Shown: positions 1 through 64,000 of the stretch, in pieces | How the letters are laid out: each line of letters begins with the position of its first letter | Position numbering within the stretch: the first letter of the stretch is position 1 | Origin: a virus | Taxonomy: Duplodnaviria > Heunggongvirae > Uroviricota > Caudoviricetes > Crassvirales | Length of the DNA stretch: 64,000 nucleotides | Virus record (IMG/VR): IMGVR_UViG_3300035495_000018 | Location: 24,104-88,103 of that record | Reading direction: 5' to 3' (one strand) | The notes under the pieces: generated by a model | Told to the model about the DNA's origin: nothing | The model's database searches: none | Seen by the model: only the letters and a program-made list of their open reading frames with translations | Position numbers and translations under genes: made by a program

Positions 1-3000
1 CTCCATATCATTATTAAGAGGAGTAGATATTCTATCAGTTACCTCCATAATGATACCATCGTTTGCTTCCACTTCTTGAAGGTACTTGTTAACCCTCATC
101 TGCTGTGCATAGAGGTCACCAAAGGTAGAACCTACTGCATTTGATGCAGTGAACTTAGTTGAAGTTACAAACTGAGATACTTGATTAGCAATAGTTGTAA
201 TATTGCTGAACAACTCAAGAATCTCAAGTTGCTGAGATACAAATGATACATCAGACATCTTACTATTACCAGACTCTTTTGCCTTTCTCTCCTCAATTAT
301 ATGAGAAGCAAGTGCTTCAAGAGAGAAGGAACCAGGCTGTGCCTTTCCCTTCTTTGGTGCAGTAACACCATCCATTGCCATGTAACTGGCTTTCACATCT
401 CTGAGGGCAGTGTCAATTCCAACACCATTATTGAAACAATATTCGCATAGTTCCTTTATAATAGGTTGATTGAATAACATACCTATCTCTTGAGTTGTGT
501 AGCCAATTCTTGCAAGAACAGCTCCAGCATCAGCAGTTATAGTGTTAAGGTTCATGAAGTTGAGAACAGGGTCTTTTACAGCATCCACAGATGCAGAAAG
601 AAGTTCAGCTACATTCAAGTCTACGTCAATTCCACTAGGTGGATTGAGGAAGTCACTTACTCTACCATCACCATAGCTATGACCAGCAAACTCAATGGGT
701 GCTCCAAGTCTGAAGGAATGCATCAAACTTGCAAAAGCATGATTGGTGTTCTGGTTTGCAAATACGCCAATAAGTTTACCTGCAACCTGATTCTGCTGAT
801 TATATGTTATGATAGTCATAGGGTCAGATGGGTCATAGTTAGGTTCAGGGTCTTTGCTTTCTTTACTAGAAGCTCTTTCTTCAAGAGCTGCAAAGTCAAC
901 TGTACCATTCTTGACAATGCCATTAAGGTCACCAAAGATGAGTTCCCTCATTACTCTAGCAGACTTTGAAGCATTGGCGAAACCACCAGGAGTGTATCTC
1001 TGCTCGAATGTCTCTTCATCCACCAGTCTCTGCTGAATAAGATGAATCAACATGTTGTTTCTAGCAGCCTTACTATTCTCAAGAGGGGACTTATCAAAGT
1101 CATATTCTTCAAACTCAATGAGCTCAGAAGTGTCCTGTCCAAAGATAGCTGACAGAAGATTATCTGTGGCCTCGTCATTTGACTGTCTCTTTTTAGCTTT
1201 ATACTCTCTTCTCATTAAGTAAAGCTTATCTACGTCAAAGTCAAAACCAGCAATAGTAGTACCTTCTGCTGGAACCTTGATAGTTCCACCAGCAGTCTTC
1301 TGACTGAATCTCTTAACCCTAAGGTTAATCATTGAGTAGTCTCTCTCTGTAGGAATTCTATATGCTACCATACTGGTAACACCAGGAAGTTTCTTCTCTA
1401 TTAAAGGAGTGCCATCCTTATCAAGTTTGAGGGTGCCATCTTCATTGCAATAGTCATTGAACTCTAGTGCAACTAGATTGCCTTTCTCATCCTTATATGT
1501 AAGGTCCCAAGGAATCTCACATTCAGCATAAAGGATATTGTTCTTTCCATCAGTAACATACTTGAGGTCACCATCTTCAGCATATCCATTGATACCCATT
1601 GCAGAAACCTGCACTAGAGGATTACCCTGGATAGTTTGTTTGTTTACCATTTTCTTGAAGATACTGAGTAGCATAGATGAAGCATCATGCTCAAGTCCTG
1701 CTTCAAACAATGGCATTGCAAAGTTACCATCAATTATACCATAGGACAGAAGATTGTCCATAGACTCTCTACTGTTGTTGATTACTCCTTGGATTAGCTG
1801 CTTACTTAACTCCTCTATATTTCCAGTGCTCTGTGAGAACAGGTTGAATGAGTCCATTATGTTGGCAACAATAAGAGAGTTATAGAAGGAAATAAGGTTC
1901 CTACCATTCATTCTTACTTTGCCATGCTTGCCACCCAGATTTATAAACTCTGAGTCTACATAGCTTGCATAGTGACCATCATCAAACCTATCCATCTTTA
2001 CTCCTGCCATGATGAGTTTCCTCACCTGAGTACCAAATAGTCTTCCACTCTGAACATGGTCAGGAACATTACCTTGAATTCTATAGTCAGCATAGCTCAA
2101 CTGATGAACATATCCTTTGCTAAGAGCCTCATTAAGTTCTGTTCCATTTGTAGCCTTACTTATATCAGTAGAGCCAAAACCACCAACCTTGACTATCTTG
2201 GTAGAACCAACTAAATCAATGTTATTATCATCCATGTAGTAAGCTATATCCCTTAACTTACTTCCTTGTGGAAGTAGCTCTGGTATCAATACAGCTTCAG
2301 CATATTTATGCTGTACAGGAATAAGTAGTTTATCAGAGTTATTAACTGCCAGAACCTCATGTGTGAACATATAAGGTTTGATAGGCTGGAATATTACAGC
2401 AAGGTCAGCAATTCTTTTCAACTCCTGGGCTGGAATCTTCTGGTCTCTTCCATAAGAAGCCCTGATACTTTCAATCTGCTTGAAGGCATTCTCCATCTCA
2501 TCAGTCCATTGACCTGCCATACCAAGAACCTTCCTATATGACCTGAGACTTCTATAGCCTTGACCATCAGTCAGAGTATTATCAAGATACTTCTTCCACC
2601 TTGAATCTCTTCCAAAGTGAGCCTCAATAGCTCTCATGAACTCTGGATTAGTTTCACTTGAGTTAAGTGAAATATCATCAAAGTAAAGGCACCTCTCAAT
2701 CCCATCCTCACTGAACTTTTTTCCATCTTTGTCAAGAGCAGCAAGGCTTAATACACTACCAGGAGCATGAATCTCCTTGTACCTCTTCTGAAGGTCTTTA
2801 GTGCCTTTATAGAAGGCAGTGTCTATAGTCATCATCTGCAACTGTTGTATAGTTGCAAACTTGGTATTCCAGTAGAAGTTCTGTAAGTCAGCATCAAGGG
2901 TAGCCGGAGATATATTCTTAGGAAGATATACATATCTGTCTACATCCTCCCATTGATTAGTCTTAGGATTTCTGACTCTCACTGACTTTGTCTCAAGGAG

Positions 3001-5483
3001 ACCCATGTTACTTAAAGATTGCTTGAAGTCTGCAATAGCATCATTCATATATGCTTCAATAGCAGCTTTTACTTCTTGCTCACTACCAGTTCCAAGCATC
3101 TTATAGTACTTACCTCTGGTATTATCTTTAGCAACATAGTCCTCATTGAGGAATGGAAGGAAAGTAAACTCACCCTTTACATCAAGAACTCTGCCATTAG
3201 AGTCCCTGATAACCTGGACTTTCCTCTTAGAGAAATTATCAATACCCTTGTAGCCACCATCAGAAAGTACCTTATTGGCAGCTTCAGATAACATCATTCT
3301 CCTCTTCTCTTGCCTCCACACTTTGAACAGTCCATCAAGTATATCTTCTGTGCTATACATCTTAGCTCTTAGATATTTACTTACACCACTATCACCTAAT
3401 ATGAATACAGGATATAAAGCAGTGTCAGCATTTGAGCTAATCTGTTTGTCAGAGAAGAACCTTGTCAGCATATCCATCATGTGCTGTTTGCCAGTAAAGT
3501 TCTCAAAACTTACATCAGCAGTTCCAAGAGACCTCATGTAGTCAAACTGAGCAGCAAATGTTTCTGAAAGGTCAGGCCCCTTTTCATCACAGCACTTGAG
3601 TAACTCTTCAAGCCACTTATTAAGTACAGTTCCTTTGGAGTCTCTGAAGTATGAAGATGATAGGTAGTGGTCCTCAAGGAATTTCCTAAGACCTTTCTTA
3701 TCATTACTCTCAACATAGCTTTTTATAACATCAATCCTATCTCCCATGTAAGAGGGATTGATATATGAGAACAGGGTTATTCCATTACCTTTAGAGTCTT
3801 TGTGTCTTACTCTAGACTCAAGCCTAAGACCCTCTCTGTTCTTTGTAATGACAGTGAGCATCTTATCAATCTTCTCTCTTAATGAGCCCTTGGCTGAGTT
3901 CTGTGCTGTAAGCAGTGACTTATAAGTTCTCTTACCTAGAGAATAGTCACCACTGTCAAGCTTCTTCTTAGCTTCCTCTGTAAGATTGCCCTCAATACCA
4001 TAGGTAAGAGCCTGCTTTAGGTTGTCAAGAAAATCCTTTAGGTCCTTTGGCGTGCCCATTATAGAGTCTATAGTATCAGCATCAAGTTGTATACCAAGAG
4101 CCTCACTTACATCCATTAGGAAAGCTCTCCTTTGTGCAAGTGTAGGGGCACCCTGGGCATTCTTAGGAAGGTACCACTTTGCTGCTTTTAGGGCACCATC
4201 AGGTTTAAGCCACTCTTTAAGTAGCCCTCTTACCTTCTGTAAGTTCTTCCAGTTTACATTACCCTGTTTGTCAAATACAGAAGTTTGCTCATTTACAGGA
4301 GTTCCAAGCTGTACTCTCGTCATAAACTCTCCACCGAGTATATTCTCAATTCTATTGAGAAGCTTGGTCTTGAATACCCTAAGACCTTTATTTGAAGGGT
4401 CTCTATCCTCTACAAGTATAGAGTATGGTTGGAAGTTCTTCTTGAAGTCTACAAAGAACTGAGTTCTGAGCTGATTATTTGTCTTAAGAGCTTGAACAAT
4501 AGGTTTCAACCACTCATGCTTGAGTGTTCCTTCCTTAGTAAAGAAGTCTCTCATCATCTGTGCTTCAGATGTAATACCTCTTAGGTCTTCCATCAAAGCC
4601 TGATGAACCTTGACAGGGTCAAGCATAATAGGATGACCAAGGTCATCATACTTAACCTGAATTTTCCCATCAACCTCCTTGTATAAGGGCAAGCAACTGA
4701 TAAGCCTTCTCACCTGTTGTCCAACTGAACCAAATGAAGACCTCATATCATTGGTCTCTTGCCATCCCTCTCTCTTAGATTCAGCCATGTCAAATAACTC
4801 TCCCATGTTATTATCACCGAAGTTATCTGCATTGGCATCATCAGACCATTCAAGAGTATTACCTAGTTTGACTCCCTCAGTATCTCTTAATTTCATTCTT
4901 ACGAATGCTGTAAGAGGAGCCCAGTTGCTGAGTATCTGACTTATCTTTTCGGCTCTCTCTCTGCCCTCTTGAGTGTTCATGCTCATATAAGCTGACTGCC
5001 TATCAATCAACTCATCATAAATCTTCTCAAAGATAGAGAACTCTCCTGCTGCTTTTCCGCCAGCATCATCAGTCCATCCAGCAACTATTTGACTTCTTGA
5101 CTTCCCTGGGTTAGCAGCCTTTACTCTGTCAACCCACCTTGAGAACAGGGATGCCAGCATATTGACCCTATTAAACCTTTCTTCTGCTGTGAAGTCACGC
5201 CTAAGTTGAATGTAGGAGTCATGAAGATTTGTTCCTGCACTATTCATAGAAGATGCATTCCTTCTAGATAGAGACTGCCTGAAAGTCTTCAGTACTTGAG
5301 CAGCTTTAACTGGGTCAGAAGTGTCAAGAGGCTCTTTTCCAAGCCTCTCTTGATTCTCATCATACATACCTCTAAGGGTTGCCACTCTGTATGCAGGATT
5401 GAATTTTTCTGTGGGTTTCCACCCAAGGTTGGATGCTATTACATCATCCACCCCTTTAAGGGGAATATAACATACTTTCTTCA
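1..5483 (-). CDS. Giant protein, N-terminal ~1,827 aa visible (ORF continues past window start); function unknown, possibly a multidomain virion/RNAP-like protein
   Basis: Uninterrupted minus-strand reading frame from ATG at 5483 (MKKVCYIPLKGVDD...) to position 1; only short spurious plus-strand ORFs overlap; preceded by TAccTTTG -7 element. Confidence 0.6.
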
Positions 5484-5574
5484 TGCGAATAAGTTTATTT
5501 TTTGTGCAAAGGTAAGTAAATTTCTCCACACCACCAAGTGGTTTATGGATAATTTTAGATTGATTTAAGAAAAA

Positions 5575-5602
5575 ATAGAGGGAGATGTTACTCTCCCCCT
5601 AA
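5575..5602 (-). terminator. Rho-independent terminator (hairpin GGGAGAG..CTCTCCC followed by T-run on minus strand)
   Basis: Plus strand gagggagatgttactctccccc; minus sense gives stem plus tctattttttctt. Confidence 0.5.
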
Positions 5603-5715
5603 TTGATATTTACATGTCAGTTATATCATCATGATAATTGCAGTCAGGGTCATTGGTATCACCTACCTCACAATCCAATAACTCACAATAACCATTGCTA
5701 AAGAACTGACATCCT

Positions 5716-6336
5716 TTACAATATGCTCTTCTCATAACTCTGTTGTTTAATTGATTCTGGGAAATATAGCAATGTCCCCATTGAGTTCTTATGAACATCA
5801 ACATTAGGAAATGCTTCACTGAAATCCTTGGTATTGAACTTAGGAGTAATGAAATGACAACATTGTACTGTAGGAACTTCTATCACATACATACTTGTCT
5901 CATCACCCCACATATTCTTCAACCAATTGTAAATAGAATCCTTCTGCTCAGGGTCATCAACATCAATAATCCATCTTGTGGTTCTTGACTTTAACTCTCC
6001 AGCAGCACTATTGAGGGTCTTCCTGGGGTTCCTTACAATGTCCTCACTTATATCAAAAGCAAGCTTTCTCAACATAAGTTTCTGAAGAGCATAGAAGTCT
6101 TTCCCTGCCATATTAATATAGGCTCTAGCACCATAGTGTTCACACAAGAGAATAATCTCTGGCATGACTCTTTGAAGAGGCTCTCTACTCCTAATGAAGT
6201 AGGTCTTGAGAGCACCCTCCTTTACTTTCTCTCCCTTATGGTCTTTTGCTCTTTGCACTATTTGACAGTGCATGAACATATTATTACCTTCATTGAAATA
6301 GATATAAGGGAGTAACAATTCCATGTTATTTATCAT
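5716..6336 (-). CDS. hypothetical protein
   Basis: 206-aa ORF, no recognised motif. Confidence 0.5.
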   Translation of the reverse strand: MINNMELLLPYIYFNEGNNMFMHCQIVQRAKDHKGEKVKEGALKTYFIRSREPLQRVMPEIILLCEHYGARAYINMAGKDFYALQKLMLRKLAFDISEDIVRNPRKTLNSAAGELKSRTTRWIIDVDDPEQKDSIYNWLKNMWGDETSMYVIEVPTVQCCHFITPKFNTKDFSEAFPNVDVHKNSMGTLLYFPESIKQQSYEKSIL

Positions 6337-7168
6337 ACCACATCTTTAGCAACCCTCTGTTAATAAACTCCTTCATAAGTGGTTCAGCAAGAATCTTAGC
6401 ATCAGGATGAGGTGCTCCTGTTGTACCAAGTGCCCTTAAATCAAAGAAGTGCTTCCAATCACTGACAAATCCAGTCATCACCAACTCAGTCTTCAATGCT
6501 AAAGGAAGAACCTCTCTAGCATCTTGAGGCTTGTAACCAAGGTCAAGTAGTTGGAAATAGTACTTCTCACTCTGTTCACAGGCTTGCATGAATCCACAGA
6601 ACATATCATTCCTATTCTCTTCAAATGTACCTCCTGGGTACTTAATCCAGGATGGATAAATGAAGGTAAGTTCTTTGCCAAACTTATCTTTGGAATAGTT
6701 ACAATACCTAGTAGACTCTTGTGCAAAGCTAAATACTCTGTGCCTACAGAATTCTCTTGCAATACCATTAGAAGTAGTGAATACTACAGTAACTCTTCTC
6801 TTATGGTACTCAGTAGGTTCACATAGATACTTGAGGTCATCGAGCAGTCTATTCTCTACTAGTACTCTTAGATTAGTAGTAACATACCAAGCCAACTGCC
6901 CCTTTATGAAAGACACCTTACTATAAGGGTTATTACTATACTCCTCAATATCCTTAGCTAGCATTGGTATCTTCAAATACACAGTACCATGCTCTAACAT
7001 AGCATAGTGTTGGGATGCTACCATTCTATCAACAAAGTCTTTAGCAGTTTTACCTTCAGGTCTTTTAGACTTATAGCAAGTTCTACCTGCAAGTTCAATC
7101 TGCTCATATATACCTTCTATTCCAGGTCTCTGTTCAAGTATTTTAAAGCTTGGTCTAATGTACTTCAT
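6326..7168 (-). CDS. thyX: Flavin-dependent thymidylate synthase ThyX
   Basis: ThyX signature RHRxxSxxxxSxR (CRHRVFSFAQESTRY), N-terminal QRPGIEGIYE..RTCYKS. Confidence 0.85.
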   Translation of the reverse strand: MKYIRPSFKILEQRPGIEGIYEQIELAGRTCYKSKRPEGKTAKDFVDRMVASQHYAMLEHGTVYLKIPMLAKDIEEYSNNPYSKVSFIKGQLAWYVTTNLRVLVENRLLDDLKYLCEPTEYHKRRVTVVFTTSNGIAREFCRHRVFSFAQESTRYCNYSKDKFGKELTFIYPSWIKYPGGTFEENRNDMFCGFMQACEQSEKYYFQLLDLGYKPQDAREVLPLALKTELVMTGFVSDWKHFFDLRALGTTGAPHPDAKILAEPLMKEFINRGLLKMWYDK

Positions 7169-8018
7169 AATCTAAATAGTTGTCACTAAATTCATTGCAC
7201 CATGTTTTATTGTAGTTCCCATTTGGATACAATTTAGGAACTGTTGGCTCATCTATAATGTTAGTTTCCCCAGGGATACATCTTTTGAACCTTACCCCAT
7301 TATAGAAAGCATACATATAAGAACCATTGCGTAACCACTTGAGTGTATTTAGCAAATCCCAGACCTCTTTGTCCTCACATAGTTCATGGAAATCTGGAGT
7401 GAAGTACATTGATACACTTCTCCTCTGAAATCCTCTTGTATCCTCTATGAACTGAAGCATCTTACTATATGTGAAGGACTTGTCTCCAGCAATCTTGATA
7501 TTTGCCTTGTCTATGTATGGTTTAAGGAATTCAATATCTTCCTTAGTATGCACTGTAATCTGAGTCCAATCAAATATCTTTATAAGCTCATACCACAAGC
7601 TTTTCTTTCTGATGTTAGTAGAAATAATAGGGCTAAAATTGAAACTACGTATTACACTACATATCTCTCTCAGATACTTAATTCCAACTACAGTAGGCTC
7701 ACCTCCTAGTAGCAGTATCTCTGTTCCAGGCTCAGCATATCTTGATAATGTCTGTAAGAATTGCTTTATTGAGTCTAGACTTACTACACTGTTACTAGTA
7801 TTTATGAACTTGTCTATGCAGAACTTACAATGGTTAGGACAACTATGAGTGACTACAATATCTGCATGGTCTATGCAGACCTCTTGGTACTCCTCCCTTA
7901 TATAAGTGTCAATACCTTCTTCCTCCCACTTCTGGTCCTGTATAGCAAGTGCCTCTTCATAAGAACCAGCACCTGCTACATAGGAACCATCTTTGATATT
8001 TTCAATCCAGTATATCAT
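7155..8018 (-). CDS. Radical SAM protein (CxxxCxxC), function unknown (QueE-like or other)
   Basis: CPNHCKFC cluster plus GGEPTV motif; 4-nt overlap with downstream thioredoxin. Confidence 0.6.
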   Translation of the reverse strand: MIYWIENIKDGSYVAGAGSYEEALAIQDQKWEEEGIDTYIREEYQEVCIDHADIVVTHSCPNHCKFCIDKFINTSNSVVSLDSIKQFLQTLSRYAEPGTEILLLGGEPTVVGIKYLREICSVIRSFNFSPIISTNIRKKSLWYELIKIFDWTQITVHTKEDIEFLKPYIDKANIKIAGDKSFTYSKMLQFIEDTRGFQRRSVSMYFTPDFHELCEDKEVWDLLNTLKWLRNGSYMYAFYNGVRFKRCIPGETNIIDEPTVPKLYPNGNYNKTWCNEFSDNYLDYEVH

Positions 8019-8263
8019 ACTAATGCTGCTTTAATAGTATCAATAGGAGTGATACCTTTGAATGCTTGGAAACCATTGTCATCATAGACTATGATAGTAG
8101 GAACTGTCCTAATACCATACTTATCTACTAGCTCTTGGTTAGCCTCATCAGCAATATCTACTTCTGTGATTTCAACACCATCAAGACCTTCAAGGTTTTT
8201 ACTCATAACCTTACAAGGTCCACAAGTCTTACTGTAAAACTTAAGAATCTTTTTCATCTTCAT
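8015..8263 (-). CDS. Thioredoxin/glutaredoxin-like protein
   Basis: CGPC active-site motif in 82-aa protein, thioredoxin fold length. Confidence 0.75.
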   Translation of the reverse strand: MKMKKILKFYSKTCGPCKVMSKNLEGLDGVEITEVDIADEANQELVDKYGIRTVPTIIVYDDNGFQAFKGITPIDTIKAALV

Positions 8264-8379
8264 CTTCTTTTAGAACATCTCTAAACTCATCCATTGACTC
8301 CTCTATCAGCCAAGTAGCTATCCTGCTTAAAGCCATAGATATACCTACCAACACAAGTATCATTACCATAGCTAGGAAG

Positions 8380-8760
8380 TCATTCATAGATTACCTCCAT
8401 TTCATCTATATCCCAGCCTTCACAATCTTCAATAGCTTGCTTGAGGTATCTGGGCATTCCTGCTGCCTTGAGGTCTAAGTCCTTATCAAAGATACTTTTA
8501 GTATAGCCAGCAAGGTCAGTAGGTAAAGTTACTTGGTCTTCTACAGCTTTATGCAAGTCACAGTCAGAATAGTCTATTGAATGGTACGGGCCATCTTCAT
8601 CTATTCCACTTTCCTCTGTGTAGTCATTAACAGTGACAGTGAATGTCTTACTGATAGTCATAGACACTGTTACTTCAATCTCCCTATCAGGAGGGTCTAC
8701 TTGGTTGTACGGAGCATTGGGGTCAAACTCTGCACCAGGGGGATAATATCCACTTTCCAT
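8380..8760 (-). CDS. Acidic hypothetical protein (possible HicB-like antitoxin partner)
   Basis: Start/stop overlap with upstream HicA-like gene; very acidic; no motif. Confidence 0.35.
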   Translation of the reverse strand: MESGYYPPGAEFDPNAPYNQVDPPDREIEVTVSMTISKTFTVTVNDYTEESGIDEDGPYHSIDYSDCDLHKAVEDQVTLPTDLAGYTKSIFDKDLDLKAAGMPRYLKQAIEDCEGWDIDEMEVIYE

Positions 8761-8957
8761 TATTTCTTTCTTTTAAATTCTGTTACTAAATTATTCTCTT
8801 TGACTAGTCTTCTTGCAATTACACTATTAAGTTTCTGAGGAATAGAAAGGTGTTTACCATCTCTGACATATATAGCATGGTCACCACTATGTCTATTATA
8901 AGTAAAACCATTTCTTTGTATTATCCTAATAAACTCTCTTTGTGTATATTGCTTCAT
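8760..8957 (-). CDS. hicA: HicA-family toxin-like (mRNA interferase) protein
   Basis: 65 aa, RHSGDHAIYVRDGKHLSIP resembles YcfA/HicA GSH..xP core. Confidence 0.5.
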   Translation of the reverse strand: MKQYTQREFIRIIQRNGFTYNRHSGDHAIYVRDGKHLSIPQKLNSVIARRLVKENNLVTEFKRKK

Positions 8958-9211
8958 CTCTTACCATCTAGCCCATAGTGAATATGGTTTGTACTAGTTT
9001 GTTTTACATGCCCACAGAGAGGACACCTTATAGTAGTATAAGATGTCCCTCCTTCATACTTAGTTTCAGGATTATATTCTATGAGCTTTTTACAGTTATC
9101 ACATATAATATATTTAGCCATGAAGTACTTGAGATATTGCTTTAGCTGCCTCTTGTATTTTATTCTTCTGAGAGGCAGTATATCTCCGAAGTTCTCCACA
9201 CTCTTCTTCAA
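8954..9211 (-). CDS. Zinc-ribbon protein
   Basis: CDNC...CPLC four-Cys arrangement. Confidence 0.5.
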   Translation of the reverse strand: MKKSVENFGDILPLRRIKYKRQLKQYLKYFMAKYIICDNCKKLIEYNPETKYEGGTSYTTIRCPLCGHVKQTSTNHIHYGLDGKR

Positions 9212-9228
9212 ATAAGAAGCTATTTATT

Positions 9229-9528
9229 TTATTCAGTAAACTCAGACTGGCTTTCAGTTGAGTCTTTGCTATTATCTTTATTCCCATCTTTAATCTTTAC
9301 TATATTTTCAGGTTCTCTATAACAATTATAGTAGTATTGTATTCCTTTAACAATAGAACTAGGAACTTTTATAGCCACTTTATTAGTCTCTGCAAAGTGA
9401 CTTACTATACCTATTTCAGGTTTTGCTCTATAATTGTTATTAATAATCACAGTATCACCAGGATAAATGCGCTTATTTTGCATATCATACATCTCCCGAT
9501 TATACTTTAAATATTCTCTTTTAGTCAT
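9229..9528 (-). CDS. hypothetical protein
   Basis: 99-aa ORF in operon context. Confidence 0.45.
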   Translation of the reverse strand: MTKREYLKYNREMYDMQNKRIYPGDTVIINNNYRAKPEIGIVSHFAETNKVAIKVPSSIVKGIQYYYNCYREPENIVKIKDGNKDNSKDSTESQSEFTE

Positions 9529-9970
9529 GTTTCTTTAACTCTTTTATTCTATCTTTAATACACCATATAGCCTTTTGAAGGTCTTCAATTTCCTTCTCTT
9601 TATCAGTAAGATTAGCATCCTTCTTTAGACCTGCTCTCCACAGGTATTTAATTGCACTACCAATGGTAAAACAATAATATCTAATAATTTCAATACATTC
9701 AATACCTGATGGATGTTGAGTATAATGACTAGGATGGTTAACATTGTCATCTTCTGGATTATTATTATCACTACCCATAGGAGGATTTTCCCAATAAAGT
9801 TGAGCAAAGTAATTTTCATCATCAACAATATAAGGTTTTCCTTTTATGGATTGATGAGACCCATCATTAGTTACTGTAAGATTATCTGATTGTAATGTCA
9901 GATAATCTCCTTTCTTAGCAAATAATACATCTTCTATATAGAAGTCTTTTATACAAATATATTCTTTCAT
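9521..9970 (-). CDS. hypothetical protein
   Basis: 149-aa ORF, overlapping start with neighbour. Confidence 0.45.
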   Translation of the reverse strand: MKEYICIKDFYIEDVLFAKKGDYLTLQSDNLTVTNDGSHQSIKGKPYIVDDENYFAQLYWENPPMGSDNNNPEDDNVNHPSHYTQHPSGIECIEIIRYYCFTIGSAIKYLWRAGLKKDANLTDKEKEIEDLQKAIWCIKDRIKELKKHD

Positions 9971-9983
9971 TTCTTTTATTTTT

Positions 9984-12071
9984 TTAATGTATCCAGTGGT
10001 CTCCTACAGCAGGCTCAGCAGGAATAGGTAATTTATGGTAGTATTTAGCAGCAGCTTCTTGCATTATTTTAGATACTATATTAGGATAAGTATCTTTTAA
10101 TTCCTCAGGAAACTCAGAGTTTATCTCATCATGGGTGAAATTACAGAATAATATCTTACCCCAATAGCCATTATCTATTATCCATTTATATAATGCAATT
10201 ACTGCTTCTTTAAGCACTATAGCTCCTCCTCCTTGAGTAGGTAAATTTAAAGACATTCTGTCACACCATTTAGACTTAGCTTGAAAATGTTGTGTAACCT
10301 TTTTACAAACATCATCATTTTTACCTTTATGATTTAATCTATAATCTTCCCAGAAATCTGATGTGAAAGTTTTCTGTCTTTCTAGCCAATCTTTCCAGTC
10401 CCACCAATATGCTCTATGCCCTGTTTCAGGCATTATTTCTACATATCCATGAGACATAACAAATTTAGAACCTCTTTCTTTAAAAGACTTTAAACCACTC
10501 ATACCATTAAGTAGATTATTAACTAAAGTTCTAGCAGCTTCTTTTGTAATACCTAACTGAGGGGCTACTGCTGTACCATCTGAACCAAATTGTACTGCAA
10601 ACTCAATACTTTTAACACTATTTCTTAAGTCAGGTCTCTTTTTCTTAATATCTTTAGTTTCTATATCTTTAAGTTCATCTACATATACTACTTTAGCATA
10701 AGCAGCATGAGAATCTCCTGAGCCATATAAAAATTCATCTAATAGTTTATGCTCATTATACACCTCTGCTCCAATCCTGGCTTCCATAGCACTAAAGTCA
10801 CAAGAACAGAATAAATTACCTTTTTCAGATACAAAACATCCTCTAGTTACTTCATCATGAGGAAGTTGTTGCATATTAGGGTAAGAACAACCTAAACCTT
10901 CTCTTTTTTGTTTATTAGAAGGGTTTACAGGAAGTCCTTTATATTTAGCTAAGTCATTATTATTTTGTTTATTACCTGATGCCATTCTACCTGAAACAGT
11001 ACCTATAGCTCTATATGTAGTATGTAGTCTACCTGTCTTAGGGTTAATAGCATTTAAATGGCCTTGACCAAAGGAAGTAATTACTTTATAATAACCTTGA
11101 TAATCTAAATATAATTTAAGGAAAGTATCATCAATACCTTTTTGTACTTTAATAACTTTTTCTGTTACTGACTCAGTTTCTTCTCCTGTAGTCTTACTTA
11201 TAGCATCTAGATTAAAACCTAAAGTCTTAAACACTTGTTTAGCTTCATCTTTTTGCCAGTCTATATTGAATTTAGGAGTAGTATCAAAGCCATCAAATAA
11301 ACTACCTTGTCTATTTATATAAACCCATTTTTGAAGTTTAGGATTGCTAATACAATAATCATTTAAGGTTTTAACAGTCTCTTCTAATTTAATTTTATCA
11401 TTATTCATTTTAGCTTTCCATTTTCCTTCATCTAGTTTAATTCCACACCATTCTAGATAAGCTATACAAGGTGTAAAATCACACTCCAGCTTGGCTCCTT
11501 TTAAGCAGTTTCTTTCTCTACAATCCTTTAACTGAGACCACATTATATCTTCAAGATATTTTACATCATTAGCAGCATATATAATTACTTTAGTATCTAT
11601 ACCTCTCCATATAATTTCACCTCTGACAGTTTTATCTATATATATATTTAACCTCCTAAGAGCTATATCAGCTAAGCTATAGTGTATTACCCCTGAAGGA
11701 TAGCCTAAATGTAGAAACTGCTCCACAATCATAGTATCATATACCATCTGAGGTTTAATACCATAATTATAAAGAAATTGTAAATCAAATTTTAAATTTT
11801 GCCCTATTAAATATTTAGTTTCTAGTATATCTTTATACTTTAATATATCAATAGTGGTAGCATCTACTACTATTTGAAAATCATTTTCTTTATTACCAAA
11901 CTGAATAAGTAATAACTTATTTATATGAGCATCTTTACCATCAGTTTCAGTATCAAACTGTAGAAAGTTACAAGAAGATAATAGGGATAGACTTTCTTCT
12001 ATCCCTATTATTTTATACTCATTATTATCAAACAGTTGTTTCTGTGTAGTTACAAGATATATCTGACTCAT
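9984..12071 (-). CDS. polA: DNA polymerase I (family A) with 3'-5' exonuclease domain
   Basis: Exo I FDTETDG; motif A CDFSAMEARI; motif B RPDLRNSVKSIEFAVQFG; motif C HDEI. Confidence 0.85.
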   Translation of the reverse strand: MSQIYLVTTQKQLFDNNEYKIIGIEESLSLLSSCNFLQFDTETDGKDAHINKLLLIQFGNKENDFQIVVDATTIDILKYKDILETKYLIGQNLKFDLQFLYNYGIKPQMVYDTMIVEQFLHLGYPSGVIHYSLADIALRRLNIYIDKTVRGEIIWRGIDTKVIIYAANDVKYLEDIMWSQLKDCRERNCLKGAKLECDFTPCIAYLEWCGIKLDEGKWKAKMNNDKIKLEETVKTLNDYCISNPKLQKWVYINRQGSLFDGFDTTPKFNIDWQKDEAKQVFKTLGFNLDAISKTTGEETESVTEKVIKVQKGIDDTFLKLYLDYQGYYKVITSFGQGHLNAINPKTGRLHTTYRAIGTVSGRMASGNKQNNNDLAKYKGLPVNPSNKQKREGLGCSYPNMQQLPHDEVTRGCFVSEKGNLFCSCDFSAMEARIGAEVYNEHKLLDEFLYGSGDSHAAYAKVVYVDELKDIETKDIKKKRPDLRNSVKSIEFAVQFGSDGTAVAPQLGITKEAARTLVNNLLNGMSGLKSFKERGSKFVMSHGYVEIMPETGHRAYWWDWKDWLERQKTFTSDFWEDYRLNHKGKNDDVCKKVTQHFQAKSKWCDRMSLNLPTQGGGAIVLKEAVIALYKWIIDNGYWGKILFCNFTHDEINSEFPEELKDTYPNIVSKIMQEAAAKYYHKLPIPAEPAVGDHWIH

Positions 12072-12553
12072 TTCTTAGGATATGCGAGATATTTTTCAAA
12101 ATCTATAATATAAGAATACCTGTCTAGAAAGTCAGAGCCAAGGATACCATGTAGAATAATACCTTTCTTCACTTTTAAATCCTTAAATGATGTGTCTAAA
12201 CTACTGTTTACAATTAGCTTTACATCAAAGTCTCTGTCTTTATATGTTAGTACAGTATCTATAATTTTACAATTAGATTCTTCTGTTCCTTGAGCAGAAA
12301 TTACCTCCATACTATATGTAGACTCTTTACCAGTAACTAGATTAGATACTGATTGTGCAATAAATGATTGAGTAGCACCAGTATCTAACAAGAAATTTAC
12401 TTTTGTATTACCAGCAAACATAGTTATAATAGGCATTTCTGTCAAGTTAAAGGTCTCCATAAAGGAGATAGAGAACTTATCTTTCTTACCAGCCCATATT
12501 GCAAATACAGAAAAGCAAAGAAAGACTATTACAATTACAATCAATATATTCAT
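12068..12553 (-). CDS. Membrane-anchored retropepsin-like aspartic protease
   Basis: N-terminal TM helix; LLDTGATQSFI (D-T-G-A active site motif). Confidence 0.55.
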   Translation of the reverse strand: MNILIVIVIVFLCFSVFAIWAGKKDKFSISFMETFNLTEMPIITMFAGNTKVNFLLDTGATQSFIAQSVSNLVTGKESTYSMEVISAQGTEESNCKIIDTVLTYKDRDFDVKLIVNSSLDTSFKDLKVKKGIILHGILGSDFLDRYSYIIDFEKYLAYPKK

Positions 12554-12558
12554 TATTA

Positions 12559-13098
12559 CTATTTAACTCCAGTAGAACCAAAACCATTCCTATTAGCTCC
12601 ACTAAGTGATTCAACTTCTACAATTTTTACTCCACTAGATAGGAGCCATTTCAACTTCTGCCACACAGTAGCCTTCTGAGACAACTGAATTCTAAACTGA
12701 CAGATTCTATCACCCTCATTGATGGTGGTATCCTTAATAGCAAGTGCAGGGTACTTCCACTCATCATTGTTGCCACAGTAGGTATTATCAATAACACCCT
12801 CACTGTTAGCAGTGATAACTCCGAACTTCTTGGGAGTGCTGCTTCTTGCCAATACTACAGCTTCAAAGCCTTTAGGCAACTCAATTGCTACACCCAAAGG
12901 AATGAGGGTCATATCAAAAGTAACATCCCTGTGGCTTTCCTCTGCATCTTTGCCTCTGTGCCTTTTAAGTACACCAGCTTGAGGTGCCTTTAAGGTCACT
13001 GTCTCAGAAGCCTTGAGGTCAATCCAATCACCCCCCTCAATAACTTCGGGGAGAGTGATGTTCTTATTTATTCTTTTTACTTTGATTTTTAGTTTCAT
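12559..13098 (-). CDS. dut: dUTPase
   Basis: Motif 3 GVIDNTYCG, motif 5 RNGFGSTG. Confidence 0.8.
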   Translation of the reverse strand: MKLKIKVKRINKNITLPEVIEGGDWIDLKASETVTLKAPQAGVLKRHRGKDAEESHRDVTFDMTLIPLGVAIELPKGFEAVVLARSSTPKKFGVITANSEGVIDNTYCGNNDEWKYPALAIKDTTINEGDRICQFRIQLSQKATVWQKLKWLLSSGVKIVEVESLSGANRNGFGSTGVK

Positions 13099-13256
13099 AA
13101 CCTATTACTTTAGTAGGCTGTTTTACTGTTGTAAGTATTGCTACAGCCTTATTATTAGTTGTTGTTTTCTTATATTTAAATATTGGAATACAAAGAAAGG
13201 TGACCTCTGCAGTCCTCACAGCAAGGTCACCTTCTTTATACTCTTTAGTAAGTACT

Positions 13257-13739
13257 TTAATCATCTTTCTTTTGAAATTTGTATGTTACATCATACATTT
13301 TACTTTTACCTGATGATAGATGAACTACATTATAGAATCTTTGATTAGTTGTCTTTGAGTTAAGTGGGCCCAAATCTTTATTATAAGGACCAAGCTTAAT
13401 AAAGTCAAAGTAGCATAAATCAATCTTATTGGATAACTCTTGTCTACCACTATACCAAGCTACTTTTGTATGAGGAAAATAGTATTTAACATCTGAGGCT
13501 AACTCATTAATAGCTGCTGGGTCACTATCTCCTCCTAAAAAGCAAACACAATTAATAAGACCATTATTATTTATAAGGTAACAAAGAGTGTCTCTAGTTA
13601 GAGGTTCTCCTATATCATCTGCTAAATATGCAGAGTGACAACCTTCACAATGACAAGGACATCCTGATATATTGATAGCTAATGTTATTTCATCAGGCAC
13701 TTCTTGAAATACTACTTTAGTATCTACATATTTAAGCAT
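13257..13739 (-). CDS. nrdG: Anaerobic ribonucleotide reductase activating protein NrdG (radical SAM)
   Basis: CPCHCEGC cluster, 160 aa, directly downstream of nrdD. Confidence 0.8.
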   Translation of the reverse strand: MLKYVDTKVVFQEVPDEITLAINISGCPCHCEGCHSAYLADDIGEPLTRDTLCYLINNNGLINCVCFLGGDSDPAAINELASDVKYYFPHTKVAWYSGRQELSNKIDLCYFDFIKLGPYNKDLGPLNSKTTNQRFYNVVHLSSGKSKMYDVTYKFQKKDD

Positions 13740-13989
13740 CTTTTACTTCTATATGATAGATTGAACCAATATCATCTATTCTATAATCATCAACAATTTT
13801 TTCACCATCAGCACGAAGCCAATCTTCTTGTTCCTCTCTTGAAAGTCCCTTGAACTCTTCATACTGTTCATCAGTTAGTTCTAACTCAAGATGACCATCT
13901 CTAAGATGACCTGTCATATAATCTACATCAGCGATTATTTTCTTCATAATTTGAATATATTCTATGTTTTTGTTCAGCTTGTCTAGCAT
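13732..13989 (-). CDS. hypothetical acidic protein
   Basis: 85-aa ORF between nrdD and nrdG; overlaps nrdD 3' end in another frame. Confidence 0.3.
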   Translation of the reverse strand: MLDKLNKNIEYIQIMKKIIADVDYMTGHLRDGHLELELTDEQYEEFKGLSREEQEDWLRADGEKIVDDYRIDDIGSIYHIEVKDA

Positions 13990-16153
13990 TAGACCAACTA
14001 TTTACACAAGTTAGATAGCCTATAATTCTAGTCCAATATTTAATCTTGTTAGATTTACATTTAGGGCATTCTTTAATAGGGGCATTAACTACATGACCAC
14101 ACTCAGTACATTCACTCATTGGAATATTAAATGTAAAGTAATTAGTTCCATAGTCTTTTGCTATATCAAGTATTTTTAAATACTGTTCTTTACTTAAATG
14201 AGAATCTAAGTTTATATGAGCTGCTTGGCCTCCATCAGTAAACTCTGCTATCTCTTTACCATGTAATTTGAGTTTATCTAACACAGAAGTATTTTCATCC
14301 CATGGGCTATAGAAGTAACAATTATATAAGTTTTGATTTTCAGGTACTTCATAACCATCAGCTTTATCCCATTTATAGAGTTTAACTGCTAAGTTTTCAC
14401 CAGGCACAGCCTCAGAGTTAAACAAGAAAGGCCTCTTTTTATCTTGAATAGAGTGTAACTTGTTTTGCTCTTTAATAGTACCAAGAACTACCTTTAAGAA
14501 TTCCTTATATTCAGGATTATTACCAACCTCTATACCTAAGAATTTAGCTGCTTCACAATAACCTAAAACACCAATAGTACTATATAATTTCTTCAAGTAG
14601 ATATAGCCAGCATTAGAAGCTGCTAACATACCTTTATCCTCAAGGTCATATAACATGGTTTTATAAGCAATGTGATACTTATAAACTCTTTCAAGTATAG
14701 GTTTCAGATAGTCAGCAAGTGAAGCAATTTCTATATGTATATCTCTATAATGCTGTGTTGCTGTTCCCATTGCCACTCCTCCAAGGAGGTCATTAAAAGT
14801 ATCATTACCTACTTTGTAAGAATGACTGTGATACCAATCTTGAACTATCCTATTAATATTAAGTGTAATTACATTCACAGAACCAGTCATAACACCTGTC
14901 ATGCCTGTAGTAGAACTAAATGTATTGTCTTTAATTTCATTCAAGACTCGACAACACGAAGCTAATGATGTAGGATTATCACTAGTATAGCAGAAGAAAC
15001 TACCACCTTTAGCCCATTCTTTGGCACATAACAATTTATAGTCTAAGTCAAGATACTCATCATCATTATGTACTAGAGCCATAGTAGATACAGGGAAAGT
15101 GAGAGGTTTAATCAATCTAAGTTCTCTATGTAACTTCATAAACATTCTTTGCAGAGTATCTATAGCTAGCCATTCAGGTTTAGTACCATCAGGATAATAG
15201 AACTCTCCAAATAGGGATTTAAAATACTTCTTATCATAATAAGAAACATTAGTAAATGGAGAGTTATAACTTCGATTTCCTGCTGGCTGATTTACACCAT
15301 AAATAAATTGCTTCATACCTTTTCTAATGAAATACTTTATAGTATGAGCAGCAGTGTGACTATTAGTTATTACTACATCAAGTTTATCATACCACTTAGG
15401 ACCAAACTCTTTAATAACATAATAGTTTAAAGCAATAAAATAATCACCTAAAGCTACAGCTCCTTTAACTTGAGAAGATAATAGAAATACTAGATTAGTT
15501 ACTTGTCCACTGAATGATTGAATGTCATTAGGGGCAGAGGGAGTAACACCATCAATATTACCTACACCATCTAACATTAGAGGATAAAGAGTAGCAGCCA
15601 TACAATAAGGCTTTAGTACTGGAGTTGATGCCTCATCATGAGTATAAATAATATGATTCTCAAGGTCTTTCTCATACTGTTTAGCTAACTCAGGATACAT
15701 TGTATTAAGTTTCTCTTTCATCCTTTGTCTTTGGATGATTCTATTAGTAGTCTTATAAACCTCTCCTTCTAAATTAGCAACATTCTTCATAGAAACATTA
15801 GCATTAGCATCAGTCTCTGAAGAACTAGCAGCATTATCTCCTGATTGACTATACCTTTCCATATAGTCTAACCTTTCCCTGACAAATCTAGCTTGACTAT
15901 GCTGCTCTCTATAGAGAATAAAGGATTTAGCAACATCATAAGGAGCTAAATCCATTAAAATCTTAATTACTGAATCTTGTATTGCTTCAACACTTACAGC
16001 ATCTTCACTTAATAATGTAGGAATATAACTTAATTCTTCTAGTACATCCTTGTCTACTTCCTTCTTACAAGCTTTATAAGCAGACTCAACAGCATGTACA
16101 ATCTTGTCAAGATTGAAAGGCTCTAATGAGCCATCTCTTTTTAGTACTTTCAT
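13928..16153 (-). CDS. nrdD: Anaerobic ribonucleoside-triphosphate reductase NrdD (class III)
   Basis: N-terminal ATP-cone (VLKRDGSLEPF), C-terminal Zn ribbon CTECG..CPKC and glycyl-radical motif RIIGYLT. Confidence 0.85.
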   Translation of the reverse strand: MKVLKRDGSLEPFNLDKIVHAVESAYKACKKEVDKDVLEELSYIPTLLSEDAVSVEAIQDSVIKILMDLAPYDVAKSFILYREQHSQARFVRERLDYMERYSQSGDNAASSSETDANANVSMKNVANLEGEVYKTTNRIIQRQRMKEKLNTMYPELAKQYEKDLENHIIYTHDEASTPVLKPYCMAATLYPLMLDGVGNIDGVTPSAPNDIQSFSGQVTNLVFLLSSQVKGAVALGDYFIALNYYVIKEFGPKWYDKLDVVITNSHTAAHTIKYFIRKGMKQFIYGVNQPAGNRSYNSPFTNVSYYDKKYFKSLFGEFYYPDGTKPEWLAIDTLQRMFMKLHRELRLIKPLTFPVSTMALVHNDDEYLDLDYKLLCAKEWAKGGSFFCYTSDNPTSLASCCRVLNEIKDNTFSSTTGMTGVMTGSVNVITLNINRIVQDWYHSHSYKVGNDTFNDLLGGVAMGTATQHYRDIHIEIASLADYLKPILERVYKYHIAYKTMLYDLEDKGMLAASNAGYIYLKKLYSTIGVLGYCEAAKFLGIEVGNNPEYKEFLKVVLGTIKEQNKLHSIQDKKRPFLFNSEAVPGENLAVKLYKWDKADGYEVPENQNLYNCYFYSPWDENTSVLDKLKLHGKEIAEFTDGGQAAHINLDSHLSKEQYLKILDIAKDYGTNYFTFNIPMSECTECGHVVNAPIKECPKCKSNKIKYWTRIIGYLTCVNSWSNARQAEQKHRIYSNYEENNR

Positions 16154-17184
16154 ATTTTATCACTTAATTCATTAGGTTTTACTAGGTCAATTCCATCAGG
16201 AACTATTGGTTTTTCATCAAGATACCTTCTCAGTTGTTTACCAATCTCAAAAGGATGTCTCAATACAATACCACTCTTAGTTGTAATTTCTTCCATGCTT
16301 TGAGTTTTATCAAAGTTCCATACAAGAGGATTTAATGATTTCCTATTAATTACTATAAACCTATAATCAGCAAGTTTAAAGTCTTTAAAGTAGTCATCTT
16401 TATCCAAGTTAGCTCTTATAATATTCCAATAGAGCCGACTTTGCACGTCATACCTCCACTCTACAAAGCTTTTATAGAAATCATATTCTTGTTTATAACT
16501 AGTCTTTAAATCAACTGGAACTATAACTTTCTTATCATGTAAAACTACAATTAAATCAGCCATACATCTATAATCTACACCATCAAGAGCAGCTTTAAAC
16601 TTTAATTGAAATAATCTTTCAATACTATCATCAAAAGCATTATCTGCTTCAAAGTAGAATCTAGTTGAAGGTGCTGATTTAAGTTTATCTACACAATTAA
16701 GAGCATCTTGATAAGCATAAGTACTTACAATAGTTCTATTGCCTGATAGATATAATAGTTTATAATATGCTGCACAATCTTCTTTAATCTTCTTAGCTCT
16801 TGTCTTAGCTTGCCAATGATTATTCCATTGTATATCAGCTATAGTAGATATAAGATAATCATCTGGTATATCAGTAATTGAAGCATAATTATTTTTCCAT
16901 CTCTCAAAGAGAGTCTTTGTGATAGTTACTAGAGTATCAGAAGGAGGAGTATCTAATTGAGCAATCATAAACTGCTCATCAAACTCTTCCTGTGTACCTG
17001 TCATAAGAGTATCTACCATACTACCAAACTGTAATGAAGGGCTTTCTACCTTATCAAACAGTTTATCTAGACTTGCAAATCCTTCTCTTTCAAACTTAGC
17101 TAAAGTAGAGTAGGACAGTGCAGGGTCAGCTCTATATTCAGGTTCAGTAACTTGCCATGAAATGTCTTTTAAACTTTTTCTCAT
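16150..17184 (-). CDS. Putative PD-(D/E)xK-family nuclease
   Basis: D..VDLK arrangement (ADLIVV...VPVDLKTS) typical of RecB/Cas4-like nucleases. Confidence 0.4.
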   Translation of the reverse strand: MRKSLKDISWQVTEPEYRADPALSYSTLAKFEREGFASLDKLFDKVESPSLQFGSMVDTLMTGTQEEFDEQFMIAQLDTPPSDTLVTITKTLFERWKNNYASITDIPDDYLISTIADIQWNNHWQAKTRAKKIKEDCAAYYKLLYLSGNRTIVSTYAYQDALNCVDKLKSAPSTRFYFEADNAFDDSIERLFQLKFKAALDGVDYRCMADLIVVLHDKKVIVPVDLKTSYKQEYDFYKSFVEWRYDVQSRLYWNIIRANLDKDDYFKDFKLADYRFIVINRKSLNPLVWNFDKTQSMEEITTKSGIVLRHPFEIGKQLRRYLDEKPIVPDGIDLVKPNELSDKI

Positions 17185-17471
17185 GTGAAATAGTCATAAT
17201 CATCAGAGTTATCAGGAACATCAAGATAAGACATATAGGTAAGTAGTTCTTCTCTAAGTTTCATAAGAACTGCTATATGATTATCAAAGATATTCTCACA
17301 CTCTGGTTGTTTTAATCTGTTTGCCTTACTTGCCTTATATATATCAGATTCTACAATCTCCAAAAGGTATTCAAAGTTTCGTTCTTTAAGGAACTTCTTT
17401 GATAGTTCAGCATCTTTTCCTGGAAGTTCAGGAATAAGCTCTTCTATTATTTTCAAAGGATTCTTCTTCAT
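17181..17471 (-). CDS. hypothetical protein
   Basis: 96-aa ORF. Confidence 0.4.
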   Translation of the reverse strand: MKKNPLKIIEELIPELPGKDAELSKKFLKERNFEYLLEIVESDIYKASKANRLKQPECENIFDNHIAVLMKLREELLTYMSYLDVPDNSDDYDYFT

Positions 17472-17506
17472 CGTCTTTTAAATTGAGGTGCAGCAAAGGT
17501 AAGACT

Positions 17507-17950
17507 TTATTCTGAATTCTGCAAATCATTTAAAAGAAATTTTAAATCCTTGATAGTATACACTATTGCATAACATAAGTGCTCTCCTGTCTCCTCTTTT
17601 AACTTTTCTAATAGGTCTCTAAATAATCTAGTTTTATAAGGAACAGCATCATTCTTAAATCCTTTTACTTCAAGAATAACTTTAGTATTACCTACATTAA
17701 AGATAAAATCAGGAGTATAATGAACTGAGGTAGGCTTCCTTGTAATCTTCTTAAAGGTTTTACCAAACTTATCATAAAATGGGACAGAGAAACTATCCCT
17801 GTCCCATATAGTAAACCTTTCAGATTCATATTTAGGAGTTATTCCTACTGATAGAAGGTATCTATAAATAGACCTCTCCTGTTTACTTCTGAAGGTTATT
17901 CCATCTAACTCACACTCTGTGGCATTCTTAATCTTTTTGTTTTCTTGCAT
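17507..17950 (-). CDS. Putative PD-(D/E)xK endonuclease
   Basis: YTPDF...ILEVKG motif (PD..ExK). Confidence 0.45.
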   Translation of the reverse strand: MQENKKIKNATECELDGITFRSKQERSIYRYLLSVGITPKYESERFTIWDRDSFSVPFYDKFGKTFKKITRKPTSVHYTPDFIFNVGNTKVILEVKGFKNDAVPYKTRLFRDLLEKLKEETGEHLCYAIVYTIKDLKFLLNDLQNSE

Positions 17951-18410
17951 TACTGAACATGCCTTTGAGTTGACCTCTCAAGAGGGTACATACAACCTTA
18001 GCATCTTCTACTGACCTAAAGGCAGGGAAGTTTCTATAGTTCTTAATGTACTTCTTGCATACCTCATGAATTACACCATCATAAGGAGAAATAACAAAGA
18101 TTTTGTCACTCTTCTCAATGTGGTCTTCATACTTCTTGTCAAGCTCAACAGCAAGCTCTCTTGCTACAATGTTGAATGCAGCAATAGGGCTGACAGTTGC
18201 AATCTCATAGAGCCATCTGTTGACTCTCTCAACCTTCCAACCCTTCTTAGCGGCAATATTCATGAGTGCCAACTCTACTGATACACCACCAACTTGGATA
18301 GGCATATTACTAGCAGTTACAGCATCAAAAATAGCTGCCATCAAACCTTGCAAATCCTTTGCTTCGATTGTAATTACTTTTGTTCCGTTATTCTTCTTCA
18401 TACCATTTAA
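17928..18410 (-). CDS. hypothetical protein (start probably at internal MKKNNG, not the 18536 start of the ORF track)
   Basis: Long ORF overlaps UDG by 150 nt; internal ATG just after the UDG stop is the more plausible start. Confidence 0.4.
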   Translation of the reverse strand, partial: LNGMKKNNGTKVITIEAKDLQGLMAAIFDAVTASNMPIQVGGVSVELALMNIAAKKGWKVERVNRWLYEIATVSPIAAFNIVARELAVELDKKYEDHIEKSDKIFVISPYDGVIHEVCKKYIKNYRNFPAFRSVEDAKVVCTLLRGQLKGMFSNARKQKD

Positions 18411-19062
18411 TTTTTTCTCCGTACTTACCATACAGTTTGTTATTAATTTCAGTGAATACACTATGAGGCATACCTTGATTGGTTCTAGCAAAGTATGCTG
18501 GATGCTCAATCTCAATAATATCATTGAACTTCTCATTAATATAAGGCTTTAGAGTCTGAGCCTGCTTACCAAACAGAACATATATAATGCCTGTTTCCAT
18601 GGTAGATAAGTTCTTTATCAACTTACTTACAAAGGGTCTCCATACATTAACATGAGAACCTACTTTATTGAGTTCACAAGTCAATGCTGAATTAATCATT
18701 AGGATACCTTGTCTAGCCCATGACTCTAAAGTATTATCAAAGGTGATAAGTCCATGAGGAACCTCATAGTTTATTACAGACTCTTTGACTACTTGTAAGG
18801 ACGGAGATAGTTTATCTTCTGTAGTCTCTTTACCATTACCAAACAGAATACCTGTTGCTATACCCTTCTGAGGATATGGGTCTTGACCTATAAATACAAC
18901 TTTGCAGTCTCTGTAGGTACACAGTCTAAAGGCTCTGAAAACATTAGGCAAAGCAGGACAAAGAGTATTAGGATTAACTGTTTTAAGCCAACCCATAATC
19001 CTCATTGTCTCTACTCTATCTAATACTTTCATCCAATCTCCAAAGTATTCTTCTATTGTCAT
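18388..19062 (-). CDS. ung: Uracil-DNA glycosylase (family-1-like, divergent)
   Basis: GQDPY water-activating motif (VVFIGQDPYPQKG) and HPA/HPS-like motif (IEHPAYF). Confidence 0.65.
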   Translation of the reverse strand: MTIEEYFGDWMKVLDRVETMRIMGWLKTVNPNTLCPALPNVFRAFRLCTYRDCKVVFIGQDPYPQKGIATGILFGNGKETTEDKLSPSLQVVKESVINYEVPHGLITFDNTLESWARQGILMINSALTCELNKVGSHVNVWRPFVSKLIKNLSTMETGIIYVLFGKQAQTLKPYINEKFNDIIEIEHPAYFARTNQGMPHSVFTEINNKLYGKYGEKIKWYEEE

Positions 19063-20036
19063 ACTTGTCTATCAGTGATACACTTCATTGCTATATCAAG
19101 CAATTTATCAGTTATAGTATCTTTATTAATACCAGGTATTTCAGGTATTTTAATACTATAAGAAGAATCTTCCTCTGTACCCATAATACCTTCATAGATT
19201 ACTTTAGTGACATAGCCACAGTCAAAACCATCATTAGCTTCAAATGGAATAATATGACCATCTTCACCAAACTTTGCTTTATCAATAGGAAGGTAAGCAC
19301 AGGTTCTTAGTTTGCCATAATTAGATATATATGGGACAGCAACTACATCAGTAGGATTAACTAAGACTACTAAACCTTGACTACCATAATAGTTTCTTTC
19401 AAGCCAATTAGCACCTGCTGCATGAAGGCCTCTACTACAAGAATGAGAAGAGTCAGTATCACATTTCTCTCTAGGCATAGTAACTACTTCACCAATCTTA
19501 ATTCTAGTAGAATGACTGTGCATATCAGTATAAATCTGATTACCTTCCTCATCCACTTCAAGAGGTTCTGCATTTCTATAAGCTACAAAGAAACCACATC
19601 TAGAAATCTTAAGCCCCCATTTATTAAGGAACCAGTAGAGATTTCTTCTACATTCTTCATCAGGATTAAGTGACATTAAAGTCCAGAAGTTTCTATAAGT
19701 ATCAATCTTTACTTCATCATTGTTAGACTCTGCTTCAAGTATAGCCTTAACAAGCTCAGTAGGTAATGATAACTGAGAGACCTCTTCCCAATAAACACTT
19801 TCTCCTTTAAGTGTAAGAAGATTAGAGCTTCCAACATTATCAAGGACACTTACAGCTTCCTTGTAATCTTGTACTTTCTTTTCATACTCAGGACACATGA
19901 GGACAAATATTTCCTCATCACTGTCAGCATTAACTATCCTTTCAAATAGTTCTTTTGACACATTGTCTCTTTCACAGTAAGTACCATCCTCAAATAGAGT
20001 AATGACCTTACCATCTACTTTAATTATTTTCTGCAT
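19059..20036 (-). CDS. hypothetical protein
   Basis: 325-aa ORF. Confidence 0.45.
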   Translation of the reverse strand: MQKIIKVDGKVITLFEDGTYCERDNVSKELFERIVNADSDEEIFVLMCPEYEKKVQDYKEAVSVLDNVGSSNLLTLKGESVYWEEVSQLSLPTELVKAILEAESNNDEVKIDTYRNFWTLMSLNPDEECRRNLYWFLNKWGLKISRCGFFVAYRNAEPLEVDEEGNQIYTDMHSHSTRIKIGEVVTMPREKCDTDSSHSCSRGLHAAGANWLERNYYGSQGLVVLVNPTDVVAVPYISNYGKLRTCAYLPIDKAKFGEDGHIIPFEANDGFDCGYVTKVIYEGIMGTEEDSSYSIKIPEIPGINKDTITDKLLDIAMKCITDRQV

Positions 20037-21886
20037 AACACTCTTAAAAGTTGATTATTATGTATTTTCTTATAAGTTTCTCCATTGATTCTGTATGCTT
20101 TTGTTTTCATTATAACTGCTGCTGTTAATAGAGAATTTTGTTTTTCATCACTCTCAACATCTACTATCTTGGCTGCTTTTCTATGTTTAATTATATAGTC
20201 TTTCAGCTTTGTACATAGATATTCTGTATAAGCATCATACGGAATTACTCCTCTATTAGCTATTCCTCTATAATCATAATTTGAACAAAATGTATCCCAG
20301 ATTTTAAGAAGTCTTTCAAACTCTTTTGCTTCTATTTTATCTATGTTCTTACATATTTGCTTAACAGTTACAGCAATACTATGATTGAGCTGATATAAAG
20401 CAGCATCATAAGGAAAATACTTTAATATTGTCTTTACAACAGATAGCATAGGGTCTTTATTTAATACCCAATCAAGGTCAACAAGAAAACTTGGATTAAG
20501 CTTCTTAATATCTGCTACAACATCTTTCCTTGCTGTTACAAGAATGTATCCTTTTAAAGCTATTACTGCCTTTATTTCAGGAGTTGGAACATCCATATTG
20601 CACAATACAATACCACTTTGAAGACCCTTTAAGTATTTAATACAGTCAAGCATAGTTCTAAAGACCTTCTTATCCCTCCAGTCAATCCTATTACTATGAA
20701 TATAAACAATAGTTTCCTTTACCTTTGAGGTATCTTTGCCTAATTTTCTTTCATCAGCCAAGCATTCCTTATACTCTTTAAAGTCCTCATCCTTATTTAA
20801 GTCAAGAGGAGTAGCATTACCTCTATAAGCTTCATAAATAGCTTCTACTATAAAATTAACAGTATCTATGTCAAAGTTATTTGGTAGATAACCTTTAGCT
20901 TCTCTTGTATAGATTCTAAAGAAACTAAGAGGTACATCTTTAGCTATAGCCATCTTATTAAAATTCTCTCTTATATAAAGTCTAGCTGTTGCAGTTAACT
21001 TAGCATCCTGATTTAAAAGCAATAGATTTGGAGTTCTAATTTGATTATAATTATATACTGAGCTAGGAAGTCTTAAATTGTAGATTTTATCTTGATAAAG
21101 AGTGCCTACATATTTAGGAAGTTGCATTCTAAATATAGCGCCAATAAAATTCACATATTCTTTTAAATCTCTTCCTTTGTACTTAGGATACTTACTTATA
21201 TTATTAAAGTCTACTTTATATCCATAATAACCCTCTGTAATCTTATTCTCTATTGGGTCATATATATGAGTATCTGACATTGTAGTCCAATATTCAAATA
21301 TATCATCATATTCTAATGTTAAAGCAGAGACTATAAGACCTTCAAGTTCTTGTTTAGCTGCTTTGATTTTATTAGAGATTTTCTCAATAGTTTCATTGTT
21401 ATAAATAACTTCTTCTCTATTAGGAGTTATACTTAAATCCCCTACATCAAACCTTAATACTATTCCAGTACTACTAATTGACCCAAGAAATTCTTTTAAA
21501 TCATCTTGGAACCTACTTTTATCAATAGGATAAAGAACATTTCCAAGAAGAATTTTATGTTCCATGGTAGCAGAAGCTGCTGCAAAGTTATTGAATTTCT
21601 TTATTTTAATGTCATTAATTTTAGTTTGACTATAACCACAGCCATCTATGTATATATTGGGGAAGAAAGTAATACATTTAAGGGCATCTTCATATCTCCT
21701 AAAACTATAGACATTCTTAATAGATACTTCTACACCATTCTTTTCAGTAGTAGGCTTCTCCATAAGAAGGTTAGTGGTGATAGTATTACCACTTTTAACC
21801 ATTACATAATAATAAGCTATTCCTTCATAATATGAAGTAATATATACACTATTACTACAAGCTAGGGCACTGAATCTTCCAATCAA
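20024..21886 (-). CDS. Large hypothetical protein; proposed 3' exon of a split GHKL-ATPase (rIIA-like?) gene; annotated start is TTG
   Basis: 620-aa ORF immediately downstream of a GHKL ATPase N-terminal ORF, separated by a ~250-nt element with group-I-like core. Confidence 0.45.
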   Translation of the reverse strand: MIGRFSALACSNSVYITSYYEGIAYYYVMVKSGNTITTNLLMEKPTTEKNGVEVSIKNVYSFRRYEDALKCITFFPNIYIDGCGYSQTKINDIKIKKFNNFAAASATMEHKILLGNVLYPIDKSRFQDDLKEFLGSISSTGIVLRFDVGDLSITPNREEVIYNNETIEKISNKIKAAKQELEGLIVSALTLEYDDIFEYWTTMSDTHIYDPIENKITEGYYGYKVDFNNISKYPKYKGRDLKEYVNFIGAIFRMQLPKYVGTLYQDKIYNLRLPSSVYNYNQIRTPNLLLLNQDAKLTATARLYIRENFNKMAIAKDVPLSFFRIYTREAKGYLPNNFDIDTVNFIVEAIYEAYRGNATPLDLNKDEDFKEYKECLADERKLGKDTSKVKETIVYIHSNRIDWRDKKVFRTMLDCIKYLKGLQSGIVLCNMDVPTPEIKAVIALKGYILVTARKDVVADIKKLNPSFLVDLDWVLNKDPMLSVVKTILKYFPYDAALYQLNHSIAVTVKQICKNIDKIEAKEFERLLKIWDTFCSNYDYRGIANRGVIPYDAYTEYLCTKLKDYIIKHRKAAKIVDVESDEKQNSLLTAAVIMKTKAYRINGETYKKIHNNQLLRVLCRK

Positions 21887-21895
21887 TTTGTTATC

Positions 21896-22143
21896 TTAAG
21901 AGCTTTTTATCTCTTAACTCTATAGGTTCATTTCCCTATAGTTCAGCATATCTTTTCATCCTAATAGGATGTTCCTGCCTCTTGGAGACATTATATTCTA
22001 CAAAGTAGTTTCAGTCTCTATGCGTTGCCCCTGTTATTATTTTTAAATAATAACTTCAGGTCTGATTCCCATCACAGGGTTCCAGGTTTTTTCAGGAATT
22101 TAGTCATCAACAATTACTTGCTGAGTCGGCATTGGATATAAGG
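21896..22143 (-). mobile_element. Putative ORF-less group I intron (boundaries approximate)
   Basis: Shares 24-nt block TGAAACTACTTTGTAGAATATAA (minus sense) with the helicase intron; AGAGACTG R-like and AAGATATG S-like elements; GGCT(tcggt)AGCC hairpin. Confidence 0.4.
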
Positions 22144-22490
22144 CTACCGAAGCCTCCTATATAGTCATTACTATCTCTTTTAGTACTACTACCTATATTA
22201 CAGAATATATTCTTAAATCTATCAGGAGATAGTCCTGTACCATAGTCTCTAATAGTGATAGTACTATCTTTAAATCTAATAATTACAGGTTCTTTAGTAT
22301 TGCCAGCTTCTACATGTGAATCCCATGCATTACTGACAATTTCTCGAATGAATGATTCTTCAGGATGTGAATATAAGTTTGAAGATAGTAGAGTAGTAAT
22401 AAACTCTATGTTCTTAGGGTCTATTGAAGTTTTGAATTCCTTTACATCACCTACTACTTCAATATCTCCTGTTTGTGTATTTATAATCAT
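22107..22490 (-). CDS. GHKL (HATPase_c) ATPase N-terminal domain; proposed 5' exon (last ~12 codons probably intron read-through)
   Basis: Bergerat-fold motifs: N box [11 protein letters not shown]1 RDYGTGLS, G2 YIGGFGS. Confidence 0.55.
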
Positions 22491-22496
22491 CTTGTT

Positions 22497-22540
22497 TAAA
22501 AAAAAATAAAGGGTAGGCAGGATTTACCTACCTACCCATT
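22497..22540 (-). terminator. Rho-independent terminator after the 22544..22798 gene
   Basis: GGGTAGG...CCTACCC 7-bp stem followed (minus sense) by ttattttttttt. Confidence 0.6.
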
Positions 22541-22543
22541 GGT

Positions 22544-22798
22544 TTAAGCTTTTTTAATGGCATCAACCTCAGACTTAAGAAGAATTTTCTTCTTAGCCAA
22601 GATTTCTACTAGTTTGTTAAATGGTGAAGCACCTACTGCACTAATAGGCTCAAGAGCTGCAACTGCTTTGTCAATTACAGCTTTAAGTTCTTCATTGCTA
22701 CAAACAGTATAATTCTTACCATAAATAGCTTTTACTTCATCTTTTAAATTAAGATTGATGATGTCATTGTACAGCTGTTTTCTGTTTAATTTAGTCAT
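22544..22798 (-). CDS. hypothetical protein
   Basis: 84-aa ORF followed by a terminator. Confidence 0.5.
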   Translation of the reverse strand: MTKLNRKQLYNDIINLNLKDEVKAIYGKNYTVCSNEELKAVIDKAVAALEPISAVGASPFNKLVEILAKKKILLKSEVDAIKKA

Positions 22799-23778
22799 TT
22801 GAATAGATTTAAAATTGTTTGTTTAAATTGTTCTTTATTGTGGAGAATCTTGAAATAATCAGAGACATCTTTTCCACCTTCAAATTGAGGTAATACAATA
22901 TTAATGAAACCTGTTTTTTCAGATAGATGTTTAGCATCCTCTAAGCCTGGAGGGTCATTATCTAAGAGTATATATACATTCTTAAATCTTCTTTTAAGTT
23001 CATTAATAGCTGTATTACTTATACCATATCCCTCACCTTGTATAGCCAAGGCTGGAATACCTGTATTAGCATAAAGACACAAAGCATCTTTCAAAGATGA
23101 GCATATACATACTTTATCACCTTCTTTAGGTACTTTAGTCCATAGACTTATAACAGACCTATCATGTCTGTTGGCCCACTTGAATCCTCTCTTATTGAAT
23201 GGCTGATATATCTTTAAAGTAGTTCTACCTTCTTTAAATTCTACATAAGCATAGGCATATTTATCAGCTGCAAAAGCATAACTGATGTTATCCTTAATCA
23301 CTATTTTATGTGATATAGGATAAACATCAGCATACTTAAGCCAACTGAGTGTTATACCATAGGACTCCCAGTAAGCTAGGTCATAATCCCTCCATTCCCT
23401 AATCTTACATTGTAAGTCAATTCCAGAGCCTACTCTTACTGGTGTCCTATTAGCATAACTACCTTTACCAACAGAGATATTCAAATTACAATCTCCCATA
23501 TCATTAGCTATTCTCCTTTTAGCTTCTACAAAACTACAGTTCCACATTTGCATTAATAAGTCTATTATACTTCCATGCTCTCTGGTACTATAATCTATAA
23601 AGCCAACTTCTTCCCCATTGTTAGAGAATAGACTGAATGATGGTTTATTATCCTTTCTTAGTGGGCTCTTAATCAAACATGGAATAGACTTTATTCCAAG
23701 ATAATAAGCAGCAATATCTGCTTGTCTTATCTTAGATATATCTATATATTCACTTGATTTAGTGCCCTTACTAATCAT
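22795..23778 (-). CDS. DnaG-like DNA primase (zinc-binding + TOPRIM)
   Basis: N-terminal CP..KDNKPSFSLF zinc-finger-like region; TOPRIM YILLDNDPPG and EGGKDVSDY. Confidence 0.7.
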   Translation of the reverse strand: MISKGTKSSEYIDISKIRQADIAAYYLGIKSIPCLIKSPLRKDNKPSFSLFSNNGEEVGFIDYSTREHGSIIDLLMQMWNCSFVEAKRRIANDMGDCNLNISVGKGSYANRTPVRVGSGIDLQCKIREWRDYDLAYWESYGITLSWLKYADVYPISHKIVIKDNISYAFAADKYAYAYVEFKEGRTTLKIYQPFNKRGFKWANRHDRSVISLWTKVPKEGDKVCICSSLKDALCLYANTGIPALAIQGEGYGISNTAINELKRRFKNVYILLDNDPPGLEDAKHLSEKTGFINIVLPQFEGGKDVSDYFKILHNKEQFKQTILNLFK

Positions 23779-23788
23779 AACTACTTAT

Positions 23789-24721
23789 TTAGTTCCAAGG
23801 AGAAGAACTTTCAGATGTGCTGAAAGGAAGTTCATCAGTAGGAGCTGCCTCTGTGGTAGGAGTAAATGTAGTTGCTTCTACAGAATACTCATGTACAGGA
23901 GCTGCTGAATACTCAGTATTAAGAGTCCTACCATTAGCTGCTGCATTTTGAATCATCTCTTGAAGCTCTTTATCAAGAGTGCTATAGTTATTAGCTGAGT
24001 TTCGCAAGAATTTCCTTGTATATACAGCTTGATAAAGTCTTCCAGTTTCTGCATCAGTTCTTACACCAAGCATAATTTTAACCTTATTAGTAGGTTGGAA
24101 GCCAAGTGCATCTTTAATCTCAGAGAAGTCTCCTTTGAAGATTTTGTCAAGGCTATCAAACCTACATTCACATTCCTCAGGTTTAACTTTAGTATTGGGG
24201 ACCATTTTCTTAAGATTGGCATCCCATGTAGTTACACTAGGAATACAAAGATAAGCCTTTACAAACTCCATGAGTTCTTCTTCTCCTACATAAGCAGGCC
24301 TATAGTCCTTATCAATGTCAGCAGGACCATTAGAATAAACAGGAATAGCTTTAGCTGCAAGCTCTTCAGCTGTAGCCCATGCAGTCCTACCATACTTATC
24401 AATTACTTGAGTTTTACCTGATGTAGCACCTACTCTAGGCCTATTTTGCAAGAACAAAGCCATAGTTACAAGAGGCATTTCAAAGCCTACTTTCTCTGTG
24501 TCAGGTTGGAATACAATTTGAATTCTTGCATTACCATACTCATTACCATCACTATCTGTTACTTTACCAAGATAATTAGGAGCTTCATCCAATGTAGTAT
24601 TAAACAAAGACTCATGTTCTGCTTTATCAGGATTTACTGCTTTAATAAATACAGGAGCTACACCTACATATCTTTTAAACTCCTGAGCTTCTTTTGATTC
24701 TGAACCTTTAGCAATTGCCAT
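23789..24721 (-). CDS. Putative ssDNA-binding protein
   Basis: 310 aa, acidic C-terminal tail ending DELPF like the SSB DDDIPF tail; position in replication module. Confidence 0.35.
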   Translation of the reverse strand: MAIAKGSESKEAQEFKRYVGVAPVFIKAVNPDKAEHESLFNTTLDEAPNYLGKVTDSDGNEYGNARIQIVFQPDTEKVGFEMPLVTMALFLQNRPRVGATSGKTQVIDKYGRTAWATAEELAAKAIPVYSNGPADIDKDYRPAYVGEEELMEFVKAYLCIPSVTTWDANLKKMVPNTKVKPEECECRFDSLDKIFKGDFSEIKDALGFQPTNKVKIMLGVRTDAETGRLYQAVYTRKFLRNSANNYSTLDKELQEMIQNAAANGRTLNTEYSAAPVHEYSVEATTFTPTTEAAPTDELPFSTSESSSPWN

Positions 24722-24749
24722 AGTTGTATATTTTTATTTGTTGTTAATA

Positions 24750-25148
24750 TTAATAAATTGTGTTATTAGCTACTTCTGTAACTTCCTCTTCTTCTACTTC
24801 TGATACTGCTTCTTCAGTAGCACTTTGACCTACTGTTTCTTCAACAGGAGGAATGATTGTATCAGGATAAATAAACTCATAACTGGTTTGTTTAATAACA
24901 TTACCATTCTTATCAAGTTTATCAGTAGCAGTTACTACTTTCTTGATAATGTCTTCAGTACCATAGCCACCAGTCATAGCTTTAGTAGGAGCATCAGTCA
25001 GCTCAATAAGGTTAAGTACTTCTGCAAGCTCTGCATCAATTTCTTGCTTTTTAGCTTCAAGTTTGTTCTTCTTTTGAATAAACTGGTCTACATTTTGAGC
25101 TGTTCTTTTCAATCTTGCCAGCTCGAATTTTGTGAATTTCTTTTCCAT
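24750..25148 (-). CDS. Coiled-coil hypothetical protein
   Basis: 132-aa ORF, E/K-rich heptads. Confidence 0.45.
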   Translation of the reverse strand: MEKKFTKFELARLKRTAQNVDQFIQKKNKLEAKKQEIDAELAEVLNLIELTDAPTKAMTGGYGTEDIIKKVVTATDKLDKNGNVIKQTSYEFIYPDTIIPPVEETVGQSATEEAVSEVEEEEVTEVANNTIY

Positions 25149-25157
25149 TTTTTGTAA

Positions 25158-25967
25158 TTATTTGTTGTTAATAAATATTTTAGAGGCATCAAATTTTACC
25201 TCATTATTTTCATTTGATTCTGCTACAAGTATCTTTTGACCTCTGAGATGAGGACATCTAGCTTCTTTAATGGTATTATCTCCACCCTCAAAAGATACAT
25301 AAGTTTTATTACCATCTCTATAGATAAGACCTATTGCATCAGCTTCTCCACATATAATATCTGCTGATTTACCAGCTAAGTCTACTGCCATTTCTGACAT
25401 CTCTTGACCATCTTTTCTGATTTGTTTATCCTTTACATGAGTTACTAAGATTAGTGTCTCACATAGAGGTTTATACATATCAATAAGATACCTTAGAGCC
25501 TTACGTAAATAGGTGTAACCCGCTCCATTAGGTAAAGTCCTTACATCAGCCTTAGGGTCAGTAAGTGGCTTCCCTGTCTTAGGGTCTTTAACTGGCATAC
25601 CTTTGGCATCTTTAAGTAGTCCATAACCCTGTCCCATAGCAGTATTTCTATACATCTCAGCTGCAAGAACAAGACTCATTTCTTCAAGTCTAGTGGCATT
25701 ATCAATAGTGATAAACCTATAAGGAGCTCTCTTTAGTTCTTTACCTTTTGCTAGAATAGCTGCCTTAATTTCTTCAAGGTCTTTTACACTCCTAGCCTGT
25801 ACTTTCATTACTGAGAGAGCTCTATAGCCATCTTCCAAATCAATGATAAGATTATCATCAATAGCTGCTACTAATGAGGACTTTCCCTGTTTGGGTCTGC
25901 CCATAAGAATTAATAGCTTTGGATTGTAGTTTGTAACTACACTTCTTTCTGTTGGTAATTCAATCAT
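25158..25967 (-). CDS. P-loop NTPase (RecA-like/Sak4-like or helicase loader)
   Basis: Walker A GRPKQGKSS, Walker B hhhhD (IIDLED). Confidence 0.5.
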   Translation of the reverse strand: MIELPTERSVVTNYNPKLLILMGRPKQGKSSLVAAIDDNLIIDLEDGYRALSVMKVQARSVKDLEEIKAAILAKGKELKRAPYRFITIDNATRLEEMSLVLAAEMYRNTAMGQGYGLLKDAKGMPVKDPKTGKPLTDPKADVRTLPNGAGYTYLRKALRYLIDMYKPLCETLILVTHVKDKQIRKDGQEMSEMAVDLAGKSADIICGEADAIGLIYRDGNKTYVSFEGGDNTIKEARCPHLRGQKILVAESNENNEVKFDASKIFINNK

Positions 25968-26364
25968 TTTTAAATATATTTGTTACTTTACTCCACATCA
26001 TCATAAGTGTGGAAATTTTCTTTTTCTTGTTATCCTCCATAAATTTATATACTTTGTACATCTCAGCATGGTCATCTGCTCTAGGTAGCTCTGAGAAAGA
26101 AGAAACTGCACCATCAAAGTAGAGAGGACATATGTTGCCATTAGCTCCATAATCTCTATCTTCAAGGATTTCCATAAATCTAATATGGTTCTTGAATTTA
26201 GTAATATCATATCCTTCATACTCTGTTAAACCATACTTAAAAGGACTATATAAACCAATTACCATATTAGCATCTCTAGTAGTAGTCTTAGCATCAGCTA
26301 AGCCATCTGAAGTTGGTTTAATCCTATTTAGTTTAAATGACTCATTGCCTTCTTTGTCTTGCAT
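25960..26364 (-). CDS. DnaB-like replicative helicase, 3' exon (C-terminal part)
   Basis: LNRIKPTSDGLADAKTTTRDANMVIGLY matches DnaB motif H4/Arg-finger region (QLNR..P.LSDLRESGxIEQDAD..FLYR). Confidence 0.65.
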   Translation of the reverse strand: MQDKEGNESFKLNRIKPTSDGLADAKTTTRDANMVIGLYSPFKYGLTEYEGYDITKFKNHIRFMEILEDRDYGANGNICPLYFDGAVSSFSELPRADDHAEMYKVYKFMEDNKKKKISTLMMMWSKVTNIFKND

Positions 26365-27470
26365 ATGTTAATATATAGGCTCTTTATCCTATATTTCTTC
26401 TTTTTTCAAAGAAGTGTCGGACTATATCTTCACTATAAAGTGTGGGATTCTCGTGTCTCTATTATATTCTACAAAGTAGTTTCAAGAGTTAGTCTCTGAA
26501 CCTTCAAATAGCTTTTACACTATAAGCTCGGCTGCTGATTGGCATATATCTCTACTTAGCTTTCCAGCAATTCTTCCCATTTATCCAGACCCAATTTATT
26601 ATTCAATTAATTTATATCTCATTGATTCACATATATAAGGCTTTATTATATTAGTAAATAGTTCTCTACTTTTTGCTAATATATAGATAGTAGGCTTATT
26701 TTTCATCATGTTTATAGATGAATGTATGCCAAATTTATCTAATAGAAGTTTCTGTAAAAATATTACATCTTCTATATTAAAACCTTCTGTATGTAAATAG
26801 TAAGAACAATTATTTTTAGAACCATCATCCATAAACCATATAGCTAAACTCAATGCTGTAAAATGCTCTTTTATATTTGTAGGTACTACTTTCTTATTAT
26901 TTGGATACCATAAATCCCTCCAATAATTAAAAGTAATACTTCTAGATATTCTTATATCACATCTACCATTACAAACACAAGTTCTATTTCCAATTACATG
27001 AGTAAAAGCTTCAGGATTCTCAGTATAATTAACTTTCAACCCTTCTTTCTCTAACAGAGATTTTAGATATAATGTATATTCCCTCTGTTTATAAGAATGT
27101 CCACAAGTAATTGTACTATTTAATATTTTAACTGCCTCACAATTTCTATTATATTTGGTTATAGAAGAATCTCCTAGAAGAGTACCTATTAATATAGATT
27201 TTGCTATATCTGTTAAAATAATTGGATGGTTCCTATCAGTATTATTTAATTTCTGTTGAGCTACTCTGTCTCTATAGATTCCTAACTTATTAAAATAATA
27301 CTGAATTGTTGATTTTGAACATCCTATCTTTTTAGCTATATCTTTATAAGACATTGTAGGATATTCTTTTAATATCTCCTTAATTTGTTCTTCTGTATTC
27401 ATAATTTTTTTCTATAGGTATTAATTATGATACAAAGATAATAAATAAAATTGAATTATGCAAACGTAAA
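26345..27470 (-). mobile_element. Group I intron carrying a LAGLIDADG homing endonuclease, inserted in the DnaB-like helicase gene (boundaries approximate)
   Basis: Conserved core elements on minus sense: R GTTCAGAGACTA (plus ~26470-26487) and S AAGATATAGTCC (plus ~26420-26431); splits helicase between motif H4 halves. Confidence 0.7.
26599..27402 (-). CDS. LAGLIDADG homing endonuclease with N-terminal HTH
   Basis: Two LAGLIDADG motifs: LIGTLLGDSS and LAIWFMDDGS. Confidence 0.8.
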   Translation of the reverse strand: MNTEEQIKEILKEYPTMSYKDIAKKIGCSKSTIQYYFNKLGIYRDRVAQQKLNNTDRNHPIILTDIAKSILIGTLLGDSSITKYNRNCEAVKILNSTITCGHSYKQREYTLYLKSLLEKEGLKVNYTENPEAFTHVIGNRTCVCNGRCDIRISRSITFNYWRDLWYPNNKKVVPTNIKEHFTALSLAIWFMDDGSKNNCSYYLHTEGFNIEDVIFLQKLLLDKFGIHSSINMMKNKPTIYILAKSRELFTNIIKPYICESMRYKLIE

Positions 27471-28261
27471 GCCTGGTGCTGAATCATTACTATAGTATAT
27501 TTTAGTTGGTCTCTAAGAGTAATAAAATACTTTGACATCTTTTCTATAGTTTCCCTTTTACTTAGACCACTTTCTTGAGATAAATTAGAGGCATTATCAA
27601 GTATCACTATTCTATACTCTTCTGAATCATTAGGAGTATAAGGATTAACAGTATCTACTATCTTTTTGTCTTCTAACTCTCCTGTAATTGGATGTGGTAC
27701 TTTAATAGTCTTAAAGTTAAGATGTCCATTCTCTAAGGCTACTTCTCTACATTTCTTGTTTATCCCAGTTGGATTTCTAATGTCATCAATATAAGTAACT
27801 ACTTCATTGAATTTTCTAATATACATTTGATACTTCTCAGTTTCTAATAGACTAAGTACTTCTTCAGATACAGGATGGTCTTTATCAGTACTTTCAATAT
27901 CTGCATTAGTGTATCTAAGATTATCAAGTCTATATAATAAGTGACAAAGAAACTCTATATATTTCTTTCTTGGGCTCTCTTCAAGGCAGAAATATAATAT
28001 CTTCAATCTAACCTCAGGATGTTTTATAATAAAATCTATAGCTTCATATACATATACAAAGTCACAGAATTTAGTTTTACCTACCTTTTGGTTAGCTGTA
28101 CATATTATATACCTTCCCATTTGAGTTCCTGGAAATAATGTACGGAACCTTGGAAATGGCCAGGGAATACAGTTATATAAGCCACTTATGGCTCTTTCTC
28201 TTTTATCTTTTAAATAAGATAGTACTTCTTCAAAATAACTCATACCATTGTAGACATCCAA
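27425..28261 (-). CDS. DnaB-like replicative helicase, 5' exon (Walker A/B); last ~15 codons probably intron read-through
   Basis: Walker A TANQKVGKTKF, Walker B IVILDNASNL, H3/H4-like LKYTIVMIQHQ. Confidence 0.65.
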   Translation of the reverse strand: MDVYNGMSYFEEVLSYLKDKRERAISGLYNCIPWPFPRFRTLFPGTQMGRYIICTANQKVGKTKFCDFVYVYEAIDFIIKHPEVRLKILYFCLEESPRKKYIEFLCHLLYRLDNLRYTNADIESTDKDHPVSEEVLSLLETEKYQMYIRKFNEVVTYIDDIRNPTGINKKCREVALENGHLNFKTIKVPHPITGELEDKKIVDTVNPYTPNDSEEYRIVILDNASNLSQESGLSKRETIEKMSKYFITLRDQLKYTIVMIQHQALRLHNSILFIIFVS

Positions 28262-28845
28262 TCATCTTTAAGTGACTTCTCATGTCCTTCATTCTCTATA
28301 TATGCAGCAAGGTCTGAAACTTCTTCAATATATCCAACACCTTCAGAATCTACCTTCTTTTCATTCTTGCATATAAAGTATTTAAGTACTCTCATAAACT
28401 GGTATCTTCCATTAAAAGAACTAACATATCTCTGTGTAGCAGATATTAATTGTTCATCAGTGTACTTATTACCATAGAGCTTAAAGAACTTCTGTAGTTT
28501 AAGAGTAACATCTCTTATGTTTCCTCTCCAATATTGACAAGTACCTTCCTTTCTACCTTCTGGGAAGCATTCCATAAGGGATTTAGCTAGTTTATTCAGC
28601 CTTTCTCCTTTTGGAACACTTTCATCAGCAGTAAGCAAGGCACTATCACAAAGGTCATTCCATCGCTGAGTTACTAGTAGAGTTTTACCCATAAGGGTAT
28701 GTTCCTCTACTAGTACTTGTTTCTCCTTCATGTCCTTTACAAGCTCTTCTATACTTGCTCCAGTTCTTACAAGGAGAATCATTAGAGTCTCAGCAACAGA
28801 TAGATTAACCTTTTTGCAGGCATCCTCATCTATTGTAAACTTCAT
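28240..28845 (-). CDS. hypothetical protein
   Basis: 201-aa ORF. Confidence 0.45.
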   Translation of the reverse strand: MKFTIDEDACKKVNLSVAETLMILLVRTGASIEELVKDMKEKQVLVEEHTLMGKTLLVTQRWNDLCDSALLTADESVPKGERLNKLAKSLMECFPEGRKEGTCQYWRGNIRDVTLKLQKFFKLYGNKYTDEQLISATQRYVSSFNGRYQFMRVLKYFICKNEKKVDSEGVGYIEEVSDLAAYIENEGHEKSLKDDWMSTMV

Positions 28846-30023
28846 ATTTCTATTTCTTCTATTTTACTGATTGTAGTAACTAAGTCAGGATTGTAATCCT
28901 CAAGCATAATCTGAACTAACTCTACCTCTCTTGTATCCTGATAATAAGGAACAATGATAACAGGTTTAGGGTGTCTCAATAATCTACCCATCCTCTGTTT
29001 GATGATAGCTTCAGAACTGTTGAGGTTAGCATAGATGCCTACCTGACAATTAACAAGGTTCATACCCTCATTAAGCATATTGCAGGCTGTAATGTGGTCA
29101 ATCTTACCACTATTAAAGTCCTCCAGGTATTGCACTGAATCAGCATTCTTGCTATTAATGCAATACTCACCGAGCAACTCTGTTTGCTCTATGCTATTAC
29201 AGAATGTTAATGTCCTGTACTTAGTAAGAGTGGGGAGAAGTTGGTGCATATACTTGACTTTCTTATCACTTAACCACTTGAGTCTGTCTGCACACACTCT
29301 GAGCCACTTGTTCTTAGCTATTGGACTCTTTGTTCTAAGGTATGTCTTCTTCCAATACTCTATCTGACCACAAAGGTCACAGTAGTATTGTTGTTCAGTA
29401 CAATAAATCCTTACTGGATGAGTCTTTTGCTTAATGTAATTCCATCTTTCAGCCCAGCTGCACTCATAGGCTCTACCTTTAGCCTTAGGATTTTTCCATA
29501 TAGACTCAGTAGGCAAATCAGTTCTAAGCTTAAGAGGCCACAAGTAAACTCTTGGGTCAGGTAATATATCTTCATCAATGACATCTCTAAGGTCTCTCTT
29601 ATATGACACTAAGTCATTAAACAGACCATTGAGTTCATCTTTGAGATTCTTGGTTACAGTAGCAGAGCATAACACAGCATGCTTGATTTCAAAGTCCTGT
29701 AGAACCTCTCTGCATCTCTCTGACAAATGATGACACTCATCAAAGATTACAAAGTCCCACTTCTTTTGCATCTTAGGGAATGATACATAGGTTGTGTACA
29801 TTAAGCTGAGTTGGCAATCAGGCCACCACTTTATTATCTCCTCATGCCAATTTGCTTTATGTACATTCCTAGGCACTACTATAAGCATAGTTCCCTTATT
29901 GTGTGATATTTTCTTTACTACTTCAAGAGCCATTCGGCTTTTACCTGTGCCTGTGGCTAGTTCTAAGAGCCAGTTAGCTCCTTTAAGAGAGAGAATCTCT
30001 CTCAACATGTCTTCTCTTGTCAT
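28842..30023 (-). CDS. SF2 (DEAD/DEAH-like) helicase
   Basis: Walker A LATGTGKS, motif II DECH, C-terminal helicase motifs. Confidence 0.7.
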   Translation of the reverse strand: MTREDMLREILSLKGANWLLELATGTGKSRMALEVVKKISHNKGTMLIVVPRNVHKANWHEEIIKWWPDCQLSLMYTTYVSFPKMQKKWDFVIFDECHHLSERCREVLQDFEIKHAVLCSATVTKNLKDELNGLFNDLVSYKRDLRDVIDEDILPDPRVYLWPLKLRTDLPTESIWKNPKAKGRAYECSWAERWNYIKQKTHPVRIYCTEQQYYCDLCGQIEYWKKTYLRTKSPIAKNKWLRVCADRLKWLSDKKVKYMHQLLPTLTKYRTLTFCNSIEQTELLGEYCINSKNADSVQYLEDFNSGKIDHITACNMLNEGMNLVNCQVGIYANLNSSEAIIKQRMGRLLRHPKPVIIVPYYQDTREVELVQIMLEDYNPDLVTTISKIEEIEI

Positions 30024-30504
30024 ACTTCTTGTTTACTATAATCTTGAGTTTCTTTGTATAGTGAGGGTCAGTTGCATAACCAATCCTCCTTAAAAATGTA
30101 TAATAGTCCTCTGAGGGAGGCTTCCATCTCTTCTGTACCCACTCCTTATAGGCTACAACACTCTCAGCCCAATGGTCAAACCTGCAATATCTATTGGCAC
30201 TACTATTATATAGACCAAATAAGTTGTTATGTTCAATACAACCTACTGACTTAAAGTGCCCTGTTTCAAGTATTGCCTGTGCATATACTATCTCAGGATG
30301 TTTAATGTCATAATAGATGAGGGCATCCATTAAGCCCTCTTGTGCAGATAGACTAAAGAACTCAGGTACTGTGTCCTCAGGAGTAGCTATTGTTGCTTCT
30401 GTATGAGTATTGGCACTACTCTTATGAGTTATATAAGTTATAGCACCTACACCTACACTGAGAACCAACAATACCTTAATACAATTCATTACTCTTTGCT
30501 TCAT
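29983..30504 (-). CDS. Peptidoglycan hydrolase, glucosaminidase (FlgJ-like) domain with N-terminal signal anchor
   Basis: AQAILETGHF...NNLFGL signature of mannosyl-glycoprotein endo-beta-N-acetylglucosaminidase family. Confidence 0.65.
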   Translation of the reverse strand: MKQRVMNCIKVLLVLSVGVGAITYITHKSSANTHTEATIATPEDTVPEFFSLSAQEGLMDALIYYDIKHPEIVYAQAILETGHFKSVGCIEHNNLFGLYNSSANRYCRFDHWAESVVAYKEWVQKRWKPPSEDYYTFLRRIGYATDPHYTKKLKIIVNKKYDKRRHVERDSLS

Positions 30505-30609
30505 TGTATTTCTTATTTAAGGGGTTGAACTAACTTGAGCCAGTTCCACTATGTTTAAGTAGCCCTAAGGCTACCAAACATAGTATTAGAGCTATTATCC
30601 AAACAGTAA

Positions 30610-30828
30610 TCATTTAGAAATATCCCTAAATAGTGTTGGAACCTGACCATAGACAGGTAACTTGCCATCCCACTTCTCAATCCACATTTTCTCTAGGATT
30701 TGAGGAGTAAGGGCTTGCTGTTTAAGCCTATTGGCTTCTGCTTCTGCTTGTGCTGCAACAATAAGTTTCTTTGCATTAGCTTCTGCAACAGCTACCTCAT
30801 TCTGAGCTTGCTGAGCTCTTTGTATCAT
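30610..30828 (-). CDS. SPFH/band-7 protein, 3' exon (C-terminal coiled-coil part)
   Basis: AQQAQNEVAVAEANAKKLIVAAQAEAEANR resembles HflK/C-type C-terminal region; in-line with the 198-aa SPFH N-terminal ORF. Confidence 0.45.
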   Translation of the reverse strand: MIQRAQQAQNEVAVAEANAKKLIVAAQAEAEANRLKQQALTPQILEKMWIEKWDGKLPVYGQVPTLFRDISK

Positions 30829-30834
30829 TTATCT

Positions 30835-31790
30835 TCACATAACCACGCAACTAGTTATGCAGTTCTCTTATGAACTTCTATACATTACTGCATAGATGAG
30901 ACTATATCTTCACCCTCAACATTACTTGGTAGGGGTTTCCCATTTCCACCTGCATTAGCTTCAGATGTACTCTCTTTCGAGATAGTCGTTGAACCTTTAC
31001 TAATACTAAAGTTATATATTCTCTCTACTTGCTTTAAGAAATCTTCCTTTTGTTGAGTATGTTTCATATAATTACATATAGGACAGCAAGGAACACAATT
31101 ATCCACTTGATAACCTATATTAGGATTTATCCTATCTATGCCATTATACCTTATTGTAGGCTGATGAGTGTCTCCTCTTTTAACGAGAAGCTCCTTACTT
31201 GCTTCTCTAGGCTCTGCTCCACAATAATGGCATGGTTGTGATATTATATGATTAAACTCTTCAAATGTTAAATTAAAACTATGCTTCCTTGAAGCAGCAT
31301 TAGCTTTACTCGACCTATAAAGAAAATTTCTCAATCCATATTGAGATTCGTTACTGAATTTAGTTTGAACTCTACTACCTAGTTTATGCAGGTAAGCTCC
31401 TCCATAGAGAAACTCCTTACCAGTGTTCACATTTCTGCATTTCCACTTGGTTACATAACATTTTTCAGTAGGTATTCTTACCTCTTCAATAACTTCATAC
31501 ACTCCATAGACCTGTCCTACATGGACAGGATATTTAAGTGCATTCTTTTTAATACTTCTGTAATTAGTACTTGGCTGCTGATTTTCCATAAATAATTCAT
31601 TTTGATAATACAAAGATAAGCAAAATCTTTGAATTATGCAAATGAATAAATATGGATGTTCCAGCAATTAAGGAAATTTATTATCTTGCCTTTTCAAGCA
31701 AGGAGACCGTACATTTCAGCCTCATTCTTAGCATTGACAGCCTTTACAATAGTCTCTGGATATTTAAGACCTGAAGTAAGCTGTTCAAGT
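30835..31790 (-). mobile_element. Group I intron carrying an HNH homing endonuclease, splitting the SPFH gene (boundaries approximate)
   Basis: S-like element AAGATATAGTCT (plus 30898-30909) and R-like CCAGAGACTAT (plus ~31747-31757) bracket the HNH ORF, consistent with an ORF in the P8 loop. Confidence 0.5.
30885..31667 (-). CDS. HNH homing endonuclease
   Basis: CHYCG...NGIDRINPNIGYQVDNCVPCCPICN (HNH with Zn-binding Cys pairs). Confidence 0.75.
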   Translation of the reverse strand: MLEHPYLFICIIQRFCLSLYYQNELFMENQQPSTNYRSIKKNALKYPVHVGQVYGVYEVIEEVRIPTEKCYVTKWKCRNVNTGKEFLYGGAYLHKLGSRVQTKFSNESQYGLRNFLYRSSKANAASRKHSFNLTFEEFNHIISQPCHYCGAEPREASKELLVKRGDTHQPTIRYNGIDRINPNIGYQVDNCVPCCPICNYMKHTQQKEDFLKQVERIYNFSISKGSTTISKESTSEANAGGNGKPLPSNVEGEDIVSSMQ

Positions 31791-32290
31791 TGGAAGTTTT
31801 CCCTCAGCAATGCAGCAGACAAGTACCTCTCAATGGCATTCTCAATAGAATCCCTATTACTTACAATGTAGTCTGTAGTGAAATTGTTGAGCTGAATTCT
31901 GAAAGCATCCTTTACATAGTTATAGAGTGTTCCATTAATGACCTCACTAAGCTCTTTCCTGTATTTCTTGAATACAATAGGAGACTTACCATCTACAATC
32001 TTCAATGAGATAGTTGGGTCAACAGTAAACTCTGAACCATCCTTTGCATTGATAGTAAAGGGTTCATAGTCTACAGTCTGTACAAATGTAGGATACTCAT
32101 ACACAGATTGTGTAAAAGGATTGTACCATACTGCACCTGTACACATAGAAATGTCACCTACTCCCTTGTCATCACCATAAAGGTTTACAAGGATACCTTC
32201 ATGTCCCGCATCTATTCTTTCATAGCCACAAGAGGACATCATAAACACAGCCATAAAGGCCATGAGAAAACCTAGAATCTTTGTCTTCAT
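31694..32290 (-). CDS. SPFH/band-7 (prohibitin-like) lipoprotein, 5' exon
   Basis: Signal peptide plus lipobox MSSCG; ERIDAGHEGILV SPFH N-terminal motif. Confidence 0.5.
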   Translation of the reverse strand: MKTKILGFLMAFMAVFMMSSCGYERIDAGHEGILVNLYGDDKGVGDISMCTGAVWYNPFTQSVYEYPTFVQTVDYEPFTINAKDGSEFTVDPTISLKIVDGKSPIVFKKYRKELSEVINGTLYNYVKDAFRIQLNNFTTDYIVSNRDSIENAIERYLSAALLRENFQLEQLTSGLKYPETIVKAVNAKNEAEMYGLLA

Positions 32291-32475
32291 TTCTTGTTTG
32301 TTAATTTAATTTGGGTGAAACACTTAGTTTTAACTGACAGACAACCAAAGCCTACCAGTAACACAATACCACAGAGATTAGCTATGGTACTTGGGTAAGT
32401 AACCAGTCCACAACCTGTTGACAGAATGAACATGAATACAACTACCCACAGAATAAATAGTACTACTTTCTGCAT
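32287..32475 (-). CDS. Small two-TM membrane protein (holin-like?)
   Basis: 62 aa, two hydrophobic helices, adjacent to SPFH and glucosaminidase. Confidence 0.35.
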   Translation of the reverse strand: MQKVVLFILWVVVFMFILSTGCGLVTYPSTIANLCGIVLLVGFGCLSVKTKCFTQIKLTNKK

Positions 32476-32485
32476 CTTTGTTTTA

Positions 32486-32713
32486 TTAATAGTAATAATA
32501 CCATCTATACTTCATCTCCCATAGTTTCTTCATAGAGAGATGAAATACTTCTCCAAGATTCTTGAAGAACTTCGTCCTTCTAGGATTAGTAGCTCTTTTA
32601 TTCTTGCCTCCAATCCTATAGTTGAAGTGCGTTCCATTCCACCCTCTTTTATTGACTCTTTTGTGCCAATACTTTGCAGGTGTCTTATATCTCTTACCTT
32701 TGCTCATACTCAA
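32486..32713 (-). CDS. Small highly basic protein
   Basis: 75 aa K/R-rich. Confidence 0.35.
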   Translation of the reverse strand: MSMSKGKRYKTPAKYWHKRVNKRGWNGTHFNYRIGGKNKRATNPRRTKFFKNLGEVFHLSMKKLWEMKYRWYYYY

Positions 32714-32935
32714 ATAGCTTTATCCACTTTCTTTTGATTTCAATACCCTCATAATGATTATACCATAGTAGAACTCTGAACTCTCTTTGTCCTATTTGTA
32801 TAATCTCTATATTGGGACTGAAATACTTGAACAGAAGCCATAGAATGATAGTCAGAATGATTAAGTACTGCATAACTAGAATTATTAAAAAAGAAGGGAC
32901 AAGCAGGATTATTCCCACTTGACCCTAAGATAAGC

Positions 32936-33349
32936 TTAGTCACCAAGGACCTCAAAGCTGTATGAAACAGCACCAAGGTCATGTGCTATAAGGTCTAGAT
33001 GACTCTTCAACCTTTCATTTTCTGAGAGTGTATCCCAAATTCTCTCAACCACATCTCCATAAGCATTTACTTTGGTGGGTTTTGCGAGTTTAGGACTGGT
33101 AGGAGTTGAGAGCATGTGGTGGTATGCCTCATCACAGAGATTGATGTTTTGAGACACCAATTTCTGCTTTCTCAGCTTGACAATCAGAGGCTTCTTTACA
33201 ACCTTCTGATATTTGCCTTTGCCTTTGGTGTAGCTAAGGAGCATCTTATGCTCACTATAGCATTCTTTTGGGTTTTGTTCGCACACCTGCGAGCTTAGCA
33301 TACCTGCGCCTGGCACAAGTAAGCTAAGACTAATCTTTGGTTCTACCAT
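32936..33349 (-). CDS. hypothetical protein
   Basis: 137-aa ORF. Confidence 0.4.
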   Translation of the reverse strand: MVEPKISLSLLVPGAGMLSSQVCEQNPKECYSEHKMLLSYTKGKGKYQKVVKKPLIVKLRKQKLVSQNINLCDEAYHHMLSTPTSPKLAKPTKVNAYGDVVERIWDTLSENERLKSHLDLIAHDLGAVSYSFEVLGD

Positions 33350-33365
33350 AATTTAAAATTGGTTG

Positions 33366-33479
33366 TGGGGGAGGTAGGAATCGAACCTACGTTAAAATAA
33401 AAACCACAAATTTTACCAGATAATTTTTTAGATTTGTAAGTATCCAAAGATACTCTAAAACCAACATTCTAACTCCCCC
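33366..33479 (-). ncRNA. Overlong (114 nt) tRNA-like RNA with canonical 7-bp acceptor (GGGGGAG/CTCCCCC) and T-arm (GTAGG TTCGATT CCTAC) but ~40-nt internal insertion; Y-RNA-like or intron-containing tRNA
   Basis: Acceptor and T-arm read directly from sequence; no canonical anticodon arm at expected position; internal ACTTACAAA motif. Confidence 0.45.
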
Positions 33480-33494
33480 ATAGATAGTCACTAA

Positions 33495-33568
33495 ATTCAC
33501 ATGATGGACTCGAACCATCTACTCTAAGCACCAAAAAACTTATGCTCTACCTAATGAGCTAATGTTAT
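33495..33568 (-). tRNA. Atypical tRNA: canonical D-arm (TA GCTC ATTAGGTA GAGC) and T-arm, but 8-10-nt anticodon loop (TTTTTTGGTG) and 5/7 acceptor pairs
   Basis: Manual fold. Confidence 0.4.
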
Positions 33569-33604
33569 TAGTATTGTAAGTGACTGTATATAACAAATGG
33601 CATG

Positions 33605-33724
33605 CGGGGATTATTGGATTTGAACCAATAACTCTGGATTGTATCCCAGAATAAATTGTTAAGTTGCTTTTGTAAGTGACCTTAGCCACTCAAACAATCT
33701 GCCTTTCCATAAGGCTGAATCCCC
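33605..33724 (-). ncRNA. Overlong (120 nt) tRNA-like RNA: perfect acceptor GGGGATT/AATCCCC, D-arm GCCT-TATGGAA-AGGC, T-arm ATTGG TTCAAAT CCAAT, ~47-nt insertion containing hairpin TCTGG(gatacaa)CCAGA and ACTTACAAA motif
   Basis: Manual fold. Confidence 0.45.
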
Positions 33725-33743
33725 TTGATTTAGACACTTGAAT

Positions 33744-33816
33744 TTTCCAATAGTGGGGTCGAACCACTGCCATTAAAATTACAAATTTTACACTCTAACC
33801 TCTGAGTTAATCGGAT
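33744..33816 (-). tRNA. tRNA-Thr (anticodon TGT)
   Basis: Canonical cloverleaf: D-stem ACTC/GAGT, anticodon stem TAAAA/TTTTA, loop TTTGTAA, T-arm AGTGG TTCGACC CCACT; A1-A72 mismatch. Confidence 0.7.
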
Positions 33817-33958
33817 AATTAGTATTGTAAGTGTCTATAGTGAATGTAGGAGGTATTTCTCCTCCTACACCCTGTATGATACTTGGTTTACGAATTTATA
33901 GTCTATGATTTACGAAGTATGTATGAGTATAAATTGTAAGTATCATTAGTATTATGTA

Positions 33959-35776
33959 TTAAAGCACATTGGCTCTTACTACATCATACCTGTTGCTTCT
34001 GTACAAAGACTGCAATGGAGTATAGGCATCATAGATGTCCATATCCTTGAAGTTTGTGAGAAACTGTTCAATCTGAGCAGGGTTAGAAGGTATGTACATA
34101 AAGTTGTCAATACCACTAAATCTATCAGCTCTTGCAGTACTGAAGTACCTTCCAGCTACATCAATAGCTACAATGAAGGGCTTGAATCCAAAGTATGTCT
34201 CGCACTTTCTCATGAAGTCATTTAATGATGCTTCAGGGCTAGAAAGGTTGTTCCATTCACCATCACTGATGATAGTCCAAACAGGATAAGCCTTTAATGC
34301 ATCAAGAACCTCTGGATTCTCTTTGCAAGCTTGCCTCAATCCTTCAGGGATAGCACTAATATTAGTACCACCACCATTGAATACAGCATTGCAGAAAGAC
34401 TTGATGTTGAGGTAGTTCTCATAGAAACTAGCTTTAGGATTGACAAAAGGAGTTGCCTTTGTTTTAGCAACTTGCTTTCTCATCATCCAGTTAGGAGTCT
34501 CATTTGCTTTCCTATCAATATAGCCATACCAATGAGAGCTATAATCAAAGAATCCAAGGAGATTTCTACCATCATCATCAGGGTTCTTAACAAGACATAC
34601 TGATGCAAGGAAAGTAGCAAAGTTGAAGGGCTCACCAGACATTGAGCCAGAGTCATCTATAATGACAAGGCTGTTGTAAGGAAGGTTCACTTTATTGATG
34701 AAAGACTCAAGTTTGAGCTTATCAACTCTATTATTGAGAATATCATCATAAATGTCATTGAAGCTTGTTGCTCCAACTGTGACCTTAGCCTCTTTCTTAA
34801 CTTTGTTGAGCTTGACTACATCCTCTTCAGTAGCCTGCCCCTGCCTTACTTTCTCTTCAAGAACTCTCTGCTCTTCTTGCTTCTTCTCCTTGTACATCTC
34901 CCACTCAAGATACCAATCTTGGAACTTAGGATATTTAGGGTCATCAGTATCCTTTACCTTAGAGTAGAGGATTCTGTTCTTAACCCTAAACCTAGCTTGT
35001 GCAGGAAGCTGGTCAAACCACTTAATGAACTCATCTTTACTGAATTCCTTGATTTTACCAGTTGAGAAGAGCACTGATTCAAGAGTTCCATTGTACTGCT
35101 TTCTCCATTCTCTATAACCAATAAAATTGGCAATAGTAGGAGTTACAGTGTATTTCCAACCCATTTGTTCTGACAGAGTAATGAGTAATTTAGCCTTATC
35201 TTCCATGACCTTCTTGGTCTCAGGAAGCATCTTCTTGTGACCACTTCTCTTAGATAATCTAGGAAGAGTCAAGAATTTAGCTACGAGCAGCTTGTCAAAA
35301 GGATTAGTGCCGTTGATTACCTTATAAAGGTATTCAACAATAGCTGCTCTATACCCAGCTACTGCAAGAACATTATGAGTTCTCACAACTCTAGTTCTCT
35401 TAGTCTGGATTCTATTTCTGAGGAGTAAGTCGAAACAACTATACTCATTGAACAGACCAGCATTAAGGAACTTGATGAACTGTTCTTTGTGCTTATTCCG
35501 CATCCAGTCCAGTACAGTAATAAACCCCTCTCTATTGGCATTGCCACCAGAGTCTCGCTTATTACCCTTGAAGATATTGTGCTGTCTAGCTGTAATATCA
35601 CCAATTGAGAACAACAGTGAGAAGAACATCTCTCTCTGTTCTTTGGTTTTACATTCAGCATAACCACCATCAAGCATATCATTGGTGATATTACCACCAA
35701 CATTCTGCATGATTTTAAGACAGTCTTTCATCCCATAAAAGGGATTTTCGTTACTTTTGTTAAGTTTTACTTCCAT
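33959..35776 (-). CDS. Ro60/Rsr-like protein candidate (N-terminal ~370 aa + C-terminal vWA domain with MIDAS)
   Basis: MIDAS DxSxS (VIIDDSGSMSG) at residues ~374-380, the same position as in Ro60; 605 aa; adjacent to atypical tRNA-like RNAs. The TROVE part is inferred from architecture only. Confidence 0.4.
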   Translation of the reverse strand: MEVKLNKSNENPFYGMKDCLKIMQNVGGNITNDMLDGGYAECKTKEQREMFFSLLFSIGDITARQHNIFKGNKRDSGGNANREGFITVLDWMRNKHKEQFIKFLNAGLFNEYSCFDLLLRNRIQTKRTRVVRTHNVLAVAGYRAAIVEYLYKVINGTNPFDKLLVAKFLTLPRLSKRSGHKKMLPETKKVMEDKAKLLITLSEQMGWKYTVTPTIANFIGYREWRKQYNGTLESVLFSTGKIKEFSKDEFIKWFDQLPAQARFRVKNRILYSKVKDTDDPKYPKFQDWYLEWEMYKEKKQEEQRVLEEKVRQGQATEEDVVKLNKVKKEAKVTVGATSFNDIYDDILNNRVDKLKLESFINKVNLPYNSLVIIDDSGSMSGEPFNFATFLASVCLVKNPDDDGRNLLGFFDYSSHWYGYIDRKANETPNWMMRKQVAKTKATPFVNPKASFYENYLNIKSFCNAVFNGGGTNISAIPEGLRQACKENPEVLDALKAYPVWTIISDGEWNNLSSPEASLNDFMRKCETYFGFKPFIVAIDVAGRYFSTARADRFSGIDNFMYIPSNPAQIEQFLTNFKDMDIYDAYTPLQSLYRSNRYDVVRANVL

Positions 35777-35870
35777 TTCAAGTAGATGTTTTTAATGAGT
35801 TTGTAAGTAACAAAGATGAGGATATTCTTTCATGTTTGAACTATTCTGTCTTCCTCATTTTACCTTCTAA

Positions 35871-36308
35871 CTAAATGTTAGGGTTGTCAAGAGCAGCAAG
35901 CTCTTCTTCAGCCTCTTTAAGCCTGTCTTCAGGAGTCTTTGCTTCCTCCTTCATCTTGGCTATTTTGTCCTCCAATTCATGTCTCTTGGTTCTAATTTCA
36001 GCAAGCTCTTGCTTGAATCTCTTATAACCAATGACAAGATTGACAGTCTCTTTAGCAGTTTTGAGCTTATTAAGCTGAATCTGAGAAGCATCTGTAGCTA
36101 CCCATTCATCAGCATTCTCAAGACTCTCAATTTGCTTTGCAAGTGAGAGTCTAATGCTATTAAGACTATTGACTGTAGTTGTGTGGAGTAAATCCACAAC
36201 ATTCAGAGGCTGTCCTAACTTAGAGTTAACAGTCTCATTGTTCAGGAGCATTCCCATCAGAAGGGTTTGCATCCTTTGAAAGTGGTCTTGCGTGAAGTTG
36301 ATTTTCAT
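35871..36308 (-). CDS. Coiled-coil hypothetical protein
   Basis: 145-aa ORF. Confidence 0.45.
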   Translation of the reverse strand: MKINFTQDHFQRMQTLLMGMLLNNETVNSKLGQPLNVVDLLHTTTVNSLNSIRLSLAKQIESLENADEWVATDASQIQLNKLKTAKETVNLVIGYKRFKQELAEIRTKRHELEDKIAKMKEEAKTPEDRLKEAEEELAALDNPNI

Positions 36309-36494
36309 ACTTCTTTGAGATTAGTTTTACTGATGTTTTATTTGGCTTATAGCCAGTATCTCCTGGGGCAAATTCCCTGGATTCAACAACACCATCAATG
36401 GAGAGAATTAACTCTCCAAATGGTGTTTCAGTGCTAAAGTTGACTTCAGCTTCTGAATCAACTTTATAAAGCAGTTCTCTGAGCTCACTGATTT

Positions 36495-37103
36495 TCATAC
36501 CCAATTATAATTATTGTGTTGAACATACATAGCATCAAAGATTTCCTTTGCAAAGTACTTGCTCATGTGGTGTGCTATCTCTCCTGATTCACAACAGAGC
36601 AACCCCAGCGGAGCAATAACATCACCATCGCCGTAGCCGAAATCGCCGAGACCAGCGCCGCAGCCATCATAACCACCGCCAACCAAATAGTAAGAAGTGC
36701 CTTCAATCTCAACCTTACCACAGAGTTCCCAATCACCGTCTCTTACTGCACTCTTGGCATCATCATAGCTCTTGTAGAACCTAACCCAAGGGTAATAAAC
36801 AGTACCATGAACCAATGAAGATTTATAGTCTTTGTTTAATGCTTGTCTAATGACGTCAAGCTTGTAGAGAGCTGTAAGATGCTTTCTGAAACCATACTTG
36901 GTTACTGCACCATTCAGCCCAAATGAACTGTCAATACCCAATGCATCACAAGCATCTTCAAAGGTTTTGATTCTTTCCCAGTCCTCTGTTTTGAGCTCCT
37001 GTTCACTATAGGCTTGCAATGCTACCTCTTTGAGGTCTGCACTACCACTGTTATACCACTCTTTAGCCTTCTCAAGAGTCAGTGAAATGTTTCTTGTTTC
37101 CAT
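36495..37103 (-). CDS. hypothetical protein (Gly-rich C-terminus)
   Basis: 202-aa ORF. Confidence 0.45.
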   Translation of the reverse strand: METRNISLTLEKAKEWYNSGSADLKEVALQAYSEQELKTEDWERIKTFEDACDALGIDSSFGLNGAVTKYGFRKHLTALYKLDVIRQALNKDYKSSLVHGTVYYPWVRFYKSYDDAKSAVRDGDWELCGKVEIEGTSYYLVGGGYDGCGAGLGDFGYGDGDVIAPLGLLCCESGEIAHHMSKYFAKEIFDAMYVQHNNYNWV

Positions 37104-37208
37104 TATTATTTTGCTGTCTTTATGTTAATAACCGCAATTATAAACTCCTCAAGAATATTCTTAGGTGAAATATCCTGAGGAGTTATATCAGTATGAGTAA
37201 TGTCCATA

Positions 37209-37526
37209 TTACAGATTAAGAAGTTCTTTAATCTTTCTCCATAAACCCTTCTTAACAGGCATAGGAGTAACATGAACATTTTCTCTGTTGATAGTTCTGT
37301 TGTCTAATCTAGATGCATGACCTATCATAGTGAACATACAACCAACATAGCACTTGCTCTTGGGATTGCTAAGACACTCATACCATCTAAATGATATAGC
37401 ACCTACACTTCTATCAAGCTTTTCAGAAGCATTTCTGAATGCTTGAGCCTTGTTGTGAGGATTAGCTTTTACAGCCTGGACCAGGATTTCATCCTCCTCT
37501 TTAGTCCATAGAACTCTTTTTGTCAT
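37209..37526 (-). CDS. Myb/SANT-like DNA-binding protein
   Basis: WTKEEDEIL...ISFRW tryptophan-repeat pattern. Confidence 0.45.
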   Translation of the reverse strand: MTKRVLWTKEEDEILVQAVKANPHNKAQAFRNASEKLDRSVGAISFRWYECLSNPKSKCYVGCMFTMIGHASRLDNRTINRENVHVTPMPVKKGLWRKIKELLNL

Positions 37527-37555
37527 TTGCTATCTGTTATTTGTAATGTTGTGGA

Positions 37556-37592
37556 GCTAGAGGGACTCGAACCATCATCTAGAGTAAATATG
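37556..37592 (-). other. tRNA 3'-half fragment (T-arm + 3' acceptor strand, no D or anticodon arm)
   Basis: Minus sense GATGG TTCGAGT CCCTC TAGCTCC A directly downstream of tRNA-Arg(CCT). Confidence 0.4.
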
Positions 37593-37593
37593 G

Positions 37594-37665
37594 TGGTTGA
37601 TGGGAGACTCGAACTCCCAACCTGAAAATTAGGAATTTCCTGCTCTGTCCATTGAGCTAATCAAC
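37594..37665 (-). tRNA. tRNA-Arg (anticodon CCT)
   Basis: Acceptor GGTTGAT/ATCAACC, D GCTC-AATGGACA-GAGC, anticodon loop TTCCTAA, T-arm GGGAG TTCGAGT CTCCC. Confidence 0.75.
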
Positions 37666-38154
37666 CTTTGCTTTACCATAGTAAGTACTTTTTCCTCTTG
37701 GAGCATTCTTGTTCCTTGAACCAAAGTTCTCAGTTAATGAATGACAATTAGGACACAGTAGTTGTAAGTTATTCTCTATATTATTCTCAGAGTTTCCATC
37801 TATATGATGTACTTGAAGTGGTGTTTTATTTGTATATGGGTTTATTTCTCCCCATCCACAAATTTGACACTTGCCATTATATTTTTCCATTAGATAATTT
37901 CTTACAAAAGTACTACAAGAATAGCCTTTTGTGCCTGAAATTTCACCTAACTTCCATTTTCTAATGGTCTCTTTCCTTTTGTAAGAGAACTCACACTCTT
38001 TGTTACAAAACTTTCCATTACTAGAATATCTGGGATGGAAAGACTTGCCACAATTTTCACATACTACTGTCCCATTTCTAAATTCTTTGTTGGCTTTCAT
38101 ACGATTTATTTTTAATCGTACAAAGTTACAAAGAATATTTGAAATATACAACAA
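37657..38154 (-). CDS. HNH endonuclease
   Basis: VHHIDGN...NLQLLCPNCH plus N-terminal CxxC pairs. Confidence 0.7.
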   Translation of the reverse strand: MLYISNILCNFVRLKINRMKANKEFRNGTVVCENCGKSFHPRYSSNGKFCNKECEFSYKRKETIRKWKLGEISGTKGYSCSTFVRNYLMEKYNGKCQICGWGEINPYTNKTPLQVHHIDGNSENNIENNLQLLCPNCHSLTENFGSRNKNAPRGKSTYYGKAKVD

Positions 38155-38329
38155 ACTAGCTATTTATTTACTCTTGTTCTATCCCTTGAACTATGGGAGC
38201 ATAAAAAACAGTTTAGAATTAACTACTAAAGGGTCTTGAAATCCCAATATTCGGTAAATTCAAAGCACAAACCTTAATATCATCAGTTTATACTTACTTC
38301 ACTGTTTTGAATGACTAGTCTGATATTGG

Positions 38330-38403
38330 TGATTCAGATGAGACTCGAACTCATGACCCACAGTTTAGAAGACTGTTGCTCTGTCCAACTGAGCTACTGA
38401 ACC
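38330..38403 (-). tRNA. tRNA-Arg (anticodon TCT)
   Basis: Acceptor GGTTCAG/CTGAATC, D GCTC-AGTTGGACA-GAGC, anticodon stem ACAGT/ACTGT, loop CTTCTAA, T-arm ATGAG TTCGAGT CTCAT. Confidence 0.75.
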
Positions 38404-38503
38404 ATAATAAAAAGAGCCACTATCTTCACAGACCGTGACCCTCCCACTTGTTCAACAAAATCAAAATGTCTAACCTTAAAATCAACCTTTTTACCTTATC
38501 AAA

Positions 38504-38761
38504 TTACCATTCTTCACCTTCTTCTTCTTTGTCTATCTTGAGCAATTTAGTAAAGCAAAGAGCATCAAGTTCTTCATTACTAATTGTCTTGTAACAAGCA
38601 TAGATTAAACCTGCTACAATCAAGACAGCTATCTCAAAGTACCCATTGTCATAGATACTGTCAATACCACTAATGAATAGCATTGCAACTATTCCAGTAG
38701 TATATAGTAGTATGCCTTTGAGGCATAAGATTACTTTCTTCTTCATTCTTGCTCCCTCCAT
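38504..38761 (-). CDS. Small membrane protein
   Basis: 85 aa with two TM helices. Confidence 0.4.
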   Translation of the reverse strand: MEGARMKKKVILCLKGILLYTTGIVAMLFISGIDSIYDNGYFEIAVLIVAGLIYACYKTISNEELDALCFTKLLKIDKEEEGEEW

Positions 38762-39267
38762 GCTTCTATTTCAGGAATCTCTATAGATAGATAACCCTGT
38801 TTAGTTAATCTGAAGGAAATGTTTCTCACCACAATGTGAATAGTGGTTTTAGTGTACTTCTTCTTAATTGAAGAGCACACTGGTTTCTTGGTATGTGCCA
38901 TTTGCTACTTATTATTTGTTAATTTCTTGTTATTTGATTGACCAATCAAGTCTACCCATAATTATCTTATAGGTCATAGCTTGGTTGTATGTAGAGAAGA
39001 CTCTGAGAACATAGCCCTCAGAGTCTATTACTTTGTATCTTTTCATGCTTGCACTATTTAATAAAAGGTGGCATTTCAGGGAAGTAAGCCCAGTAAACTA
39101 CATCAGTATCTGGGTTACCATGAACATAGAATTTAGGTCCAGTGTTGTCAACATCAGCATATAGACCAGTGTTTCTTGCATATCTGTCATTACACCATTA
39201 ATACTTTGATAGTATCAATAGTGATTTGCCTTCTACAGGCTTCTCTGAGGCATCATGCCATTCTATT

Positions 39268-39558
39268 TCAGCCTTCATAACCTAATTCCTTTTTAATAGT
39301 TGCTTGAACATCTTTAGGCAAGTAGTACTTATACTCTTTGCCTGTCTTCTTTGACACTCTATTTACATAGCATGCACCATTCTTGGTAACAAAGATGGGA
39401 TATTTATTACCCTCTTTATCTTCCCAAGTATATTTGGTTTTAGTGTCTTGAGACTTTGATGTTTGCTCTACCTTAAAGGTATTACCTTCTCTCTTTACTT
39501 GTGCATTAGATGCAATGCAGAAGAGTGCTAAGAGTATGCACAATATGAGCTTTTTCAT
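39268..39558 (-). CDS. Small secreted protein (signal peptide)
   Basis: MKKLILCILLALFCIASNAQ signal sequence. Confidence 0.45.
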   Translation of the reverse strand: MKKLILCILLALFCIASNAQVKREGNTFKVEQTSKSQDTKTKYTWEDKEGNKYPIFVTKNGACYVNRVSKKTGKEYKYYLPKDVQATIKKELGYEG

Positions 39559-39772
39559 TGTTTATTCTTGCTTTCTGAGTATTTTATTAGCAGATAAATT
39601 ACTGCGAAAAATACTATTGTGAATATTAAATCTTGAAATTGTGTCATTGCTTATCAGTAAAAATAGTTATACTTTAACTATTTGCTTTTACTTATTGCTT
39701 AGGCAAGAAAAGTAAAAGGGTAGAGTTAATTATAGTCACCTACTTTTAACTCTACTCAATTACTGCCAAACT

Positions 39773-40054
39773 TTAAGCTTCAACACGGAAGATGTCAGCT
39801 TCTCCATCCTTACCTAAGGTAAGAAGCTTTGCAGTGCTGAGGTCAATAGACTCTCCTACTGTCTTGCTACTGTTTTGTGACAGAGGAATGAAGGTCTGGC
39901 CTCCACCTACCATCATAAAACATACTGAGTTACCATACTGGCTGGAAACTACTGTTGCAGACTTAACAGCTGCTTGCTCTTCAGCTGTAAATGCACGGCT
40001 GGCTTTCAATATCCACTTACCAGCATAAACTCGGAGTGATGAAAAGATATTCAT
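39773..40054 (-). CDS. Small protein, paralog A of a tandem pair
   Basis: 93 aa, ~55% identical to the 40648..40929 product (MNIFS.LRVYAGKW...SQYGNSV.F.M.GGG.T.IPL.QNS...GE.IDL..AKL.TLGK.GEADI.RV). Confidence 0.55.
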   Translation of the reverse strand: MNIFSSLRVYAGKWILKASRAFTAEEQAAVKSATVVSSQYGNSVCFMMVGGGQTFIPLSQNSSKTVGESIDLSTAKLLTLGKDGEADIFRVEA

Positions 40055-40150
40055 CCAATTTTACCAATGCCCTTTGGATTTATTTTGGTATCTGGCACAC
40101 CTGTTAAATGTTATATGTTATTTGCTTATAACCCCAATGCCATTGAGGTT

Positions 40151-40256
40151 GTCAAGAGCAGGGGAGGAGTAATTAGCCCCACTGATAAAATAAATCTAAT
40201 ATCAGTTAGCATTTAACCCCACGGCCTTGCCAAGGGCAAAGGAGGAGTAATTAGCC
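40151..40256. repeat. Two adjacent copies of a ~28-nt direct repeat (CAAG.GCA.GGGAGGAGTAATTAGCC); further degenerate copies at ~40982, 41219, 41408, 41471
   Basis: Read from sequence: 40151-40178 and 40229-40256 near-identical; related copies share CAAG...GAGTAAT core. Confidence 0.55.
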
Positions 40257-40647
40257 TAACTGATACCACATATATTGCTACCACTAAACTTAAAACACCA
40301 TACTAATTATCTCTTCTACCTCATACCTCTTGCTTTTTCTATACCATAGTTATAGCTCTTTCTATAAGGTTTTACCTCGCCTAACTATGTACTTTTACAC
40401 CTTGCTTCTACATACTCTACGAAAAAATATGAGCAGTATATTATAATATATATAATATATAATATCTAATGTAGATTATATCTTGCTTTAACTAGTCCTA
40501 TGAGAATTATTCTTATGGCATCAGCCCCTGCTTCTACGTCATTTGAGCTTAACTCTCTATTACATAGAAGACCTTGCTTCTGCACTATAGGACAAAAATA
40601 AATAGGGTAGGAAGAATCCTACCCTATTATAGAGAGCTGTGTAACTC

Positions 40648-40929
40648 TTAGATAGTCACACGATAGATGTCAGCCTCACCTGACTTACCTAATGTGGTAA
40701 GTTTGGCCTTAGTGAGGTCAATGACCTCTCCAACAGCACAGTTGGAGTTCTGGTCAAGTGGAATGTAAGTCAGTCCACCGCCCTTCATGGTGAACTGAAC
40801 TGAGTTACCATACTGAGATGGTACTACTACAGCCTGGATGACCTGCTCTACTTCATCAGAAGTGAAGTCTCTGGTCTCTTTAACAGACCACTTACCAGCA
40901 TACACACGGAGGTTTGAGAAAATATTCAT
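40648..40929 (-). CDS. Small protein, paralog B of a tandem pair
   Basis: See paralog A. Confidence 0.55.
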   Translation of the reverse strand: MNIFSNLRVYAGKWSVKETRDFTSDEVEQVIQAVVVPSQYGNSVQFTMKGGGLTYIPLDQNSNCAVGEVIDLTKAKLTTLGKSGEADIYRVTI

Positions 40930-41008
40930 AACAAAATGACGGTTGACCTAAGGACCGTAAGGTTCAAGTTAATATTCAGTTGTAAAGGAAAAGTAATTAG
41001 CCAGACAG

Positions 41009-41257
41009 TTAGTCTTTCCACCATCTGCCATTCTGTTCTATATATTCACAGTATTCATCTGTTTCCATAAGAACATCCATGTAGTAATCTGGATTAGCTT
41101 CCCAGATTGAATCACAATATGCCTCATAGGCATAATCTCTTTTAGCCACTTTGGTAGGCTGACACCCAGCAAGGAGCATACCTAGTATGCCCAATGCAAT
41201 AACAATGATAGATTTCATATCAAGTATGAAGGATGAGTAATTAGTTAGTAGGAGCAT
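41009..41257 (-). CDS. Small lipoprotein (probable true start at internal MKSIIV, ~41218)
   Basis: Signal peptide with lipobox LLAGC. Confidence 0.45.
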   Translation of the reverse strand: MLLLTNYSSFILDMKSIIVIALGILGMLLAGCQPTKVAKRDYAYEAYCDSIWEANPDYYMDVLMETDEYCEYIEQNGRWWKD

Positions 41258-41552
41258 GTCTTGTTACTCAGCATAGACAAGCAGGAAATCTAAGTCTTTA
41301 CTGTTTATTTTTGTGGACTTAGGTTATAGGTCAATTTGGCCTGACCATTTAGGCACTAGCTTGGCTGGCAGTTTGTCCAGCAATCTGCATGAATCCTCTA
41401 GGACTCACTCAAGTACTAGGAAGGAGTAATAAGAAGGCTCATTTCTAGTGACCGGGGGGACTATCCCCAATGTCAAAGACAGGGGGTGAGTAATGTATTA
41501 TTATTCCTCACTCCTACAAATCTAACACTCGCAGAAAAATTTCAGAAAAAAT

Positions 41553-41583
41553 TTTGTAGTATCAATTTTTATGCTTACCTTTG
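41553..41583 (+). promoter_or_regulatory. Bacteroidota-type promoter (-33 TTTG 41553-41556; -7 TAccTTTG 41576-41583)
   Basis: Consensus TTTG-N19-TAnnTTTG upstream of first late-block gene. Confidence 0.5.
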
Positions 41584-41630
41584 CACCTATAATATATATA
41601 GGTATAACCCACTCAGAATAACAATAGAAT

Positions 41631-42671
41631 ATGTGGAATAAACTATCAATGGCTGATAGAGCCAAGTATATACAAATAGGGGTTCAGAATGGTATTACAG
41701 ACCTCAGTACTATAAGGAAAGCATATAATACTTATGCTAAAGGAGGATACCTTGATTGGAAGAAGAAGGTAAAAGAGTATAAAGGCATTATAATAGATGG
41801 AGATGATACTTATGACTACGAGAGTTACTACCATGATGACCCAGACAGAGCATGGAGACTACTAGATAAAAATAGTAGTGAGCACTTTCCTGATACCTAT
41901 AAGACAGCTACTCATCCTACTTTCTCAGATGAATCTAGATACTCAGGTAGTAAGAATAGGTATAACCCTAATGGAATTACTGGTGGACACTGGTACGGAG
42001 ATAATAGTTATGTAATGTCTCAGTCACAGTTTGATAATGATTGGGATACTGATAGGACTCTAGATTACCTAGGTCAAGAGGATAATCCACCATCATTATA
42101 TGCCCCTGATGGTTCTACTATGTTACATAGTGTAGATGTTACACCTCAGTCTTCAGCATTAAATAGAAGTAGAGAGGCAACTAGACCAAACACAGATTTC
42201 AGCAATGCACAAGATATGACTAAGACACAAAGGTTTGGTGCTACTTGGTTAGCAGGTGTACCATTTCTAGGCATTGACCCACATACTTGTCTCAATACTG
42301 TAACTGGCTTCTATGACCCAAATAATACAGTAGCTTCTAATCCTAATATGGTAGCTCACCCTGAGGACTATGGCTATAAAGAGATAAATCAAAGTGACGC
42401 TGTACCTGGTGACATTATTATATTATCAAACAAGAATAACCACCCTACTCATGCAGTGATGTTTGATAGTGTATCAGTTAAAAGTGGTATACATAATGGA
42501 TTCCCTTATGAGCCTGGAGATACTCTTGTAAACTACTCTAATGGAGGAAGGAGTAATGATAGCTACAGACTGCAAGGACCACTCAAAAGATTTGATGACC
42601 CAGATGCTGCTCATGGTGACTTCTCAGGGTCTCGCAGGTACTTCAGATTTACAGGAAAAGGAAAGAAATAA
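41631..42671 (+). CDS. Hypothetical protein, possibly CHAP/NlpC-P60-like peptidase
   Basis: 346 aa; candidate catalytic Cys (HTCLNTVTGFY) and His (NHPTHAVMF); weak. Confidence 0.3.
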   Translation: MWNKLSMADRAKYIQIGVQNGITDLSTIRKAYNTYAKGGYLDWKKKVKEYKGIIIDGDDTYDYESYYHDDPDRAWRLLDKNSSEHFPDTYKTATHPTFSDESRYSGSKNRYNPNGITGGHWYGDNSYVMSQSQFDNDWDTDRTLDYLGQEDNPPSLYAPDGSTMLHSVDVTPQSSALNRSREATRPNTDFSNAQDMTKTQRFGATWLAGVPFLGIDPHTCLNTVTGFYDPNNTVASNPNMVAHPEDYGYKEINQSDAVPGDIIILSNKNNHPTHAVMFDSVSVKSGIHNGFPYEPGDTLVNYSNGGRSNDSYRLQGPLKRFDDPDAAHGDFSGSRRYFRFTGKGKK

Positions 42672-42688
42672 AAATAATCCAGTAAAAA

Positions 42689-42720
42689 TTTGCATAATTC
42701 AAAATTTTTTCGTATCTTTG
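42689..42720 (+). promoter_or_regulatory. Bacteroidota-type promoter driving the tRNA array (-33 TTTG 42689-42692; -7 TAtcTTTG 42713-42720)
   Basis: 20-nt spacing, immediately upstream of first tRNA. Confidence 0.5.
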
Positions 42721-42736
42721 CACCGTCAATTGAAAT

Positions 42737-42808
42737 TGCTGCTTGGTGTAAAGGCTAACACACCAGTTTTTGGCACTGGGTTTAGAAGTTCGAGTCTTCT
42801 AGCAGCAA
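42737..42808 (+). tRNA. tRNA-Gln (TTG)
   Basis: Manual cloverleaf: acceptor TGCTGCT/AGCAGCA, anticodon loop TTTTGGC, T-arm AGAAG TTCGAGT CTTCT. Confidence 0.7.
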
Positions 42809-42816
42809 CACTGAAT

Positions 42817-42888
42817 GCCTCCTTAGTATAAGGGATAATGCAATAGTCTTCTAAACTATCAATCTAGGTTCGAGTCCTAGAGGAGGTA
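42817..42888 (+). tRNA. tRNA-Arg (TCT)
   Basis: Anticodon stem ATAGT/ACTAT, loop CTTCTAA, T-arm CTAGG TTCGAGT CCTAG. Confidence 0.7.
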
Positions 42889-42974
42889 CTTGCGGAGATG
42901 CGTTTTGTTTTTGTTTGTTGTTTAAAGTGATTGAAAGGAACCCACCCAACCTGTGAAGGTGCAAGTGGGTAAAT

Positions 42975-43047
42975 GGAGCCATCATCTAACAGGTTAGGAT
43001 GCCACTCTTTCAAGGTGGTAATCTGGGTTCAATCCCCAGTGGCTCTA
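42975..43047 (+). tRNA. tRNA-Glu (TTC)
   Basis: Anticodon stem CCACT/GGTGG, loop CTTTCAA, T-arm CTGGG TTCAATC CCCAG. Confidence 0.7.
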
Positions 43048-43056
43048 CTAGATATT

Positions 43057-43127
43057 GGGTGTGTGGTGTAATGGTTAGCATACAACACTGTCACTGTTGA
43101 GGTTGGGGTTCAAGTCCCCCACATCCA
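43057..43127 (+). tRNA. tRNA-Asp (GTC); T-stem appears to be 4 bp
   Basis: Anticodon stem CAACA/TGTTG, loop CTGTCAC, T-loop TTCAAGT. Confidence 0.6.
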
Positions 43128-43132
43128 GCTAT

Positions 43133-43219
43133 GGAAGTTTGGCAGAGTGGCTTAATGCACTGGTCTTGAAAACCAGCAGCCTGTAACAGGGTTCATGGGT
43201 TCAAATCCCATAGCTTCCT
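43133..43219 (+). tRNA. tRNA-Ser (TGA), type II
   Basis: Anticodon stem CTGGT/ACCAG, loop CTTGAAA, long variable arm, T-arm ATGGG TTCAAAT CCCAT. Confidence 0.7.
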
Positions 43220-43224
43220 CAAAT

Positions 43225-43307
43225 GGAGGGTAAAGCAGTGAGGTACTGCATCTGCCTGCTAAGCATGATGTACCTTAGGGTATTTGGTTCGAGTCTAATG
43301 CCCTCCT
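43225..43307 (+). tRNA. tRNA-Ser (GCT), type II (fold less certain)
   Basis: Acceptor GGAGGGT/GCCCTCC, loop CTGCTAA, variable arm TACC-ttag-GGTA. Confidence 0.5.
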
Positions 43308-43317
43308 CAATATATTT

Positions 43318-43390
43318 AGGGAAGTGGTCTAGTGGTTATGATGCATGCTTTGGGAGCATGAGGTCGAGAGTTCGAGTCTCTCTTTCCCTA
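43318..43390 (+). tRNA. tRNA-Pro (TGG)
   Basis: Anticodon stem CATGC/GCATG, loop TTTGGGA, T-arm GAGAG TTCGAGT CTCTC. Confidence 0.7.
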
Positions 43391-43396
43391 CTATAT

Positions 43397-43469
43397 GGGC
43401 TTTTAGTTAAGATGGCTATAACAATAGATTTGCACTCTATAGTCCTGGGTTCGAGTCCCAGTTAGTCCA
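43397..43469 (+). tRNA. tRNA-Ala (TGC); U-U mismatches at acceptor 6-67 and 7-66
   Basis: D GTTA/TAAC, anticodon stem ATAGA/TCTAT, loop TTTGCAC, T-arm CTGGG TTCGAGT CCCAG. Confidence 0.6.
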
Positions 43470-43477
43470 CTAAATAT

Positions 43478-43551
43478 TCCTTCTTAGCTCAGTTGGTTAG
43501 AGCAGTTGACTGTTAATCAAAAGGTCGTAGGTTCAAGTCCTACAGGGGGAG
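43478..43551 (+). tRNA. tRNA-Asn (GTT)
   Basis: D GCTC-AGTTGGTTA-GAGC, loop CTGTTAA, T-arm GTAGG TTCAAGT CCTAC. Confidence 0.7.
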
Positions 43552-43683
43552 CATAATAAAGAGAATAGTACTAGTGTAAGACTCAACGTAACTTAGTGGC
43601 TTTACATTGTATGTAAGTCTAGCCCACTTGAGTGTCGTATAACTCACCTTAGCTACAGAGGATGGTCAATGGTAGCATTATTC

Positions 43684-43754
43684 ATTGGTGTGGTATAATG
43701 GTATTACTCAGGTCTCCAAAACCTGCAATGGGAGTTCGATTCTCTCCACCTTTG
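43684..43754 (+). tRNA. tRNA-Trp (CCA); two U-U acceptor mismatches
   Basis: Anticodon stem CAGGT/ACCTG, loop CTCCAAA, T-arm GGGAG TTCGATT CTCTC. Confidence 0.55.
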
Positions 43755-43760
43755 CTTATT

Positions 43761-43834
43761 GGGCAGTTAACTCAGTTGGTTAGAGTACATGACTGATATT
43801 CATGAGGTCCTAAGTTCGAGCCTTAGATTGCCCA
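43761..43834 (+). tRNA. tRNA-Ile (GAT)
   Basis: Acceptor GGGCAGT/ATTGCCC, anticodon stem CATGA/TCATG, loop CTGATAT, T-arm CTAAG TTCGAGC CTTAG. Confidence 0.75.
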
Positions 43835-43836
43835 CT

Positions 43837-43906
43837 GTGTTAGTAGCTTATAGGTAAAGTGCTTGACTGTGAATCAAGAGAAGAGGGTTCGAGTCCCCCT
43901 AACACC
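43837..43906 (+). tRNA. tRNA-His (GTG)
   Basis: Acceptor GTGTTAG/CTAACAC, D GCTT/AAGT, anticodon stem CTTGA/TCAAG, loop CTGTGAA. Confidence 0.65.
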
Positions 43907-43914
43907 CTATATAT

Positions 43915-43988
43915 TGCTGAGTAGCTTAGACAGTAGAAGCACCTGCCTTATAAGCAGGAGATAGTGGGAGCATTACCCATCTCAGCTA
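43915..43988 (+). tRNA. tRNA-like gene with anticodon TAT (Ile-AUA-type) and non-canonical T-arm GTGGG AGCATTA CCCAT
   Basis: Canonical acceptor/D/anticodon geometry (D GCTT/AAGC, anticodon stem CCTGC/GCAGG, loop CTTATAA) but T-loop lacks TTC. Confidence 0.5.
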
Positions 43989-44248
43989 CTACTCTATGAT
44001 AATACAATTTCTAAATTATATTATTATGAAAAGAGCATGTAAATTACTGAAGAAGGCAGCTAAATGGTACTTTAAACAGATGGAAAGTGCATACTTCTGT
44101 CCTTCGGGAATGATTCCTATGAATTACATAGGATAATTCCCACCCTTCTTTTTGTGATAGTATATAATGTAGAAACATAAGATATAAGAGGATGCTGGTA
44201 GCCACTTCCTAGGAGGAACCTCTATAAAAACAGCTGTAGGCTACACAA

Positions 44249-44321
44249 CTTCCTATAGCTCAATTGGCAGAGCTTCTGACTCTTAATCAGAGGGTTCAGG
44301 GTTCAAGTCCCTGTGGGAAGA
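44249..44321 (+). tRNA. tRNA-Lys (CTT)
   Basis: Acceptor CTTCCTA/TGGGAAG, loop CTCTTAA, T-arm CAGGG TTCAAGT CCCTG. Confidence 0.7.
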
Positions 44322-44328
44322 CTATTAT

Positions 44329-44400
44329 TCTCCTATAGCTGAATGGTAAAGCTGCACTCTTTTAAAGTGAGGATTCTAGGTTCGAGTCCTAGTGGGAGAA
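44329..44400 (+). tRNA. tRNA-Lys (TTT)
   Basis: Loop CTTTTAA, T-arm CTAGG TTCGAGT CCTAG. Confidence 0.65.
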
Positions 44401-44409
44401 CTATTATAT

Positions 44410-44491
44410 GGGAATACTTTAATGCGGAGAATTAGTGCAGTCTGTAAAACTGTTGCCTCTGGCTAAATTGGTTCGACTCCATTTATTCCCA
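44410..44491 (+). tRNA. tRNA-Tyr (GTA), type II
   Basis: Perfect acceptor GGGAATA/TATTCCC, anticodon stem GCAGT/ACTGT, loop CTGTAAA, long variable arm. Confidence 0.65.
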
Positions 44492-44499
44492 CATTGATT

Positions 44500-44573
44500 G
44501 GAGACATAGCAAAGATGGTCTATGCGGAGGACTGAAAATCCTAAGATGTGAGGTTCGATACCCACTGTCTCCA
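44500..44573 (+). tRNA. tRNA-Phe (GAA); T-stem has a bulged A
   Basis: Perfect acceptor GGAGACA/TGTCTCC, loop CTGAAAA. Confidence 0.6.
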
Positions 44574-44577
44574 CTAT

Positions 44578-44665
44578 GCCCAAGTGGTGGAATAGGTAGA
44601 CACAATAGCCTTAGAAGCTATGTCGAAGTAATAGTAGAGTGTGGGTTCGAGTCCCACCTTGGGTA
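44578..44665 (+). tRNA. tRNA-Leu (TAG), type II
   Basis: Anticodon stem ATAGC/GCTAT, loop CTTAGAA, long variable arm, T-arm GTGGG TTCGAGT CCCAC. Confidence 0.7.
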
Positions 44666-44667
44666 CT

Positions 44668-45009
44668 ATGGAAAAGAAGTTTATATTCTATTTCAATGGG
44701 ATGATAGTCAAAGCTTCTATATCAGAATACAATACTAATATAGAAGATTCTTATAGATTCAAGAACATATCCAGTATGAGGGATATTCTGAGAGTGATAA
44801 GAGCTGAATCCCTAAATGATTCTACTGAGAGAGCAATAAGCAAAAGGTCTCTATTCAGTATGGTTAATGAATGGAGGGTACATAATTTATTGTATGCCCT
44901 TGGCATTAAGAGAGATAGGGTTAAAAGTGTTGATTTAAATATAGGTCAACCTTGGTATATTAAGGCAGTGTACACCCTTCTATCACCATTTTATTTGCAC
45001 TTTGTGTGA
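44668..45009 (+). CDS. hypothetical protein (start moved downstream of tRNA-Leu)
   Basis: ORF-track start 44641 lies inside the tRNA; in-frame ATG at 44668 (MEKKF...). Confidence 0.4.
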   Translation: MEKKFIFYFNGMIVKASISEYNTNIEDSYRFKNISSMRDILRVIRAESLNDSTERAISKRSLFSMVNEWRVHNLLYALGIKRDRVKSVDLNIGQPWYIKAVYTLLSPFYLHFV

Positions 45010-45026
45010 AAATACTTATCAATTTA

Positions 45027-45058
45027 TTTGGTAGTATGAAATATTTTACTTAACTTTG
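45027..45058 (+). promoter_or_regulatory. Bacteroidota-type promoter (-33 TTTG 45027-45030; -7 TAacTTTG 45051-45058)
   Basis: Consensus spacing, 22 nt upstream of 45080 ATG. Confidence 0.45.
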
Positions 45059-45079
45059 TAGCATCAAAAGAAAACAAGT

Positions 45080-45277
45080 ATGGCGAAGAATTTATCAAGC
45101 ATGGAGAAGAAGTGGCAGGCTGAAGAGGATGCTAGGACAATGGCTAGATACCAAGAGATAATGTCCGACTCTAAAAGAAAATCAGCAGCCATTAAGCAAG
45201 CCAGAACAGAAGCTTCAGCATTAGAGAAGAGGGCTAATGCAATGAAACTAGCTGCTGGTGGAAAGCTAAAGAAATAA
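45080..45277 (+). CDS. Small hypothetical protein (K/A-rich)
   Basis: 65-aa ORF behind promoter. Confidence 0.45.
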   Translation: MAKNLSSMEKKWQAEEDARTMARYQEIMSDSKRKSAAIKQARTEASALEKRANAMKLAAGGKLKK

Positions 45278-45285
45278 TAAGTGAT

Positions 45286-45358
45286 GCTTCCTTAGTTCAA
45301 TTGGCAGAGCAACTGTTTTGTAATCAGTCTGTTGTAAGTTCGAGTCTTACAGGAAGCT
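45286..45358 (+). tRNA. tRNA-Thr (TGT)
   Basis: Perfect acceptor GCTTCCT/AGGAAGC, loop TTTGTAA, T-arm GTAAG TTCGAGT CTTAC. Confidence 0.75.
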
Positions 45359-45363
45359 CTAAT

Positions 45364-45435
45364 GCAGGATTAGTATAAAGGTTATTATGCCAGTATTCCA
45401 AACTGGATATGAGGGTCCAATTCCCTCATCCTGCT
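45364..45435 (+). tRNA. tRNA-Gly (TCC)
   Basis: Perfect acceptor GCAGGAT/ATCCTGC, anticodon stem CCAGT/ACTGG, loop ATTCCAA, T-arm GAGGG TCCAATT CCCTC. Confidence 0.7.
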
Positions 45436-45441
45436 CAATTA

Positions 45442-45511
45442 TGTGGGGAGAGGAAGTCCTCCATCTAGTCTCATAAGCTAGATTCCGTGGGAGCATTACC
45501 CACCCCCGCAA
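45442..45511 (+). tRNA. tRNA-like gene with anticodon CAT (Met/Ile-lysidine type), same non-canonical T-arm GTGGG AGCATTA CCCAC, very short D-arm
   Basis: Anticodon stem CTAGT/GCTAG, loop CTCATAA; acceptor TGTGGGG/CCCCGCA. Confidence 0.45.
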
Positions 45512-45530
45512 CTAAATAAACAACAAAGAA

Positions 45531-45797
45531 ATGGAAGAGACAATTAAAGACAACACAATGGATATAGCTGCATCTATCAAGGATGCATTTGATGAGAAGT
45601 CAATCTTACCAAGATTCAGTTCCTATGCTGCTGTATCTAAGTTTAAATCAGTAAGAAGAGCTATTAGAAGAGGCCATGTAGATTTGTTCTTTGGCATTAT
45701 CTTCCCTAACAGACCCTTCAATAATAGGAAGGCTACTCCTGGTAGAGCTCAGAATTACACAAAGAAGAGGATGTATGGACAGTTCAAATTACAATGA
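45531..45797 (+). CDS. hypothetical protein
   Basis: 88-aa ORF. Confidence 0.4.
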   Translation: MEETIKDNTMDIAASIKDAFDEKSILPRFSSYAAVSKFKSVRRAIRRGHVDLFFGIIFPNRPFNNRKATPGRAQNYTKKRMYGQFKLQ

Positions 45798-46005
45798 TGA
45801 ACCTGTGTTCTACTGCAAGAGCTGTTTATCTTTAAAAGTAAAGACTGTAGCATCAGGGTTGAACCTTGACTACTGTGATGAGTGTGGCTCCACAGATATA
45901 GAACAATCACATATAGAGGATTGGAGAAAACTCTATAGAGATAGATATGGATTTGATTATCTTACAAAAGAATTAAATAATGGAAGAGAAAAACAAAGAC
46001 ACTAA
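45775..46005 (+). CDS. Small zinc-ribbon protein (start placed at internal Met)
   Basis: CKSC...CDEC motif. Confidence 0.4.
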   Translation: MDSSNYNDEPVFYCKSCLSLKVKTVASGLNLDYCDECGSTDIEQSHIEDWRKLYRDRYGFDYLTKELNNGREKQRH

Positions 46006-46258
46006 GAAGCTGAGTTATGAGGAGCTTGAAAAGGCTGCTGTTCAGCTTCAGCAGAGAGCTATGATGGCTGAGAACAAACTCAGAGGTATTGATTTTGCAT
46101 CAATCAGACTGAACTGGTTGTTCAAGGTACTTGAGAACAAAGAAACATTTAAGCCTGAGTTTGTAAGCAAGTGTGCTAATGAGGTACAGGAGATGCTTAC
46201 AATTGATTCAGAGGATACTGAAGGTACCACTGATGAACAGGCTGGTGAGGCAGACTAA
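45980..46258 (+). CDS. hypothetical acidic protein
   Basis: 92-aa ORF. Confidence 0.4.
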   Translation: MEEKNKDTKKLSYEELEKAAVQLQQRAMMAENKLRGIDFASIRLNWLFKVLENKETFKPEFVSKCANEVQEMLTIDSEDTEGTTDEQAGEAD

Positions 46259-46270
46259 ATGTAGAGTAAA

Positions 46271-46651
46271 ATGGGGAACATTAATAATGTTATTACCATC
46301 CCTACTTCTACAGAAGGTAAGTTCTTCAGGTACTGGCTAGAGTTTCTAAGGCCATTCCATAAGTTGACTGAAAGAGAGACTGATGTTATGGCTGCTTTCT
46401 TGAAGCAAAGGTATGAACTCAGCAAGGTTATTAAAGACCAAGAGGTACTTAATAAGTACACTATGAATGAGGAAACCAAGAGGAAAGTTAGGGAAGAGTG
46501 TGGTATTACACAGGCACACTTTCAAGTCATAATGACTAAACTCAAGAAGAGCAAGATGATTGACAATGGTAGGATTAATCCTAAGTTCATACCTAGAGTG
46601 GAAGAGGATGCTAAGAACTTTCTATTGCTTCTCTCATTTAACTTACAATGA
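46271..46651 (+). CDS. hypothetical protein
   Basis: 126-aa ORF. Confidence 0.45.
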   Translation: MGNINNVITIPTSTEGKFFRYWLEFLRPFHKLTERETDVMAAFLKQRYELSKVIKDQEVLNKYTMNEETKRKVREECGITQAHFQVIMTKLKKSKMIDNGRINPKFIPRVEEDAKNFLLLLSFNLQ

Positions 46652-46932
46652 CCTACACAGAAATCATAAAGAAAGTATCAGAAGATACTGGAATACCTAC
46701 TGAGATAGTAGACAAAGCCTATAAGGCATTTTGGTCATATATAAGGAACTCAGTCCAGGAACTACCTTTAAAAGAGGAACTTACTGAGGCTGAGTTTCTT
46801 AGTTTAAGACCAAACTTTAATATACCTTCACTGGGCAAACTTACCTGTACCTACACAAGGTACATAGGAGTAAAAGAGAAATTTAACCATATAAGGAAGC
46901 TTAGAAGAAATGAAGAAGCTAAAACAGATTAA
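46648..46932 (+). CDS. hypothetical protein
   Basis: 94-aa ORF, start overlaps previous stop. Confidence 0.45.
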   Translation: MTYTEIIKKVSEDTGIPTEIVDKAYKAFWSYIRNSVQELPLKEELTEAEFLSLRPNFNIPSLGKLTCTYTRYIGVKEKFNHIRKLRRNEEAKTD

Positions 46933-47329
46933 GCCCATGTTTAATAGAATCGTCACTACTATGGACGTCTATGAAACTGACCAGTTAAGAGGTGGGTTGG
47001 TTGACCCAACTAAGGCAAAGGGCTCTCTCAAAGAATACCAGACAGTAATCTCAGTAGGAGATACTGTAAGAGGAATCAAACCAGGTGATGTAGTTTGTAT
47101 TGACCCTACAAGATATATGGTCACAAGACACAATGACAAGTCTCTCCACAATGGAGTTATTGGTGATAATATGACTGTAGGATATAAGTTTAGCACTATT
47201 AAACTCAATGACAAAGATTGTCTGATGTTGTATGACCAAGACATTACATTTGTAGTTGAGGAAAGTGAAGATGTTGAAGACCCAACAGTCCAAATTATTC
47301 AACCTGAGAAACCTACTATTATAGTTTAA
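46910..47329 (+). CDS. hypothetical protein
   Basis: 139-aa ORF. Confidence 0.45.
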   Translation: MKKLKQIKPMFNRIVTTMDVYETDQLRGGLVDPTKAKGSLKEYQTVISVGDTVRGIKPGDVVCIDPTRYMVTRHNDKSLHNGVIGDNMTVGYKFSTIKLNDKDCLMLYDQDITFVVEESEDVEDPTVQIIQPEKPTIIV

Positions 47330-47377
47330 ACTATAGGGCCTGTTGATTATTCAGCAGGCCTTTATTATTTTATAGAT

Positions 47378-47929
47378 ATGAAGTTACTCAAATATGAAGG
47401 TTACAAGTTGACCATAGAGCCTGAAGCTCTGACACTTGCACCATTTAAGAAAATATGGAATAGAGACAGGTCTATTAATAAGGACAGAGCTCTTTCTGAA
47501 ATGGGTTACATCTATTTTATGATGGACCCTAGAAGTGATTATCAATACCTAGTAGATGAAGAGGAAAGGTCTAAAGCTATTATAGAAGGAGAGGGTTTAT
47601 CAAGCGATTGGAAGCCTGATAAACTTGTAACAGAAGCTATGGAGTTCTATGGTAAGTTCAAGCCTACAGCTGCTTTACTCCTTGAAGATACAAGGTATGC
47701 AGTAGACAAACTTAGAAAGCTACTTAGGGACATAGACCTTAATCAGTTGGATGACAAAGGTAAACCTGTGTATACTCTAAATACTATTACTGCTACAATC
47801 AAGCAGGTACCTAGTTTGGCAAAAGACCTTGATGAAGCAGAGAAGGCACTTGCATCAGAGATGAGAAATCAAGGTAAAATGAGAGGACAGGGAGAAAAGA
47901 CAATTTACGAAGATAGTTTGGATATATGA
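47378..47929 (+). CDS. hypothetical protein
   Basis: 183-aa ORF. Confidence 0.45.
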   Translation: MKLLKYEGYKLTIEPEALTLAPFKKIWNRDRSINKDRALSEMGYIYFMMDPRSDYQYLVDEEERSKAIIEGEGLSSDWKPDKLVTEAMEFYGKFKPTAALLLEDTRYAVDKLRKLLRDIDLNQLDDKGKPVYTLNTITATIKQVPSLAKDLDEAEKALASEMRNQGKMRGQGEKTIYEDSLDI

Positions 47930-48231
47930 TAGAATTGAATGATATTGTAGAATCCCTCAGCTCTAATATCAAGACTGAGAAGGGGATGCTTGTACTGCAT
48001 AGAAGTATGAAAGTACACCCAAAGTTCAAGGTATACAAGAGGTTTTGTTATGACCTATACCTTATAAAGGGTAAGGAGAAGACACTTATATCTTCTATAG
48101 AAGATGTCAGAAACACTCCTGCTGATGACATAATTAAGGTATGGAATGAGTGTGACAAAGCTTATTTAGGCAAGCTATTAAGGTGGGTTACAAGTGATGA
48201 GTATAAAGCCATGTTGAAAGATGGAATTTAA
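47926..48231 (+). CDS. hypothetical protein
   Basis: 101-aa ORF with ATGA overlap. Confidence 0.45.
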   Translation: MIELNDIVESLSSNIKTEKGMLVLHRSMKVHPKFKVYKRFCYDLYLIKGKEKTLISSIEDVRNTPADDIIKVWNECDKAYLGKLLRWVTSDEYKAMLKDGI

Positions 48232-50482
48232 TAAGTATCAAACTCCTCTAACTGATGAGCTCCTTGACTCTCTACCACAGGAAGTTAGGGACCAGTTATT
48301 GGATATAATAAATAATGTAGAGTTTGTCAGGAGACTGGTTTCTCCTGATAGACAATATGCCAAGGATAGACCTAGGGATGATAGAGGTAGAATTATAATA
48401 GATTTAGCCAATCCACATATAGTGGAGAATGTAGACTACTTTAGACCTACTGCAATACATTATCAGAAGTATGGTTGCTTTACTAATCTAAGACCTAATG
48501 CAAACCCTAACAGTGAGTATGGCAAATGGATTAGGGAGGAGAAAAGAAGATGCTGGGAAGGTTATGTAAGAGAGAGTGACGGAGAGTGGATAACAGGATA
48601 TATGTATTGGTTCTTGAACTACTCTCCTATAATGCTCTCTAAGATTATCAAAGGAACCAAGAGGGCAAACAGAGTTGAAGACTTCCCAGAATTCTGGGAA
48701 GGCATTTACTGGAGATTCCATTATATGGAACAAGCTGCAAATGGTGGTCTTTATAATAACTTTGAGGGAGGTCAGCATTGTGCTGAACTCGCATCAAGAG
48801 GTAAGGGTAAGTCTTTCTCCCTTGCATCTATCCTGAGTCATGACTTCATATTAGGAGTAAATGAGATTGCGCACTATAAAGTAATGTCTGTAGTTACTGC
48901 TTATCAGAAAGAGTACTTGACAAAGGACGGTGTGCTCAATAAGTTCTCCTCTATGGCTAACTTCTGTGCGGAGCATACTCAGTTTCCTAGAAAGAGACTG
49001 AAATCTTCTATGCAGGAGATGACTTGGGTAATGGGATATAAGGATGTAGAACTTGATGTGGAAAGAGGCACTCTTAATAATATTCTTGGTGTATCATCTA
49101 AGGATGACGAATCAAAGCTTAGAGGTAAAAGAGCTGCGCACATTCTGATTGAAGAGTTTGGTACATTTCCTAGGTTGACTGATATGTACAATGTCCTTAC
49201 TCCTTCTGTAGAGGAAGGTGATATTGTGTTTGGTCAGATATATATGCTTGGTACTGCTGGTGATAATGAGTCAGACTTTGCTGGTGCTCAGGAAATTATG
49301 TACAATCCTAAAGGTTATAGGATGTATGCACTACCAAATGTATTTGATAAGAACAATCAAGGTAGACCTAACTTTGTATTCTTCTTCCCTGGTTACATAA
49401 ATAGAAAGGGCTGTTATAATGAGGATGGAGTGTCTGATGTAATCAAGGCTCTTATTGAGATTCTGATGAACAGATATACAAAGAAGTATAATTCATCTGA
49501 CCCTAACACTATTATAAAGGTAATAGCCGAAGTTCCTGTTACTCCAGCAGAAGCTATAGTAAAGACAGGAGTCAATATGTTCCCAGTAGTTGACCTTACT
49601 GAAAGGCTACAGCAATTGGACAATAACCCAAGAGAGTATGATGATGTCTATACAGGAGAATTAGTTATTAATAGTAAGGGTGATATAGAATTCAAGCCTA
49701 CTGCTGTTCAACCTATCAGAGAGTTCCCACACAAGGACAATAAGATAGAGGGAGCTGTGGAGATATTCCAGCTGCCTGAGATAGATAGAAGTACTGAGAG
49801 ACCATACAATGGAAGATACATTTTAGGGTGTGACCCTTATGATGATGATGCTTCAAATACTATGTCATTAGGTTCTGTCTTTGTACTTGATTTGTGGACA
49901 GATAAAATAGTGGCAGAGTATACAGGTAGACCTATGTTTGCTGATGACTTCTATGAGATATGTAGAAGGATGTGTTTGTTCTATAATGGTAGAATGAACT
50001 ATGAGAACAACAAGAAGGGTTTATTCTCATACTTCTCACAGAGAAACTGTACTTACCTTTTGACAGAACAGCTTGAATTCCTTAAGGATAAACAACTTAT
50101 AAAGGATACTGGTTATGGTAATAAAGCAAGAGGTACTAATGCTACTGCTGCTATTAATGCCTATGCTAGAAATCTACTCAGGGCTTGGTTACTCAGACCT
50201 ACTATTATAGTACAAGAGGTTGATGGAGAGCCTACAGAAGTTGCAGTTCCTTCATTGTTTACATTGAGGAGTAGAGCCTTAATCAAAGAGCTCATCAACT
50301 ATAATAGTGAAGGTAACTTTGATAGAATTTCATCAATGGGTATGTTGATGCTTCTAAGAGAAGATAAGATGATTACATACCAAGGTAATGTATCAAAGGA
50401 GAGGGAAGAGAAAGCATCTTCCTCATACCTAGGTAATGACCCCTTCTTTAGTAGGAACTATAAATCAGTAAATTTAGCATAA
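48221..50482 (+). CDS. terL: Terminase large subunit
   Basis: Walker A SRGKGKS, Walker B ILIEEFG, C-terminal RNaseH-like nuclease acidic residues (ILGCDPYDDDA). Confidence 0.75.
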   Translation: MEFNKYQTPLTDELLDSLPQEVRDQLLDIINNVEFVRRLVSPDRQYAKDRPRDDRGRIIIDLANPHIVENVDYFRPTAIHYQKYGCFTNLRPNANPNSEYGKWIREEKRRCWEGYVRESDGEWITGYMYWFLNYSPIMLSKIIKGTKRANRVEDFPEFWEGIYWRFHYMEQAANGGLYNNFEGGQHCAELASRGKGKSFSLASILSHDFILGVNEIAHYKVMSVVTAYQKEYLTKDGVLNKFSSMANFCAEHTQFPRKRLKSSMQEMTWVMGYKDVELDVERGTLNNILGVSSKDDESKLRGKRAAHILIEEFGTFPRLTDMYNVLTPSVEEGDIVFGQIYMLGTAGDNESDFAGAQEIMYNPKGYRMYALPNVFDKNNQGRPNFVFFFPGYINRKGCYNEDGVSDVIKALIEILMNRYTKKYNSSDPNTIIKVIAEVPVTPAEAIVKTGVNMFPVVDLTERLQQLDNNPREYDDVYTGELVINSKGDIEFKPTAVQPIREFPHKDNKIEGAVEIFQLPEIDRSTERPYNGRYILGCDPYDDDASNTMSLGSVFVLDLWTDKIVAEYTGRPMFADDFYEICRRMCLFYNGRMNYENNKKGLFSYFSQRNCTYLLTEQLEFLKDKQLIKDTGYGNKARGTNATAAINAYARNLLRAWLLRPTIIVQEVDGEPTEVAVPSLFTLRSRALIKELINYNSEGNFDRISSMGMLMLLREDKMITYQGNVSKEREEKASSSYLGNDPFFSRNYKSVNLA

Positions 50483-50529
50483 TAGGGGTTTCTTAATAAG
50501 AAATTCACTAAAATACTTGTGCGTATAGA

Positions 50530-50537
50530 ATGTTTTT
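50530..50537 (+). promoter_or_regulatory. -7 element TAccTTTG upstream of the portal gene
   Basis: Matches Bacteroidota TAnnTTTG; -33 region weaker (CTTG). Confidence 0.35.
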
Positions 50538-50568
50538 ACTACCTTTGCACAATAAAAGTTGAAAGAGT

Positions 50569-52962
50569 ATGAATGAAATAATGCAATTTCCACCACAACA
50601 ATTACCTTTCTCCAAGAAGACAAAAGCTTGGAGAAAGAAACATTGTGATTGGGCGGCGAGTAAAGCCTTTTTCAACTACTCCCCAGTTAGAAAGAGTGTC
50701 CTTCATAAGAAGATAAACTATGACCTTCTTAATGGAAAGTTATATATGAAGGACCTCATGTTGGTAATAAACCCTGACAACATTAAGGCAGGTTTTATAC
50801 CTGACAAGATTCAACACTATCCTATCATGAATTCCAAGTTGAATGTATTGAGAGGAGAGGAATCTAAAAGAGTTTTTGACTACAGGGTAGTTATAACCAA
50901 TCCCAATGCTATATCAGAGATTGAGAATAACAAGAAGGCAGAGTTGATGCAGAGACTTCAACAGATGGTAGCTGACACTTCTCAATCAGAGGAAGAGTTC
51001 AATGCAGAGCTTGATAAACTCAATGAGTTCATTACTTATGAGTGGCAAGACATGAGAGAGATAAGAGCCAATGCTCTACTTAATCATTATGTGAAAGAGC
51101 TCAACATGCCCCTTATGTTTAATAAGGGATTCATGGATGCAATGGCTGTGGCAGAGGAAGTTTATATGTGTGATATAGTAGGTGGAGAACCTACTATTGA
51201 AAGGCTTGACCCATGTAAACTCAGGGTGTTTAGGTCTGGTTATTCAGACAGAATTGAGGATGCTGATGTAATTATCTATGAGGACTATTGGAGTCCAGGT
51301 AAGATTATAGATACATTCTATGATAGCTTGAACTCTGATGATATAAAGTACATAGAGAATATTCCAAATAACCCTTATGGAGAACAGGGTGATGTTGAAC
51401 CTGACCCTAGGTTAGAGTTCCTACCAACAGGTGGTATTATAGGTGATGATGAAATCATGGACCCCAGTCAATTGTTCACAGAGAGCTATGACAATTCAAT
51501 GATGCCTTATGATACTGCTGGGAACATTAGAGTGATAAGGATATTCTGGAAGTCAAGAAGAAAGATTAAGAAGGTTAAGTCCTATGACCCTCAGACAGGT
51601 GAAGAAACCTTCAACTTCTATCCTGAGACCTATGTTATTAATGAGGCTCTTGGTGAGGAAGAAGAGACACTTTGGATTAATGAGGCATGGGAAGGAACTA
51701 AGATTGGAGAGAATATATATGTCAATATGAGACCTAGGGTAGTTCAGTACAATAGACTGTCCAATCCTTCAAGGTGTCACTTTGGTATTATAGGTTCAAT
51801 CTATAACCTTAATCAGAGTAAGCCTTTCTCCTTAGTTGATATGATGAAGCCGTACAACTATTTGTATGATGCTATTCATGACAGGCTTAATAAGATGCTT
51901 GCTAAGAACTGGGGTAAGATTATTACTCTTGACCTTGCGAAGGTTCCTGCTAAGTGGGACATTGATAAATGGATGTACTATGCAAAGACCAATAACATAG
52001 CAGTTATTGATAGTTTCAAGGAAGGTAACATTGGTGCTGCTACAGGTAAACTTGCAGGTGCTCTTAATAATGCAAGCTCAGGTGTAATTGATGCTGAACT
52101 TGGTAATTCAATACAGCAAAGTATCAATCTTCTTGAGTTCATTAAACTGGAGATGGCTGATGTGGCTGGTATCTCTAAACAGAGAGAAGGTCAGATTAGT
52201 AACAGAGAAACTGTTGGTGGTGTAGAAAGAGCTACTTTACAGTCTTCACATATTACAGAGTGGCTATTCATCACCCATGATGATGTAAAGAGAAGGGCCC
52301 TTGAATGTTTCTTGGAAACTGCCAAGATAGCATTAAAAGGAAGAAATAAAAAGTTCCAATACATCCTGTCTGATAACTCAATGAGAGTTATGGATATTGA
52401 TGGTGATGAATTTGCTGAGTGTGACTATGGTCTTGTAGTAGACAATAGCAATGCTATTCAAGAACTTCAACAGAAGATGGATATGCTTGCACAGGCTGCT
52501 CTACAGAATCAAACATTGAACTTCTCTACTATTATGAAGCTTTATAATAGCTCATCTCTTGCAGAGAAACAAAGAATGGTTGAAAAGAATGAAGCAGAAC
52601 TTCTACAGAGACAACAAGAGGCTCAACAGCAACAGTTAGAGCAACAGCAGCAACAAGCTGAAATGGAAGCTCAAGCTAAGGAAGCTGAAATGCAACTTAA
52701 AGACCAGTTGAATCAAAGGGATAATGAAACCAAGATTATTATTGCTACTATCTCAGCCAATAATAATCAGTCATCAGATGATGGCATTCAGGAACCTGAG
52801 TTCTCTGAGGAGGCTAAAGCCAAGCTGCTAGAAAATATGAGACAGTTTGATGAAAGGCTTAAGCTTGACAGAGATAGGCTGGCATTTGATAAAGATAAGG
52901 CTAGAACTGATGCTGAGCTTAAAAGAAAGCAGATAAATAAATCCAATAAAACAAGTAAGTAA
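50569..52962 (+). CDS. Portal protein
   Basis: 797 aa immediately after TerL; C-terminal Q/E-rich coiled coil; gene order typical of crAss-like phages. Confidence 0.6.
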   Translation: MNEIMQFPPQQLPFSKKTKAWRKKHCDWAASKAFFNYSPVRKSVLHKKINYDLLNGKLYMKDLMLVINPDNIKAGFIPDKIQHYPIMNSKLNVLRGEESKRVFDYRVVITNPNAISEIENNKKAELMQRLQQMVADTSQSEEEFNAELDKLNEFITYEWQDMREIRANALLNHYVKELNMPLMFNKGFMDAMAVAEEVYMCDIVGGEPTIERLDPCKLRVFRSGYSDRIEDADVIIYEDYWSPGKIIDTFYDSLNSDDIKYIENIPNNPYGEQGDVEPDPRLEFLPTGGIIGDDEIMDPSQLFTESYDNSMMPYDTAGNIRVIRIFWKSRRKIKKVKSYDPQTGEETFNFYPETYVINEALGEEEETLWINEAWEGTKIGENIYVNMRPRVVQYNRLSNPSRCHFGIIGSIYNLNQSKPFSLVDMMKPYNYLYDAIHDRLNKMLAKNWGKIITLDLAKVPAKWDIDKWMYYAKTNNIAVIDSFKEGNIGAATGKLAGALNNASSGVIDAELGNSIQQSINLLEFIKLEMADVAGISKQREGQISNRETVGGVERATLQSSHITEWLFITHDDVKRRALECFLETAKIALKGRNKKFQYILSDNSMRVMDIDGDEFAECDYGLVVDNSNAIQELQQKMDMLAQAALQNQTLNFSTIMKLYNSSSLAEKQRMVEKNEAELLQRQQEAQQQQLEQQQQQAEMEAQAKEAEMQLKDQLNQRDNETKIIIATISANNNQSSDDGIQEPEFSEEAKAKLLENMRQFDERLKLDRDRLAFDKDKARTDAELKRKQINKSNKTSK

Positions 52963-53342
52963 TGTTTTTCACAACGGATGACTATAAAAAGATACAGCAA
53001 TGGTTGCAGCATAACTCTGTAAAGGATACAGACCTACCAGACACTGGAGAGCTAAAGGGAACTGAGACTCTTGTTATAGTGCAGAATGGTAAGAATGTCA
53101 AAGTATCTCTCTCTGAGTTTGTTGACCAACTGTTCCTATTAGGTATTCCTGATTTTGTAAATGCTACTGATAAGTTTGATGCTCATAGTTTGGATGATGT
53201 TATAAAAGCAATTCCATATAGAGCAAGAAAGATAGGTCAGATGGTTACCTTTATTACTGATGAAGGTGATTGGAAGGTATATCAATTCAGGGGTCAGAGA
53301 GTTAATCAATGGAATACTAATTCCTTATGGGTTGAATTATAA
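52962..53342 (+). CDS. hypothetical structural-module protein
   Basis: 126-aa ORF. Confidence 0.4.
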   Translation: MFFTTDDYKKIQQWLQHNSVKDTDLPDTGELKGTETLVIVQNGKNVKVSLSEFVDQLFLLGIPDFVNATDKFDAHSLDDVIKAIPYRARKIGQMVTFITDEGDWKVYQFRGQRVNQWNTNSLWVEL

Positions 53343-53347
53343 ATAAT

Positions 53348-54454
53348 ATGGCAGAACAACTAGTAAAGAAAGAAGGTCAGGGGTATAATAGAGTGTACCC
53401 CAAGACCTTTACAGATGCAGTAGTAGATAGAGCTACTGGTCAAAGTCTTATAGATATTCTTGCTAACTTCAACTGTTACTTCCTATCCTATGCTGGGGAT
53501 GATGAGACTACAAGACTACAAGTTCCTTCTTCACTAAGAAGGCAGGGTCTTTGGATTACTTATGTTCCCTACAATGGAACTATAACAGTAGAATACTACT
53601 CATCTAATGAACTGGATGATGACTCTTGGAAGTCAAGTAAGAACTGGATGAAGGGTTCTAATAACCTTGTAGGTGATGTTACTATTTCATCTGAAGGGCA
53701 CTGGATTGTAAATGGTATTGACACTGGTGTTACAGCAAGTGGAGAATCAGGTACTTCACCACTTATTAGAATAGAGAACAACAGATTCCAGGTATCCTAT
53801 AATGAAGGTAGAAGCTTTGTTAATCTTAGTGATGTACCTGTGTATTCACAGTTCAGAGTTGAGGGTAACAAGCTACAAATCTCTACTGACCTTGGAGGTA
53901 GCTGGCAGGATGTCAGTGACCCTATTGCCGCTTGGTTCAGGTGGGTTGAAGGTGACTTCAATACTGTAGGTAAGATTCAGATAAGTAGAGACCAAGAGAC
54001 TTGGACTGACCTTACTCCTTCTATCTCTAATACTCTTAAGGTACAGGCATATTACAAGAGCCTTAATGATGCTCCTGATACAGCAGCTGAAGGTTACATT
54101 ATCATGGTTGGTCCATTCTATGATGAGTCTAACTCACCTAAGTATGAGCTATACATTTATCTTAATAGTGGATGGTTTGACGTAGGTTCTTTCCAAAGTA
54201 TCCAGTCTGGTGTTACAGGAGAGATTGATGAGAGTGGTGCTGATATTGGTCTGGTAGTACCTACTTCAGAAGCTGTCATTGACTACATAAAACCACTCAA
54301 AGAAAGAGTTGAAACTCTTGAAGGTCAACTAAACAACCTCACTATTGAGACACCTCTCAGTGAGTCAGACTTTGAGTCATTAGAAGGCAATGGTGAGCTT
54401 AAGGAAAACAGCCTCTACTTTGTATTTGAGAATGATGAAGAGGAGGGTACCTAA
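53348..54454 (+). CDS. hypothetical structural protein
   Basis: 368-aa ORF. Confidence 0.45.
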   Translation: MAEQLVKKEGQGYNRVYPKTFTDAVVDRATGQSLIDILANFNCYFLSYAGDDETTRLQVPSSLRRQGLWITYVPYNGTITVEYYSSNELDDDSWKSSKNWMKGSNNLVGDVTISSEGHWIVNGIDTGVTASGESGTSPLIRIENNRFQVSYNEGRSFVNLSDVPVYSQFRVEGNKLQISTDLGGSWQDVSDPIAAWFRWVEGDFNTVGKIQISRDQETWTDLTPSISNTLKVQAYYKSLNDAPDTAAEGYIIMVGPFYDESNSPKYELYIYLNSGWFDVGSFQSIQSGVTGEIDESGADIGLVVPTSEAVIDYIKPLKERVETLEGQLNNLTIETPLSESDFESLEGNGELKENSLYFVFENDEEEGT

Positions 54455-54619
54455 TGGCACTATACTATAAAGACAAAGAGATAATAGCTGTATATTATGG
54501 AAGCAAAGTAATTACAGCTATTTATAAAGGTGCTAAAGTAATCTGGGAGGCAGCTCTTAGATTGTGGAAAGGCACTCAAGTATGGAAATCAAGTGAAACT
54601 TGGAAATATTAAATAATTT

Positions 54620-57600
54620 ATGGCAAGTCTAAATTCAGACAAAGGGGCTATTACATCTCTTGACCAATCCTGGGAAGGCCATAGCCACTATGAGGTTGAG
54701 CAGTTTCTCAAGGACCAAATAGAAACCCTGGGTGGTCAGGTTGTAAGGTCTAAGATTTCTCTTGCAATTGATGGTAATTCTATCAAGTCATTCCTTAATG
54801 GAGCAAGCAATGTATCCTTCGGATACACTGTAACCTACACTAAGGATAATGTAGATATGACCTCTTGTAAGATTAGAATCTCTGTTGGAAGCAAGGTTGT
54901 ATACAATGGAGATACAGTAGCTGGAAGTTTAGCACAGTCTCCTAACATTGCATCATACCTTAATGCTCTGAGTGACTCAGTAATCTATGTTACTCTTAGA
55001 GCTTATGATATTGATGATGAAGGTAATGAAACAGCTTATAGTACTGCTAGAATTACCTATAATAAGCAGACTGCAACAACTGTAAATACAGTTGCTCTAG
55101 GTACTGTAGACCCTGCTACATTAACATTCAATATTAACTTCTCTACAGATGAAGCTACCCTATTTGCAGAATTCTATGATGCTAGTGGTGTAACTCTGCT
55201 ATCTACTGTTAAGAGAACCTTCACTTCTAAAGGTGATGCTACAGTACAGGTTCCTACATTAACTAAGGGTGCCCATGTAGTTAAGGCTTATCTAGTATTG
55301 AATGACATTGAGGAGACAAGGGGTAACACAGCAAGTACTACTATTATCAGTACTAATGGTGCTAATGATGGAGACATCTTTATAGTTGTAGGTACTGTAG
55401 ATGATGCAGTTGTAAATGACTATGTAGATATTCAGTTCTCTGCTTATGTTTACAGAACAAGCAATGTAGGTGATGAAGTAATTCCTATAGCTATGGAAGA
55501 GCTGTCAGGAAATACTTATGTAACAAAGGCTGTCAGAAATGCAGCTAATGGTGCTAGACAAACATGGCACTATCTTGTTAAGTCAGACCTTGTAAATCTA
55601 AGAATCGGTGTTCCTCAGGTTGATAGCAATGGTGACCTTGTGTACAGTAGAACTGGTGTTCTTCAGTTTGAAGAGGGTGATGGTAACCCTGTACAGTTCT
55701 CATTTGAAGCAACACAATCTACTATTAACTGGGTTACTCCAGAGAACTCAGTAGCATATTTCACTGCACAAAATAAGTCAAACAATGACTTTGATATTGG
55801 CACATGGGAGAACAGTGGTAAGAGCTTTGCCTTTGAAGATGTTCAGTGGAATAGTGCTGGTAGTGGCTGGAAGGACATTAAATTCAAATCAGGCTCACCT
55901 GTTGATGATTCAACTACTACTGACAAGTATGATAATACTTCGACTGCCCTTCACCTTGTAGGTACTTCTAAAGCCTATATAAAGGACTTCTATCCATTCT
56001 ATGATACTACTGTAGCTGCAACTCTGTCAGGTGGTGGTATCCTTGCTAAGGGTAGAACTCTGAAGATGTCCTTTATGATAAGGAATGTAAGTAATCCAGA
56101 TGAAAGAATCATTGATTGCTTTGATGACCAAAGCAAGACAGGTTTCTATGTAACTGGTAATGCTATTTACATTAACCTTGGAGAGGAGCTTGTAAGTCTT
56201 CCTGAGGAAGGTCAAGCTAAGGCAGGTCACAATGCTAGAAGGTTCTCTGCTGATACCAAGTTGGATTTGACTATTACAGTACAGCCTTACTATGAGAATG
56301 GTGCTGAAACTAAGCATGAACTTAGATACTATATCAATGGTGAGATTGCTGGTTTTGCTGTGCTTGAAGCTACAAGCTTGTCACAGACTAATCCTACTCT
56401 ACTTAAGTTTGGTGGTAGTGGTGCTATCCTAGACCTGTTTGATGTTAGATACTATGATAAGGCTCTTAGTTCATTTAAAGTTCTTCAGATGAGAACTATG
56501 GACCTTGATAGTTCAGCAGAGATTGCAGAGACATTTAATAAGAACAACTTCTATGAAACTGACTCTGATGGTTCTCCTGTAATCACTCTTTCAGAAGCTA
56601 TTGAATATGGTAAGTATCTAGCTTCACAAGGAATCACTGACTTTGCAGTCTGGGCTTGTACAAACCTATGTAATGGTGAAGCCTACATTGGTAATACAAA
56701 AACTCACTCTACTAGAGCTGAATCCTTCTACCTATATAAGTTTAAGCAGGATGCTGATGGTAAGGGTATAATTGACCCTGACTACACTATCTTTGTAGAA
56801 GCTATGGGTATTGATACAGATAAGGCTGAATCTTACCTTAGGCTTAGAAGACAGGGTACCTCTACTGCTTCTTCTACTAAGGGTAATATCAGACTTGATG
56901 TTAGAAATACTTGTAGAATCCATAAGTACAATGCCTCTACAGGCAAGTTCTACGAATGGGATGGTGACCCAACTCACTGCTATGAAGTTAAAAAGAAGGC
57001 TGCTATTTGGCAGATTCCTAATGATGATACTATTGCTTGTCAGCTTTTGACTTGTAAGAAAAACCCTAATGAATCTACACAAGCAAGAAACCTACCTACT
57101 GCTAAGTGGTATGAAGACTGCTGTAGATACCTCGCTACTATAAATACAGGTACTTCCAGTGCTCCTGTTTATAAGTATGAAGACTGTCTTACAATGCCTC
57201 AGAGAAAAGAGCTTCAGAGTATCATTGAGAATAACCCTGACCTAAGTAGAACTGACCAAATAGCTAAGATTAAAACAAGACAATGTGTGAATGGTATTCC
57301 TAGCCTTGGCTTTGAGATTGGTTACTCTGATGATGATTCTACTAAGAATGACCCTCTTTCAAATACAGCTACCTTTGGTGGTCAGTTTGACCTTATCACT
57401 GATAAATCAAACATGACAGTGTTTGGATTTGGTGGTTACAATACTCAAGATGCTGATGGCAATGTTACTTGGCATAGCAATGAAGATGATGAGGACTTCT
57501 CTGCTGAATGGAGACAGAATGATTCTGCTGTATGTAACTTCCTTACTGCTGACCTAAGTACTCTCTCTGGTGATGGTAGTTATGCTGCAAAGGCTATGGA

Positions 57601-59323
57601 ATACAGATACCCTGTAGATTATCCTACTGAGGATGTTGTAACTCCTGTTTCCCCTGCTGCTAACTCTGATACATGGAAGGAGCTTTATCCTAATGGTACT
57701 AGAGGTATGGCACTTGATGGTCCTATTCAAAGGCTATTTGACTTTGTTAGAACTTGTGCCCTTGATAAGGCTGATGTAGCTAATGAAGGTACTTACTATA
57801 GTGGTGGTGAAGTTCAGAACTACACAAAGCCAGGCCAAATACCTATTGGTGAAGTTACTCTTGGTGAAGCTAATCTTAATCCTTCTGCCTACACTTGGAA
57901 GACAGATAATGTAACCAACAGAGTTGAGAAGTTCCATACTGAACTTGGTCACTATGTAACTGTCAATCAAATTCTGTTCAATGGTCTTGCAATCATTGCT
58001 GCTCTAATGTGTGACCAGGATACTAAGAACCAATTCTTCACTCACTTTACTGGTGAGTATGATGAAAATGGTAAGCAAATCCTTAGACTTCTAGGTTATG
58101 ACTTTGACTCATCTTGGGGTATTGATAATGATAACTTCTTTAGATTCCTCTATACAGTTCTATATGATGATGGTCTATATGATGGTAGAGGTATTGACCC
58201 AGTAACAAAGGAAGAGAAAGGCCCTATGTTCTGGAAACTTATCTTCAAAGCATTCAAGAGTGAAATGGCTACAATAGCTAATCTTCTTTACTCTGGATTC
58301 CTAAGTAAGGATGCTCTCTTGAAGTACATGGAGACTAATCAGGTTAATCTGTACAATGCTCTTATCTACAATGCTAACTCTGAGTACTCTTATACATCAA
58401 GTGCTGCTGACTACCTAAAGACCCATGGTTCTGCTAAAGAGCATACTAGATGGTTTATTGAAGGTAGAATGCACTTCTTGAGTGGTAGACTTAGTGTAGG
58501 TTCTACAACTGTTGGTGGTGACTTTGCAACAAATGCAGCTAACTTCAACCTTGCAATCTTCTCTAATGAGCTTATAGCAGAGTATCCTCTGAATGCAGCT
58601 AATAGAGGTAAGGATGATTGGGCTATTGAAGTTCAGGGCTATGAAAGAACAGCAGCTTGTTTAAGATATGGTGCTAGTGGTTTCTTCCCTGTAGTTGAGG
58701 TCAATGTAAACACTACATATGATTCAAACTATAAGCCAATAAATGTTGAATATGAGACTGCTGTAGTCAAGGCTGACTCTACTATTGGTTCATCTGCTGG
58801 TGATAATAGATTGGCTATATTTGGTGGTAAACACTTAAAGTCTGTTAAGGGCTTGTCAAGATGGTATATTGCTAATGTAATGGACTGGGGTGATTTAACC
58901 AATATTGAGGAACTTGAGATTGGTAGTACTGAGAACTTGGGTACTGAAGAGAATCCTGAGTACTATAGAAATCCTAACCTTACTTCACTTGCACTATCTA
59001 AGACCTTTGGTTCTTGCAAGAAGTTCAATACTGCTGGTTGTCCTAGCCTTCAGGGTAACTTCAGCTTGAGCAGCTTCCCAGTACTTGAGGAGTTTGAAGG
59101 TATTAGAATGGATGGTGTAACTTCAATTACACTTCCTATTAGTAATAGCTTGAAGAAGATTAGCTATCCTAAGAACCTTACTTCTTGGACAGTAGACAAT
59201 AAGCCTAATCTTGAAAGTATCACCTTTGAAGGTACAGACTCATTGACTTCTATCAGTGTTACTAATTCAAGTCAGTATGCAGCAAGTTATGCAGTAACTC
59301 TACTTAATAATATATTAGTATGA
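54620..59323 (+). CDS. Large virion/tail protein (1,567 aa) with leucine-rich-repeat-like C-terminus
   Basis: Long ORF; C-terminal NLTSL..L..N.. repeats; stop overlaps next gene start (ATGA). Confidence 0.5.
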   Translation: MASLNSDKGAITSLDQSWEGHSHYEVEQFLKDQIETLGGQVVRSKISLAIDGNSIKSFLNGASNVSFGYTVTYTKDNVDMTSCKIRISVGSKVVYNGDTVAGSLAQSPNIASYLNALSDSVIYVTLRAYDIDDEGNETAYSTARITYNKQTATTVNTVALGTVDPATLTFNINFSTDEATLFAEFYDASGVTLLSTVKRTFTSKGDATVQVPTLTKGAHVVKAYLVLNDIEETRGNTASTTIISTNGANDGDIFIVVGTVDDAVVNDYVDIQFSAYVYRTSNVGDEVIPIAMEELSGNTYVTKAVRNAANGARQTWHYLVKSDLVNLRIGVPQVDSNGDLVYSRTGVLQFEEGDGNPVQFSFEATQSTINWVTPENSVAYFTAQNKSNNDFDIGTWENSGKSFAFEDVQWNSAGSGWKDIKFKSGSPVDDSTTTDKYDNTSTALHLVGTSKAYIKDFYPFYDTTVAATLSGGGILAKGRTLKMSFMIRNVSNPDERIIDCFDDQSKTGFYVTGNAIYINLGEELVSLPEEGQAKAGHNARRFSADTKLDLTITVQPYYENGAETKHELRYYINGEIAGFAVLEATSLSQTNPTLLKFGGSGAILDLFDVRYYDKALSSFKVLQMRTMDLDSSAEIAETFNKNNFYETDSDGSPVITLSEAIEYGKYLASQGITDFAVWACTNLCNGEAYIGNTKTHSTRAESFYLYKFKQDADGKGIIDPDYTIFVEAMGIDTDKAESYLRLRRQGTSTASSTKGNIRLDVRNTCRIHKYNASTGKFYEWDGDPTHCYEVKKKAAIWQIPNDDTIACQLLTCKKNPNESTQARNLPTAKWYEDCCRYLATINTGTSSAPVYKYEDCLTMPQRKELQSIIENNPDLSRTDQIAKIKTRQCVNGIPSLGFEIGYSDDDSTKNDPLSNTATFGGQFDLITDKSNMTVFGFGGYNTQDADGNVTWHSNEDDEDFSAEWRQNDSAVCNFLTADLSTLSGDGSYAAKAMEYRYPVDYPTEDVVTPVSPAANSDTWKELYPNGTRGMALDGPIQRLFDFVRTCALDKADVANEGTYYSGGEVQNYTKPGQIPIGEVTLGEANLNPSAYTWKTDNVTNRVEKFHTELGHYVTVNQILFNGLAIIAALMCDQDTKNQFFTHFTGEYDENGKQILRLLGYDFDSSWGIDNDNFFRFLYTVLYDDGLYDGRGIDPVTKEEKGPMFWKLIFKAFKSEMATIANLLYSGFLSKDALLKYMETNQVNLYNALIYNANSEYSYTSSAADYLKTHGSAKEHTRWFIEGRMHFLSGRLSVGSTTVGGDFATNAANFNLAIFSNELIAEYPLNAANRGKDDWAIEVQGYERTAACLRYGASGFFPVVEVNVNTTYDSNYKPINVEYETAVVKADSTIGSSAGDNRLAIFGGKHLKSVKGLSRWYIANVMDWGDLTNIEELEIGSTENLGTEENPEYYRNPNLTSLALSKTFGSCKKFNTAGCPSLQGNFSLSSFPVLEEFEGIRMDGVTSITLPISNSLKKISYPKNLTSWTVDNKPNLESITFEGTDSLTSISVTNSSQYAASYAVTLLNNILV

Positions 59324-61443
59324 TACAAAATTTTACATGGAACAATGGGACCCTAGAAAGTCCCATTGTCCTTACAACCCAACAAATTTCTACACTGATT
59401 TCAGCAGGTAACAATCCTGACATTAATACTAGTGTGAAAGGAGTTATCAAGAGCTCCACAGGTATCTATAAGTACCTTAAGTATGCTCTTACAAAGTTGT
59501 ATGGTAGTGACCTAACAGTACTTGGAGAGGAAGTTGCAGACTCCTTCCAAATATCTGCTCCTACAAGCAACCTTCTTGAAGGTAACTCTATGACACTTAA
59601 TGTCTCTAGTTCCTCTGGTATGACTGCTGAGGATTTGCAGTACAAGCTTATCTTTGGTACAGTGAAGACTGATAATGTACTTGATGAAGATACTATTAAG
59701 TCTAGAATCTCTATTAATAATGGTATTCTTCAAATATCTCAGGCACAAGAGAATGGTAGCTGGGAGATTCCTGTTACTGTAAAGGCTTGTCCACTATATG
59801 AGGATATTGACACTACAAACAACTTCGTAAAGTCTGAGGCCATTCTTTGTAGAGCTGTAGCTATGACAAGTTTCTCTGCACAAGCAGAAGAATCTATTTC
59901 AATTAACTCAAGTGCAGATATATCTTATATTACTGCTCCTAGCAATACAACTAAGCTTGGTACAGCTAAGATTGTCTATGAGATTACAGAGGGTGATGGC
60001 TCATTCCTTGATGGTAGATTCTATGCTTCTGAGAAGCCAGGAAATGTTACTATTAAGGTTACTTGTACTCTAGCTGGTGGTGCTAGTTTTACATCAACTG
60101 TCAATATAAAGGTTAAGAACTCTACACAATCTACTATTACTATTTGGAATGGTGGTGTTGATGGAGGTATCTCTGATACTAAGTCAATGGTAACTGGAGA
60201 TGTTGTAGTAGACCCTACAACTGCTGCTATCCACACTAATTCAGACAATGTAATCTTATGGATTAGAAAGAACTCTCACCTGTATCTATGTAAGTACATG
60301 GGTAGAGACATAGGTATGAAGATTAAGCAGCTTGATGACAATGATAGAAGGAAATACTCTGATGGAACTGATGCTTCTAAAGCTATTGCTGGTGCTCCTG
60401 GTTCTGACGGTATTATCATGGATGTCATGCTTAAGTTACCTACATTCTACTACAAGTGTGTTACTAATGTTGATAACCCAAGTGCAGTAGATGTAATCTT
60501 CTCAGCAGGTAATGATGATGCTAATAGTTACTATGAATGGGATACTAATAAGCTTATTGGTGTTTATGAAGGTGTAATCTATAGAGATGGTGTACCTCTT
60601 AATCCTACATCAAGTACTAGCTATGCATCAGGTGATGTTATGTATAGTATCTCTGGTGTAACTCCTACAGCTAACTACTCACAAGCTTCATTTAAGCAAG
60701 CTGCTAGAGCTAGAAATACTGTACCTGTTGGTACAGTAGCTACAGATGGTTTCCAAATTGTAGACTATGAAACTCATGTTATCATGGCTCTGCTATACTA
60801 TGGTTACTATGGTGGTTACAACATCAACTGTCAGGAAGTAATTGGTTATGGTACTAGTAGCTATCCTAAGGTAGCTGGTTACTATACAGATGAACTTGGT
60901 ATGAATGATACATTCTCTAAGAACATGGGTGGTACTGGTGATTCAGGTAGTATTAACTTCTGGGGTCTAGAGAACTGGTGGGGTGACCTATATGAATGGG
61001 TTGATAATCTAATAACTGCTACTAGCACTGGTATTGTTAGAATCAACAACTGGCAAGGTAATCCTGTTAGGTATCTACAAGTTCCAACTGACTATCTGAG
61101 TAAAGACCAATGTATATCTAAGATGATTTTCAATGAGGCATCATTGAAGGTAGATAGCAGTGGTAATCCTACTGGAGAGTATACTAACTATCCTGACCTA
61201 CTGTTCAAAGAACTAAGTGGTTCTACAGACTTCACAAAGTACTATGCTGATGCTGGCTGTGTGAATGCGTACTCTGGTTATGTGGCGTGTCGTAGCAGTT
61301 ATGGTTCTGATGCTAATGGCGGTGTTGGTCGGCTTTATCTGAATTATGCTTCTTCTGCTACTTATGGCCATGTTGGCTCTCGGTTGGTTTTTTGTGGTAC
61401 AGTAACAGATGTAACTGGAACAGCTGAAGCTGATAGCTTCTAA
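59320..61443 (+). CDS. DGR target protein: tail-fibre/receptor-binding-like protein with Big_2 domain and C-terminal C-type-lectin fold bearing the variable repeat
   Basis: Big_2-like segment (GNVTIKVTCTLAGGASFTSTVNIKV); CLec motif GLENWWGDLYEWVD; VR at the C-terminus. Confidence 0.8.
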   Translation: MIQNFTWNNGTLESPIVLTTQQISTLISAGNNPDINTSVKGVIKSSTGIYKYLKYALTKLYGSDLTVLGEEVADSFQISAPTSNLLEGNSMTLNVSSSSGMTAEDLQYKLIFGTVKTDNVLDEDTIKSRISINNGILQISQAQENGSWEIPVTVKACPLYEDIDTTNNFVKSEAILCRAVAMTSFSAQAEESISINSSADISYITAPSNTTKLGTAKIVYEITEGDGSFLDGRFYASEKPGNVTIKVTCTLAGGASFTSTVNIKVKNSTQSTITIWNGGVDGGISDTKSMVTGDVVVDPTTAAIHTNSDNVILWIRKNSHLYLCKYMGRDIGMKIKQLDDNDRRKYSDGTDASKAIAGAPGSDGIIMDVMLKLPTFYYKCVTNVDNPSAVDVIFSAGNDDANSYYEWDTNKLIGVYEGVIYRDGVPLNPTSSTSYASGDVMYSISGVTPTANYSQASFKQAARARNTVPVGTVATDGFQIVDYETHVIMALLYYGYYGGYNINCQEVIGYGTSSYPKVAGYYTDELGMNDTFSKNMGGTGDSGSINFWGLENWWGDLYEWVDNLITATSTGIVRINNWQGNPVRYLQVPTDYLSKDQCISKMIFNEASLKVDSSGNPTGEYTNYPDLLFKELSGSTDFTKYYADAGCVNAYSGYVACRSSYGSDANGGVGRLYLNYASSATYGHVGSRLVFCGTVTDVTGTAEADSF
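61245..61395 (+). repeat. DGR variable repeat (VR)
   Basis: ~150-nt near-repeat of the TR; ~30 differences, nearly all at positions where the TR has A. Confidence 0.85.
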
Positions 61444-61463
61444 ATTTAGTGAGTGATAATTAA

Positions 61464-61492
61464 AATTGTATTGAGTACTCCCCTGTAAAAGG
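61464..61492 (+). other. Perfect 10-bp hairpin GTACTCCCCC-tgtaaaa-GGGGGAGTAC between target gene and TR
   Basis: Read from sequence; no T-run follows. Confidence 0.5.
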
Positions 61493-61590
61493 GGGAGTAC
61501 ACTTTACGAGGTATATAAGTGGGTGCTAGTTGGTAGATTTGGTATTAGATTTACCAAAGTTATTACCAGAATTGTTTTCTACACCTATTA

Positions 61591-61742
61591 GTGAAAAAAC
61601 TAGCTATGTGAATGCAGACTCTAGTAATGTAGCGAATCGTAGCAATAATAGTTCTAATGCTAATAGCAGTGTTAGTCAGCTTAATCTGAATAATACTTCT
61701 TCTAATACTAATGGCAATAATGGCTCTCAGTTAGTTTTATGT
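61591..61742 (+). repeat. DGR template repeat (TR)
   Basis: Adenine/AAT-codon-rich copy of the VR (spurious Asn-rich ORF 61530..61745 reads through it). Confidence 0.85.
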
Positions 61743-61891
61743 TGAAATGATTTTTGATATTTTTTGAACTTTAAATTTTGGCTAACTTCTTATATACCCT
61801 GCCTCTTGGCAAAAGATTACTTATAGGTTAGTAAGTACACTTAAGTGTGTGACGAACCCCTTTAATTTCAACAAAAATATAGATATGATAA

Positions 61892-63121
61892 ATGAAGACT
61901 TATAGTAACTTGTTTGACAAAATATGCACGATTGAAAACTTCCAAGCTGCATATCAGAATGCTATAAAAGGCAAGATGCACTATAGGGAAGTAATAGAGA
62001 TAGAAAAGAACAGAGATGCCTACTTGGAGGCTCTACTGGAAGAAGTAAAGTCCAAGAAATATAAGGTCTCAGAGTATACAGTGTTCAACCTCTTCACAGG
62101 TCATAAGATGAGAGAAATCTTTAAGCTACCTATGAGAGATAGAATAGTACAACATGCTATTATGATATACTGTGAGCCAATATTCAGAGAGACATTCATT
62201 CTAGATACCTATGCTTCTATTAAGACTAGAGGTATTCACTTAGGGTTACAAAGAGTGAAGAAAGCTCTAAAGAAGTACCACTACAAGTACTGCTTGAAAC
62301 TGGATATACACAAGTGCTATCCTTCACTAGATAAGGAAATATTAAAGAAGAAACTAGCAAGGAAGTTTACAGACCCTGACTTACTAGACCTGCTATTCAA
62401 GATAGTAGATAGTTGTGAGAAGGGTGTTCCTATTGGAAACTATACATCTCAATATTTCAACAACTTCTACTTCAGTGATTTTGACCACTGGATAAAAGAG
62501 GTTAAGGGTATTAAAGCCTACTTCAGATATTGTGATGATATGGTTATACTGAGCAATAGTAAAGAAGAGCTTCATGCTATGCTAGAAGAAATAATGGGAA
62601 AGATGAAAGAACTCAATGTTTCACTCAAAGAGAACTATCAGCTGTTTCCTATTGATTCTAGAGGTATAAGCTTCCTTGGTTATATAATTACAGAGGACTG
62701 CATCAAGGTTAGAAAGAACACTAAGAAGAACTTTGTACACAAGGTATCAAAGATGAACTTTTCCAACCCCTCAGCTAAAGACATTAATGTACTTGGTTCA
62801 TATTGGGGTATCTTAGTTCATGCTGATTGTAGACACCTATGGAAATCATACATGGGTTGTAGTGCATTCAAATCCTTCATGAAGAGATACAAGTGTTCAG
62901 CTAGAGATGTTCTTAATAAACCTATCAGGGTGCTAAGGGCTTACAGAAAGTATTCATCTGGTAAATGGTATACTGTTATGGAAGCTCTTGTTGGAAATCT
63001 GTATGCCACAATTAAAACTACAAGTAAGTATTTAGCAGTAGCTCTAAATGCTGTACTTCCATTTGATACATATATTATAGCTACTCAAAGAGGTTATAGA
63101 TTTAATACAATTGTAATATGA
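61892..63121 (+). CDS. DGR reverse transcriptase
   Basis: RT motifs: LKLDIHKCYPSLD (domain 3), YxDD box FRYCDDMVIL; 409 aa; immediately downstream of the TR. Confidence 0.85.
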   Translation: MKTYSNLFDKICTIENFQAAYQNAIKGKMHYREVIEIEKNRDAYLEALLEEVKSKKYKVSEYTVFNLFTGHKMREIFKLPMRDRIVQHAIMIYCEPIFRETFILDTYASIKTRGIHLGLQRVKKALKKYHYKYCLKLDIHKCYPSLDKEILKKKLARKFTDPDLLDLLFKIVDSCEKGVPIGNYTSQYFNNFYFSDFDHWIKEVKGIKAYFRYCDDMVILSNSKEELHAMLEEIMGKMKELNVSLKENYQLFPIDSRGISFLGYIITEDCIKVRKNTKKNFVHKVSKMNFSNPSAKDINVLGSYWGILVHADCRHLWKSYMGCSAFKSFMKRYKCSARDVLNKPIRVLRAYRKYSSGKWYTVMEALVGNLYATIKTTSKYLAVALNAVLPFDTYIIATQRGYRFNTIVI

Positions 63122-63651
63122 ATTGGACAAAAGGTAACACAGAATGGCTGAAGTCTGTAGAGTGTGTAAACACTAAGAAGGGTATTTACTATGTAAATAT
63201 GGCTCCTACTGAATACCACAGTGAGGATGAAGAATCCTCTAATGTGAGGTATGTTAACTTCAGGATTGACCACCTTCCTTCAACTAAGGAACTTAAAGAC
63301 ATGCTAGTCTCAGTTCAGAATGACTATGACTCAAGTGATGAGGTCAAGGGTTTCTATGTTGGTGGTAGTATTGTATGGCTTGATAAGTCTACCAGACTTG
63401 GTCTAATCAACAGTCTTACTATACAGAAGGAAGAGGGCAATACAGAAAGTACTCTATGGCTTGATGGAGTGTCTTACACAGTAAACATTGATGCTGCTCT
63501 ACAGTTCTTGAAGACCCTTGAACTCTATGCTATTGAGTGCTATAATGTAACTCAACAGCACCTAGCAGAGATTGAGGCTCTAACAGACAAAGATGCAATT
63601 TTGACTTATGATGTAACTAAGGGATACCCAGACAGAATATCCTTTAGCTGA
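63118..63651 (+). CDS. hypothetical protein downstream of the RT
   Basis: 177-aa ORF, ATGA overlap with RT. Confidence 0.45.
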   Translation: MNWTKGNTEWLKSVECVNTKKGIYYVNMAPTEYHSEDEESSNVRYVNFRIDHLPSTKELKDMLVSVQNDYDSSDEVKGFYVGGSIVWLDKSTRLGLINSLTIQKEEGNTESTLWLDGVSYTVNIDAALQFLKTLELYAIECYNVTQQHLAEIEALTDKDAILTYDVTKGYPDRISFS

Positions 63652-63725
63652 GAGGGAAGAGGCTCTAGTTTCTAGGGCCTCTTTAGTTTTTGAATTATAC
63701 TAATATAACTAATTTCCCTATACAC

Positions 63726-63756
63726 TTGCAAATCTCGCATTTTTTACTTAATTTTG
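63726..63756 (+). promoter_or_regulatory. Bacteroidota-type promoter (-7 TAatTTTG 63749-63756)
   Basis: TTG-N20-TAATTTTG upstream of the 63775 ATG. Confidence 0.45.
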
Positions 63757-63774
63757 CAGCCAAAAAGATAGTTA

Positions 63775-64000
63775 TGAAAAATTTACTCATAGTAATAATT
63801 CTCTTTCTATGCGTGTCCTGTGCTTCTACAAAGTATGTAGAGGTGCCTATTGAAACTATTAAGACGGAGTATGTCAATAAGGTTGACTACAAAACTGATA
63901 GTATCTTCATCAGGGATAGCATAGACAGATATATCAAGGGAGATACAGTCTTCATAGAGAAGTACAAAACTACATACAAGTACAAAGATAGAGTTCTTAC
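63775..64000 (+). CDS. Lipoprotein (5' part; continues past window end)
   Basis: MKNLLIVIILFLCVSCAS signal peptide with lipobox. Confidence 0.5.

Follow-up and report, generated by a model that had tools for sequence, protein, structure and literature searches.

An alternative, coordinated elbow in two probable working tRNA genes of a crAss-like phage

Nearly all tRNAs that serve cellular ribosomes are considered to have T54, Psi55, A58 and G18. The eukaryotic cytoplasmic initiator carries A60. The T-loop of this initiator has A54, in an A54–A58 pair (PMC7912444), and the staphylococcal non-proteinogenic tRNA-Gly, which lacks G18, G19, U55 and C56, binds EF-Tu weakly and is diverted from translation (PMC4574755). 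Compact-core tRNAs, namely tRNAPyl and mammalian mitochondrial tRNA-Ser(UCN), combine a 1-nt acceptor/D linker, a small D-loop, a 6-bp anticodon stem and a 3-nt variable loop (PMC7609411). RNase P, T-boxes and, on the ribosome, the L1 stalk and L5 all stack on the outer face of the G19–C56 pair (PMC4810234). Bacteria, plasmids and phages also carry tRNA array units, which are dense accessory arrays, often with encoded CCA, on mobile or accessory DNA (PMC4758250, PMC5966550).

Canonical bacterial and phage tRNAs (RF00005), among them the orthologous tRNA-Ile(UAU) and last tRNA-Met of Bacteroides phage crAss001, have the same cloverleaf, U33/A37 anticodon loop, 5-bp T-stem with G53–C61, G19–C56 pair and syntenic position as the two genes described here, and a codon-supply role is presumed for both sets. 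The elbows differ: the crAss001 copies have the T-loops TTCAAAT and TTCGAGT together with GG D-loops. The canonical elbow set is G18 G19 / T54 Psi55 C56 ... A58, with Y60, whereas our two genes have A18 G19 / A54 G55 C56 ... U58 A60 and keep, of the canonical elbow nucleotides, only G19 and C56. They share A54 and A60 with the eukaryotic initiator, but that tRNA keeps Psi55, A58 and G18 where 55 is G, 58 is U and 18 is A here; unlike it, the alternative elbow serves many elongator specificities. We consider it probable that both loci are working phage tRNA genes, one an AUA decoder and the other a compact tRNA-Met(CAU), and that their elbow is an alternative, compensated design and not a defect.

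Two unusual tRNA genes in one array

The window (the whole stretch of DNA that was analysed, 64,000 nucleotides) contains a crAss-like phage array of 23 tRNA genes on one strand (42737–45512, plus strand), recognized by ARAGORN at default and relaxed settings, Rfam and synteny. The array is syntenic with those of crAss001 and Kehishuvirus tikkala (MH675552, OQ198717), a link that came from distant blastn alone; megablast against the INPHARED phages gave no match. Both unusual genes lie inside the array and on its strand. A sequence-only reading had picked out two tRNA-like genes here, one for the anticodon UAU and one for CAU, each the last member of its own sub-cluster, and our analysis agrees: tRNA-Ile(UAU) starts 7 nt past a tRNA-His, and tRNA-Met(CAU) 5 nt past a tRNA-Gly.

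The tRNA-Ile(UAU) gene (43915–43988, plus strand) is 74 nt long including the discriminator A73, with C74 at 43989, and is identified by Rfam, ARAGORN (-ps95), its minimum-free-energy cloverleaf and covariation. Its acceptor stem (43915–43921 with 43981–43987), previously described as canonical, does have six Watson–Crick pairs, but position 1:72 is U·U, or else the acceptor has only 6 bp. The D-stem (43924–43927 with 43937–43940) closes the D-loop AGACAGTAG (43928–43936), which contains A18 G19 and no GG. The anticodon stem (43942–43946 with 43954–43958) carries the loop CTTATAA, with the anticodon TAT at 43949–43951, and is followed by the variable loop (43959–43963) and the T-arm (43964–43980), GTGGG/AGCATTA/CCCAT, the loop of which reads A54 G55 C56 A57 U58 U59 A60. 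The UAU anticodon, A37 and A73 (43988) are all present. Relatives with the AGCATTA loop keep U72-A73-C74, and two further members of the family have C or A at position 72.

The compact, initiator-like tRNA-Met(CAU) gene (45442–45511, plus strand) is 70 nt long including A73, with C74 at 45512, and is identified by ARAGORN (-ps85), its minimum-free-energy cloverleaf and the family alignment. Its acceptor (45442–45448 with 45504–45510) comprises U1–A72, G2–C71, U3·G70 and then four G–C pairs, and a 1-nt linker (45449) leads to the D-stem GAGG/CCTC (45450–45453 with 45458–45461), which includes A11–U24. The D-arm is as short as had been noticed, with a 4-nt loop, AAGT (45454–45457), but the anticodon stem, UCUAGU/GCUAGA (45464–45469 with 45477–45482), is longer than read at first, at 6 bp. 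It carries the loop CTCATAA (anticodon CAT, 45472–45474) and is followed by a 4-nt variable loop (45483–45486) and the T-arm GTGGG/AGCATTA/CCCAC (45487–45503).

The T-arm common to the two genes departs from the universal sequence, as had been claimed: T54 and U55 are missing, but C56, also thought to be lost, is present. The window contains the shared 16-mer GTGGGAGCATTACCCA at exactly two places (43964–43979 and 45487–45502, both on the plus strand), against a chance expectation of about 0.02 matches even with two mismatches permitted. A T-loop in another register was rejected; in ARAGORN, Rfam and RNAfold alike, AGCATTA forms a 7-nt loop on a 5-bp stem.

Neither gene is called by ARAGORN at default settings. 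Relaxed ARAGORN calls both, the first as tRNA-Ile(tat) at 95% thresholds and the second as tRNA-Met(cat) at 85%, the latter in a poorer acceptor register than that of the sequence-only reading. The Rfam tRNA model (RF00005) scores tRNA-Ile(UAU) at 48.7 bits against a gathering threshold of 29, and leaves tRNA-Met(CAU) unreported even at E ≤ 10 (94-nt stretch searched). The cloverleaf is the minimum-free-energy fold of both genes (z = −4.1 for tRNA-Met(CAU)). A custom scan of the window for alternative-elbow tRNAs yielded no more than these two. Both genes encode through C74, like several array neighbours. A promoter and terminator scan stayed at background level, with no plus-strand terminator behind either gene. 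We expect both tRNAs to be transcribed within the phage array and processed like their neighbours. A Pfam scan of the small ORFs in and around the array (41631–46255) matched no family and connected no array-linked enzyme to the unusual tRNAs.

A coupled switch in the D-loop and T-loop

The pattern used to sample relatives of tRNA-Ile(UAU) took no account of the D-loop and T-loop. All 13 rows with G55 have an A-G D-loop, and 14 of the 15 rows with U55 have GG (p = 7e-7); the exception, L355, joins U55 to an A-G D-loop. The T-loops of this family include AGCATTA, ATCGTTA, TGCAAGT, GGCAGTA and TTCAACT. In the compact CAU family, the T-loop TTCGATT accompanies the D-loop TGGT, TGCGACT accompanies CAGT, and AGCATTA or AGCGTTA accompanies AAGT.

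The same coupling appears in a broader table of 810 unique tRNA calls (7-nt T-loop and C56) from about 200 loci, which were picked for containing the 16-mer. Calls with U55 have a GG D-loop in 417 cases and AG in 20, and those with G55 have GG in 38 and AG in 272 (Fisher p = 4e-133; these are relaxed ARAGORN calls, a number of them false positives or related to one another, and the p-value overstates their independence). The 54:58 pair is T–A in 588 calls, A–T in 129, C–A in 23 and G–G in 16, and A60 accompanies A54–T58 in 116 of 129. G19–C56 is retained throughout, whatever the elbow type. All four combinations of the 18/55 and 54/58 switches occur, also inside both orthologue families. A Watson–Crick pair between Y20 and G55 was considered as an alternative D/T contact and rejected, position 20 having the same composition in both classes. 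The consensus of the alternative-elbow class is GG-AGCRUUA-CC. AGCATTA is its commonest loop and is found with at least eight other compensating T-stems and more than 30 anticodons, many of the genes having an encoded CCA end.

This pattern suggests that G18·Psi55 is replaced by A18·G55 and T54–A58 is swapped to A54–U58, with position 60 changed to A; both pairings are proposed from covariation. The T-loop had been called defective, a description that does not fit a recurrent design in which G18 changes to A18 in step with U55 to G55 and G19–C56 is retained. Because G19–C56 is kept, we expect these tRNAs to retain the L-shape and the universal docking surface. Both lack the nucleotides that TrmA (U54), TruB (U55) and TrmH (G18) usually modify.

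The stems are conserved as those of tRNAs. In the UAU-family alignment, 95% of cells are paired, ten pairs (including four acceptor and five anticodon-stem pairs) show changes on both sides, and none of 500 shuffles reaches the score. In the CAU family, 97% of cells are paired and 14 pairs have changes on both sides (0 of 500 shuffles), including the 4-bp D-stem and the sixth anticodon-stem pair, which is UA in six members, AU in one and CG in one. Slid controls for the two alignments drop to 33–51% paired. G19–C56, the anticodons, U33, A37 and the 7-nt anticodon loop are invariant across both families.

These data leave almost no room for pseudogene decay or for a local error of assembly or sequencing, which the failure of the default tRNA finders and the normal loops at the same positions in related cultured phages might suggest. 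It had been proposed that orthologues with the normal TTCRANT loop would imply an assembly error. Such orthologues do exist (crAss001, L208/L209 and L211/L227/L229), but the error does not follow: 13 distinct sequences of the UAU family, taken from about 20 loci that were fetched independently, have the alternative loop, and the changes in their stems are compensatory. Moreover, two copies occur both in the window and in L042, and the D-loop changes are coordinated with those in the T-loop.

The exact identity of the two T-arms over 16 nt, with the remainder of both genes differing, could instead reflect a recent exchange between the two genes, by gene conversion or patch recombination, and not independent retention of a common design. 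We regard such an exchange as unlikely. The GTGGG/CCCAY T-stem is already present in canonical-loop relatives (L208 and crAss001 for UAU; L227 for CAU), and AGCATTA is the favoured loop of the class; ancestral stems and the same favoured loop make the identity possible without conversion. UAU orthologues elsewhere also have the loop with no CAU partner, as in L009, where the UAU orthologue has AGCATTA and the CAU tRNA is canonical.

Codon supply and a compact tRNA-Met

In the ORFs of the window that reach 150 aa, ATA accounts for 329 of the 907 Ile codons (36%), or 25 per 1,000 codons, and neither ARAGORN (default and relaxed) nor the custom scan found a further UAU or CAU tRNA in the window. 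We propose that tRNA-Ile(UAU) supplies the decoding of AUA, a codon heavily used by the phage. Both tRNAs would be charged, with Ile and Met respectively, and used on the ribosome. An AUA/AUG-decoding pair, one of two earlier suggestions, is plausible given this AUA usage; nothing indicates the other, a decoy or regulatory role.

As decoy or regulatory tRNAs, the two would be non-translational, a weak T-loop keeping them off EF-Tu and the ribosome in the manner of the staphylococcal cell-wall tRNA-Gly. The departure from T54–Psi55 resembles that tRNA (PMC4574755), which also has neither G18 nor U55, and the U1·U72 mismatch of the UAU gene and the weak U1–A72 pair of the CAU gene point the same way. 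We nevertheless judge this very unlikely. Unlike the staphylococcal tRNA, the alternative-elbow class keeps G19–C56, shows covariation between positions 18 and 55 and includes every amino-acid specificity. Furthermore, the anticodon loops are canonical and their anticodons invariant, the genes are the sole UAU and CAU tRNAs found in a window rich in AUA, and the same elbow is carried on more than 30 anticodons, nearly complete sets included.

By its position, the CAU gene is orthologous to the last tRNA-Met of crAss001, which is 87 nt long with a long variable arm, whereas the window gene is compact. Its family shares the 1-nt linker, the 4-nt D-loop, the 6-bp anticodon stem and the short variable loop with tRNAPyl and mitochondrial tRNA-Ser(UCN). 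These differ in their anticodon (CUA or UGA, rather than CAU) and in a variable loop of 3 rather than 4 nt; the tRNAPyl of M. barkeri lacks G19–C56, which the CAU family keeps. In contrast to tRNAPyl, the CAU family sits in phages and accessory bacterial arrays, with no dedicated synthetase evident.

Other features of the compact gene are of the initiator type. E. coli tRNAfMet has A11–U24, G2–C71, C3–G70 and A73. The window gene shares CAU, A73, G2–C71 and A11–U24 with bacterial initiators, and its 3′ acceptor strand, CCCCGCA-A, is the same as in E. coli tRNAfMet. The differences are U1–A72, a weak pair, in place of C1×A72; U3·G70 in place of C3–G70; and A–U, G–C and U·G beside the loop in place of three consecutive anticodon-stem G–C pairs. 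Bacterial tRNA-fMet has neither the compact core nor the alternative elbow, and the window gene has both. Within the CAU family, A11–U24 is present in 8 of 8 members, A73 in 6 of 8 and C–G at 3:70 in 5 of 8; position 1:72 is U–A in the window, C×A in L224 and L101 and A×A in L227 and L229, each member of the family having either such a mismatch or a weak U–A pair there, and U31·G39 in the anticodon stem is invariant. An initiator role for tRNA-Met(CAU) is uncertain because three anticodon-stem G–C pairs are missing and U1–A72 stands in place of a mismatch.

Distribution and possible reasons for the design

A search for AGCATTA in related phages, recommended by the sequence-only reading, finds the loop at many loci, but not in the crAss001 copies. 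Many tRNA arrays of phages, and many accessory ones of bacteria, use the same elbow design, and the names of the roughly 20 loci with the loop in the UAU family suggest that they come from the gut, the rumen, the sea and fresh water. Among cultured phages, Klebsiella phage KP13-16 (OP617741) has such genes, a tRNA-Met with the T-loop TGCGATA and a tRNA-Asp with ATCGTAA. Within a crAss-like array, the design is limited to one or two tRNAs out of more than 20. Accessory arrays on Verrucomicrobiota genome contigs, which match the description of tRNA array units (PMC4758250, PMC5966550), consist mostly of alternative-elbow tRNAs (about 55–90% of calls per locus), and in some arrays the design spans nearly complete anticodon sets. 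Default ARAGORN recovered 32% of the AGC-type calls. In the full-text literature, searched by sequence and by concept, we found no description of an alternative-elbow class or of such an elbow as a common trait of tRNA array units; neither T-loop nor D-loop appears as a term in the survey PMC4758250.

Other routes to the class were less informative. Sampling by the 88-aa ORF downstream of the CAU gene gave five loci, the arrays of which were too diverged, with neither orthologue present. Matches to the 15-mer GAGGAAGTCCTCCAT were for the most part due to chance, with too few tRNAs at these loci to estimate how common the class is among random viral contigs. Most of the 120 genome-contig matches to the 16-mer had no tRNA-like context and were set aside; near-identical flanks that recur among them resemble conserved coding sequence, perhaps a glycogen-synthase motif.

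As to why the design exists, we rank first a tolerated, compensated variant that would be both inherited and exchanged among phage tRNA arrays. Ranked second is an advantage that may come from independence of, or non-recognition by, host factors that read canonical T-loops and D-loops. The second explanation competes with the first as a reason only, and leaves the status of the genes as working tRNAs untouched. It holds that the elbow sheds features read by host factors and still fits RNase P and the ribosome; candidates for what is evaded are a tRNase or toxin that targets the T-loop or the D-loop, and quality control dependent on TruB, TrmA or TrmH. Toxins that cut the T-loop are known; a CdiA-CT of Burkholderia reportedly cleaves it between T54 and Psi55.

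Adaptive evasion of this kind is possible, but we lean against it. U54, U55 and G18 are removed together while G19–C56 stays, and the predominantly alternative-elbow arrays on Verrucomicrobiota contigs can stand beside a canonical housekeeping isoacceptor, as in L092, where Gly-GCC is present in both forms. These arrays contain genes for RNA repair or quality control, namely an RNA ligase (L101) and Ro60/TROVE (L126), and one abstract describes the array units as a putative antidefence system (PMC12803027). However, the design is confined to one or two tRNAs of each crAss-like array, close orthologues are canonical (crAss001, L208 and L211), no elbow-directed factor was identified at any locus, and T5, the classic carrier of anti-defence tRNAs, has canonical loops only.

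A stronger form of this idea, which we regard as doubtful, is that the A18·G55 / A54–U58 / A60 tRNAs constitute a structurally orthogonal class that docks on RNase P and the ribosome via G19–C56 and is invisible or resistant to TruB, TrmA, TrmH and elbow-directed tRNases. Its second novel element would be a compact, tRNAPyl-like initiator tRNA-Met family common to crAss-like phages and Verrucomicrobiota-contig arrays.

For the working, compensated tRNAs that we favour, the class would be a natural and widespread alternative in which T54, Psi55, A58 and G18 are all altered in coordination and G19–C56 is kept. It would constitute a natural experiment on the requirements of the elbow and the purpose of the T54, Psi55 and Gm18 modifications, and the 18:55 and 54:58 tertiary covariation is strong enough to guide structural work. 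For engineering, the class would provide tRNA scaffolds that are compact and perhaps orthogonal. Because default finders under-call the class, phage tRNA repertoires and analyses of codon supply are incomplete: with these finders, the phage would seem to lack an AUA decoder and its sole CAU tRNA. If the orthogonal class is real, a phage or mobile element that carries it would keep translating during an attack on the canonical host tRNAs or under limiting maturation capacity.

Two tRNA genes missed by default detection

A tRNA-Ile(UAU) gene at 43915–43988 (+) and a compact tRNA-Met(CAU) gene at 45442–45511 (+) share the 16-mer GTGGGAGCATTACCCA, which has exactly two copies in the 64-kb window (43964–43979 and 45487–45502, both on the + strand; chance expectation, about 0.02 matches with two mismatches permitted). 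The letters that the sequence-only reading described at both sites were checked and are correct. By default, ARAGORN lists 21 tRNAs in the window and neither of these two; with relaxed thresholds it calls them tRNA-Ile(tat) at 95% and tRNA-Met(cat) at 85%. The tRNA-Ile scores 48.7 bits with the Rfam tRNA model (gathering score, 29), weak only at the 1:72 and T-loop columns, and the tRNA-Met has no match to that model even at E ≤ 10 in the 94-nt stretch searched. The minimum-free-energy structure of each is a cloverleaf (z = −4.1 for the tRNA-Met). The acceptor stem of the tRNA-Ile, previously described as canonical, actually consists of U1·U72 and six Watson–Crick pairs. The T-loops depart from the universal T54-Psi55-C56, as claimed, but retain C56; the short D-arm of the tRNA-Met stands (4-nt D-loop), with the anticodon stem corrected to 6 bp. 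Relaxed ARAGORN and a custom scan found no further UAU or CAU tRNA in the window, and the latter yielded no third gene with the odd T-loop.

The window comes from a crAss-like phage, and the tRNA array that holds both genes (42737–45512, +) is syntenic with those of Bacteroides phage crAss001 and Kehishuvirus ‘tikkala’. The tRNA-Ile follows tRNA-His after 7 nt, and crAss001 has a tRNA-Ile(UAU) at the same place. The tRNA-Met follows Thr–Gly after 5 nt and is the final tRNA, with protein genes next; in its place crAss001 has an 87-nt tRNA-Met with C1×A72, and the 3′ ends, ...CGCAACTAAAT, agree. Both crAss001 counterparts are normal, with GG D-loops and the T-loops TTCAAAT and TTCGAGT. The last tRNA-Met of crAss001 (MH675552, 5407–5494) and of tikkala (5613–5700) is 87–88 nt long, with C1×A72 and a long variable arm, a third structural solution where the window has a compact 70-nt form.

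Two gaps in the array lack tRNAs (43553–43683 and 43990–44248). The second contains a 46-aa ORF (43996–44136), and a 122-aa ORF (44641–45009) lies downstream; neither has a Pfam match. At the corresponding places crAss001 has other ORFs (Gp6, DpsA-like and HNH). Also absent from the default ARAGORN list are tRNA-Ser(GCU) at 43225–43308 (+), which scores weakly with Rfam (31.4 bits), and tRNA-Phe(GAA) at 44500–44574 (+), with 57.2 bits and a T-loop, TTCGATAC, that is 8 nt long or mismatched; the elbows of both are canonical (GG/TTC). Off the main array, tRNA-like genes at 33494–33569 (−) and 33743–33817 (−) have poorly paired acceptor stems; the former, with an 8-nt anticodon loop and an anticodon given as ‘tttg’, may be either a decayed copy or a tRNA of the frameshift/suppressor type. 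The tRNA-Arg genes CCU (37591–37666, −) and UCU (38327–38403, −) are well formed and encode CCA.

Covariation of the D-loop with the T-loop

An exact-match scan of IMG/VR with the 16-mer returned 78 loci, most in tRNA-like context with varied anticodons (Lys, Ala, Met, Cys, Asp, Pro, Thr and others) and many with an encoded CCA end. Their AGCATTA loop also sits on the compensating T-stems GTAGG/CCTAC, ACAGG/CCTGT, ACGGG/CCCGT, GTCGG/CCGAC, CACGG/CCGTG, CATGG/CCATG, ACTGG/CCAGT and CGCGG/CCGCG. The consensus of this alternative-elbow class is G52 G53 - A54 G55 C56 R57 U58 U59 A60 - C61 C62.

Relaxed ARAGORN over 200 fetched loci and the window gave 1017 unique calls, 810 of them with a 7-nt T-loop and C56. 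Among these, U55 accompanies a GG D-loop in 417 calls and AG (no GG) in 20, whereas G55 accompanies AG in 272 and GG in 38 (Fisher p = 4e-133, only indicative, since the loci were gathered through the 16-mer and the calls include related sequences and some false ones). Typical D-loops are AATGGTA and AATAGTA: A18 replaces G18 when G55 replaces U55, and G19–C56 is constant. Pairing of Y20 with G55 is unsupported, position 20 being equal between the classes. Positions 54:58 are T-A in 588 calls, A-T in 129, C-A in 23 and G-G in 16, with A60 in 116 of the 129 A54–T58 calls and T60 in 507 of the 588 T54–A58 calls. The two switches occur in every combination (TTC, TGC, ATC and AGC loops); both genes of the window carry both.

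From this covariation, A18·G55 would stand in place of G18·Psi55, plausibly as a sheared A·G pair, a geometry that is our own suggestion. A54–U58 would be the T54–A58 reverse-Hoogsteen pair swapped, together with A60, a residue also present in eukaryotic initiator tRNA. Both tRNAs would then lack m5U54, Psi55 and Gm18. A54 likewise occurs in eukaryotic initiator tRNA (PMC7912444). The retained G19–C56 would keep the exposed face that is used by RNase P, the L1 stalk, L5 and T-boxes (PMC4810234). With G19–C56 kept and 18:55 covarying, we infer that the elbow is compensated rather than broken, and the T-loop is not ‘defective’, as had been proposed.

Default ARAGORN recovers 77% of the relaxed TTC-type calls and 74% of the TGC-type but only 32% of the AGC-type; the alternative-elbow class is therefore under-annotated. 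The same arrays (for example, loci L019, L036, L045 and L057) repeatedly contain rarer T-loops, GGCGGTA/GGCGGAA (G54...G58) and CGCGATA (C54...A58), which default ARAGORN picks up in only 12–33% of cases.

The UAU and CAU families

A pattern limited to the anticodon and variable loops plus the 5′ half of the T-stem (CTTATAAGNNNGAGANAGTGGG) retrieved 31 distinct tRNA-Ile(UAU) relatives from viral and metagenome collections, on contigs that, going by their names, seem to be of human-gut, rumen, marine and freshwater origin. The 13 sequences with AGCATTA loops, from about 20 fetched loci, all have D-loops of type AGACAGTAA; ATCGTTA goes with AGACGGTAA, TGCAAGT and GGCAGTA with ...TAGTA..., and TTCAACT, TTCAAGC and similar loops with ...GG.... 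The A-G D-loop is present in 13/13 G55 rows and GG in 14/15 U55 rows (p = 7e-7), locus L355 being the sole exception. Megaphage record LR745206 has an 83% identical gene in an intermediate ATCGTTA/GG state. In an eight-sequence alignment, 95% of cells are paired (slid controls, 34–51%; 0/500 shuffles match the score), double-sided changes affect four pairs of the acceptor and five of the anticodon stem, and G19:C56 is constant. Pair 1:72 is never G-C in the family: U·U in the alternative-elbow group, U-A in L207, A×C in L208 and G·U in crAss001. Separately, UAU-anticodon tRNAs of 89–93 nt (L064 4016–4108, L126 135–226, L059 288–379, L067 1936–2026 and L076 957–1045) have a long variable arm with a conserved CUAGAU and AGCGTTA or TTCGATT loops, and are type-II-like putative ‘tRNA-Ile(UAU)’.

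The anticodon arm UCUAGU-CUCAUAA-GCUAGA of the tRNA-Met recurs in about 20 diverse phage contigs and in an annotated tRNA-Met of the cultured Klebsiella phage KP13-16 (OP617741). The annotated tRNA-Met (2476–2552; T-loop TGCGATA, D-loop without GG) and tRNA-Asp (1504–1580; ATCGTAA, GG) make this enterobacterial phage a tractable experimental system for alternative elbows. Most members of the family have a 1:72 mismatch (C×A or A×A) or U1–A72, and a 3′ end ...GCAAC.

Eight distinct sequences form a compact subfamily: that of the window (identical in L042), L039, L224, L211, L227, L229 and, from Verrucomicrobiota arrays, L101 and L178. Their layout is a 7-bp acceptor, one linker nucleotide, a D-arm with a 4-bp stem and a 4-nt loop, a 6-bp anticodon stem and a 4-nt variable loop; 97% of cells are paired (0/500 shuffles), with 14 double-sided pair changes, among them two pairs of the D-stem and the sixth pair of the anticodon stem, and with A11–U24 and U31·G39 constant. 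Elbow states are matched here too: TGGT with TTCGATT or TTCAATT, CAGT with TGCGACT or TGCGACC, and AAGT with AGCATTA or AGCGTTA. The two families give within-family evidence for elbow coupling, independent of the 16-mer-seeded set. Compensatory changes on many independent contigs exclude pseudogenes and assembly errors. The two window genes possibly owe their identical 16-mer to gene conversion, but this is unnecessary, because relatives with canonical loops in both families (L208, crAss001 and L227) have the T-stem GTGGG.

The compact tRNA-Met resembles initiators in the 1:72 pattern of its family, A11–U24, G2–C71 and A73, and its 3′ acceptor strand equals that of E. coli tRNAfMet. It differs in an anticodon stem that lacks the initiator's three G-C pairs and, in the window copy, in U1–A72; an initiator identity is suggested, not established. 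The one-nucleotide linker, small D-loop and 6-bp anticodon stem are shared with tRNAPyl and mitochondrial tRNA-Ser(UCN) (reviewed in PMC7609411).

Distribution and role of the alternative elbow

ATA makes up 329 of the 907 isoleucine codons of the phage (25 per 1000 codons), so the UAU tRNA has an obvious decoding job, as the sequence-only reading had suggested for AUA. AGA, at 30 per 1000, is served by the tRNA-Arg(UCU) genes of the phage, and the compact tRNA-Met is the only AUG reader found among the tRNA genes of the window. The same reading had offered decoy or regulatory tRNAs; such non-translational roles are unlikely given the conserved G19–C56, the 18:55 covariation, the invariant anticodons, the codon demand and an elbow that serves >30 anticodons.

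In crAss-like arrays the alternative elbow is limited to the UAU gene, joined in some cases by the CAU gene, all remaining tRNAs being canonical; the tRNAs of phage T5 all have canonical elbows. Accessory arrays on genome contigs of Verrucomicrobiota (an Akkermansia MAG among them) and on some phage contigs have roughly 55–90% alternative-elbow calls per locus, with CCA encoded and canonical housekeeping copies alongside (L092 has Gly-GCC of both kinds). Their neighbours are ordinary (ZnuA, a solute symporter), and in or next to Verrucomicrobiota arrays are two RNA repair or quality-control genes, an RNA ligase (PF09414 with a PHA02142 OB domain; L101 6769–7791, +) and a Ro60/TROVE–vWA protein (L126 1802–3640, −). 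The tRNA-Leu genes (CAG, UAA and CAA) at L101 6257–6506, and also at L126 320–470, are only 73–76 nt and lack the long variable arm, a defining trait of bacterial tRNA-Leu.

Whole accessory arrays of alternative-elbow tRNAs adjoining RNA-repair genes could point to a role in evasion or orthogonality, which we consider doubtful: orthologues change elbow state freely, and in crAss-like phages just one or two genes carry the design. For these same reasons we favour a tolerated, transferable variant as the probable nature of the alternative elbow.

In the full-text literature, searched by sequence and by concept with most subscription journals outside, we found no description of the AGCAUUA T-loop, A18/G55 covariation or alternative elbows in phage or array tRNAs; the terms T-loop and D-loop are absent from the main tRNA-array survey (PMC4758250). 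Judged from their sequences, the two genes would be ordinary in role, as phage tRNAs, and unusual in structure, with a rewired elbow in both and a tRNAPyl-like compact form in the tRNA-Met.

Follow-up and report, generated by a model that had tools for sequence, protein, structure and literature searches.

The 64,000-nucleotide stretch of phage DNA analysed here (the window), which represents 64 kb of a genome of ~104 kb, carries a locus that we read, with a probability of about 0.92, as a functional diversity-generating retroelement (DGR) of the Avd-less, Bacteroidota-phage-associated class known as lineage 3 (target-VR-TR-RT), placed in the tail-fibre operon of a crAss-like phage. The element is a new example of an Avd-less class that has been described before; the system as such is not of a new kind. 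A complete DGR had been proposed in an earlier note on this DNA, and this reading was borne out by adenine-specific mismatches, a bRT-like reverse transcriptase (RT), a modelled variable-protein fold of the target and the tail context. The features of the locus, all on the plus strand, are the following:

59320-61443, +, DGR target gene, 707 aa, tail-fibre-like receptor-binding protein (ORF, phrog_5302, AlphaFold model)
61245-61395, +, variable repeat (VR; ungapped alignment with the TR, offset 347)
61375-61395, +, IMH-like 3' end of the VR, GGCTCTCGGTTGGTTTTTTGT versus GGCTCTCAGTTAGTTTTATGT in the TR copy, with three fixed differences (61382, 61386, 61392)
61475-61500, +, hairpin, 9 bp GTACTCCCC/GGGGAGTAC, 8-nt loop, no T tail (DNA fold)
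61534-61541, +, candidate -7 promoter motif of the Bacteroidota type, TAGATTTG, 5' of the TR (pattern TAnnTTTG)
61592-61742, +, template repeat (TR), intergenic and AAT-codon-rich (ungapped alignment with the VR)
61780-61891, +, spacer RNA element between TR and RT (conservation in locus L005, sub-threshold Rfam matches)
61892-63121, +, DGR-type reverse transcriptase by sequence, 409 aa, core residues 2-315 (RVT_1, phrog_1423 and bRT matches)
62894-63106, +, RT C-terminal extension (residues ~335-405), a small OB-like beta-barrel by prediction
63118-63651, +, ORF177, its start overlapping the RT stop codon (ATGA) and followed by a terminator-like site (63656-63684)

The host phage and its fibre operon

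The host of this DGR is a Steigviridae-like crAss-like gut phage of ~104 kb, whose TerL is 82% identical to that of IAS virus (Steigviridae). The target gene is placed after the portal, a slot occupied in IAS virus by large proteins annotated as phosphatase, internalin-like and transferase, which are presumably fibre-like. In this line, the target matches phrog_5302 ('tail protein', E 7e-21), and both the match and the position agree with the tail-fibre-like gene in the virion block that had been claimed for this locus. The 1567-aa protein encoded upstream of the target shows a weak similarity to a hankyphage protein (21% over 55%), and a megablast search with 59320-63700 against 50,697 phage records gave no match. 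Two further observations concern the surroundings of the locus. Stop-codon recoding, considered for the ORF-poor stretch at 1-5700, was ruled out, as this region is one giant minus-strand ORF leaving the window. Inverted repeats are found around the cassette (59311-59330 and 63688-63707), the right arm lying just downstream of the terminator-like hairpin at 63656-63684, in a promoter-like region, and they are probably a product of chance.

The repeat pair and its adenine pattern

A repeat search revealed a single 143-nt direct repeat (61253-61395 and 61600-61742, spacing 347), which our own alignment lengthens, free of gaps, to 61245-61395 and 61592-61742. The 1-nt indel suspected by the earlier note does not exist, the offset shifting solely in the unrelated flanks. 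VR and TR differ at 34 positions, 33 of them among the 51 adenines of the TR and only one among the 100 non-A positions (Fisher p = 3.8e-19), so that the substitutions, as had been noticed, fall almost entirely at TR adenines and are not evenly spread over the four bases. The sole exception in the window is the previously reported VR T61270, facing G61617 in the TR. The proposed AAT/AAC-rich design of the template is also found, with 14 AAT codons in frame and adenines at codon positions 1 and 2 in 41 out of 45 cases. Between the VR end and the stop codon of the target there are 48 nt, and the TR lies 150 nt upstream of the RT start; a 71-aa ORF spanning the TR (61530-61745) is probably no real gene.

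When the adenines of the TR are masked (A to N), the resulting pattern matches two sites in the 64-kb window, the TR and the VR themselves, where shuffled sequences expect none, and the window thus holds one VR only. The same kind of patterns recovered from viral contigs just two already-known contigs and no additional target, whereas two scans of a metagenome contig collection gave 0 matches, indicating that this collection does not contain these samples. The part of the VR that varies between alleles (61259-61373) comprises 39 codons, 25 of them mutable, with a potential of ~1e23 peptides and no reachable stop codon.

Near-identical genomes and recent activity

Nine near-identical genes carry five VR alleles over a constant TR, the latter being identical in L002, L051, L056 and L057. 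The TR of L003 and L055 shows a T61700C change in the repeat core, together with one extra A in the A-run at the 5' side, and T61700C is mirrored by a C at VR position 61353 in L003, L054 and L055: TR information is copied into the VR. The most telling comparison is with L050, which differs from the window at 19 positions in 5180 bases, all 19 in the VR (61289-61373) and at TR-A sites. As there is no background substitution in these 5.2 kb, the latest homing event postdates every other mutation separating both genomes. Moreover, L050 equals the window in the 5' part of the VR, including the non-A T61270, and differs only from 61289 on, from which we infer that conversion tracts would be partial and anchored at their 3' side, with a variable 5' end. 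More distant loci repeat the pattern with TR/VR pairs of their own, the mismatches falling at TR-A sites in 28 of 28 cases in L006 and 29 of 29 in L008. In L004, target and TR have been exchanged together, while RT, spacer and the VR-proximal flank have stayed in place.

A more conventional origin of the variable fibre gene would be positive selection of the usual kind along with recombination between its alleles, the RT being an unrelated neighbour (from a group II intron, a retron or a defence system). Phage fibre genes are mosaic, and the swapped target gene of L004 is such a case; these processes, however, cannot give an adenine-only pattern (p = 4e-19 within the window, besides the comparison with L050) that takes in synonymous sites, nor a point change of the TR that reappears in VRs, and we regard this explanation as practically negligible.

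A DGR relic, with TR, VR and RT still recognisable, homing lost and the VR differences left as fossils, deserves somewhat more attention, although we hold it to be improbable. One exact VR allele is common to five samples (the window, L051, L056, L057 and L058), which indicates that VR turnover is not fast; a relic would also account for the non-A mismatch accumulated in the window VR and for the missing accessory gene. Also to be weighed against a functional DGR is that VRs contain one to a few non-A changes (at 61270 in the window VR, at 61266 and 61275 in that of L003, and several in that of L054). Against a relic, the RT ORF is intact, keeps all its catalytic motifs and encodes a protein 100% identical in a cluster that spans 8 contigs; TR, spacer and IMH-like end are conserved; and the window and L050 have diverged exclusively at VR A-sites. 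Judging from these sequence comparisons, the DGR is genuine and recently active.

The VR boundary and the signals between the repeats

In DGRs, an IMH at the VR 3' end and an IMH* in the TR determine which way information moves. The differences between VR and TR at 61382, 61386 and 61392 are the same in all five VR alleles, one of them being synonymous (TTA to TTG). A contrast of CGGTTG in the VR with CAGTTA in the TR recurs in L004 and L006, and in L008 only the second of these two differences remains (CGTTTA in the TR, CGTTTG in the VR). Based on five alleles, the segment 61375-61395 would be an IMH-like boundary that anchors conversion.

A hairpin between VR and TR had been described as a perfect 10-bp stem. 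The hairpin is there, but its stem (61475-61483 with 61492-61500) has 9 Watson-Crick pairs, and 10 only when a T-G wobble is counted. It lies 30 nt past the target stop codon and 79 nt from the VR end, with a DNA fold of -9.2 kcal/mol (z = -2.7), and terminator prediction made no call at this site. The stem is kept in L004, re-shaped in L005 and not seen in L006 or L008; it could serve the DGR as a target-site hairpin or else be a terminator of atypical form. Further downstream, TAGATTTG gives a weak hint of a promoter ahead of the TR, a chance match being plausible given the 41 matches of TAnnTTTG on the plus strand of the window.

The target protein

Sequence searches told little about the target. 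Pfam, even at E <= 10, detected neither the Big_2 domain that had been attributed to it nor FGE-sulfatase or any other domain; NCBIfam gave no match, PDB sequences none at E <= 1, and the sole phage match was Bacteroides phage BT-TP2 (30% over 262 aa). The claimed C-type-lectin motif GLENWWGDLYEWV, on the other hand, is present in the C-terminal translation. Structure prediction, advised for this end of the protein, gave an AF2 model of residues 290-707 with a pLDDT of 95.7, whose best Foldseek matches are TaqVP (5vf4, E 1.6e-7), Mtd (1yu0-4) and TvpA (2y3c). DGRs display their variable residues on a C-type-lectin (or Ig) fold, and according to the model, residues ~290-707 adopt the C-type-lectin-like variable-protein fold. 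The VR-encoded part ends in HVGSRLVFCG, with G-S-R-L nearly invariant in 117 homologues.

The reverse transcriptase

The 409-aa ORF had been taken for an RT because of LKLDIHKCY and FRYCDDMVIL, and both motifs occur in its translation together with PMRDRIVQHA, IGNYTSQ and YCDD. The protein matches Pfam RVT_1 (E 1.3e-15) and phrog_1423 (E 1e-103), and its best solved relative is the Bordetella phage bRT (8ub7_A, E 2.4e-34 over residues 2-315), compared with 5.7e-9 for the group II GsI-IIC RT and 1.6e-7 for a retron-type RT. The segment around Arg74 of bRT (KDRLVQHA) reads RDRIVQHA here, the one around Ile181 (IGSLTSQ) reads IGNYTSQ, and YxDD is conserved. Members of the DGR clade are recognised by YxDD and by [ILV]GxxxSQ, where group II introns and retrons have QGxxxSP; by these motifs, and by the relationship to bRT, the ORF is a DGR-type RT. 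An unrelated RT could be argued from NCBIfam, where a group II intron RT/maturase is the best match, followed by Drt3a and retron entries, all of them far below cut-offs; yet no other solved relative comes near bRT, and Rfam scans detected no RNA family of group II introns or of retrons.

The closest annotated phage RTs are those of crAss-like phages, with 39-49% identity. The protein is 81 aa longer than bRT, which has no counterpart of the C-terminal extension. Similar extensions exist in the RT of crAssphage LMMB, which aligns here by hhalign, and ~20% of DGR RTs have been reported to bear an unexplained C-terminal extension (Wu et al. 2018, PMC5758913). Other Avd-less relatives have RTs of 317-355 aa without it.

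The spacer RNA

Between TR and RT, 61780-61857 is 100% identical in L005, in comparison with an overall identity of 78%. The spacer comprises a hairpin H1 (61800-61803 with 61808-61811, loop TCTT), UAGUAAG, a second hairpin (61836-61849) and GACGAA. Rfam scores are 28.2 bits for RT-17 (E 0.0026, 61795-61901) and 25.5 bits for RT-18, whereas gathering thresholds are set at 40.4 and 41.3 bits, respectively, so the window copy is no member of either family by the Rfam criterion. Among 15 related loci, however, 7 have an RT-17 above threshold (43-70 bits) directly upstream of the RT. H1 is paired in all 17 loci compared, with compensatory changes in three of its four pairs, and was alone recovered by MAFFT and RNAalifold from 12 spacers; the whole spacer folded alone has no significance (z = -1.0). 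A second helix (~61822-61827 with 61858-61865) appears compensated by eye in L005-L007. The spacer is, by its sequence features, a divergent relative of RT-17/RT-18 that would act in the manner of RT-17, and probably the priming or RT-binding part of the DGR RNA.

A DGR without Avd

Most DGRs have an accessory protein (Avd, HRDC, MSL or CH1). Target and RT have no gene between them, the earlier note having seen no obvious avd-like one there, and the 64 kb covered of the ~104-kb genome revealed neither Avd nor another accessory gene. This is the known state of the lineage (PMC7290462, PMC5758913). Absence being the rule in lineage 3, it does not exclude membership among DGRs.

One may ask whether ORF177 is a new accessory replacing Avd. 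It is translationally coupled to the RT, the single terminator-like site (63656-63684) follows both genes, and homologues are conserved directly 3' of the RT in L005-L008, where the RTs are 57-87% identical. Genomic context led us to reject this candidate as very improbable: in L060 and L063 the homologues sit behind large fibre-like genes with no RT nearby, the L060 operon (1469 aa, 742 aa, ORF177 homologue) having neither TR nor RT, and none was found at more distant Avd-less DGR loci; there is also a weak DUF4376 match. ORF177 is part of the fibre operon and not a DGR accessory. This operon occurs in an RT-free form as well, and the TR-RT unit appears to have been inserted into it, with the fibre gene on one side and ORF177 on the other.

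In BPP-1, Avd holds the DGR RNA on the RT and enables primed cDNA synthesis. A doubtful but conceivable idea is that the predicted OB-like, nucleic-acid-binding C-terminal domain and the RT-17-class spacer RNA together replace these roles, and that mutagenic reverse transcription would need this single protein and no other. The extension as an obligatory substitute is weakened by the shorter RTs of the Avd-less relatives.

Proposed mechanism

With no accessory gene found, the BPP-1 mechanism cannot simply be transferred. An RNA over the TR and the RT-17-like spacer would be transcribed, probably with the RT and ORF177. The RT would then copy the TR into cDNA, misincorporating opposite template adenines, which the adenine-only pattern supports indirectly. 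Allele comparisons suggest that replacement is anchored at the IMH-like 3' boundary (61375-61395) and that converted tracts differ in where their 5' end lies. In this way, up to 25 codons would be recoded on the predicted ligand-binding face of the C-type-lectin-fold domain, and the receptor-binding protein could vary over ~1e23 peptides without stops, scaffold and TR staying constant.

Comparison with known systems

Lineage 3 DGRs have a target-TR-RT layout and lack avd (Wu et al. 2018, PMC5758913), and the DGR of crAssphage LMMB, also avd-less, has its RT placed in this lineage (Morozova et al. 2020, PMC7290462). The present locus shares with them the order target-VR-TR-RT on one strand, the IMH and IMH* of that layout being putative here. 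As in LMMB and other crAss-like DGRs, the diversified gene closes the structural block and encodes a protein of tail-fibre type, and a spacer hairpin of the (U)ACC-N-NNCC-UCUU-GGNN-AAA type precedes the RT of LMMB as well. The VR ends in G-S-R-L, the CLec3-type 'SRLC/A' end that lineage 3 VRs carry near the IMH, assigned by motif alone and not by the authors' profiles; unlike the genus I crAss phages, where loss of the SRL residues was reported (Morozova et al., PMC7290462), the VR here retains them. The differences from LMMB are an RT of only 39% identity (49% being the highest value among annotated phage RTs), a 707-aa target without detectable similarity to the LMMB tail-collar fibre, and a Steigviridae-like instead of an Intestiviridae background. 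Indirect support for a place of the RT in lineage 3 comes from its nearest annotated kin, the RTs of crAss-like phages, and from the assignment of the LMMB RT to that lineage.

The BPP-1 DGR (mtd-avd-TR-brt) is similar in its adenine-specific mutagenic retrohoming signature, a homologous RT, the Mtd-like C-type-lectin fold of the target (a model here), a VR at the 3' end of the gene with a non-variable IMH-like end, a structured TR-RT spacer and a hairpin downstream of the VR. It differs in having avd and an RT without the predicted OB-like domain, in an RNA motif assigned to RT-10 (PMC5737381) whereas the spacer here resembles RT-17/18, and in IMH and hairpin, the former (putative in this locus) being AT-rich here with no GC-only block and the latter 79 nt away from the VR instead of adjacent.

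The hankyphage DGR diversifies a tail-fibre-type protein. Hankyphage (Bacteroides phage p00) is likewise Bacteroides-associated, but it is a ~40-kb transposable temperate phage with another genome backbone; RT and target are no close relatives, the best 25 RT matches including none from hankyphage.

Rfam RT-17 (RF03020) and RT-18 (RF03021) share with the spacer a location immediately 5' of an RT gene, a conserved hairpin (CC-uu-GCCuCaUGGC-AAA) and a core of the form U(G/A)GUA ... GAA, although the window copy scores under their thresholds. DGR membership of RT motifs other than RT-10 was only a matter of speculation in Weinberg et al. 2017.

Significance

The understanding of DGRs is unchanged by these findings, which add a well-documented element to the Steigviridae-like branch of the crAss-like phages, with a target protein that has no close annotated relative. 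Three leads follow from the locus: in Avd-less DGRs, the spacer between TR and RT can be identified with the Rfam RT-17 motif; the C-terminal extension borne by ~20% of DGR RTs (Wu 2018) is here a predicted OB-like barrel; and L004 shows a joint exchange of target and TR around a fixed RT, spacer and VR-proximal flank. Finally, the near-identical genomes amount to a natural experiment in which adenine-only change, TR-to-VR copying and what appear to be 3'-anchored tracts can be followed with no lab work.

Adenine-specific differences between the two repeats

The element behaves like a diversity-generating retroelement (DGR) and qualifies as one. Judged from its sequence the host phage is crAss-like, with a TerL 82% identical to that of IAS virus (Crassvirales, Steigviridae) and a genome of ~104 kb (contigs of 104,290-104,352 bp). 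The parts of the cassette are the following:

59320-61443, target gene (707 aa)
61245-61395, variable repeat (VR)
61475-61483 / 61492-61500, hairpin of 9 Watson-Crick pairs with an optional T-G wobble
61592-61742, template repeat (TR)
61780-61891, spacer
61800-61803 / 61808-61811, H1, first hairpin of the spacer, loop TCTT
61892-63121, reverse transcriptase (RT, 409 aa)
63118-63651 (+), ORF177, directly after the RT
63656-63684, terminator-like site 3' of ORF177

Local alignment of 61200-61450 against 61560-61780 gave a single block without gaps that pairs VR 61245-61402 with TR 61592-61749, the offset being 347 throughout, which leaves no place within the repeat for the 1-nt indel that the earlier note had thought possible; a 143-nt core repeat (61253-61395 / 61600-61742) was recovered independently by a repeat search. 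The tally of mismatches by TR base, which had been proposed together with this alignment, put almost all of them on TR adenines: across 61245-61395 there are 34, with 33 on the 51 TR adenines and 1 on the 100 other positions (Fisher's exact test, p = 3.8e-19). The repeat, mismatch numbers and example strings of the earlier note were correct, as was its lone non-adenine difference, VR T61270 versus TR G61617. When the adenines of the TR were masked, the pattern matched two sites only in the window, the VR and the TR (0 in 100 shuffles), and these 64 kb therefore hold one VR.

Read in the target frame, the TR carries 14 AAT codons, and 41 of the 45 adenines in its core stand at codon positions 1 or 2. 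Sites variable between alleles span 61259-61373, where 25 of 39 codons are mutable, with ~1e23 possible peptides and no reachable stop codon; the sole stop-capable TR codon, AAA at 61596-61598 (opposite VR 61249-61251), lies outside this span. The TR is covered by a 71-aa ORF that starts with TTG (61530-61745, +) and that the JGI annotations of two related loci (L051 and L057) call as a gene; this ORF is the TR in the VR frame, rich in Asn and Ser, and is unlikely to be a real gene.

Natural alleles and activity

Evidence of DGR activity, as read from the comparison of related genomes, comes from natural alleles. Related loci were gathered through the RT and by exact protein look-ups, and five VR alleles were found among nine near-identical genes, with 19-34 pairwise differences, 80-100% of them at TR-adenine sites. 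Over 5180 bases, one of these loci, L050 (JGI sample 3300043078), shows 19 differences from the window, every one of them inside VR 61289-61373 and at a TR-adenine position. All available TRs of near-identical genomes are identical to that of the window or one base different. This single difference, T61700C (L003 and L055), is mirrored by a C at VR 61353 in L003, L054 and L055, which shows that a marker at a non-adenine site passed from the TR into the VR. The 5' segment of the VR is common to L050 and the window, including the non-adenine change at 61270, and divergence begins only at 61289, so that replacement tracts appear to be anchored at the 3' end, with variable 5' stop points. Turnover of the VR is not rapid, since one allele is common to five samples. 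Two distant relatives, L006 and L008, whose RTs are 57-61% identical, have TR/VR pairs of their own, with mismatches at TR adenines in 28/28 and 29/29 cases.

Three independent ~104.3-kb assemblies (L050, L051 and L058; JGI 3300043078, 3300043077 and 3300043104) break close to the VR, no more than a few hundred bases away, the contig either ending 56 nt past the target stop or starting ~300 nt before it, probably due to the VR/TR repeat or to VR heterogeneity in the assembly graph.

A mosaic relative, L004 (IMGVR_UViG_3300035501_000145), matches the window at ~99% identity in four segments, namely the 1567-aa gene upstream of the target, the target's initial 57 nt, 61396-61520 (the 125-nt post-VR tail and the hairpin) and 61782-63592 (spacer, RT and ORF177), but at just ~70% over the target body and VR (59377-61395) and the TR region (61521-61781). 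The VR of L004 follows the TR of L004 itself; target and TR were therefore exchanged together over a constant backbone of RT and spacer.

The target protein

The 707-aa target has a match in PHROG 5302 'tail protein' (E 7e-21), and a large protein collection contains 277 of its homologues. No Pfam domain of any kind was found in the target, even at E <= 10, which takes away the Big_2 domain previously ascribed to it. Structure prediction of the C-terminus had also been proposed in advance. When an AlphaFold2 model covering residues 290-707, based on 117 sequences (mean pLDDT 95.7), was compared with the PDB in Foldseek, the top of the list was taken by established DGR variable proteins: TaqVP (5vf4, E 1.6e-7), Mtd in five variants (1yu0-1yu4) and TvpA (2y3c). 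A GLENWWGD motif is near-invariant in the target family, as is G-S-R-L at the VR end. The gene comes after the portal, in the slot of the large, presumably fibre-like proteins of IAS virus. Directly upstream, overlapping the target start in an ATGA-type junction, lies the gene of the 1567-aa protein (54620-59323, +), which has no Pfam domain and shows 21% identity, across 55% of its length, to a protein of hankyphage (Bacteroides phage p00).

The reverse transcriptase

The RT matches RVT_1 in Pfam and PHROG 1423 'reverse transcriptase' (E 1e-103). That it is of the DGR type, as first noticed from its motifs, agrees with its best solved relative by far, the Bordetella phage DGR enzyme bRT (8ub7_A, E 2.4e-34, residues 2-315), well ahead of one RT from a group II intron (5.7e-9) and one of retron type (1.6e-7); in NCBIfam, which has no DGR model, it fell far below the cut-offs of the group II, Drt and retron models. 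Segments conserved between the RT and bRT are RDRIVQHA/KDRLVQHA, IGNYTSQ/IGSLTSQ and YCDD/YMDD, and the bRT counterparts of the first two contain Arg74 and Ile181, which Handa et al. reportedly found to tune adenine mutagenesis. The closest annotated phage RTs belong to crAss-like phages (39-49% identity).

Residues ~335-405 form a C-terminal extension that is predicted to be OB-like. Such extensions occur in ~20% of DGR RTs, with no domain identified (Wu et al., PMC5758913), and no paper found in our literature search describes the extension as an OB fold. A role as general Avd substitute was ruled out, since Avd-less relatives exist with RTs of just 317-355 aa.

Elements in cis, spacer RNA and transcription

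The 3' ends of the VR (GGCTCTCGGTTGGTTTTTTGT) and the TR (GGCTCTCAGTTAGTTTTATGT) differ at three positions, constant in all five alleles. One of the differences, TTA->TTG, is synonymous, so that selection at the protein level does not explain it. The contrast also occurs in L004 and L006, and partly in L008. We infer that these fixed differences represent an IMH/IMH* pair.

The hairpin between VR and TR is one pair short of the perfect 10-bp one described in the earlier note, unless the wobble is counted. It is stable (DNA fold z = -2.7), kept in L004, reshaped in L005 (one apical pair lost, one basal gained) and absent from L006 and L008. There is no T tail, and terminator prediction makes no call there; it may be either a DGR target-site hairpin or an atypical terminator.

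Sub-threshold Rfam matches of the spacer were RT-17 (28.2 bits, E 0.0026) and RT-18 (25.5 bits), and RT-17 scored above its gathering score in 7 of 15 related DGR loci, directly upstream of RT genes. H1 is paired in 17/17 diverse loci, crAssphage LMMB and cr52_1 included, with compensatory changes at three of its four pairs, a level reached by no shuffle or slid control. Weinberg et al. recognized RT-10 as the BPP-1 spacer and gave the DGR membership of other RT motifs as speculation only (PMC5737381); the related loci gathered here tie RT-17 to Avd-less DGRs.

The terminator-like site after ORF177 suggests that TR, spacer, RT and ORF177 may lie on one transcript, and there is weak evidence of a candidate -7 promoter motif at 61534. 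Two co-linear pairs of inverted-repeat segments, 59311-59330 / 63688-63707 (18/20 complementary) and 59344-59359 / 63669-63684 (13/16), flank the entire cassette, from the start of the target to a point just past ORF177, the inner right arm overlapping the terminator-like hairpin and the outer one lying in a promoter-like region; by a rough estimate, a chance match is plausible. Past the terminator-like site, 63749-64000 (+) holds a -7-type motif (TAATTTTG) and then a small ORF whose beginning, MKNLLIVIILFLCVSCAST, looks like a lipoprotein signal; by analogy with the equivalent place in IAS virus, it is perhaps a lysis or spanin-type gene.

Probable insertion into a fibre operon

There is no gene between target and RT, and thus no avd-like one, as had been noticed before; crAssphage LMMB likewise has its target, ~400 nt and a 431-aa RT with no gene between. 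ORF177 overlaps the RT stop codon and comes after the RT in L005-L008, and homologues elsewhere lie behind large fibre-like genes with no RT nearby. The same three-gene fibre operon, but without TR or RT, was found in L060 (ENA ERZ28653713 scaffold_60, 251,610 bp, positions 1-5534), where a 1469-aa protein 47% identical to the 1567-aa protein is followed by one of 742 aa that shares 29% identity with residues 1-553 of the target, and then by an ORF177 homologue. The 742-aa protein aligns with the target only as far as the FWGLENW motif, its C-terminus being different. These RT-less homologues and operon make ORF177 a gene of the fibre operon, into which the TR-RT unit seems to have been inserted; the DGR-free operon of L060 could help to date that event.

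Other features of the window

The window has many tRNA genes (21 by ARAGORN, 23 by Rfam; 42737-45436, +, 33494-33817, -, and 37591-38403, -), most of them forming an array that lies between the early block and the late one and is similar to that in IAS virus; no suppressor tRNA was called. The tRNA at 33494-33569 (-) has a four-base anticodon 'tttg' and unknown type, and a 120-nt stretch at 33605-33724 (-) gave a weak Rfam tRNA match (35.8 bits) and no ARAGORN call; the two may be a tRNA with an 8-nt loop and one that contains an intron, or else artefacts. Region 1-5598 (-) looks ORF-poor because its single reading frame, at least 1866 codons long, continues past the window start and is for this reason left out of the ORF listing; stop-codon recoding is not needed to account for it.

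Placement among known DGRs

As far as sequence comparison goes, the architecture, absent avd and VR motif fit lineage 3, the Avd-less class of Wu et al. 2018 (PMC5758913), and the DGRs already described in crAss-like phages. What appears to be new is an RT that shares no more than 49% identity with any phage RT so far annotated, and a target without close annotated relative. The element offers specialists a few leads but no surprise, and its natural alleles document this DGR well.
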